In this document: one piece after another, positions 1 through 14,839 of the stretch | Layout: every line of letters starts with the position of its first letter | Position numbering within the stretch: the first letter of the stretch is position 1 | Assembly (NCBI GenBank): GCA_043813875.1 | Contig: JBDRKP010000026.1 | Span: 1-14,839 of the forward strand | Source: an archaeon | GTDB lineage: Archaea; EX4484-52; B79-G9 | Direction: 5' to 3' | Length of the DNA: 14,839 bases | Translations under genes and position numbers: made by a program | Notes under the pieces: generated by a model | What the model saw: the letters and a program-made list of their open reading frames with translations, nothing else | The model's database searches: none | What the model was told of the DNA's origin: nothing

Positions 1-192
1 CACTAGCCTGCCGGAATCTTAGGGCTCGGATATAATGACTATTACCTCCTTTATTTTTTTACCTGCTCATTCCAAACCGGCATCCTTCATTTCACCTCCT
101 GTGCATATCAAGTCCATAATAAGATTCAGTTTTTCGCATGGGATATCTTGCCTGTGCATAACAATCTAATGACTACAGGAGAATATATCAAC

Positions 193-238
193 TGCGAACA
201 CATGAGCCGGACTCATGATTCGCAAAGCTTATATATAG
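193..238 (+). promoter_or_regulatory. Imperfect palindrome (candidate operator) abutting a BRE/TATA-like box
   Basis: TGCGAA(193-198)-CA-CATGAG-CCGGA-CTCATG-A-TTCGCA(219-224), directly followed by AAGCTTATATATAG, about 35 nt before ATG 272. Confidence 0.5.
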
Positions 239-271
239 TAAACAGGAATGATAATATGTCGTGAGCGCTTT

Positions 272-985
272 ATGCAGATAATTATTCCGGTGTGGTTCTA
301 TGGATATGATTCTGTCATCTACCTGATAAATTCATTTATCGGGTTTCTTCTGAGCTTTTATTTTTACAGGATATTTTCTTTGAGTTCTGAGAAGAAACAT
401 CTGTATCTTCATCTCGGATTCCTTTTTCTTTCAGTCGGTCTTCTGATCCTTTCGATAATAAGTGAATTCAGCTACCTCGCGTATGAGAATTGTCTTGATT
501 CCTCTGCATCATGTTCCCTTGGTCTCTTGGACAGCATATATTCCATCGAGGATTTCTCATATTTCGCATATTTCGGGCTATCGATATTTGCATACATCTT
601 GTTTCTTGCGGCTTATGGAGGCGAGTATGTCGATTATTCAAGAATTCTCATAATAGCCCTTCTTGTCTACCTTGTCTATATCGTCCTCCATATCACATAC
701 ATACCTGTAAAAGAGGGCCATATACTGTGGTATACATACAGGGAATATTTCAATATGGCAGCGATTGCGTTATTAGCCTTTATCTCTTTCAGGAACATTG
801 CAAATTACTTTGAGATGAAAAGCCTTAACTCCCTTCTGGTCGCGTTATCATTCAGTTTTCTTGCGCTGTATCATGTGATACGCCTGTTTTCATTCATCAG
901 CGGCCTGTATGTGCTCGGACATATATTCATGCTGCTCGCGTTCGGTGCTCTTCTCTTAATGGTGGTGAGGGTGAAGAGGAGATGA
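272..985 (+). CDS. Multi-pass (about 7 TM) membrane protein of unknown function
   Basis: ORF with about 7 hydrophobic segments and a Cys pair in a loop (CLDSSASC). ATG 272 is preferred over 248 because of TATA spacing. Stop overlaps the next start (ATGA). Confidence 0.8.
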   Translation: MQIIIPVWFYGYDSVIYLINSFIGFLLSFYFYRIFSLSSEKKHLYLHLGFLFLSVGLLILSIISEFSYLAYENCLDSSASCSLGLLDSIYSIEDFSYFAYFGLSIFAYILFLAAYGGEYVDYSRILIIALLVYLVYIVLHITYIPVKEGHILWYTYREYFNMAAIALLAFISFRNIANYFEMKSLNSLLVALSFSFLALYHVIRLFSFISGLYVLGHIFMLLAFGALLLMVVRVKRR

Positions 986-1263
986 TTTCAAGAAGGACAA
1001 AGATACAGATCTATCTTGAGATTCTACGTTATATCAAAAGCGCTGGCGGCAAACTTAAGAAGACTCACATTGTATGCAAGGCGAACCTGACGAATACAAG
1101 AGTGCAGACCTATCTTGATTTTTTACTGGCAAAAGGATTCATCACAAAAGACAGGAAGGAGGATCATACCTATTTTGTTATCACAGAAAAAGGCGTGGGC
1201 TTTCTTTCAGAGACAAAAAAACTGAAAGAGATCTCGGATGCATTCGGATTCCCTTTGTATTGA
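982..1263 (+). CDS. Winged helix-turn-helix transcriptional regulator (archaeal HTH_45/ArnR1-like)
   Basis: RRTKIQIYLEIL...KTHIVCKANL...YLDFLLAKGFI...ITEKG pattern typical of small archaeal wHTH proteins. 4-nt overlap with the upstream gene. Confidence 0.85.
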   Translation: MISRRTKIQIYLEILRYIKSAGGKLKKTHIVCKANLTNTRVQTYLDFLLAKGFITKDRKEDHTYFVITEKGVGFLSETKKLKEISDAFGFPLY

Positions 1264-1383
1264 TGATGGCTTTCACATCGACGAAAAGGTACAGAGCTAA
1301 AAGACTGCATAAAGAGTAAGTGACGCAAGAGGCAGGATTTTATGGCGCAAGTCTTTCAGGGAGTGGATGAACTGACGTGTGTA

Positions 1384-1662
1384 CTATTCTAGTTCAAACA
1401 CAGATTGCAATTTAGGTATTAATGAATCGACATCGGTCCTTTTCTTGTAAATGCCGCTGAAGGTGATTTGGCTTTCTTCAAATGAACTATCCTTTAATTC
1501 TACTCCACTAACACCAAAAACATTTTTTGCTCTAAAAAAGTCCTCTTTTTTAAATGTGGGAGTATATTTTTCAGATGCTGGACCTTTGTATGTAATTTCA
1601 ATCTCAATTTTTTTTTCTTCAACCAAATATGAAGTGCTTATATCCACTTTATTGCCTATCAT
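1384..1662 (-). CDS. Hypothetical protein (92 aa, AT-rich)
   Basis: ORF with GGTGA Shine-Dalgarno-like motif 5 nt before ATG 1662. No family recognised. Confidence 0.6.
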   Translation of the reverse strand: MIGNKVDISTSYLVEEKKIEIEITYKGPASEKYTPTFKKEDFFRAKNVFGVSGVELKDSSFEESQITFSGIYKKRTDVDSLIPKLQSVFELE

Positions 1663-1766
1663 TTTTATCACCTAATATTAATAACGATAATGTTGAAAGC
1701 TAAATATTATATATCTTAGCTATAATTGTAAGAGATTCTTTCGGTATTCTAAAAAAGATTAAAGAG

Positions 1767-1790
1767 AAAAAAAGCCTGAAAAAATCAGGC
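1767..1790 (-). terminator. Hairpin plus T-tract terminator of hppA
   Basis: Minus strand reads GCCTGA-TTTTT-TCAGGC-TTTTTTT, 14 nt after the hppA stop. Confidence 0.65.
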
Positions 1791-1804
1791 CAATGTACGC
1801 ATAT

Positions 1805-3799
1805 TCAGAACAGCGCATACTTGATAATCAAGGCAATGAAGATAAGCGCAATCGTGTTCATGACCTTGATCAGCGGATTGATTGCAGGCCCTGCGGTATC
1901 CTTGAACGGGTCGCCGACAGTATCACCGACAATAGCTGCCTTGTGCGCATCCGAGTTCTTGCCGCCGAAGTTGCCGTTCTCGATGTACTTCTTGGCATTA
2001 TCCCATGCGCCGCCGCCGTTAGACATCTGGATAGCCAAAAGCACACCCGAAAGTATCGAGCCGAGCAGAAGCCCGCCAAGTGCCATAGGCCCAAGCAGGA
2101 ACCCTACTGCAAGCGGCGCAATGACCGCAAGAAGCGCAGGGTTCGTCATCTCATGGAGCGCTGCGACAGTGACGATATCGACGCACTTCGCATAATCCGG
2201 CTTTGCCTTGTAAGTCATGATGCCTTTTATCTCTTTGAACTGTCGCCTGACCTCCTCGACCACCTTGAAACCGGCCCTGCCGACAGCCCTCATATTCCAG
2301 GAACTGAACAGGAACGGTATCATGCTGCCAAGGAGAAGGCCGACAAGCACGCGGGGATCGTTGATAGCAAATACTACAGTCTTGCCCATGATGACCTCAA
2401 TCTCATGCACAAAAGCAGCAAAGAGCGTCAACGCGGCAAGTGCCGCAGAACCGATGGCGAAAGTCTTCGTCACCGCTTTGGTCGTGTTGCCGACAGCATC
2501 CAGGGCATCGGTGATCTCTCTTGTCTTCTGTGGCAGTTTCGCCATCTCGGCAATACCGCCTGCATTATCAGTTATCGGGCCGTAGGAATCAAGAGCGATG
2601 ATCATGGCAGTAAGCGAGATCATAGCCATAACAGCTATAGCAATCCCGTAAAGCCCTGCGAAATGGAAAGAACCAAGGATAGCAGCAGATATCAGGAGAA
2701 TCGGCACTGCCGTGCTCTCAAGACCGACTGCAAGACCTGTGATAAGATTCACTGCAGAACCGCTTAGAGACGCCTCTGCAATAGATCTCACGGGCTTGTA
2801 TCTTGTCGAAGTATAATATTCAGTGATACCGAACAATGATATGCCAAGCGCAAGTCCGATTAGTGTCGTATAAAACAGGCTCATATCAGGCATATAGCTC
2901 TTTGTCACAAAGTAGAAACCGACGGCAGACAATATGCTTGTGCCGATGACGCCCTTGTAGAGCGCACCCATGATGTTCTTCTTCGCCTTCACAAAATAAG
3001 TGCCCGCAATCGACGCGAAAATAGCGATCGATCCGAGCAGCAACGGGTAAATAACATAAATATCTTTTCCAGGAAACAGAAGGCTTCCAAGAAGCATCGC
3101 GCCGATGGCAGTGATGGCATAAGTCTCAAAAAGGTCTGCGCCCATGCCGGCGCAATCGCCCACATTATCGCCCACATTGTCAGCGATCACAGCCGGGTTC
3201 CTCGGGTCATCCTCAGGAATCCCTGCCTCGACCTTGCCGACAAGATCAGCGCCGACATCAGCAGCCTTGGTATAAATACCGCCGCCGACACGCGCAAAGA
3301 GGCTGATGAGCGAAGCACCGAACCCGAAGCCGACTATGGCGAGCGGATCCTTGTACATCATGTAGAACGCGGTCACTCCAAGGAGCGCAAGTCCTGCAAC
3401 AGCCATGCCGGTCACGGCACCGCCACGGAACGCAATCTTCAATGCGCTGTTAAGGCCGTCCTTTGCAGCGTTGGCCACGCGGACATTTGAGCGTACAGAC
3501 ACGTTCATGCCGATATAGCCCGCAAGAGCAGAAAGGACTGCTCCGGAAAAGAACCCGAATGCCGTCGCATAGCTGTCTTTTATTGCGAAAGCAAGGATAG
3601 CGGTTATGATTACAGTGAATATAGCGATAGTCTTATATTCCCTATGCATGAATGCCATGGCGCCTTCGCGGATGGCATCAGATATATCTATCATCTTCTG
3701 TGTGCCTGCGTCTTTCTTCAGGACGCTGCGTGTCAGATAGATTGCAAAAAGTATCGCGGCAACTCCTCCTGCCAACACAAACTGAATTTCTGGACTCAT
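1805..3799 (-). CDS. hppA: Membrane-bound ion-translocating pyrophosphatase, K+-independent H+-PPase type (664 aa)
   Basis: Motifs GGGIYTKAADVGADLVGKVE, EDDPRNP, DNVGDNVGD, DSYGPITDNAGGIAEM, GNTTKAVTK, GGAWDNAKK, GDTVGDPFKD. Start set at ATG 3799, 8 nt after GGAGG. The ORF-track extension to 3946 runs through the tRNA. Confidence 0.97.
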   Translation of the reverse strand: MSPEIQFVLAGGVAAILFAIYLTRSVLKKDAGTQKMIDISDAIREGAMAFMHREYKTIAIFTVIITAILAFAIKDSYATAFGFFSGAVLSALAGYIGMNVSVRSNVRVANAAKDGLNSALKIAFRGGAVTGMAVAGLALLGVTAFYMMYKDPLAIVGFGFGASLISLFARVGGGIYTKAADVGADLVGKVEAGIPEDDPRNPAVIADNVGDNVGDCAGMGADLFETYAITAIGAMLLGSLLFPGKDIYVIYPLLLGSIAIFASIAGTYFVKAKKNIMGALYKGVIGTSILSAVGFYFVTKSYMPDMSLFYTTLIGLALGISLFGITEYYTSTRYKPVRSIAEASLSGSAVNLITGLAVGLESTAVPILLISAAILGSFHFAGLYGIAIAVMAMISLTAMIIALDSYGPITDNAGGIAEMAKLPQKTREITDALDAVGNTTKAVTKTFAIGSAALAALTLFAAFVHEIEVIMGKTVVFAINDPRVLVGLLLGSMIPFLFSSWNMRAVGRAGFKVVEEVRRQFKEIKGIMTYKAKPDYAKCVDIVTVAALHEMTNPALLAVIAPLAVGFLLGPMALGGLLLGSILSGVLLAIQMSNGGGAWDNAKKYIENGNFGGKNSDAHKAAIVGDTVGDPFKDTAGPAINPLIKVMNTIALIFIALIIKYALF

Positions 3800-3837
3800 T
3801 TGAGGTTCCTCCATATTATCGTATAGTTTATAATTAG

Positions 3838-3944
3838 TGGTCCGGATGAGATTTGAACTCACGACCCCCACGTGCCTGATATATTCTGAAAAGAACAGAA
3901 TCTTATTATCAGCGTGGTGCTCTAACCAGCTGAGCCACCGGACC
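3838..3944 (-). tRNA. trnI: tRNA-Ile(GAU) with 33-nt intron at canonical position 37/38 (intron 3874-3906)
   Basis: Acceptor GGTCCGG/CCGGACC plus A discriminator, D arm GCTC/GAGC, anticodon stem CCACG/CGTGG with GAT at 3910-3908, T arm GTGAG-TTCAAAT-CTCAT. BHB motif: CTGA pairs with intronic TCAG, with 3-nt bulges TA^A and GC^A. CCA is not encoded. Confidence 0.97.
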
Positions 3945-3989
3945 ACATTGTTCCAAATATAACTGATTGTTGTTTATTTTTGAAAAAAC

Positions 3990-4004
3990 TTTATAAGCTT
4001 TGTT
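3990..4004 (-). promoter_or_regulatory. BRE/TATA-like promoter of tRNA-Ile
   Basis: Minus strand AACAAAG-CTTATAAA, about 45 nt upstream of the tRNA 5' end. Confidence 0.5.
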
Positions 4005-4227
4005 ATTGTTTTTAGATAAAAGAAAAGAACAAGAGTAATTTATACGCGATAATCATACAAAATCACCTGGCTGGGGCTAAAAATATGCGTTTTACCTTCA
4101 CATGATTACCTGTAGCACAAATATCGCATCACTCACATTATCATTGTATAATAATACTCGTAATCGAACTCTTCACGGCAATTGCCTGCAGCATTCTTAT
4201 CCATCTTCATCATCTCCATTGATTGTA

Positions 4228-4332
4228 TATAGTAAACGTCATAACTTTTTGGACTAATGACGTTTCCATATAGATTGATGTCTATCGGTTCATTGGTTAT
4301 ATTTGTCCAGCGAGTAACGACATCAACTATAG
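4228..4332. repeat. Bipartite hairpin element, family 1, 'empty' form (A arm + B arm)
   Basis: A: TATAG-T-AAACGTCAT...ATGACGTTT-CCATA (4228-4270). B: TATAG-A-TTGATGTC...GACATCAA-CTATA (4269-4331). Homologous to 8070-8153 and 8468-8530. Confidence 0.85.
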
Positions 4333-4709
4333 TAAAACAGGGGGTGCAAACTGATTCCCAAAAAGCATAAAAATGTATAACCCTGCTTTTTTCTGGAAAA
4401 CTCGAGCTCAGATGAATAGCAAGTCAATCAAGCTATGCAGCAGGCTCTAAAAGCAAGGGCTATTTTAAAATTACACGGTTTTAGAAAAGGAGTTCATGGG
4501 TCATCTGTTTTGTGGTATTTTTTGTAGAATCATCCCCGAATGGTATCCGCATTTATTAATCAGGGCAAAAGTCACTCTAGATGTCACATGTTTCATGGAT
4601 TTCATAACGACTTTTAGAGTGTTCATAATACCAATTAATATATTAGAACAAAAAGTATTTATATTTATCGCATATTTTCTTTTAAATGTATTTTAACAAT
4701 CCATCTCAT

Positions 4710-5945
4710 ATGGACGAGAATCTCTGTACGAGATGCAAGGGGAAAAACCTCTGCGGCAAGCCGTTTTGTACCATACTGTCAAATGTGGGGCAGTTCTCAA
4801 AAGTCATCGAGAACACGAGCGAAAATTTCACCGGCACAAGCCCGCCAAGCTGTTTCGTCGGCCGCACCGATTACCCCAGAGTCAACCTTAACATACTTAC
4901 GCCTTCATATGAAGACAAATATTCATGGACAAGGGACAGCCCCTCCTTCTGGTACAGGAAAGGATTCAAGATCCCGGACATCCTGAAAAGAAGGTCAGAC
5001 ATGGTCGCTGTCCGGTCAAAAGTCGATGTGAAGGCATCGGGCGACAGATTCCTTGATATCGCCCAGGAGATAGCTCAGGCAAAAAACCAGGTCGATGCAG
5101 AATTCTGGCTGAAAAAGAAACCGCGATTCAATATATCCTTCGACTCGAGGCTTGCGCCCATCGGCTCTCCTGCTGAGGTAGAAAAGGCGAAGCTTATTGG
5201 CAATGTATCTGTGTCGCGCCCTGTCGACAAGGCAGTGAGCGATACGGACCTGAAGGCCACCGGGGCGATAGAATATCTCCACCAAAAAAATATCGACGAG
5301 AACACAATAACAAAAATTTTGTCGCTCGGTCTCCTCGGCCTTGAGAAGAACAGGAAGCTTGTGCCCACAAGATGGTCAATAACCGCTGTTGATGACATGA
5401 TCTCAAAAAGACTTATTGAAAAGGCAAAAGATTTCAATGTAACAGGCAGCTATCAGGTATTTTCAAATACCTACCTTGGCAACCACTTCGAGATACTTAT
5501 CATACCGCGCGAATGGCAGTTCGAGGTGATAGAGACCAAGTTCGAGGGGAGCGTCTGGAACCCTGACGGTCAGTCGCCGGTGATATTTTCTGATTATGAA
5601 GGCTACTATGGCAGAAAGACTTATGCGTCAGAAGTCACAGGCGCATATTATTCGGCAAGGCTTGCGGCGCTCGAGTATCTTACAAAGATCAAAAAACAGG
5701 CTGCTGTCCTGTCGATAAGGGAGGTCTATCCTGAATATGATACGCCTATGGGGGTGTGGGTGATACGCGAGACTGTACGGGGCGCATTCCAGAACAGACC
5801 GACGAGCTTTGATGCGCTTGATGATGCGCTGGCTTTTATGAAAGGGCGCCTGAGGTTGCCGTTTGGGCGCTACATGAAAGAGAGCAAACTGCTTCTGAAC
5901 ATCAGGACCCAGAGTACCCTCATGAATTTTGTCGGGAAATGTTAA
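4710..5945 (+). CDS. nreA: Nre-family archaeal DNA repair protein (PCNA-interacting)
   Basis: N-terminal CxxCKGxxLCGxxxC, SPPSxFVGRxxYP, RKLVPTRWSITAVDD, GAYYSARLA, PMGVWVIRE and C-terminal PIP box QSTLMNF. TATA-like TTTTAAAT about 25 nt before ATG 4710. Confidence 0.93.
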   Translation: MDENLCTRCKGKNLCGKPFCTILSNVGQFSKVIENTSENFTGTSPPSCFVGRTDYPRVNLNILTPSYEDKYSWTRDSPSFWYRKGFKIPDILKRRSDMVAVRSKVDVKASGDRFLDIAQEIAQAKNQVDAEFWLKKKPRFNISFDSRLAPIGSPAEVEKAKLIGNVSVSRPVDKAVSDTDLKATGAIEYLHQKNIDENTITKILSLGLLGLEKNRKLVPTRWSITAVDDMISKRLIEKAKDFNVTGSYQVFSNTYLGNHFEILIIPREWQFEVIETKFEGSVWNPDGQSPVIFSDYEGYYGRKTYASEVTGAYYSARLAALEYLTKIKKQAAVLSIREVYPEYDTPMGVWVIRETVRGAFQNRPTSFDALDDALAFMKGRLRLPFGRYMKESKLLLNIRTQSTLMNFVGKC

Positions 5946-5974
5946 GAAGAAGAAAAACATGAAAAAACCAAAGC

Positions 5975-6079
5975 TATAGTCAAGGCACGAATTAATTGAG
6001 TAACGTGCCTTGCCATATACATCAAGGCATTTTGGTTTTTTGTTGAATTTTGTTCATTTATTTCATGCCTTGAGTATAG
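5975..6079. repeat. Bipartite hairpin element, family 2, 'empty' form
   Basis: A: TATAG-T-CAAGGCACG...CGTGCCTTG-CCATA (5975-6017). B: TATAC-A-TCAAGGCAT...ATGCCTTGA-GTATA (6016-6078). Homologous to 13411-13454 and 13570-13631. Confidence 0.85.
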
Positions 6080-6090
6080 TAAAAACTGAT

Positions 6091-6600
6091 TTGGACAAGC
6101 CAATTACAGAGCTTGTGAGCAAAAGTGACCACAGAACATTAGGGATCTGGGCAGCTGACTGTGCTGAGCGGGTATTACCCTACTTTGAAGAAAAATATCC
6201 TCTAGACAATCGTCCCCGAAAAGCTATAGAAGCACTCAGAACATGGGTTCAGACTGGCGTGTTTAAAATGGCTGATATACGAAAGAGTTCACTTACAGCT
6301 CATGCGGCAGCTCGTGAAGTGAAAGAAAATGATGATGCAGCCCGATCTGCTGCCCGTGCCGCAGGTCAAGCGGTGGCGACTGCGCATGTTCCTACTCATG
6401 CTATCGCAGCTGCGGTCTATGCAGCATCCGCGGTTCGCGATGCAACCGGCTCCATTGATGATACTACTAAGGAACGAGATTGGCAATACCAACACTTGCT
6501 CGATATGAACAAAACATTTGGTACAACTTATCCTACAAAGCAAATGCTCTGGAGGTCTCGGCAAAATCTCTCTTTGCCAGCATCAAAATTATATTTTTAA
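6091..6600 (+). CDS. Imm5-like 'putative immunity' helical protein
   Basis: DHRTLGIWAADCAERVLPYFE...RPRKAIEA...AARAAGQAVATAHVPTHA signature. TTG 6091 is the likely start. The ORF-track N-terminus (6010-6090) is largely translated hairpin element. Confidence 0.8.
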   Translation: MDKPITELVSKSDHRTLGIWAADCAERVLPYFEEKYPLDNRPRKAIEALRTWVQTGVFKMADIRKSSLTAHAAAREVKENDDAARSAARAAGQAVATAHVPTHAIAAAVYAASAVRDATGSIDDTTKERDWQYQHLLDMNKTFGTTYPTKQMLWRSRQNLSLPASKLYF

Positions 6601-6711
6601 CTCAGCTATATTCGTGATTAGTTTCGTGCCACCTATAATTCACTCGTTGATTCACTCGTTAGTTGCATCATAAATGAACATACCTTTATAACTGAGGCTG
6701 CATTTTAGATT

Positions 6712-7956
6712 ATGATGGAAAATACAACATCATTTAAACATCTGAACTTAATACCGGCGCTCGAAAAAGCACTGACCAAACAAGGATATACTGTACCCAC
6801 ACCCATACAATCAAAGTCAATCCCGGGCCTGTTGCAGGGCAGAGATCTGATCGGCATCGCGCAGACAGGCACTGGCAAGACGGCAGCATTCATATTGCCG
6901 ATACTGCAAAGGATGACCGAAAAACATCCACGGGAAATCAGGACCCTGGTACTTGCTCCCACGCGGGAACTTGCTGCACAGATCGGAGAAAGTTTTTCTG
7001 CATACGGTGAGTTTCTCAGATTCAAACACACAGTGATTTTTGGTGGAGTGAGCCAGGGACGGCAAGTCCAGGCCTTATCTGACGGTGTAGACATTCTTGT
7101 TGCAACACCCGGTCGGCTGCTTGATTTGATGAACCAGAGAAAACTCACACTGGATAAGATAGAATTTTTCGTATTGGATGAAGCAGACAGGATGCTTGAT
7201 ATGGGATTCATCCATGATATAACAAAAATAATCAGAAGATTACCGCATAAAAGACAATCATTTTTTTTCTCAGCTACAATGTCCCCGGAGATCAACAGGC
7301 TTGCAAAAACACTGCTCAATGATCCCATCCATGTCGAAGTCACAGCCCAGGCAACTACTGTTGAGCGCGTAAGACAATGCATCTATTTTGTTGACCAGTC
7401 CTCAAAAGAAAAATTATTGCTTGAACTCCTGAAACAGGAACATCTTACAAGTGTTCTGGTTTTCACCCGGACGAAACATCGGGCAAACAAAGTAGCATTA
7501 TTTCTTCGCAATAATAATATCTCCTCTGACGTGATCCATGGAAATAAATCACAAAACGCAAGAACCAAGGCAATCTACGATTTCAGAACCGGCAGAACCA
7601 AAGTATTGGTCGCGACCGATATTGCTGCGCGAGGGATAGATATTGATGATATTTCGCATGTCATTAATTTTGAACTCCCGAACGAACCAGAAAGCTATGT
7701 CCACAGGATCGGCAGGACTGCCCGGGCCGGAGCGGACGGTACAGCATTTTCATTCTGCTCAGCCGATGAAAGGGGTTATCTTAAGGATATAGAAAGATTG
7801 ATAAGACAAAAGATTGAAGTCATTGATCATAGATTTCATTCAGATGTCGCTCAAAACGCAACAGGTGTAGCAGCCAAATGCGCTGCAAAAAAGAGGAAAC
7901 CATTCTCTAAAAATTTCAATCATAACAATAGGCCTAGACGTGGTTTTAGAAGATGA
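6712..7956 (+). CDS. DEAD-box ATP-dependent RNA helicase, RhlE-like
   Basis: Q motif (GYTVPTPIQ), [48 protein letters not shown] and a basic tail. TATA-like CTTTATAA about 25 nt upstream. Confidence 0.95.
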
Positions 7957-8069
7957 ATGATGCCATATATATCGGGATTTGTTTTGTTATTGCTTCTTGG
8001 TTCCCCAGGATTCGCCTTCGGCACTTGATCATGTTGCAGTCCCGCCTTTGTGCTTGGAGATTTAGGAAG

Positions 8070-8547
8070 TATAGTAAACGCCATAACTTTTTCATGGCAT
8101 TTGCGTGCCAAGCTTTCGAGACAAGCTCAAAATAGACGAATGGCGTTTCCATACATGTAAAAATAGAGATGCTATTTTTACTGTCCAGCGAATCTTTGAG
8201 ATTCGCCCGGATCATTAAAAATCGTTTTACGATTTTTATGATTTCGAAAATTCATGGAAATTTATTGGTATATTGGAATATTTCCAAGCTTTTTCATCGC
8301 CACTATATGCGATGAAAATTTGTTCCAAATTTTCAATTTTCGAAATCACTAAAAATCCAATTCATATAGTGGATTTTTGTGATGACAAAAATCGAGGCTC
8401 TCGATTTTTAGTCATTCGAAATGGGTGAGCATTTTGAAAATCCAGCGAATCTTTGAGATTCGCCAAGATAGATTGACGTCTGTTGGTTTATTGGTTATAT
8501 TTGTCCAGCTATTAACGACGTCAACTATAGTTATGCGAGCAACTATA
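8070..8547. repeat. Bipartite hairpin element, family 1, 'filled' form with internal hairpin chain
   Basis: A arm 8070-8153, about 315 bp chain of 8 hairpin units (8153-8469), B arm 8468-8530 and mini-hairpin TATAGTT...AACTATA (8526-8547). Exact 24-bp direct repeat at 8184-8207 and 8441-8464. Confidence 0.85.
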
Positions 8548-8572
8548 TAATAAAATCTACCAAAAGTACAGT

Positions 8573-9640
8573 ATGGACCCGATTTATACATTCATCATTC
8601 CAATAATCGTAATCTTTTCCATATACTTCGGCGTGCATTACTATGTCTATTCACGGTTGCAGAAACTTTTTCCAAAAATCAGGATCAAGGGGGCAATCTG
8701 CATCCTGGCATTCATGCCCATCATATCAATGATGATTGGCCGGTCATACTATAACATATTCATAAGGATATTTGATGTAATATCATTCAGCTGGATAGGA
8801 ATAATCTTCTTCCTGATCCCGATACTGATCACATGGGAACTCCTGCGCTCCCAAATAAAGCTGGACCAGAAGACCTGGCAGAAAATCATACTGACTACAA
8901 CAATCATAATATCACTCACAGCAATCATCAACGGCCAATCAATCACCGTTAAAGAGATAGATATCCCTCTGTCTGGCCTCAAAGAGCCGCTGAAGATCGT
9001 GCAGCTTTCAGACATACACCTTGGAACCACCCACAACTCTGAATTCCTGGCAAAGATCGTAGAAAAGACCAATGAACAGAATCCTGACATCATCTTCATA
9101 ACAGGCGATCTCTTTGACGGTGCAGGCGGCACAAGAGAACACACGATCAAATCCCTGGATTCACTGGCTGCAATGACATATTTCGTAACAGGAAACCATG
9201 AGACCTATATCGGCATCGGCAAGATAGAAGAAATACTAAAAACAACAAACGTGACATTCTTAAGAGACCAATCTACAGAATACAAAGGACTGCAGATAAT
9301 CGGCATGGACAACCCTGCAAGAGACAACCAGTTCTCAAACCCCGACCTCGCGAAGATAGAAATAGACGGAACAAGACCGTCGATACTCCTTTACCACCAG
9401 CCGCTGGGAATGACTGAAGCGGATGAAAGCGGCATAGACCTTCAGCTATCCGGGCACACGCATAACGGCCAGATATTCCCGTTCAATCTCATACAAAAAC
9501 GCTTCTATCCCATGGTCAATGGACTCTACAAGATAGGAGATATGTACCTTTATGTCTCCCCCGGCACAGGGACATGGGGACCACCGATGCGTCTCGGCTC
9601 AAGAAATGAGATAACTGTCATAAACCTGTTCCCTGCCTGA
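8573..9640 (+). CDS. Membrane-anchored calcineurin-like metallophosphoesterase (YkuE/YaeI-like)
   Basis: N-terminal TM helices, then SDIH, GDLFD, GNHE, YHQP, GHTHNGQ and GTGTWGPPMR motifs. Confidence 0.92.
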   Translation: MDPIYTFIIPIIVIFSIYFGVHYYVYSRLQKLFPKIRIKGAICILAFMPIISMMIGRSYYNIFIRIFDVISFSWIGIIFFLIPILITWELLRSQIKLDQKTWQKIILTTTIIISLTAIINGQSITVKEIDIPLSGLKEPLKIVQLSDIHLGTTHNSEFLAKIVEKTNEQNPDIIFITGDLFDGAGGTREHTIKSLDSLAAMTYFVTGNHETYIGIGKIEEILKTTNVTFLRDQSTEYKGLQIIGMDNPARDNQFSNPDLAKIEIDGTRPSILLYHQPLGMTEADESGIDLQLSGHTHNGQIFPFNLIQKRFYPMVNGLYKIGDMYLYVSPGTGTWGPPMRLGSRNEITVINLFPA

Positions 9641-9683
9641 AGAAACCAGCAGTATATCCAACAATCCCAAAGATTCAGAGCAC

Positions 9684-9722
9684 AAAAGAAACCGGTGTTT
9701 CAAAAAAACACCCGATTCTTTC
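9684..9722. terminator. Imperfect stem-loop downstream of the metallophosphoesterase
   Basis: AAAAGAA-ACC-GGTGTTT-CAAAA-AAACACC-CGA-TTCTTTT. Confidence 0.4.
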
Positions 9723-9817
9723 ACCTCTTAATGCATTCAACCAGAGACCCATAACCTCAACTCTATACATTTATATTCCAGCAGCGCCAAATAATCATCA
9801 CAAGCAGGTGTAAAGAT

Positions 9818-10402
9818 ATGCTATTCGGGATAATATGCGAAACTGACGATAAGAAAGAACACAGGCTGATATTCACATCAGATGTCTCTGCATTGCATTT
9901 CAAGGCAGGGACGACATTCTCAAAAGAGGATTTCAAAGACATGCTGGAACACATAGACGCAGACTGCAAGATGTTCCGTGGAAATGCAAGGACAAGCCAT
10001 TGCACAGAAAATATAGCCCCGAAAGAAAAAACAGGTCCAAGATTCATACTGTTCCGCCATCTTGAGAAGAAAAAAAGAGAGACTGAGGTCAAAGTAAACA
10101 GGATAGACCTCAACGAGATCAACAAAAAAAATGAAACGCTGATAAAAGAGATGCTAGATTCGGAATGGAATAGCGTGAGGATAGTCCAATCATATTCTCT
10201 TTCCACATCCGATTCAGTCGAGGAGTTCTATGGAAAAAAAGATGAGAAACTTCCAAAAAAGGAAGATGAGGGGAAGAACACAATAGCTGAAACAAAAAAA
10301 TCCAATGCTGTAGGCAATGGTATCGACAAAACTGCGCCGGACTTTGGAGGCGCGATGAAAAAAATATATGATAAACTGAAAACAGTTAATCGAAGAAACT
10401 AG
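9818..10402 (+). CDS. Hypothetical protein (194 aa, charged C-terminal half)
   Basis: Long ORF with upstream AGGTG and plausible codon usage. No family recognised. Confidence 0.7.
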   Translation: MLFGIICETDDKKEHRLIFTSDVSALHFKAGTTFSKEDFKDMLEHIDADCKMFRGNARTSHCTENIAPKEKTGPRFILFRHLEKKKRETEVKVNRIDLNEINKKNETLIKEMLDSEWNSVRIVQSYSLSTSDSVEEFYGKKDEKLPKKEDEGKNTIAETKKSNAVGNGIDKTAPDFGGAMKKIYDKLKTVNRRN

Positions 10403-10465
10403 AAACCAGGATGGTCAAGAATAAATTATCACGCAATAAAATAAGTATCCTGAAAGGCAATGACT

Positions 10466-10678
10466 TCAATGCTGCCTCATAATCAATTCGATATCTTCCT
10501 TCTTTATGGTCTTTCGGCCTGCATGTCTTGAAACAGCTACCGCTTCCTTGGCAAGATCTGCTGCAATCTCTTCAATCACATCCCTCAAGGCCTCAGCGCC
10601 GCTTTCAGAAACCCGATCAGCGCCGTTGTTCCTCAATATCCTGTCAAAAGGAGCAGATGTCATCGTATGTTCAATCAT
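10466..10678 (-). CDS. Archaeal histone (HMfA/HMfB family)
   Basis: APFDRILRNNGADRVS...HAGRKTIKKEDIEL histone-fold signature, 70 aa. Confidence 0.95.
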   Translation of the reverse strand: MIEHTMTSAPFDRILRNNGADRVSESGAEALRDVIEEIAADLAKEAVAVSRHAGRKTIKKEDIELIMRQH

Positions 10679-10739
10679 ATTATCGCCAGACTATTGTTTG
10701 GCGATGAATATTAAATATTTATTGTATTTAAGTATATTT

Positions 10740-11228
10740 ATGGAAAAACTCTATATTCTGGACTCTACTGTCTTCCTCGAGACAGAAACTGGCTTCCTTG
10801 CTGGCAAAGCATGCGCAACAGTCTATGACGTGGCTGAAGAGATGAAAAGCACAAAGGCGTCAATCGAATTCGACAAGATGGTCCGCCTCGGACTAGAGAT
10901 AATAGAGCCGGAAAAAACATACATTGATGAAGCGGAAAAAACAGCAAAATCCACAAACGACAAGGTATCCTGCGCAGACAAAAAAGTCGTGGCGCTGGCG
11001 CTCCATTTCAAAGCGAAAGGCAAAGATGTCGCCGTCGTCTCTGATGATTATGGCGTCCAGAATCTCTGCAAGCACTTGAACCTCGAGATAGTCCCACAGT
11101 CCCAGAAAGCCATAAGGCAAAAACTGACATGGCTCAAGAAGTGCAGCGCATGCGGCAAACGGGTCGAATCGTTCGAAGACATCTGCCCTGTCTGCGGCTC
11201 GCCGCTGAAATATGTGCCGAAGCGATGA
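10740..11228 (+). CDS. nob1: Nob1-like PIN-domain endoribonuclease with C-terminal zinc ribbon
   Basis: ILDST, ADKKVVALA, SDDYGVQN PIN motifs and CSAC...CPVCG. True start is ATG 10740. The upstream ORF extension is antisense to the histone. Confidence 0.88.
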   Translation: MEKLYILDSTVFLETETGFLAGKACATVYDVAEEMKSTKASIEFDKMVRLGLEIIEPEKTYIDEAEKTAKSTNDKVSCADKKVVALALHFKAKGKDVAVVSDDYGVQNLCKHLNLEIVPQSQKAIRQKLTWLKKCSACGKRVESFEDICPVCGSPLKYVPKR

Positions 11229-11323
11229 GTTTAAGGTCAAAAGTCAGTATAAGTCCATATATTTGATTTTTGGATTACTAACAAAAAGAGGGGCATGTCC
11301 CACGGACAGATTTTTGATTTGAA

Positions 11324-12328
11324 CTAACCAGGTAAAATTTCTCTCAAAAAACCATTCGGGAAAAAATCAAATTTATAGTCTTTTATTGTATTATCGAACT
11401 CTATTGATTTAATCTCATCACTAAAATCCTCTCGGAGCATATACATAATATCTTGGAGTTCTTGAACAACCTTTACCTGCATATGGAAGATTATATCTGC
11501 TGCTCCAAATCCCAGCATTATATAATTAGTTTGTTTAAAACTTTTTAGTCTATTGATAAGGGCCTTTATTCTTTCATCAGAACGGCTGCTTAGCTTTATT
11601 TTAATGATATACCAATGAAGCCCCAGTTTTTCTGTAAACATATTTGGTCTGAAATGTTGTATCAATCCTGATTTTATCATCTTTTTCATGCGATAATAAA
11701 TAGTCATTCTATTTTCTTTCAATTCTTCTTCTAGTAAAGCCAATGATTTCCGCCCATCTGTAGAGAGCGCCGAAAGAATTTTTAAATCGAGATTATCTGT
11801 TTTATAGGGTTGAATTTTAATAGAAGGGAACTGAAAAGCATATTTTTCAAAAAGTACATTGTATGGTAAGAAAATATTTTCAGATATGAAAAATATTGAA
11901 TAATGATCAATTAAAAAAGGAAAGTTTGTTTCGAGTTTACTAATTATTTGATTTAGATGAAGTGTGTCTTTATACTGAAAACTGGCGGCAAAATCCCAAC
12001 TACCTGCAAATTCGAGAATTTCTACAACAAATGGGCTTTCAATCAAATAAGAGATAAATTGTTTTATTTTTATTTTATCTAGGTTCATAAATTTGAAGAA
12101 AACAAGGGATGAAGACCATCCAAGCTTCTTAATATCTATTATTGTTGTGATGTTGGTCATAATCCTTTCTTTAATTAACTTATCGATTCGGTACCGAACA
12201 ACATCTTTAGACATATGGCTATTTTTTGAGATTGTTGAGTATGGCGCCCTTCCATTTTTAAATAGTTCTACAAATATTTTTTGATCTTTTGAATCAAGTG
12301 TCAATAGATTTTCGGTGTATTTTCTCAT
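11324..12328 (-). CDS. Lrp/AsnC-family regulator with two tandem HTH + RAM units
   Basis: LDSKDQKIFVELFKNGRAPYSTI and DNLDLKILSALSTDGRKSLA HTH starts, each followed by a RAM-like domain (GSWD, GAADI). AT-rich. Confidence 0.9.
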   Translation of the reverse strand: MRKYTENLLTLDSKDQKIFVELFKNGRAPYSTISKNSHMSKDVVRYRIDKLIKERIMTNITTIIDIKKLGWSSSLVFFKFMNLDKIKIKQFISYLIESPFVVEILEFAGSWDFAASFQYKDTLHLNQIISKLETNFPFLIDHYSIFFISENIFLPYNVLFEKYAFQFPSIKIQPYKTDNLDLKILSALSTDGRKSLALLEEELKENRMTIYYRMKKMIKSGLIQHFRPNMFTEKLGLHWYIIKIKLSSRSDERIKALINRLKSFKQTNYIMLGFGAADIIFHMQVKVVQELQDIMYMLREDFSDEIKSIEFDNTIKDYKFDFFPNGFLREILPG

Positions 12329-12422
12329 ATTACTTAAAATGAACGAATATACATATAAATCTTTTTATTAAGCGTAAAATTGAATGAGAATCTACATTAT
12401 ATGCAAAAGACATATATGTGTG

Positions 12423-13298
12423 ATGGAGTTCAACAAAATCCCAGCTATTGATTTGAATGAGACGCAACTTAAAACGGGCCATTGGAATGTAATTGATAAA
12501 ATCTCAAAGAAGAGGATAAATCTTACGACAAAGACTGAAAAATTAACAAATGGAATAGTCGATATTTCTAGTTCTCTGACAAAAAGTTCTTCTGGCAGCA
12601 CGCTTACAAAGTCAAAAATGCTTGAATTGGAAGCACTAATATTGAAAGAGAAACTAAATATAAGTGAAGAGAAAGCCATATTAAGTTATGATGAAGTTAA
12701 AGGGGCGTTACCACGATTACAGCATTTCTATGAAGTTTTTGAAACGAACCTAGAAGAAGAATTCGTAAATGATTTTTTGAATGGTAGAAAAGAGCTTAGA
12801 GATTATTTACTATATAATAGATTTGTTAAACTAATAACGAACGAAAAGAATCTAGCAAAAATTTCAAAAAAAGATTGTGTCCTTTTCATTGGTAGTGGAC
12901 CACTTCCAATAACCGCTATTCTCTTAAATAAGTTTACAAAATGCTCTGTAGACTGTTATGACAAAAATAACATATTCGCAAACATATCCAAAAGAGTGAT
13001 AGAAAATCTGTCACTTTCCGACAAAATCAAGATTTATAATGGAAAAGGAGAAGACCTTTCTGGAAAGAAGTATTCCGTAATTATAATCGCACTCTTAGCC
13101 AAACCTAAAGATAAAATATTGCAGAACATATGGAATGAATCAATAAAAGGCACCAAAGTAATTTGTAGAACAACAGATGGTATACGTGAAGCATTTTATG
13201 AAAAAACTACCCCAAATCTGTTTATAAAATACACCTGTACAAATAAGGTGTTTGCAAAACATGATCAGACAATATCATCGGCTTTATTAATAAAATAA
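12423..13298 (+). CDS. Nicotianamine synthase-family SAM-dependent enzyme
   Basis: FIGSGPLPITAILL motif, helical N-domain FY...LEEE...LYNRFVKLITNE, IALLAKPK and RTTDGIREAFY. ATG 12423 is preferred (12384 possible). Confidence 0.88.
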   Translation: MEFNKIPAIDLNETQLKTGHWNVIDKISKKRINLTTKTEKLTNGIVDISSSLTKSSSGSTLTKSKMLELEALILKEKLNISEEKAILSYDEVKGALPRLQHFYEVFETNLEEEFVNDFLNGRKELRDYLLYNRFVKLITNEKNLAKISKKDCVLFIGSGPLPITAILLNKFTKCSVDCYDKNNIFANISKRVIENLSLSDKIKIYNGKGEDLSGKKYSVIIIALLAKPKDKILQNIWNESIKGTKVICRTTDGIREAFYEKTTPNLFIKYTCTNKVFAKHDQTISSALLIK

Positions 13299-13410
13299 TT
13301 CGATTGTATAAAAATAGCTCTCTTGTGACTTTTTCGCGTATGAATCGACTTTTGCTTTGCAAAAGGAATATAACCTGTGCTTTTAAGACTCCACTTCATT
13401 ATGCCTAAAT

Positions 13411-13632
13411 TATGGTCAAGGCACGAATAAATTGAGTATTTATGCCTTGTCATATCCGAAAAATTGCAATGCAATTTTTGGATTTCGAAAATTTATTCTA
13501 AATTTTCAATTTTAGAAATTCGAAATGGGTGTGCATTTCGAAAATCCAGCAAATTGTCAATTTGCTCGGATAGATGAAAGCAAGTTGATTTCTTGTTGAA
13601 ATGCGGTCATTTATTTCTTGCTTTCACTATAG
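13411..13632. repeat. Bipartite hairpin element, family 2, 'filled' form
   Basis: A: TATGG-T-CAAGGCA...TGCCTTG-TCATA (13411-13454). 116-bp insert TCCGA...TCGGA (13455-13570), homologous to the 8153-8469 chain. B: ATAG-A-TGAAAGCAA...TTGCTTTCA-CTATA (13570-13631). Confidence 0.85.
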
Positions 13633-13648
13633 TCCGATGGACTTACTT

Positions 13649-14803
13649 CTACAAAAGACTCAAAAGATAAGGCAGCGCCACAAAAGTCCCGATGGAACTG
13701 CCAAGATTCGCAAGCGCAGCTATCAGGAGGATTCTTGATACCCTGTTATTGTAGAAACCCTTGAATGTCGTCACTTCATTCAAAGCCTCGAAATCCTTCA
13801 CTCTCGGCTCCCTGATCTTCGCCTCGACGAGTCCTGCTACCATGCCGGCGCCAATGGCCGGGTTCAGCGATGTGAAGGGTGCTGCGATGAAAGCCGCAAG
13901 GATAGTCAATGGGTGCGCAAGCGCAACCAGAGCGCCGAGAGCAGACAGCGCACCGTTGATCAGGAACCAGTATATGATCATATTGAAAGCGAACTCAAAA
14001 GAATTGTGATGCATGAACCCATATGCTACAATGCCGACAAACACCAGCGGCACAAGGTAAGCCACATACTTCACCCACTTCGATCCTTCGGGAATCATCT
14101 CAAGCGGCGCGATATCCTCTTTCTTCTTCAGGTGCTTTTTGATGCCTTCTATGTGGCCGGCGCCGACAACAGCGACAATCTTCTTTCCCGGGGCAGCAAG
14201 TATCTTGTTTGCGATATAGATATCCCGCTCATCTATCAGGACCTTCTTTGCAGACGGAATCTCACGCCCGAGCTCTTCCATCATCTGGGTGATCATATCT
14301 TTATCTTTCAGCTGCTCTACCATCTCCTCCTCAATCTGTTCAGGATCTATAAGGCCGCTGATAAGGCTATACATCAGCTTGAACTTCTCGCCAATCCCCA
14401 TCTCCTTCCACGCCCTCTTCAGCGTAATCTGGATATCGCGATCAAGAAGCACGATATGTGCATCTGACTTCTTGCCTGTCTTTATCGCCTCGACCATCTC
14501 CGCACCGGGCCTTACCTCAAGATCCTCACCGAGCCTCTTCTGGAAGCTTGCAAGCAGCAGGTTCGCAAGAAAAAGATATGTCTTTCCTTCTTTTATGATC
14601 TCGGTGATTTTCGTGTCTTCCCACTTCTTCTTGTCGGTGATGGTCTTGTAGCGCTTGTCGCAAAGTTCGACACCTACTGTATCCGGCTTTTCGCGAAGAA
14701 TTGTCTCATTCACAAGCTTTATGCTCTCTTTTGAGACATGAGCAGTGCCCACAAGAACTATTTCCCTGCCCCCGACCTTAATGCGGTCGATGTTTTTCAT
14801 CAT
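13649..14803 (-). CDS. TraB/PrgY (GumN) family protein with C-terminal membrane domain
   Basis: VGTAHVS, VELC, PGAEM, DRDIQITL, LIDERD, VVGAGH and APFTSLNP motifs. Confidence 0.93.
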   Translation of the reverse strand: MMKNIDRIKVGGREIVLVGTAHVSKESIKLVNETILREKPDTVGVELCDKRYKTITDKKKWEDTKITEIIKEGKTYLFLANLLLASFQKRLGEDLEVRPGAEMVEAIKTGKKSDAHIVLLDRDIQITLKRAWKEMGIGEKFKLMYSLISGLIDPEQIEEEMVEQLKDKDMITQMMEELGREIPSAKKVLIDERDIYIANKILAAPGKKIVAVVGAGHIEGIKKHLKKKEDIAPLEMIPEGSKWVKYVAYLVPLVFVGIVAYGFMHHNSFEFAFNMIIYWFLINGALSALGALVALAHPLTILAAFIAAPFTSLNPAIGAGMVAGLVEAKIREPRVKDFEALNEVTTFKGFYNNRVSRILLIAALANLGSSIGTFVALPYLLSLL

Positions 14804-14839
14804 CTATCTTAATGCAGAAAATGTTTTTTTATAGTTATT

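Follow-up and report, generated by a model that had tools for sequence, protein, structure and literature searches.

What kind of genetic element is represented by four similarly constructed loci in a 14,839-nt stretch of archaeal DNA (contig JBDRKP010000026.1, positions 1 to 14,839; referred to below as "the window")? A first-pass annotation of this DNA described the four as co-oriented pairs of bulged hairpins at the borders of accessory genes and proposed that they belong to a gene-capture system analogous to attC or REP. We consider it likely that all four belong to a family of non-autonomous MITEs that is moved in trans, most likely by a transposase of the IS630/Tc1-mariner (DDE) type.

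Architecture of the four loci

At all four loci a left palindromic unit (A) is followed by a right one (B), the bulge is located on the left arm and the stem sequences differ between two families, an arrangement that was noticed in the first-pass annotation and is confirmed both by the sequence and by a covariance model (R1). The A unit of loci 1 to 3 consists of TATAG, one unpaired base and a 9-bp stem, the distal strand of which is followed by CCATA; the A unit of locus 4 opens with TATGG and closes with TCATA and is otherwise built in the same way. The B unit consists of TATAG or TATAC, one unpaired base and a stem of 8-9 bp, followed by CTATA or GTATA, and its opening is GATAG in loci 3 and 4, both of which carry additional modules. 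The features that were located in the window, with the evidence for each of the four loci in brackets, are as follows.

1-5, + strand: last 3 nt of an IS630-family insertion sequence (1-3) and TA (4-5), recognized from the junction on the overlapping contig C62
4228-4333, + strand: locus 1, compact, family 1; element 4230-4329 (100 nt), TA at 4228-4229 and 4330-4331 (sequence, R1, fold)
5975-6080, + strand: locus 2, compact, family 2; element 5977-6076, TA at 5975-5976 and 6077-6078 (sequence, R1, fold)
8070-8531, + strand: locus 3, long form, family 1; element 8072-8527 (456 nt) (sequence, R1)
8530-8547, + strand: partial host element, right half of a B arm, 18 nt that directly adjoin locus 3
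13411-13633, + strand: locus 4, family 2, with modules between the arms; element 13413-13629 (217 nt) (sequence, R1)

Locus 1, which scores 119.9 bits with model R1, has an A unit that ends at 4270 and a B unit that begins at 4268, while locus 2 starts 30 nt after the stop codon of the Nre gene. Locus 3 carries two extra hairpins in the loop of its A arm (about 8093-8140) and, between its arms, palindromic modules (8156-8467) that are common to other copies of both families; its B arm follows at 8468-8527. The left end of locus 4 reads TGGT in place of TAGT, and this locus lies 11 nt from 13649, where the TraB ORF is called to end. On both strands, loci 1 and 2 are predicted to fold as single-stranded DNA into precisely this pair of hairpins, with respective z-scores of -3.7 and -5.9 for the + strand and -2.8 and -6.3 for the - strand. 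A scan of the window with the covariance model (filters off) returned the four loci and no other match passing E = 1, and such ORFs as overlap the elements there are artefacts, being short and antisense. Rfam searches at E <= 1 yielded one tRNA and a chance snoRNA match and nothing at the four loci.

Dispersal, target sites and termini

The host genome is a 1.64-Mb MAG in 90 contigs from a DPANN lineage, in which the records of relatives are labelled 'Candidatus Nanohalarchaeota'. It contains ~65-70 copies of the element, and the four loci are thus members of a dispersed repeat family and not a cassette system specific to the window. The covariance-model scan of the genome and its relatives, which had been proposed along with the original description, gave 71 matches here (R1, E <= 0.01) and matches in 20 of the 42 genomes of the phylum set (E <= 1e-4), among them all 7 congeners with 10-74 matches per genome; with locus 1 as a BLAST query, matches were obtained in 16 of 41 genomes. 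Individual arms were located in the genome with nhmmer (41 A1, 48 B1, 18 A2 and 21 B2), a recurrence far above what chance would give, and in these results B always comes after A on the same strand, with A1 joined to B1 only and A2 to B2 only. Pairing of the arms resulted in 56 A+B pairs and 13 apparent solos; upon inspection of the 10 solo B arms, 6 proved to have a variant A arm and 2 a truncated one, and 2 were unclear.

The elements range in size from 100 to 473 nt and are composed of stacked palindromes, with no transposase gene of their own. Besides the 100-nt form there is one with an additional 55 nt, and extra small palindromes, amounting to as much as about 380 nt, may be present in the loop of A or between A and B. 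Such extra modules are placed between CCATA and TAG and exhibit no duplication of their own. Two copies with 99% identity to locus 2, C42:31796-31900 and C79:4386-4489, have flanks unrelated to its own, and the existence of such sequences in three unrelated contexts implies that mobility has been recent.

Mobility of the elements, as had been suspected, is borne out by filled and empty sites in different genomes. A copy reads TA-TAGT ... ACTA-TA, and among the 40 of the 56 pairs that have full-length arm matches, TA is present on the left of 39 and on the right of 40. One filled site in genome G003 reads TCA TA (element) TA ATCCC and has its empty counterpart, TCA TA ATCCC, on contig C23 of genome G000; another, in G002, reads TTTTTAAA TA (element) TA CTTTTCC and corresponds to the empty site TTTTTAAATACTTTGCC on contig C13 of G000. 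The locus 1 site is empty in G001 (contig C111) and G002 (contig C126), where it is likewise flanked by the tRNA and Nre genes, and no element follows Nre, the position of locus 2, in G001 and G005. In addition, there are two nested insertions (C42:3703 and C6:6178), which share a single insertion point, a TA in a loop of the host element; contig C34 holds two intact copies of this host. The 18 nt at 8530-8547 of the window also flank these nested insertions and are present in the intact hosts; the left half of the host element is absent from the opposite side of locus 3. Altogether, the duplication of TA is clean in four of five cases (three filled and empty pairs across genomes and two nested insertions), and the locus 1 site is only consistent with it. 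A single TA is common to two tandem elements in one instance. Formally, an element with TA at its own end that inserts beside a TA would leave the same trace as a 2-nt palindromic duplication.

The termini are imperfect inverted repeats of about 27 nt. In 49 copies, the left end is 58.8% identical over 30 nt to the reverse complement of the right end, as compared to 37.4% in a direct-orientation control, and the inverted identity extends to loop positions 15-17 and 21-25; in the window copies it amounts to 20/34 positions for family 1 and 23/34 for family 2. The duplication of TA on insertion, together with these repeats, constitutes the classical signature of a MITE, and the full set of MITE characteristics was found: small size without a transposase, inverted repeats, TA duplication and dispersed copies with unrelated flanks.

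Hairpin upkeep, candidate enzymes and gene context

The impression that the shape of the hairpins is kept while the sequence of their stems is free has proved to be correct, and is accounted for by compensatory substitutions. Among 23 stem pairs, 17 show substitutions in both partners, and pairing holds in 97.2% of cells; Watson-Crick pairs occupy 1149 of the 1190 cells, and the remainder comprises 8 G.T, 11 A.C and 22 other mismatches. Across the 52 copies compared there are 22 A-stem and 24 B-stem haplotypes with almost no intermediates, and a G-C pair next to the bulge is kept in 50 of these copies. Strong covariation without an excess of G.T implies that the palindromes are maintained in DNA rather than in RNA, and the symmetry of the mismatches implies that neither strand is favoured; selection acting on an RNA is unlikely. 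The complementarity is kept at the DNA level, the probable cause being correction of one arm by the other or template switching inside the palindrome, or else a requirement for a hairpin or cruciform structure.

These observations have a bearing on whether the elements might be domesticated regulatory modules (terminators, insulators, promoters or processed RNA hairpins) and not purely selfish DNA. Such a role would fit the intergenic location of nearly all copies, the runs of T in both loops of the sense strand and the co-orientation with genes of 19 of the 26 copies that lie between tandem genes (two-sided binomial p = 0.029, from crude ORF calls), and stable stem-loop transcripts are described for Correia elements and other bacterial MITEs (PMC2229807). 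However, the lack of a wobble excess argues against selection for an RNA helix, the distance from copies to the next start codon shows no peak and no Rfam family is matched, and we regard domestication as an unlikely explanation of the family.

Certain features would be left unexplained by the simplest versions of a MITE model, in that a DDE enzyme that binds terminal inverted repeats does not account for the covariation between inner and outer arms, and simple insertion at TA does not account for modules without duplications of their own. There is a slim chance that the hairpins and modules are not by-products, and that the family represents a class of mobile elements read by structure and not a plain passenger of IS630. 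Such elements might transpose or be copied through a folded or single-stranded intermediate by means of an enzyme or route that is new to TA-duplicating elements, acquire modules by template switching at hairpin junctions and drive the shuffling of gene order in genomes as reduced as these.

For the likelier case of a MITE mobilized by a DDE transposase, candidate enzymes are at hand. The statement that no such enzyme is in the window is literally true; yet the last 141 nt of contig C62 are identical to positions 1-141 of the window, and one IS630 copy, as joined on that contig, ends at window base 3. This copy is a candidate source of trans-acting transposase and is not part of the MITEs. An IS630-family transposase is encoded at C62:~11787-12995 (NCBIfam NF033545, 148.9 bits versus a cut-off of 100). 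The resident insertion sequence of this family, with ends defined from contigs C82, C47, C46 and C63, exists in at least 4-5 copies, with no differences in the parts of their ends that overlap. Its site is CTAG, with TA on both sides of the sole copy seen whole. The ends of an IS630 element in one congener start with TAG just inside TA, which is the same register as in the MITE. Comparison of the MITE ends with those of 13 IS630-type (DDE_3) loci gave no match at <= 4 mismatches per 16 nt, autonomous copies being possibly among the unassembled sequences, and no insertion sequence with matching terminal inverted repeats was found. Only the left end of family 2 resembles the resident IS630 ends, agreeing at 18/34 positions, and 23-30 of 2000 shuffles did as well; this is one of eight comparisons, the other six being at chance level. 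The distribution of the IS630 domain does not follow that of the MITE: DDE_3 occurs in 4/20 MITE-bearing genomes and in 4/22 genomes without the MITE, as surveyed in fragmented MAGs, where multi-copy insertion sequences are often unassembled. The first-pass annotation had looked to genes for a tyrosine recombinase, Y1-HUH or IS630 enzyme as possible neighbours of the copies; around the 11 Y1-HUH, 13 IS630-type and 3 tyrosine-recombinase loci examined, the nearest 1.5 kb contain no copy of the MITE.

Mobilization of the elements as single-strand hairpins by a Y1-HUH enzyme, either as miniatures of IS200/IS605 (PATEs) or as REP-like units with a RAYT, would entail insertion beside TA without true duplication and recognition of bulged subterminal hairpins. 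The elements do have such hairpins at both ends, and on one and the same strand each has a conserved one-base bulge in its 5' arm, with the adjoining G-C pair conserved as well; their free stems and constant shape, and formally also the 2-nt palindromic flank, are compatible with this route, and the genome contains a Y1_Tnp fragment (C84:3171-3335). That fragment is its sole Y1 gene, however, and the hairpin beside it is G+C-rich and unrelated to the MITE. Furthermore, the inverted repeats reach into the loops, the mismatches favour no strand, no TnpB-type domain (PF07282) was found in the genome, and Y1_Tnp is found in 5/20 MITE-bearing genomes versus 3/22 others. To our knowledge, HUH elements do not have terminal inverted repeats of this kind. 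We find this route improbable.

The positions of the loci relative to accessory genes agree in part with the original description. Three of the four lie at one edge of a gene block that is absent or placed elsewhere in congeners, but locus 1 is a plain insertion within conserved synteny, and the covariance model detected no copy where the variable blocks of the window end on the opposite side (about 9640-9800 and 11229-11330), which implies that the elements do not bracket cassettes. The segment 11229-13640, with Lrp, NAS and locus 4, is absent from G004, where PIN_6 and TraB are adjacent. Uniform orientation holds for the four window loci, but both orientations occur genome-wide. A cassette system in which a tyrosine recombinase recombines folded, attC-like hairpins and captures the genes between them might have been read from the bulges, the co-orientation within the window and the contact with block edges, but it is already contradicted by the duplicated TA and the plain empty sites, is opposed as well by the mixed orientation, the bare far edges, the distance of copies from the three PF00589 loci of the genome and the housekeeping-type genes in the blocks (for example, a DEAD-box helicase that is located elsewhere in congeners), and is in our estimation extremely improbable.

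According to the MITE interpretation, each terminal inverted repeat is folded back on an inner complementary copy of itself, which gives every element its left (A) and right (B) palindromic unit. A transposase made elsewhere in the genome would, most likely, cut the element and paste it at TA, with duplication of the TA. Dispersed copies might then act as substrates for rearrangement, which would explain the presence of several at the edges of variable gene blocks.

Relation to known elements

The family is an ordinary kind of selfish DNA with an unusual build, i.e., two shape-conserved hairpins with optional hairpin modules, and it is not evidence of a new system for gene capture. Some DPANN genomes are reported to be dense in MITEs (PMC11602168); our literature search found no description of this two-hairpin family. 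With 22 A-stem and 24 B-stem variants in 52 copies, the family is a natural data set on the upkeep of palindromes at the DNA level. Its copies mark points of rearrangement in small, symbiont-type archaeal genomes, and for annotation the family accounts for many long "empty" intergenic spacers, as well as many contig breaks, in these MAGs.

The REP/BIME sequences with RAYT and the PATEs of IS200/IS605 resemble the family in being built from short palindromes whose flank is conserved and whose stems are free, in forming mosaic arrays of such units and in having hairpins with an unpaired base. They differ from it in that here TA is duplicated, the ends are inverted repeats and no matching Y1 enzyme was found. 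Elements SM1-SM4 of Sulfolobus solfataricus (listed in PMC10969869) are likewise archaeal and non-autonomous and are present in tens of copies per genome. They belong to another lineage, and are set apart here by description and not by sequence comparison. We know of no two-hairpin modular build in SM1-SM4.

RUP of Streptococcus pneumoniae and other IS630-derived MITEs are similar in size (~107 bp), in insertion at TA and in their occurrence inside other mobile elements, and are considered to be mobilized in trans by an IS630-family transposase (PMC2229807). The ends of RUP are described as closely matching those of IS630-Spn1 (PMC2229807), which sets RUP apart from the present family, for which no such insertion sequence was found. 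The Correia (NEMIS) elements of Neisseria, as described in the same source, are small, non-coding and mostly intergenic, occur in many copies in a small genome, have terminal inverted repeats of ~24-27 bp with a terminal TA and a target duplication, and are without an identified transposase, all of which applies here too. They exist in a short (~107 bp) and a long version, with ~50 bp of internal sequence making the difference (PMC2229807), much as the 100-nt form is accompanied here by one with an additional 55 nt. The likeness is one of description and not of sequence comparison, and the host is an archaeon and not a bacterium. Unlike the Correia elements, moreover, the members of the present family have two ends that do not pair with each other, each forming a separate hairpin of its own, with stems that vary freely through compensatory changes and with stacked palindromic modules of up to about 380 nt.

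Build and dispersal of the paired hairpins

The window is the entire contig C26 of the MAG G000 (1.64 Mb in 90 contigs, 91.5% complete), and its four hairpin elements, loc1 to loc4, are placed among their neighbouring genes in the list below.

Table. Features of the window in map order
beyond the tRNA gene, upstream of loc1, minus strand: H+-pyrophosphatase (Pfam)
3838-3944, minus strand: tRNA gene between the pyrophosphatase gene and loc1 (Rfam scan)
4228-4333: loc1, family 1, between the tRNA gene and Nre
4686-5945: Nre (Pfam), then loc2
5975-6080: loc2, family 2, between Nre and the Imm5-like gene
between loc2 and the helicase gene: Imm5-like protein (Pfam)
6712-7956: DEAD-box helicase (Pfam), then loc3
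8070-8531: loc3, family 1, between the helicase and metallophosphoesterase genes
8573-9640: metallophosphoesterase (Pfam)
9818-10402: unnamed ORF between the metallophosphoesterase and PIN_6 genes
between ORF 9818-10402 and Lrp/AsnC: PIN_6 protein (Pfam)
between PIN_6 and NAS, minus strand: Lrp/AsnC (Pfam)
12384-13298: nicotianamine-synthase-like protein, NAS (Pfam), then loc4
13411-13633: loc4, family 2, between NAS and TraB
after loc4, minus strand: TraB (Pfam)

The tRNA gene is 107 nt long, with an intron presumed, and lies directly upstream of the pyrophosphatase gene, whose longest ORF call wrongly extends across it. A micro-ORF of 28 amino acids (MEMMKMDKNAAGNCREEFDYEYYYTMIM) is found at 4133-4219 on the minus strand. 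Its counterparts near the end of contig C5, at L014 of the comparison genome G001 and at L015 of G002, read from the DNA by eye, all terminate in EEYDFEYYY plus one to four more residues; an RBS-like GGAGG, also seen by eye, precedes the counterparts in G001, G002 and C5 and is absent before the window copy. These ORFs may represent a conserved family of tiny peptides.

As the first-pass annotation had observed, an A unit is followed by a B unit at each of the four loci. The A unit reads, in order, TATAG, one unpaired base, a 9-bp stem, a loop, the return stem and CCATA, and the B unit TATAG or TATAC, one unpaired base, a stem of 8-9 bp, a long loop, the return stem and CTATA or GTATA, with a single TA shared by the two units where they overlap. 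The loc1 and loc2 elements are compact (106 nt including the flanking TAs), and loc3 (462 nt) and loc4 (223 nt) contain additional small palindromes: those of loc3 are found both within the A loop and between the arms, those of loc4 between the arms only. Folding of loc1 and loc2 as single-stranded DNA predicts the two hairpins on either strand, with z-scores of -2.8 to -6.3. When the whole window was scanned with covariance model R1, with filters off, the matches were the four loci only; an Rfam scan at E <= 1 returned only the tRNA and a chance snoRNA match, and none at these loci.

True inverted repeats form the ends of the elements. When the right end is reverse-complemented and compared with the left end over 30 nt from the terminus, the mean identity in 49 copies is 58.8%; most of the agreement falls on positions 1-4, on part of the stem and, within the loop, on positions 15-17 and 21-25. 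As a control, the left end was set in direct orientation against the beginning of the B unit, and there the identity is 37.4%. Each end thus comprises an outer repeat and an inner complementary copy, and it is because these two pair with each other that each element has two separate hairpins. The "bulge" on which the first-pass annotation had laid weight is a one-base difference in length between the outer and the inner copy.

The internal hairpin modules are common to families 1 and 2 and recur in a loose order, usually an A5-stem-T5 palindrome, an optional pair of the TTCGAAA type, and then a TCCAGC...GCCCGGA or TCCTATGAATC palindrome. Their position is either the exact junction of CCATA with TAG or the A loop, no separate duplication accompanies them, and they might arise by exchange between copies or by template switching. 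That they are independent elements was considered and rejected, as 50 of 53 BLAST hits fall inside A-B elements.

Iterated nhmmer searches of both strands of the G000 contigs found 41 A1, 48 B1, 18 A2 and 21 B2 arms (the A and B arms of families 1 and 2), an A arm always being followed on the same strand by a B arm that belongs to the same family, at gaps of 3-10, about 50-61, 97-123, about 182-257 or 368-381 nt. Pairing of the arms yields 56 pairs and 13 apparent solos; re-reading of 10 solo B arms revealed an A arm with a variant stem in six cases and a truncated A arm in two, and two were ambiguous. Yet other stem families were seen where contigs end and in elements that host a nested insertion. 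Extension of the covariance model to the genome and its relatives, as the first-pass annotation had envisaged, uncovered a dispersed family, with 71 matches in G000 at E <= 0.01 (long elements can count twice) and matches at E <= 1e-4 in 20 of the 42 genomes of the phylum set. All seven congeners carry it, with 10-74 matches each, as do 4/4 and 2/4 genomes of two sister genera and 4/8, 1/1 and 1/2 genomes of three genera of other families. A BLAST search with only loc1 as the query detected it in 16 of 41 genomes.

Two longer non-coding repeats are also present in G000. The first, several hundred nucleotides long, is a third A-B family; the second, of ~190 nt, contains a GTTTAATACCCCGCAGC-type direct repeat and is also nested in the 473-nt element on C13. 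Their locations are the starts of C17/C61 with the ends of C28/C87, the ends of C53/C61/C52/C64, and C13:19321-19793.

Stem complementarity and insertion at TA

The stems are kept complementary at the level of DNA, in a pattern that does not fit an RNA helix. In an R1-based alignment of 52 copies (10 genomes), which was fitted to the model, pairing holds in 97.2% of 1190 cells, and 17 of 23 pairs have changes on both sides, in 204 cells. The observed covariation score was reached by none of 500 shuffles, and sliding the partners by 1-3 columns reduced pairing to 30-43%. RNAalifold, applied independently to 12 copies, arrived at these helices too, and compensated changes affect 13 of the 23 pairs. 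The non-Watson-Crick cells comprise 8 G.T, 11 A.C and 22 others; wobble is therefore no commoner than its mirror image, and neither strand is favoured. The 22 stem haplotypes of A and 24 of B occur in 37 combinations. Template switching is known to correct one arm to the other in quasi-palindromes, and the stem pattern would fit either such a correction or a requirement that the DNA form a hairpin or cruciform.

Empty sites document the mobility of the elements and the duplication of TA. The loc1 site is empty in G001 and G002, where the tRNA-Nre spacer is collinear with the window and reads ...CATATAGTAC.... A filled site in the comparison genome G003, TCA TA [TTGT...AACTA] TA ATCCC, corresponds to an empty TCA TA ATCCC on C23 of G000, and a filled site in G002, TTTTTAAA TA [TAGT...ACTA] TA CTTTTCC, to an empty TTTTTAAATACTTTGCC on C13. 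One host element, intact twice on C34 (...TTTTTGTCTAAA TA GTTATGCGAGC...), has received a family-1 insertion on C42 and a family-2 insertion, in the opposite orientation, on C6, both having entered one and the same loop TA and duplicated it. An alternative reading of the element as GT...AC with duplication of TA or TATA was rejected, because under it the empty sites should exceed the observed ones by 2-4 nt.

Among pairs whose arm hits reach both ends of the model, TA flanks the left end in 39 of 40 cases and the right end in 40 of 40, and further out the flanks share nothing but richness in A+T. A tandem pair of elements on C53 has a single TA in common. The loc2 element has 99% identical copies in unrelated contexts on C42 and C79, and its movement must therefore be recent. 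The empty sites and circular junctions that the first-pass annotation had hoped to find in reads did not appear in four public DNA read sets, in which short, low-depth contigs compared with the window gave only joints between different repeat copies. The listing of public sets included none of RNA, and the contigs were silent on expression.

Candidate enzymes

An IS630-family IS resides on C62 as two overlapping frames (NF033545, 71.7 and 148.9 bits). Its ends recur with 100% identity at contig ends of C82, C47, C46 and C63, which implies that at least 4-5 copies were collapsed by the assembler. This resident IS sits in CTAG; its single complete copy in the assembly, on C62, is bordered by TA on either side, as would be expected after duplication of TA. 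The last 141 nt of C62 are the first 141 nt of the window, so that one IS630 copy ends at window base 3. The end of C5 also equals these 141 nt and offers an alternative join free of IS630 (the IS being carried at C62:11787-13130); the double join reflects either a branch in the assembly graph or an insertion polymorphism.

The IS630 of a congener reads TA, TAGCAA...TTGCTA, TA, the same register as the MITE. The only MITE end that resembles the resident IS630 is the left end of family 2, which agrees at 18 of 34 positions (23-30 of 2000 shuffles score as high, and this was one comparison among eight); the ends of 13 DDE_3 loci gave no match to MITE ends. Across genomes, DDE_3 does not track the MITE (4/20 with it, 4/22 without), and neither does Y1_Tnp (5/20 and 3/22), although these are MAGs and the counts carry little weight. 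The link between IS630 and the MITE is thus unproven. The proximity to candidate enzymes that the first-pass annotation had proposed to look for was not observed, no copy lying <=1.5 kb from any of 11 Y1, 13 DDE_3 and 3 tyrosine-recombinase loci. The TnpB-type domain PF07282 was not found in the genome; the mariner domain PF01359 gave no match there, nor in control genomes, so that this search is uninformative.

An HUH element ending in TA might mimic a two-base palindromic duplication, but the inverted repeats at the ends and the symmetry between strands speak against this origin, which we regard as quite improbable. The only Y1 gene of G000 is a fragment, and the hairpin adjoining it is unrelated to the MITE.

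A search for an autonomous copy of the MITE found a B arm within 600 nt of every A arm except three that are truncated. In one of the three, at C12:135, the loop is interrupted by another TA-inserting element, the end of which reads GGGCGAGCCTAGC...; it is represented by C12:1-158 and C28:1-150, its interior being missing from the bin. The G000 assembly is also broken by four or more other repeats that are multi-copy and have IS-like ends, one of them with an IS3-like first ORF, for example at the ends of C43/C57/C69/C75/C83, C23/C32/C52, C18/C19/C31 and C11/C35/C71. G000 is rich in mobile DNA for its size.

Gene borders and known relatives

The first-pass annotation had placed the elements at the borders of accessory genes and had proposed gene capture. 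Three of the four loci do touch variable segments, but no segment is bracketed. The loc1 element is a simple insertion into conserved synteny. In G001 and the comparison genome G005, Nre is followed by a small ORF, orthologous to window ORF 9818-10402 (46-47% identity), and then by PIN_6, and the G002 contig ends inside that small ORF; from the order in G001 and G005 it follows that ~5946-9700, with loc2, the Imm5-like gene, the helicase gene, loc3 and the metallophosphoesterase gene, is extra in the window. A copy, loc2, stands at the left edge of this segment and none at the right. The helicase gene of G001 and G002 adjoins genes found on C67 in G000, and is followed by a family-2 copy in reverse orientation in G002 and by no copy in G001. 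On its right, loc3 is flanked at 8530-8547 by half a B arm, the right one, from a host element. The left half of that host is missing to the left of loc3, whose left end is therefore a junction produced by rearrangement or deletion.

In the comparison genome G004, PIN_6 is the immediate neighbour of TraB, so that 11229-13640, with Lrp, NAS and loc4, is likewise extra in the window. Here loc4 marks the right edge and the left edge has no copy, nor was a decayed one detected there by R1 with filters off. A G005 element beside TraB was rejected as an ortholog of loc4, because the two flank opposite ends of that gene. These borders would be better accounted for by ectopic recombination among the dispersed copies, or by insertion favouring spacers that were already variable, than by gene capture.

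By crude ORF calls, 19 of the copies between tandem genes run in the direction of the genes and 7 in the opposite one (two-sided p = 0.029), and the rest of the 56 pairs lie between divergent genes (19), between convergent genes (9) or at contig ends (2). The orientation bias in tandem genes is modest, and T runs on the sense strand may be its cause.

A full-text literature search returned no description of this MITE family, although the archaeal MITE sequences listed in the supplements of the MITE census may include it. What the hairpin pairs represent is a genuine, clearly delimited family that is new but belongs to a kind of element already known; they do not constitute a new kind of system. 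Archaeal MITEs are known from Sulfolobus and haloarchaea (PMC10969869), a high MITE density is reported for DPANN genomes (PMC11602168), and IS630 is proposed as the driver of RUP (PMC2229807). The closest known elements in behaviour are Correia/NEMIS and RUP (PMC2229807), which likewise have TA at their ends and inverted repeats, and occur in forms of ~107 bp with an optional internal block of ~50 bp.

Follow-up and report, generated by a model that had tools for sequence, protein, structure and literature searches.

REPs of Proteobacteria are imperfect palindromes, short and intergenic, in which a conserved tetranucleotide immediately precedes the hairpin foot on its 5' side. They also occur as two inverted hairpins (BIMEs and REPINs) and in tandem or modular arrays, BIMEs being amplified in tandem, and REP types differ by stem changes that keep complementarity (as outlined in PMC3333891, PMC6006769 and PMC3116915). 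PMC6006769 reports no RAYTs, the TnpA-REP enzymes associated with REPs, from Archaea. The ends of IS200/IS605 elements and of PATEs, their non-autonomous derivatives, carry subterminal hairpins and lie beside a short specific sequence, and the orientation of these elements is linked to the lagging-strand template, into which IS200/IS605 elements insert (as outlined in PMC5027513 and PMC3119063). Bacterial MITEs and the modular repeats Correia/NEMIS, BOX and ERIC (subject of the review PMC3184786) share with the element described below a size of 100–460 nt, inverted ends, an intergenic position and a possible TA duplication.

The window analysed here, a stretch of 14,839 nucleotides, comes from an archaeal genome of 1.64 Mb (G000; relatives are numbered G001–G005). 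A preliminary description had claimed that two similar hairpins in this window differ by four compensated base pairs. Direct reading of the sequence bears this out. The hairpin at 6018–6076 consists of TAC (6018–6020), A, TCAAGGCAT (6022–6030), a 34-nt loop, ATGCCTTGA (6065–6073) and GTA (6074–6076); the one at 13571–13629 consists of TAG (13571–13573), A, TGAAAGCAA (13575–13583), a 34-nt loop, TTGCTTTCA (13618–13626) and CTA (13627–13629). The outer triplet changes from C/G to G/C, and positions 2, 5 and 9 of the 9-bp stem change as well, each time with a matching change on the opposite arm. A recount by script gave the same loop identity as the count by eye, 27/34. The coordinates first assigned to the hairpins denote the same structures with two additional flanking bases per side, a harmless difference. 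Two further pairs, assigned to 'family 1', also read as claimed: AAACGTCAT/ATGACGTTT at 4234–4265 versus AAACGCCAT/ATGGCGTTT at 8076–8148, and TTGATGTC/GACATCAA at 4275–4326 versus TTGACGTC/GACGTCAA at 8473–8524. What had been noted as arms are the halves of a repeat that is mobile, modular and present genome-wide.

The complete element reads TATAGT, hairpin A, CCATATAG, zero to five internal hairpin modules of ~58–60 nt each, hairpin B and CTATA, and spans 104–460 nt. The hairpins described above are examples of hairpin B, the right half. Hairpins A and B are joined tail to tail at CCATATAG and are inverted relative to each other, TATAGT plus stem being read by hairpin A on the top strand and by hairpin B on the bottom strand. 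Their loops differ (14 nt in A, ~36 nt in B), which gives the element a polarity. The optional modules are located between A and B or within the loop of A, and a TATAG junction recurs between modules. Pneumococcal BOX elements have a modular, A-(B)n-C-like build that resembles this order. TATAGT/ACTATA ends are present in all families; in family 2, the terminal 26 nt are 85% inverted-complementary.

All four copies in the window lie on the + strand. Copy 1 (4228..4331) is a compact element of family 1 with a DNA folding energy of -14.7 kcal/mol (z -3.7). Its left part comprises TATAGT (4228–4233) and the hairpin A stem (4234–4242 / 4257–4265) with a 14-nt loop; the linker CCA and TATAG (4269–4273) lead into hairpin B, with ATAG-A, the stem 4275–4282 / 4319–4326 and CTATA (4327–4331). 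Copy 2 (5975..6078; fold z -5.8), compact and of family 2, contains TATAGT (5975–5980), hairpin A (5981–5989 / 6004–6012) and the hairpin B at 6018–6076; its own outer 26 nt show the 85% inverted complementarity, and two 99%-identical copies exist elsewhere in the genome (C42 and C79). Copy 3 (8070..8529) is an expanded element of family 1, in which the hairpin A stem (8076–8084 / 8140–8148) encloses a structured 55-nt loop, internal hairpin modules occupy 8149–8467 (~319 nt), one module being recorded at 8143, and hairpin B spans 8468–8529. Copy 4 (13411..13631), expanded and of family 2, has a decayed left end (TATGGT, 13411–13416), a hairpin A with stem mismatches (13417–13449), two internal modules (~120 nt) and hairpin B at 13570–13631; a copy on contig C68 matches the region 13405–13633 with 94% identity. 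Copy 4 is located between two 3' gene ends.

Genome-wide, nhmmer found ~65 copies of hairpin B and a covariance model found 70. In a strict search, hairpin A was present upstream of 46/65 B copies, at quantised distances: 3–4 nt in 29 cases, 56–60 nt in 10, 118–120 nt in three and 172–180 nt in four. B copies are intergenic in 57/65 cases according to a crude ORF map, in which 86% of the genome is called coding, and they occur in spacers of all three kinds (divergent, tandem and convergent). Between copies lie conserved housekeeping genes, encoded on both strands. The right end of the element is TATA-like and often lies 10–80 nt upstream of genes.

In its 65–70 mostly intergenic copies, inverted doublet and modular steps of ~58–60 nt, as well as in the motif at the hairpin foot and the complementary stem changes between types, the element resembles REPs and their derivatives. 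Unlike in REPs, the foot motif is (T)ATAG+1 nt rather than GT[AG]G, analogous in position but different in sequence (most of the 65 B copies retain 5' ATAG, and the 32 aligned A copies retain TATAGT); the two hairpins of the element are different from each other; and the element resides in an archaeon of the DPANN type.

The element is mobile DNA. Near-identical copies (98–99%) are found at different loci, and we identified two clean pairs of filled and empty sites. Copy 1 is absent from the orthologous tRNA/pyrophosphatase–Nre spacer of the same-genus genomes G001 and G002, where TATAGTA occurs once; in the filled site it is found at both junctions. A copy located just past a DEAD-helicase stop codon in G002 is absent in G001, the empty site reading ..CAAAATATGGACC.. 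and the filled site ..CAAAATA[TATAGTG...GAGTATA]GAAC... In these pairs and one messy pair, the breakpoints fall within TATA(G)T. The junction repeats of 2–7 nt fit both a TA duplication and insertion beside TATA(G). The messy pair, obtained by blast of the relatives' loci against G000, was too diverged for a clean reading. No empty site was found for copy 4: only its TraB side is conserved in the relatives, where the low-GC genes of the other side do not adjoin TraB. Contigs from four DNA runs yielded no empty sites either; the pieces were short and of low depth, and joints between different copies looked chimeric. To the right of CTATA the flank is biased (R in 50/65, T in 39/65, A at +6 in 46/65), the left flank is merely A/T-rich, and the flanks are non-palindromic.

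The distribution of the element is patchy. It is present in 18/41 related genomes, with 0–86 matches per genome, and absent from 23. All seven same-genus genomes searched contain it (13–86 matches), and some other genera have 1–6 matches. Public MAGs with the element are mostly labelled 'Candidatus Nanohalarchaeota archaeon', a DPANN label; single MAGs labelled Methanosarcinales, Bacteroidota and Makaraimicrobium also contain it. Viral contigs gave four pattern matches, none of them a real copy (best score, 24 bits).

That pairing rather than sequence is maintained, as first proposed from a handful of arms, is supported by alignments of 65, 32 and 43 copies and by the internal modules. Across the 65 hairpin B copies of the genome, 93.3% of 774 cells are paired (78.3±0.8% in shuffles) and 128 cells carry double-sided changes (39.8±5.5 in shuffles), these and the following counts being of sequences, not of evolutionary events. 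Six of eight inner pairs covary, and shifting the partner by 1–3 columns reduced pairing to 20–45%. The 8-bp helix of hairpin A is 99.2% paired in 32 copies, with six of eight pairs covarying and 71 double-sided cells (20.4±3.6 in shuffles). For neither hairpin did any of 500 shuffles reach the observed count of double-sided cells, and covariation in these larger alignments, which the preliminary description had named as a check, is strong. The internal modules and 43 copies found in other MAGs covary as well. A floor on the number of events is set by the 11 different perfectly paired B-stem haplotypes in G000, which require at least ten pair replacements. The multi-copy stem variants in G000 are TTGATGTC (ten copies), TTGACGTC (eight), TCAAGGCA (seven), TTAACGTC (six) and TTGACATC (six). 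Since the ends of these co-existing subfamilies share only TATAGT/ACTATA, a long sequence-specific terminal repeat is not the recognised feature. Neutral template-switch correction of palindromes, named at the outset as a process that could explain the covariation away, is unlikely to be the whole story, because it would have erased two conserved asymmetries that lie beside the compensated stems: a bulged A in most copies of hairpin B, and a 2x3 internal loop (GT / CCA) in 32/32 aligned copies of hairpin A.

The orientation of the element is strongly biased in G000. With GC skew standing in for replication direction, in a genome with no mapped origin, the A-to-B strand is the G-rich strand in 52/65 copies (p=1.2e-6) and on 36/43 contigs; where |skew| is at least 0.1, 43/47 copies follow the bias. 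Adjacent copies on the same contig are co-oriented in 20/22 pairs. Contig skew does not correlate with the strand of the genes (Spearman -0.03); the element strand carries a coding share of 0.496. The same lean is seen in G001 (16/22), G002 (9/10) and G004 (7/10), but not in G003 (15/27) and G005 (15/29); pooled over the relatives, it amounts to 62/98.

We searched for an enzyme that could mobilise the element. No autonomous partner and no RAYT gene flanked by element repeats was found in the eight genus genomes, which are 68–91.5% complete, and a search of the genomes for TnpB gave no match. Y1 transposase genes (PF01797), IS200-like, are present in 3/8 genus genomes. We rejected this resident IS200-type Y1 as a partner, given that its hairpins are G+C-rich and its ends do not match those of the element; the element model gave no convincing match beside the Y1 genes (best, 19.6 bits). 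ISAzo13 was rejected as a parent too: a copy lies between two inverted elements but apart from them, and the family is present in 1/41 genomes compared to 18/41 for the element. The single IS630-family transposase gene of G000 likewise did not qualify, as the IS630 copy has neither TATAGT ends nor clear inverted repeats.

On balance, we favour the explanation that the hairpins are parts of small mobile elements, non-coding and non-autonomous, that form one family, are similar to REPs/BIMEs or PATEs and are recognised as DNA structures, probably in single-stranded form. The mobilising enzyme would read a very short motif, TATAG at each hairpin foot, together with the shape of the hairpin, but not the letters of the stem. 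Onward copying would then be limited to lineages whose stems still pair, and the compensated differences between subfamilies would arise by selection among element lineages, while individual inserted copies decay neutrally. Such decay fits the observation that mismatched stems are mostly singletons, in which G·T is no commoner than A·C. Stem changes would come in matched pairs since the spread of the element depends on its fold rather than on its letters. Orientation bias, structure recognition and a non-palindromic target together suggest that the hairpins function in single-stranded form at the replication fork, by analogy with REPs/BIMEs and with the IS200/IS605 ends handled by HUH (Y1) enzymes. 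The subterminal hairpins at both ends, a possible insertion beside a short specific sequence, a possible link to the lagging-strand template and the absence of coding capacity are features in common with IS200/IS605 ends and PATEs; the unrelated hairpins of the resident IS200-type elements, the failure to find TnpB and an orientation bias that is not universal in relatives are differences from IS200/IS605. Counting against this explanation are the failure to find an autonomous partner, the lack of reported archaeal RAYTs, the missing bias in G003 and G005, and junctions that fit a DDE-type TA duplication equally well.

A less probable explanation, but one to be taken seriously, is an ordinary cut-and-paste MITE of a DDE transposase of the IS630/Tc1 type, elements of which duplicate a TA target. 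TATAGT...ACTATA would then be TA plus a short terminal inverted repeat, and the local hairpins would arise incidentally, their perfection being maintained by template switching or by gene conversion within palindromes. TA can indeed be read as duplicated at both filled sites, the element is small and non-coding with terminal inverted repeats (extending to 26 nt in family 2), and G000 has an IS630-family gene. However, no parent insertion sequence with the same ends was found, the IS630 copy included, and the multi-copy subfamilies have only 6 nt of their ends in common. Further points against it are the conserved bulges and asymmetric internal loops retained next to the compensated stems, the non-palindromic flanks around TA, and the replication-linked orientation bias in G000, a bias that duplex cut-and-paste would not be expected to produce. 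In contrast to Correia/NEMIS, BOX and ERIC, the element has a terminal repeat of 6 nt only, stems that are free to vary yet remain paired, and a TATAG junction repeated between modules.

We consider it improbable that the element is a structured non-coding RNA family, comprising small RNAs or cis-acting leaders or trailers, whose RNA fold is under selection and whose copies spread secondarily. Strong covariation would be expected, and the next downstream gene is co-oriented with the element in 41/64 cases, with the right end supplying a TATA-like box. Under RNA parameters, 56/65 B hairpins fold more stably as the top strand than as the bottom strand, but this advantage comes from T/G-rich loops, an uncorrected effect of composition; with DNA parameters both strands are equally stable, so energy does not name the active strand. 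The B stems are essentially Watson-Crick only: of 520 cells, 496 are Watson-Crick, four G·T, eight A·C and 12 other. The strand test suggested in the preliminary description, which relies on an excess of G·T over A·C, thus came out negative, with no wobble bias and no sign of constraint at the RNA level. The occupation of all spacer types, including the one between two 3' ends, and the presence/absence polymorphism with 0–86 copies per genome point to DNA mobility rather than RNA function. The Rfam 15 covariance models (E<=1) matched only tRNA and one sub-threshold snoRNA in the window, leaving the element unmatched. The elements may be transcribed.

Integron attC sites, each of which follows a cassette ORF, are recognised by the integron integrase as folded single-stranded DNA with extrahelical bases, structure taking precedence over sequence; their core sites R''/R' are RYYYAAC / GTTRRRY. 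That the elements serve the host as polar chromosome sites, either attC-like recombination sites or replication/segregation signals whose orientation to the fork is kept by selection, is the least probable explanation: it would account for the orientation bias in G000 and the conservation of structure over sequence, but the bias is absent in G003 and G005, absence from 23/41 related genomes and a range of 13–86 within the genus are unlike an essential function, housekeeping genes lie in both orientations between copies, there is no R-box consensus (by eye, family 1 ends deviate at 2/7 positions and family 2 does not match) and there are no cassette ORFs, and the hairpins adjoin each other instead of being placed one per gene.

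Returning to the structure-recognised mobile element, a more far-reaching version, which we put forward tentatively and hold to be less likely than the general one, is that DPANN-type archaea possess their own counterpart of the REP/RAYT system: structure-read, single-stranded and coupled to replication, using TATAG at the hairpin foot and an enzyme outside the known RAYTs. Candidates for such an enzyme would be a divergent HUH protein and other structure-specific nucleases or recombinases. Such a system would build modular hairpin arrays, land in TATA-like promoter sequence and mark synteny breakpoints in very small genomes.

We found no description of this element family in the literature, although an automated census of archaeal MITEs (PMC11602168) could list these sequences. 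The family appears to be undescribed, but its kind is known. What began as an observation by eye is now a defined element family, for which a model, the boundaries, the target (TATA(G)T) and the phyletic range can be given. As DNA-level selection on a mobile element is the most likely cause of the strong covariation, the case calls for caution in RNA-motif discovery. Many contig breaks in these MAGs are accounted for by the family, which also marks points of rearrangement, such as the Nre to orf9818 neighbourhood, here interrupted by 3.9 kb with copies at the borders. The element may also reshape promoters, in genomes that have very little DNA to spare. If the single-stranded reading is true, REP/BIME-like biology would extend to the Archaea, and a structure-recognising enzyme would be implied.

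Direct reading of the two family-2 loci gives TAC-A-TCAAGGCAT, a 34-nt loop and ATGCCTTGA-GTA for hairpin B of copy 2 (6018-6076), and TAG-A-TGAAAGCAA, a 34-nt loop and TTGCTTTCA-CTA for hairpin B of copy 4 (13571-13629). The two stems differ at four positions, every one of which is mirrored on the opposite arm, and the loops are identical at 27 of 34 positions. The preliminary description had claimed that the stem differences between these hairpins are fully compensated, which is borne out in all four cases; the stem pairs it quoted for family 1 (copies 1 and 3) were also correct on reading of the loci. Its inference that pairing is kept and not sequence is supported by covariation in larger copy sets.

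A repeat scan and reading of the four loci revealed that the arms form the right-hand halves of a larger unit, with the order TATAGT, hairpin A, CCA, TATAG, A, hairpin B, CTATA. Hairpin A has a 9-bp stem and a 14-nt loop, and hairpin B an 8-9-bp stem and a loop of ~36 nt. Because TATAGT plus stem is read on the top strand in hairpin A and on the bottom strand in hairpin B, the unit consists of two inverted hairpins arranged tail-to-tail. Copies 1 (4228-4331) and 2 (5975-6078) are compact. In copies 3 (8070-8529) and 4 (13411-13631), A and B are separated by additional hairpin modules, and copy 3 has another one inside the A loop. These internal modules are hairpin pairs themselves: in 19 full-length copies taken from 32 nhmmer matches, Watson-Crick pairs fill 166 of 171 stem cells, and five of nine pairs occur as two Watson-Crick pair types.

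The window, contig C26, belongs to an archaeal MAG (GCA_043813875.1, here G000) of 1.64 Mb in 90 contigs that is 91.5% complete. Iterated nhmmer searches found 65 hairpins B and 40 short-loop hairpins A in this genome, and a covariance model of hairpin B gave 70 matches. In a strict search, 46 of the 65 B copies had a hairpin A upstream, at spacings of 3-4 nt (29 copies), 56-60 nt (10), 118-120 nt (3) and 172-180 nt (4); this search misses decayed copies, such as copy 4, and also copy 3 (spacing ~319 nt). Further families share the architecture (TATAGT-hairpin-CCATAT-hairpin-CTATA) with other stems, some with a short-loop B (GAATTCAAC, GAATCCAAC, AAAAAGCAC); they are located at C30:15899, C33:10573, C34:7547 and 20642, C44:6163 and 6537, and elsewhere in G000, are not captured by the covariance model and lie outside the 65-copy count. 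Each of the seven further genomes from this genus carries the element, with 13-86 matches. Outside the genus there are 1-6 matches, in four other genera that belong to three families of the order; the search covered 41 genomes, and in 23 of them no element was found. True copies also occur on public-MAG contigs titled Methanosarcinales, 'Makaraimicrobium' and Bacteroidota (L100, L105, L161, L115, L120), for which mislabelling of short contigs or mis-binning seems likelier than cross-phylum transfer.

Filled and empty sites could be compared at three places. Copy 1 occupies the spacer between pyrophosphatase/tRNA and an Nre-family gene; in two genomes of the same genus both flanks are kept and 104 nt are absent, and TATAGTA is present once in the empty site and at both junctions of the filled one. 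In the relative G002, an oppositely oriented copy begins immediately after the stop codon of the DEAD-box helicase gene (..CAAAATA[TATAGTG...GAGTATA]GAAC..), where the relative G001 is collinear and empty (..CAAAATATGGACC..). The third case is diverged, the empty site again having TTATAGTC. Relatives of copies 1 and 2 with 98-99% identity are found on other contigs of G000. The flanks of the element are A/T-rich and non-palindromic, with no more than a weak A preference on the left; to the right of CTATA there is a purine in 50 of 65 copies and T in 39 of 65, with A at +6 in 46 of 65. The junctions allow either a TA duplication or a duplication-free insertion beside TATA(G). A classic DDE-type MITE is an unlikely reading of the element; RNA function and a host-serving polar element are less likely still.

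Several features of the neighbouring loci were recorded. The tRNA gene beside copy 1 (3838-3944, minus strand) is 107 nt, long enough for an intron; it has an Rfam match of 57.8 bits and none with ARAGORN, and is conserved in G001 and G002. In G001 the pyrophosphatase start and this tRNA are separated by an inserted stretch that G002 lacks; this stretch is related to another small repeat, in which an A-run precedes a hairpin and a T-run follows it (ACAATAAAAAA...TTTTTTATTGT; G000 C10:10762, C36:2670 and C39:16482, and L082, A2 columns ~236-315). In G001, G002 and G005 the homologue of the orf at 9818-10402 directly follows the Nre-family gene. In the window they are 3.9 kb apart (5945-9818), with an Imm5-like gene, the DEAD-box helicase and a metallophosphoesterase in between; the helicase adjoins an NrdR-like gene instead in G001 and G002. 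Copy 2 lies at the left edge of this stretch and copy 3 between helicase and phosphoesterase; the boundary, of a rearrangement or a gene capture, falls together with the repeats. Copy 4 borders a low-GC stretch (11300-13400; ~30%, genome 44%) that contains a nicotianamine-synthase-like gene and a double Lrp/AsnC-type regulator and was not found beside TraB in the relatives. An archaeal histone-fold gene (10466-10678, minus strand) overlaps the 5' extension of the plus-strand ORF 10506-11228, whose true start is, by eye, probably further downstream.

We found no autonomous partner among the transposase genes examined. Y1 transposase genes are present in G000, G003 and G005 only, which have the highest copy numbers (70, 49 and 86), a weak and non-independent hint. 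The resident Y1 genes were rejected as partners: they are IS200-like, and their G+C-rich hairpins do not resemble the element. No TnpB was found. IS630 is present as a single copy without TATAGT ends. An ISAzo13-family transposase gene (C20:14413-16638, L196) lies between two inverted element copies at a contig end, but it is the only one in 41 genomes and was discarded despite its location. A passage of PMC6006769 describes archaeal Y1 enzymes as IS200-type only, and canonical REPs as having 5' GT[AG]G.

Covariation was assessed in three copy sets. In hairpin B (65 copies), 93.3% of cells are paired versus 78.3±0.8% in shuffles, and 128 cells are double-sided versus 39.8±5.5 (0/500 shuffles); six of eight inner pairs covary, and slid controls gave 20-45% pairing. 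The 8-bp helix of hairpin A (32 copies) is 99.2% paired, with six of eight pairs covarying and 71 double-sided cells versus 20.4±3.6 (0/500). In 43 copies from other public MAGs, a set that leans towards structure as a family-1 loop pattern served to pick its members and the model to align them, there are 26 double-sided cells versus 10.0±2.0 (0/500). In G000 no fewer than 11 B haplotypes are perfectly paired, a measure of events and not of sequences. Perfect haplotypes are multi-copy and mismatched ones mostly singletons, which fits neutral decay after insertion and selection among lineages that are still copying. A structurally selected RNA is expected to have many G·U and few A·C pairs, and the 520 B stem cells comprise 496 Watson-Crick, 4 G·T, 8 A·C and 12 other combinations. 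Folded with RNA parameters, 56 of 65 B hairpins are more stable as the top strand, owing to T/G-rich loops and with composition uncontrolled; with DNA parameters both strands are alike. Rfam gave no match to the element, and we consider RNA function improbable.

On a crude ORF map, 57 of the 65 copies in G000 are intergenic, and the eight 'inside' copies look like over-extended ORFs (for example 6010-6600). The downstream neighbour gene is co-oriented with the element in 41 of 64 cases and the upstream neighbour in 30 of 63. Adjacent copies on one contig share their orientation in 20 of 22 pairs. Contigs of G000 have a GC skew of ~±0.1-0.2 with opposite AT skew (C54, C53 and C39, for example), unrelated to gene strand (Spearman -0.03); for an archaeon, such replication-type asymmetry between strands is unusually strong. 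Of the two strands, the one that reads from A to B is G-rich in 52 of 65 copies and on 36 of 43 contigs, rising to 43 of 47 copies where the absolute skew is at least 0.1; contig C26, the window itself, departs from this pattern and has a weak skew of -0.03. Among contigs from the top of each match list, concordant copies number 16/22 in G001 (20 contigs), 9/10 in G002 (9 contigs), 15/27 in G003 (20 contigs), 7/10 in G004 (11 contigs, one match dropped for short flank) and 15/29 in G005 (20 contigs); with a cut chosen post hoc at an absolute skew above 0.2, G005 has 12/13. G000 thus has a real orientation bias, and three relatives lean in that direction, of which only G002 reaches significance alone; the bias is not general. 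By convention, the G-rich strand stands in for the lagging-strand template. IS200/IS605 elements are described, in a part of PMC5027513, as excising from and inserting into that template.

The repeat is mobile and modular and is built from a pair of hairpins. Purely neutral correction of palindromes, as the source of the compensated stems, would erase the bulges and asymmetric loops that are kept. The family seems undescribed in the literature searched, although an archaeal MITE census (PMC11602168) may include it. A non-autonomous mobile element agrees with the evidence, one mobilised by an enzyme that would read TATAG plus hairpin geometry, the same recognition logic as in REP/BIME-RAYT systems and IS200/IS605 ends. 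Recognition of this kind would explain the Watson-Crick stems, the retention of bulges and asymmetric loops, and the success of several coexisting stem variants.

Follow-up and report, generated by a model that had tools for sequence, protein, structure and literature searches.

Nested pairs of unlike hairpins joined by AT dinucleotides inside an archaeal two-hairpin repeat: probable non-autonomous mobile DNA

The window analysed here is an entire contig of 14,839 nt (C26) of the source assembly G000 (1.64 Mb in 90 contigs, 43.8% G+C, 91.5% complete), and encodes the archaeal proteins Nre, H+-pyrophosphatase and a DEAD helicase. It was compared with the seven other genomes of the genus, G001 to G007 (completeness of the eight, 68-91.5%, at which a gene could be missed); C numbers denote contigs of G000 unless G001 is named, and L numbers the compared loci. 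Between the helicase gene, which ends at 7956, and a metallophosphoesterase gene starting at 8573 lies a composite element with a chain of hairpins, whose outermost carrier is a repeat of ~105 nt with two hairpins of its own, hereafter the frame. The composite is the longest among 76 related stretches of G000, which were collected by transitive BLAST closure and total 9,312 nt (Table 1). The family was found in all seven other genomes of the genus, with weaker matches in 9 of 33 more distant relatives, and the repeats are also carried by public MAGs titled 'Candidatus Nanohalarchaeota archaeon'. The gene to the right of the element was matched by an orthologue only in G005, where the upstream neighbour is different and the repeat absent.

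The window has several other features. The Nre gene (4686-5945) is flanked by the two empty frames of Table 1. ORF 6010-6600 has a strong Pfam match to an Imm5-like putative immunity protein (E 1e-43), and its true start is probably later than the annotated one, which overlaps a frame. The sole Rfam match of the window at gathering score is a tRNA on the minus strand (3838-3944, 57.8 bits), not called by ARAGORN in bacterial mode, whose span of 107 nt suggests an intron; as the tRNA and the start of the long ORF 1805-3946 overlap, the pyrophosphatase gene should start further inside. Positions 1-141 are 100% identical to the final 141 nt of C62 and C5, an assembly-graph overlap, and C62 terminates in an IS630-like insertion sequence (HTH_32 and DDE_3, apparently frameshifted), a copy of which the window probably adjoins.

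Table 1. Parts of the composite element and other frames in the window (positions in nt from the start of the window)
Feature	Position	Strand	Evidence or remarks
Whole composite element	8070-8531	+	Frame repeat TATAGT ... ACTATAGT with all inserts
Frame hairpin A	8076-8148	+	Arms 8076-8084 and 8140-8148
41-nt two-hairpin element of the 'CATGG' family	8093-8133	+	In the loop of hairpin A, between TTTTT and AGAC
Linker CCAT and first junction	8149-8154	+	AC here; AT in empty frames (CCAT-AT-AGAT)
Pair 1: A1 (8155-8182), GT (8183-8184), B (8185-8210)	8155-8210	+	Fold, indels
Unit A, left member of outer pair (right member, B 8442-8467)	8213-8240	+	Indels, fold
Unit F, left member of F/G pair, split by nested element	8243-8344	+	Intact F at 13484-13517
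68-nt two-hairpin element of the 'CATGG' family nested in F	8253-8320	+	Hairpins 8253-8288 and 8289-8319
Pair H1 (8347-8381), AT, H2 (8384-8413), at the AT between F and G	8347-8413	+	Seven distinct 69-nt AT events
Unit G, right member of F/G pair	8416-8439	+	Indels, fold
Unit B, right member of outer A/B pair	8442-8467	+	Fold, B-unit alignment
Junction AT, frame hairpin B (arms 8470-8480 and 8517-8526), terminus ACTATAGT	8468-8531	+	
Second filled frame	13411-13633	+	Array A F G B at 13456-13569
Empty frame (CCATATAGAT)	4228-4333	+	No frame in the tRNA-Nre spacer of G001, G002, G004 and G007
Empty frame, second subfamily (CAAGGCA stems)	5974-6080	+	

All eight hairpin units that an earlier note, made from the bare sequence, had placed at 8153-8469 lie at the positions it gave, and each folds alone as DNA (z, from left to right, -7.7, -4.7, -4.8, -5.6, -5.1, -7.2, -3.4 and -5.7), with 0 or 1 of 200 shuffles folding as well as any given unit; the fold of the whole composite reaches z -10.6 on the plus strand and -10.5 on the minus strand. 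The junctions are also as described, with AC at 8153-8154, a GT that matches it at 8183-8184 and then AT seven times (8211-8212, 8241-8242, 8345-8346, 8382-8383, 8414-8415, 8440-8441 and 8468-8469). The shared dinucleotide lies inside the minimum-energy stem in five of the eight units, and is not fully paired in both B units and the G unit. A chance origin of such AT-joined chains is excluded: across 96 sequences (25.4 kb in total), chains of at least two closed hairpins with a single fixed dinucleotide between them and on either side numbered 38 for AT (87 units) and 1 for CA, with 0 for the other 14 dinucleotides. Tiling of the array at 13454-13571 into hairpins by energy, to which 0 of 200 shuffles lent themselves, was dropped as a test of the AT rule, as the method tolerates spacers of 1-4 nt and shifted registers.

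Two simpler readings of the chain were rejected. Taken as a tandem repeat it has no unit-length period, TRF giving just trifles of 8-9 nt; taken as a structured RNA family it matches no curated Rfam covariance model, the chain region having no match at gathering score and, up to E 10, chance-level matches only (best E 1.2 in 7900-8650). A bacterial promoter and terminator scan (4 promoter-like sites against 2.8 expected) was set aside as uninformative for an archaeon; one terminator-like site in it is a unit of a nested element.

The array is real as described, with the addition that it occurs only inside the frame. The order of the frame is TATAGT, hairpin A, CCAT-AT-AGAT, hairpin B and ACTATAGT, and two of its positions act as landing sites. 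Site 1, in the loop of hairpin A between TTTTT and [AG]GAC, receives a two-hairpin 'CATGG' element of 41-45 nt, and site 2, the central AT between CCAT and AGAT, receives the hairpin chain. With both sites filled, the layout in the window can be written as frame{hairpin A [CATGG element]; (A1 B) (A (F[CATGG element] (H1 H2) G) B); hairpin B}. At 8241-8346 the 12-bp closure with its inner hairpins, which the earlier note had listed as one unit of the eight, is present but is not a unit type of its own: it is a normal 34-nt F, as found intact in the second filled frame, carrying a 68-nt two-hairpin element of another family, whose border is ambiguous by 7 nt (GAAAATT/TGAAAATT microhomology against C18 and L030). 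The comparison with 13454-13571 drawn in that note is exact, the extra units here being 8347-8381 and 8384-8413 (69 nt with one AT), which sit between ...TTTTCGAA-AT and TCGAAATG... In the second filled frame AT junctions start at 13454, 13482, 13518, 13544 and 13570, and against the empty frame of C30 its array amounts to a single AT event of 116 nt.

Units follow one order and one orientation throughout, A[F[H1 H2]G]B. All 28 filled arrays of G000 start with an A-type unit and finish with a B-type unit, running from hairpin A to hairpin B, and by manual reading they hold two units (15 arrays), four (7), six (5) or eight (1). The F-G junction occurs 6 times in G000 and 29 times in the loci, and H1-H2 once and 22 times respectively (locus counts include duplicate contigs), with 0 occurrences of the reverse joints G-F and H2-H1 in either set. 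The two members of a pair, be it A/B, F/G or H1/H2, are unlike in sequence and fold separately, and pairs have only 2-3 end bases in common, such as CC...GG. The pairs are nested one within another. On C74 the array is A-AT-B; on C50, F-AT-G-AT separates this A from this B; in the window H1-AT-H2-AT is lodged in turn between F and G, a 69-nt event that is seen in seven distinct forms. In the window and five listed loci H1/H2 is flanked by F and G, in L025 (G003) by J and K. The series continues in L017 (G005), where a further pair, X1/X2, stands between H1 and H2, and in L018, L019, L023, L027 and L031, where a pair P/Q is found inside J/K.

Gain and loss were analysed by an indel scan of 140 sequences, made up of the 76 stretches of G000 and loci from relatives and one metagenome, and only indels with both flanks matching exactly up to the break were kept. 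This gave 77 distinct events; for pairs the evidence consists of comparisons among paralogous frames, with no pair insertion caught between near-identical genomes. The indel is located at an AT in 36 of the 77, exactly at AT in 29 and at AT plus chance-matched bases in seven (AAT, ATT four times, TAT and AAAT). Five more are AT insertions of the H1/H2 type seen against L025, whose G is 7 nt short. Four share an 'A' (three A1-B pairs, with AC on the left, and one site-1 element), ten a 'T' (nine site-1 elements and one B+A pair with a mutated junction) and one, a site-1 element, a 'TG', so that T or TG microhomology accounts for ten site-1 indels; six concern modules of CATGG or related type placed in other loops. 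The remaining 15 are whole pairs with 6-12 nt of microhomology, whose borders are blurred by homologous neighbouring units. The pair borders are AT on both sides in the 29 exact events, and A1 has AC on its left and GT inside.

Lengths of the array indels fall at 54-69, 111-132, 175-187, 230, 298 and 315 nt. A single unit measures 24-41 nt, and as array indels begin at 54 nt, the quantum of gain and loss is a pair of hairpins and not one unit. The distance between hairpins A and B of the frame, in 28 delimitable frames, follows the same pattern, with 5-9 nt in 18 frames, 61-65 in four, 117-125 in four, and 184 and 324 in one each. The idea of the earlier note that whole modules come and go at an AT, and that the array grows stepwise, is thus borne out by the 36 indels at AT together with the 15 blurred whole-pair indels; its picture of single units accreting needs refining in two respects, as what is gained at AT is a pair of unlike hairpins of 54-69 nt, never one unit, and growth proceeds by nesting inside pairs and side by side, not at an end.

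These properties are best accommodated if the chain is mobile, non-autonomous DNA, akin to REP, REPIN and MITE sequences, which inserts itself at the AT linking two hairpin feet, a reading that we consider likely. Each element would be a pair of unlike hairpins, non-coding and 54-69 nt long, made up of a left member, AT and a right member, and integration would take place at an AT exactly between the feet of two hairpins. Since such an AT is the centre of every element, elements would land inside and beside one another; an outer pair would take its contents along on moving, and the frame would serve as the landing pad carrying the pairs. No host function is implied. In its outline the element belongs to a known kind of selfish DNA, and it is the strict AT, the pair grammar and the self-nesting that are unusual.

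The arrays might instead form one structured family, reshuffled by unequal or homologous recombination, gene conversion and palindrome slippage, in which no pair transposes and only frames move. The 15 indels with microhomology inside homologous units would be explained in this way, as would the restriction of pairs to frames or frame remnants, which is what frame-frame conversion predicts, and the retention of the odd AC/GT junctions of A1 in 5 of 5 copies. Slippage products do exist: a minority of changes ignore the AT boundaries that most respect, namely a 7-nt slippage deletion between direct repeats that fuses F and G in L025 and L041, and the collapse of F and G to TTCGAAA between two AT on C70 (7485-7702), all of which are best read as decay products of the F/G pair. 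However, the 29 exact indels share only the 2-nt AT at their borders, too short for homologous exchange, and H1/H2 occurs in the unrelated contexts F-G and J-K. The lack of a tandem period speaks in the same direction, and recent tandem duplication is unlikely because B units within one array (C39) differ strongly. By sequence comparison arrays are moreover decoupled from their frames: C5 and C20 share one 116-nt array (100% identity) in frames that are 67% (hairpin A side) and 79% (hairpin B side) alike, and for C5 and C50 the arrays are 95% identical in frames of 76% and 88%. C26-13404 and C68, with values of 96%, 93% and 86%, look like a copy of a whole frame. Recombination as the only source of the arrays is accordingly regarded as unlikely.

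A frame, for its part, can be present in one genome and lacking at the orthologous site of another. The one at 4228-4333 is missing from the equivalent place in 5 of 5 orthologous spacers, four of which have no frame (Table 1), and that of G003 has a separate frame at another place. A frame holding a B/A pair lies downstream of the helicase orthologue in G002 and is lacking in G001, the flanks of this filled/empty pair (L098/L099) being ~95% alike. At another orthologous site (L111 in G002, L125 in G001) frames stand in opposite orientation a few bases apart in a TA-rich spot, which we read as independent insertions; here a TA target duplication fits and AT does not, and in the other frame case TA, AT and TAT are all compatible. 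With its terminal inverted repeats TATAGT/ACTATA, the frame probably moves on its own through intergenic DNA with duplication of TA, and its route may differ from that of the pairs, for which AT is firm, as ...AGG-AT-CC... and similar junctions contain no TA. When 20 frame regions of G001 were compared with 20 of G002, only three orthologous overlaps and no pair-level polymorphism emerged, and a search of viral contigs with the F-G junction gave 0 matches.

Conservation of the stems raises a different possibility, that the arrays are kept for a host function, as protein-binding or cruciform DNA sites or in protection or termination of transcript 3' ends, their modularity reflecting structural selection. 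Among 42 unique B units, Watson-Crick pairs make up 85% of the stem pairs in register but 22-32% after shifting, and two or more pair types occur at 6 of 10 stem positions. The stems are kept by compensatory change, which speaks for mobile elements as well. Between species the elements are 82-92% alike and the genes 67-84%; the figure for the elements is inflated, as the best of many copies was chosen, and the similarity could also reflect selection for function. T-runs in the loops of hairpins A and B and the intergenic position of the copies (39 of 41 frames wholly intergenic and 2 spanned by a called ORF, from crude ORF calls) would suit such a role. Yet 38 frames have no orientation bias relative to the neighbouring genes (15 divergent, 9 in same-direction tandem, 8 convergent and 6 in opposite tandem, again from crude ORF calls), the distance to the next gene varies widely, relatives are empty at orthologous sites and units per copy vary from 0 to 8. 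Wobble pairs are also without strand asymmetry: over 207 unique hairpins there are 37 G.T and 47 A.C, and since G.T does not exceed A.C nothing points to an RNA read from the plus strand. The wobble balance, the lack of an Rfam match and the absence of a tandem period fit palindromes at the level of DNA, and selfish REPIN-like elements are equally conserved. Maintenance for the host is thus another improbable explanation.

That repeat copies were mis-joined in a metagenome-assembled genome, a possibility raised in the earlier note, is very improbable, because Logan contigs from two sequencing runs match the window at 8203-8353, 8328-8478 and 8355-8577 with no variant, joint or indel (0 differences), F with its insert and H1 H2 recurs in G006 (88% over 8285-8444) and comparably long arrays occur in G005, against which stand the many related arrays at contig ends and the stretches 8098-8148 and 8195-8202, without unique cover in the contigs compared.

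If, as preferred here, the pairs are mobile, copying would be enzymatic transposition by a putative trans-acting protein that reads hairpin structure. A single-strand enzyme of HUH type is the leading guess as to its class, and this is inferred from two features. One is pair 1, whose A1 is 100% identical in five frames of G000 (C13, C26, C39, C40 and C42) of different subfamily and keeps its AC...GT in all five, so that the junction dinucleotides pair across the hairpin and the element carries one of them; the other is the fixed orientation. Both would suit an enzyme of that kind. The same features also count against the preferred reading, as the AC...GT junction misfits a simple duplication of an AT target, and a fixed orientation at a palindromic AT needs the context, or one strand, to be read.

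A more specific version, which we put forward tentatively as possible, sees the pairs as self-targeting minimal replicators of 54-69 bp. A putative structure-reading enzyme would cut and join the AT linker, left single-stranded between two stacked hairpins, always in one orientation, and each element would open a new landing site at its own centre, giving nested stacks; such a logic, operating in DPANN archaea, would be distinct from those of RAYT/REP, IS200/IS605 and DDE MITEs. The strand to be read might be marked by an A.C mismatch at stem position 3, which is conserved in 31 of the 42 unique B units (for instance 8185-8210 and 8442-8467) and appears as G.T on the opposite strand.

No transposase was tied to the elements in G000 and the genus genomes, and this also counts against mobility of the pairs; IS copies are often lost from such assemblies. 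Y1 (IS200-type) genes occur in three of the eight genus genomes, as a fragment on C84 of G000 and as relatives in G003 and G005, and show no link to the elements, as their flanks hold unrelated G+C-rich end hairpins and not the units described here. Searches of G000 (91.5% complete) for TnpB, serine recombinase and IS110 families gave no match, and a parent insertion sequence with the ends of the frame was not found either. The IS630-like copy of C62 and an ISAzo13 copy on C20 were rejected as parents for their unrelated ends, and two IS4/5-like copies and a weak rve match have no link to the elements. The ISAzo13-family transposase (PF07592, E 8e-144; C20:14432-16638, L140) lies between two inverted frames, to which its own ends look unrelated, and among the genes between closely spaced frames this copy is the sole mobile-DNA candidate.

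The nearest known systems are the REP, BIME and REPIN sequences of Proteobacteria, short imperfect intergenic palindromes that are present in tens of copies and form mosaics, according to the accounts in PMC3116915 and PMC3733652; in the latter, one foot of each REP/RAYT palindrome has GTAG (or CGTC) as its conserved tetranucleotide. The analogy suggested by the earlier note is apt, as here too the palindromes are short, intergenic, numerous and clustered, a doublet and not a single hairpin replicates, stems are kept by compensatory change and the family persists across species. Even the residence in a carrier has a parallel, REP dimers being able to occupy the centre of palindromic carriers, as in Anabaena, where they sit inside TATAGGA...TCCTATA palindromes (PMC3733652). 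There are also differences. The REP/REPIN doublet consists of inverted copies able to form one long hairpin and a single-copy Y1 (RAYT) gene is flanked by repeats, whereas the pairs described here are unlike and fold separately, and no such gene was found beside these units. The strict 2-nt AT linker, the several-level nesting and the archaeal host also set the elements apart. GTAG/CTAC and CGTC/GACG are absent from 8153-8469, where the earlier note had seen no motif that it recognised, and without the defining tags the elements are not members of the REP/BIME/REPIN families.

PATEs, the terminal-only derivatives of IS200/IS605, have two end hairpins, no inverted repeats and a fixed orientation beside a short target. 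The elements resemble them in having hairpins at both ends, no inverted repeats and one orientation in 28 of 28 arrays, and a single-strand, structure-reading logic would be common to both. In IS200/IS605, cleavage takes place some bases away from the hairpins, at 4-5-nt words, whereas the borders found here coincide with the hairpin feet and the targets share only AT; moreover, no cognate TnpA element carries these hairpins, the Y1 genes that are present having unrelated ends. Correia/NEMIS repeats are bacterial MITEs that duplicate TA. It is only the frame that resembles them, being non-coding, intergenic and ~100 nt long with short terminal inverted repeats, and TA duplication fits in one informative case; it differs in consisting of two separate hairpins and in being a landing pad for pairs.

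Unlike palindromic non-coding units are also known as M1 and M2 of pithoviruses, which mostly occur together as (M1-M2)n (PMC10664404). Their neighbours share a flanking dinucleotide and no transposase is reported for them, as is the case for the pairs; they differ in their size of ~140 bp, long terminal inverted repeats, use of TA, tandem and not nested arrangement, and host, giant viruses of amoebae. A census of archaeal genomes (PMC11602168) reports DPANN genomes with the highest MITE densities among archaea, without describing their anatomy. No description of the hairpin-pair/frame family was found in the literature searched; the supplements of PMC11602168 may list it.

If pairs integrate only at the AT between hairpin feet, they would provide a clean natural grammar for structure-directed DNA insertion, and would point to an enzyme in an archaeal group whose mobile DNA is almost unstudied. 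There is also a practical side, as the stacks break assemblies, many copies being at contig ends, and give rise to spurious small ORFs (for example minus-strand 7946-8215), for which reason annotators should mask them. At two contig ends of G001 (its C20 and C131; L130 and L125) the same locus appears in two forms, one of which has an additional ~105 nt, two tandem CATGG-type elements, in the hairpin B loop; this looks like a live polymorphism in the G001 population and would explain the contig break. Finally, the end of the frame in the window runs into a separate short repeat at 8524-8547 (ACTATAGT, a 10-nt word and ACTATA), which recurs at 100% over 21-24 nt on C6, on C67 and twice on C34; the reverse complement of its 10-nt word adjoins frames on C6 and C42.

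Follow-up and report, generated by a model that had tools for sequence, protein, structure and literature searches.

Background

HUH/Y1 transposition acts on elements with hairpin ends, leaves no target duplication and includes exact excision, and the end hairpins of IS200/IS605 elements have one handedness. PATEs, non-autonomous elements derived from IS200/IS605, likewise have hairpin ends, cause no target duplication, excise exactly and insert directionally by a short motif. Correia/NEMIS is a TA-duplicating MITE of the IS630/Tc1-mariner kind. The term PATE is used in PMC3119063 and PMC4810608. REP and BIME sequences as well as REPINs with their RAYT (Y1) are treated, for bacteria, in PMC3116915, PMC2817692 and PMC3333891, and PMC3733652 names GTAG/CGTC as a conserved tetranucleotide foot tag. 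Insertion sequences such as IS1397 and ISPpu9 specifically target REP/BIME, according to PMC1525189 and PMC12288879. According to PMC11602168, which also names MITEEc1_IS630, tiny-genome DPANN archaea are among the MITE-densest archaea.

The present study concerns hairpin cassettes of ~54–116 bp that are located at the midpoint of a MITE in an archaeal genome. REPIN/BIME and IS200/IS605-type elements appear to be their nearest analogues, which is meant as likeness, not as membership. Like REP, BIME and REPIN sequences, the units are short, imperfect, bulged extragenic palindromes of high copy number without coding function, consist of two hairpins in inverted arrangement and form tandem arrays of alternating orientation. 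Unlike these, they are archaeal and housed in another mobile element rather than directly intergenic, and the search for a single-copy Y1 gene with these hairpins at its flanks yielded none; nor did the hairpin feet of the folded and aligned units, which read AT/CC...GG/AT, show a GTAG/CGTC tag. With PATEs they share hairpin ends, lack of target duplication, exact excision and directional insertion beside a short motif; they differ by their mirror-image end hairpins, by the lack of TnpB matches in the genome (PF07282, 0 matches) and by the unrelated flanks of its Y1 gene. As with IS1397 and ISPpu9 at REP/BIME, a repeated palindrome is the precise and oriented landing site of a mobile element, but there the incomer is a full insertion sequence with its own transposase and here a small cassette.

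A literature search covering DPANN MITEs, insertion sequences, repeats and hairpins of Nanohaloarchaeota, and archaeal palindrome-associated transposable elements retrieved general MITE censuses and bacterial REP/BIME/REPIN work and no description of this nested family, while the MITE sets in the supplements of PMC11602168, which lay outside the search, could contain these elements. New here are the junction cassette, its grammar and its turnover at orthologous sites.

Results and discussion

Genomic context and elements of the window

The window, i.e. the whole stretch of DNA analysed, is the entire 14,839-bp contig C26 of a 1.64-Mb genome (G000; 90 contigs, 43.8% GC) and harbours, among others, genes for Nre, H+-pyrophosphatase and a DEAD-box helicase. 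The same repeats are carried by MAGs labelled 'Candidatus Nanohalarchaeota archaeon'. Four ~106-bp two-hairpin A-B copies were detected in the window, two of them empty and two filled at the A/B junction (Table 1), all following a common plan of hairpin A starting with TATAG, a central motif and hairpin B ending with CTATA. The strings and coordinates that the initial annotation had reported for both empty junctions are correct. The same holds for the filled family-2 copy, where 13450-13574 comprises TCATAT, 114 nt from CCGA to TCGG, and ATAGA, with a 7-nt inverted repeat at the ends, and for the proposed filling of the family-1 copy at the same point by extra DNA from about 8153 to 8469. The two inserts are homologous, as had been stated (8314-8346 versus 13487-13519, 91%; 8406-8450 versus 13510-13554, 89%).

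Table 1 Features of the A-B elements in the window; module coordinates were counted by hand from sequence rulers and the dot-bracket fold
Feature	Position	Strand	Details	Basis
Empty family-1 A-B element	4228..4331	+	junction CCATATAG at 4266-4273	
Empty family-2 A-B element	5975..6078	+	junction CCATATAC at 6013-6020	
A arm, filled family-1 element	8070..8153	+	loop holds 41-nt hairpin pair PQ, 8093-8133	
Junction insert, filled family-1 element	8154..8468	+	two units	ruler and folds
Unit 1 of family-1 insert	8154-8211			
Unit 2 of family-1 insert	8212-8468		Ma 8212-41, H2 8242-8345, H3 8415-40, Mb 8441-68	
PQ-like pair nested in unit 2	8253-8319		in H2	
Extra mirror hairpin pair nested in unit 2	8346-8414			
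B arm, filled family-1 element	8469..8529	+		
A hairpin arm, filled family-2 host MITE	13411..13454	+	TA flank first, ...CATA last	sequence and fold
Ma, left hairpin of inserted unit	13455..13482	+	bulged base in 5' arm	fold
Core, two hairpins	13483..13544	+	H2 13483-18 (3' arm mutated in this copy), H3 13519-44	
Mb, right hairpin of inserted unit	13545..13570	+	bulged base in 3' arm, mirror of Ma	fold
B hairpin arm, filled family-2 host MITE	13571..13631	+	TAG first, ...CTATA last including TA flank	

Genome-wide census of A-B elements

Searching the genome with nhmmer and a profile of the B arm, derived from the window's four copies, yielded 73 matches; the resemblance among the copies is a matter of homology, not of chance. 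The census comprises the 62 matches with E<0.05; among the 11 weaker ones left out are some decayed copies. The A-B loci were thus collected and classified, and the coexistence of empty and filled forms noted in the window generalises to the genome: 34 copies are empty (including five poorly parsed ones called empty by eye) and 28 filled at the A/B junction, these copies being related by descent and their numbers not counts of independent events. One additional filled copy was found by eye in tandem with an empty one, the TA being common to both. Every A-B copy is intergenic; a crude ORF count puts the coding share of the genome at roughly 89%. The host element is present in all eight genomes of the genus.

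The host element as a MITE

The host A-B element is a mobile foldback MITE with TA duplication. It is small, non-coding and multi-copy, and measures ~104-106 bp in its empty form of two abutting hairpins. Its left end reads TATAG(T) and its right end CTA or GTA followed by TA in 61 of the 62 copies; in family 2, ~11 of 13 end positions match as an inverted repeat (by eye). Comparison of orthologous sites revealed at locus 3b a clean TA-element-TA in G007 versus a single TA in G004, the element concerned being a filled one, and orthologous empty sites of G006 and G005 show 2 nt (TG or CA) where G004, G007 and G001 have TA-element-TA. The comparison of G001 with G002 fits the same duplication rule, and at locus 3a the TA duplication is off by 1 nt.

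The host thus resembles TA-duplicating IS630/Tc1-mariner MITEs (e.g., Correia/NEMIS) in being small, non-coding, intergenic and multi-copy, in its inverted ends starting with TA|TAG and in the TA duplication at orthologous empty sites, and it differs from them in that each host end is itself a hairpin, i.e. two foldbacks are abutted. Genes for IS630-type transposases were detected in three of the eight genus genomes. The ends of the G005 copy read TA|TAGCAA... and have ~5 nt in common with the host ends; for the copy in the present genome, on contig C62, no inverted ends were found. The latter gene (DDE_3; C62:11874-12987) is split across two ORFs by a frame shift. The last ~100 nt of C62 seem to recur in the first ~150 nt of the window (57-156), and the two contigs therefore probably abut.

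Several further arrangements were observed around the host family. The MITE at L100/L104 sits between two genes which abut in G003, G005 and G000 (L113-L115), and apparently took the place of the upstream gene's final codons and stop. A 22-bp mini-palindrome bounded, like the host, by TATAG.../...CTATA spans 8526-8547 of the window, where it runs into the terminal TATA of the family-1 B arm. Strings like it border elements on contigs C6, C42 and C67, and the mini-palindrome may be a minimal member of the host family. On C14 (23650-26500), the A arm of one element is interrupted by a block with two long ORFs (440 and 226 aa) resembling an insertion sequence. The A loop of a filled element on C70 (6918-7662; L043) holds a ~570-nt cargo with a 123-aa ORF, which was considered as a mobiliser and dismissed, having neither a Pfam family (best E 0.15) nor a relative in 15 other genomes of the family.

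Precision and specificity of the junctions

At every one of the 27 readable left junctions the break falls behind CATA; T comes next in 22 and C in five, and all five CATAC junctions carry one and the same unit type. On the right, the host sequence continues with TA at 27 of 28 junctions. Among the 34 empty copies, 27 have CATATA plus G, C or A at the junction, the remaining seven deviating at one or two bases. Insertion between CCATA and TAG with no duplication accordingly describes 27/27 left and 27/28 right junctions, and this description and that of an AT duplication differ only by a 2-nt ambiguity. The precise, nucleotide-exact filling of the same junction in both host families, as proposed for the window, was upheld. 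Two details of that proposal do not extend to all copies: the AT duplication appears as AT...AT at 22 of 27 left junctions, the remaining five reading CCATAC, and the terminal repeat TATCCGA/TCGGATA spans 7 nt in the 13.4-kb copy, with only ~ATCC/GGAT (2-5 nt) or no repeat elsewhere.

A profile of the unit gave 53 matches at E<=1. Forty-two of them, among which are all 25 with E<=0.001, are located within A-B elements and have the orientation of the host; a further seven are weak palindrome echoes on the opposite strand, and four lie outside A-B elements. Of these outside places three were viewed, representing a decayed Mb+B remnant, a different hairpin array and a weak match. Confinement of the insert to A/B junctions, implied by the idea of a site-specific landing pad, is therefore borne out by the bulk of the matches. 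The pad had been thought to be defined by structure; since both host families keep the same short junction motif, sequence recognition could suffice.

Architecture of the insert

The insert is modular, a stack of hairpin pairs and not one unit. By folding and alignment, the unit is a mirror-image pair of bulged hairpins, Ma...Mb, of ~54 bp, which may enclose a 62-bp core of two hairpins, and 13455-13570 represents one Ma-core-Mb unit. According to our parse, 34 complete units are distributed over 27 elements in stacks of one to three, and one more element is truncated. Ma faces A in 34 of 34 complete units, and the core resides between Ma and Mb in all 11 elements possessing one; in five other MAGs, nine of nine core loci, from both host families, have the same order and orientation. 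Under automatic and crude labelling, the 3' arm holds the extra base or bases of 29 out of 37 Mb-like hairpins and the 5' arm those of none; of 34 Ma-like hairpins, 11 are longer on the 5' arm and one on the 3' arm, the rest being equal. From these mirrored bulges it follows that the two ends of the unit are mirror images.

Ma-like mirror pairs also occur between H2 and H3 (8346-8414) and inside the loop of another hairpin (L034-L036), contexts into which homologous exchange cannot have placed them. Enlarged A loops were observed in 12 of 28 filled versus 5 of 34 empty copies, an association that shared descent could also cause.

Two further hairpin pairs occupy the loops of host arms. PQ, a separate pair of ~41-45 nt, resides in the A loop just 5' of GGAC/AGAC (window 8093-8133; L100, L104 and L069 in G004, G006 and G007); of two genomes compared at one orthologous element, one has it and the other lacks it, and a reversed copy was found in a B loop, next to the same motif on the opposite strand. 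This placement suggests a sequence- and orientation-specific target. RS, a pair of ~62 nt, occupies the T-rich B loop in G004 (L089, L100); the orthologous elements of G007 and G006 lack it. At C70:7538-7602 of the present genome, 7 nt of the core are left between Ma and Mb, which fits a deletion between the two 11-nt direct repeats of the core and indicates that imprecise loss also happens.

Turnover of units relative to host arms

Units are lost or replaced independently of the host arms. Between the elements C26:8466 and C39:38633, 95 nt (window 8149-8243, i.e. CCATAC plus the first 89 nt of the insert) are 100% identical, the similarity of the B arms being 71%. A different stretch of 133 nt reaches 92% identity across the two families, in a pair of hosts with 70% similarity of the B arms. 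For 14 of the 28 filled copies, the nearest B arm is that of an empty copy.

Between close relatives, orthologous elements differ by precisely one unit or have the unit exchanged between unaltered arms. Comparison of orthologous loci in sister genomes, which the initial annotation had envisaged, revealed the same element empty in G004 and filled in G007 and G001. By parsimony, the empty state of G004 represents an exact loss, since G007 and the more distant G001 are filled (flanks 97% and 84% identical to G004, respectively). This loss is the only change with an inferable direction, no gain having been inferred against an outgroup. At locus 1, A and B arms are kept and the unit subtype differs between G004 and G007. 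At locus 2, G004 and G006 differ at four nested sites (the junction, the A loop and two in the B loop), and the element is young, as it is absent from G003, G005 and G000. Two other orthologous pairs are unchanged. Filled elements also transpose as a whole, as evident from C26:13410 and its counterpart on C68 (94% over 224 nt) and from locus 3b; the 28 filled copies do therefore not represent 28 independent events. For the 13.4-kb locus of the window, sister genomes offered no orthologous element for comparison, because their synteny differs. Four groundwater DNA runs containing parts of the window provided short contigs at a depth of ~2-5, with joints solely from paralogous copies; no RNA run with parts of the window is listed.

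Folding and strand evidence

Both strands of the window elements fold far better than shuffled controls (z -2.9 to -7.7), with z-scores of -6.9 and -6.4 on the two strands. Fully compensatory changes preserve the stems. Watson-Crick pairs fill 238 of the 256 cells in A stems and 261 of the 272 in B stems, with several pair types per position. An asymmetry between G:T and A:C in the stems was not observed (8 versus 5 of 528 cells), which, together with the equal folding of both strands, argues against an RNA gene and marks neither DNA strand as the active, folding one. Rfam contained no family for the elements, and the sole window match at gathering score was a tRNA at 3838-3944 on the minus strand (107 nt, 57.8 bits), for which ARAGORN returned none; the 107-nt length suggests that this tRNA holds an intron. 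Based on crude ORF calls, co-oriented downstream genes are in mild excess (39 versus 22).

Origin of the inserts

Our preferred reading, in which our confidence is evenly balanced, regards 13455-13570 as a nested, non-coding and non-autonomous cassette at the midpoint of a MITE, and its units as entering and leaving seamlessly and directionally. The host, with its two abutting hairpins, the ends TATAG.../...CTATA and the conserved central motif CCATA|TAG, would present the joint between the two hairpin feet as landing site. Units would be inserted and excised by a hairpin-dependent reaction supplied in trans, without target duplication and with exact excision, and possibly by a chemistry akin to the single-strand 'peel-and-paste' of HUH/Y1 enzymes (IS200/IS605, REP-RAYT). 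Each inserted unit would make new junctions of the same kind, which would explain the stacking and the Russian-doll nesting.

Among known chemistries, HUH/Y1 single-strand transposition would by analogy be the nearest, and the mirror-image relation of Ma and Mb speaks against an IS200/IS605 reading. Y1 (PF01797) was found in three of the eight genus genomes (MAGs 68-92% complete), in the present one as a single gene fragment at a contig end, a candidate for the enzyme. The Y1 flanks in this genome, G005 and G003 carry unrelated GC-rich hairpins, and no Y1 gene is linked to the units. IS110-type genes (PF01548, PF02371) were considered and rejected as candidates, being found only in G002, G003 and G005 and having unrelated flanks without Ma- or Mb-like ends. 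Repeat units of ~40 nt ending in ...CACCCAAAA-like sequences were observed 3' of the Nre gene in G006 (L018) and beside an IS110-type gene in G005 (L071). A more far-reaching proposal, which we consider doubtful, is that of a DPANN seamless insertion system new to science, in which a recombinase would read hairpin-foot joints and there insert or remove cassettes in a single orientation and without target duplication. Each cassette inserted would restore a joint of this kind and so permit hierarchical nesting, and at least four cassette classes (Ma-Mb, core, PQ, RS) would each have a preferred site in another class.

The main rival is deletion combined with ectopic conversion, which would demand no dedicated machinery: an ancestral long composite A-Ma-core-Mb-B would have undergone hairpin-promoted deletions at short AT repeats at the hairpin feet, and ectopic gene conversion via the A and B arms. 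Such a history, which we deem possible but rather unlikely, explains the fixed order, the orientation and the restriction to the junction for free; it accords with the precise loss in G004 as the sole change of inferable direction, with the 7-nt core remnant on C70, which looks as if derived from deletion between the 11-nt direct repeats of the core, with the unit swap between unchanged arms at locus 1, which resembles a conversion tract, and with the copying of filled elements as a whole. It is, however, difficult to reconcile with identical units beside A arms that differ right up to CCATA (C26:8466 versus C39:38633), leaving ~5 nt of homology on that side, with stacks of dissimilar units such as the three in C39:38633, and with Ma-like and PQ pairs in unrelated contexts (between H2 and H3, in hairpin loops and reversed in a B loop); moreover, deletion at a 2-nt repeat would have to have been exact in 34 of 34 empty copies. 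The reading of the initial annotation amounts to an ordinary inverted-repeat (DDE-transposase) MITE duplicating AT at the junction, and with CATAT at 22 of 27 left junctions, AT or A|TA at 27 of 28 right junctions, Ma and Mb mirroring each other like terminal inverted repeats, IS630-type transposase genes in genome and genus, and a host that itself moves in this manner with TA duplication, that model has a basis. Yet the insert is a stack of hairpin units rather than a single inverted-repeat transposon, and the AT rule fails at five of 27 left junctions, which read CATAC without an AT repeat and all carry one unit type. A palindromic AT and mirror ends further provide no reason for a single orientation (0 of 34 units are reversed), the terminal identity between unit ends amounts to just 2-7 nt and varies among copies, and a TA-duplication reading would require an empty site 2 nt shorter than any seen; we regard the model as improbable.

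That A-B elements and their inserts form a family of genes for structured RNA, or of regulatory 3'/5' elements, in which hairpins serve as variable expansions, and not mobile DNA, appears very improbable. Orthologous sites either have or lack the entire element, with TA duplication, copies occur in every orientation relative to neighbouring genes, neither strand folds better than the other, A:C and G:U-type pairs are equally rare, and no Rfam family matches, even though strong stem covariation, the intergenic position of all copies in a ~89% coding genome and the mild excess of co-oriented downstream genes (39 versus 22) could be taken in favour of such a role.

Conclusions

One MITE family serves as a scaffold on which smaller hairpin cassettes of several classes are added, removed and exchanged at exact positions within ~3-6% flank divergence, which bears on how compact genomes tolerate and turn over repeats. 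If a dedicated enzyme is indeed involved, it would constitute a compact, scarless and orientation-specific inserter guided by hairpin joints, which would matter to transposon biology and might serve as a tool; if there is no such enzyme, the elements would offer a clean example from nature in which to study hairpin-driven deletion and gene conversion. In both cases, they are useful fast-evolving strain markers for groundwater and sediment metagenomes.
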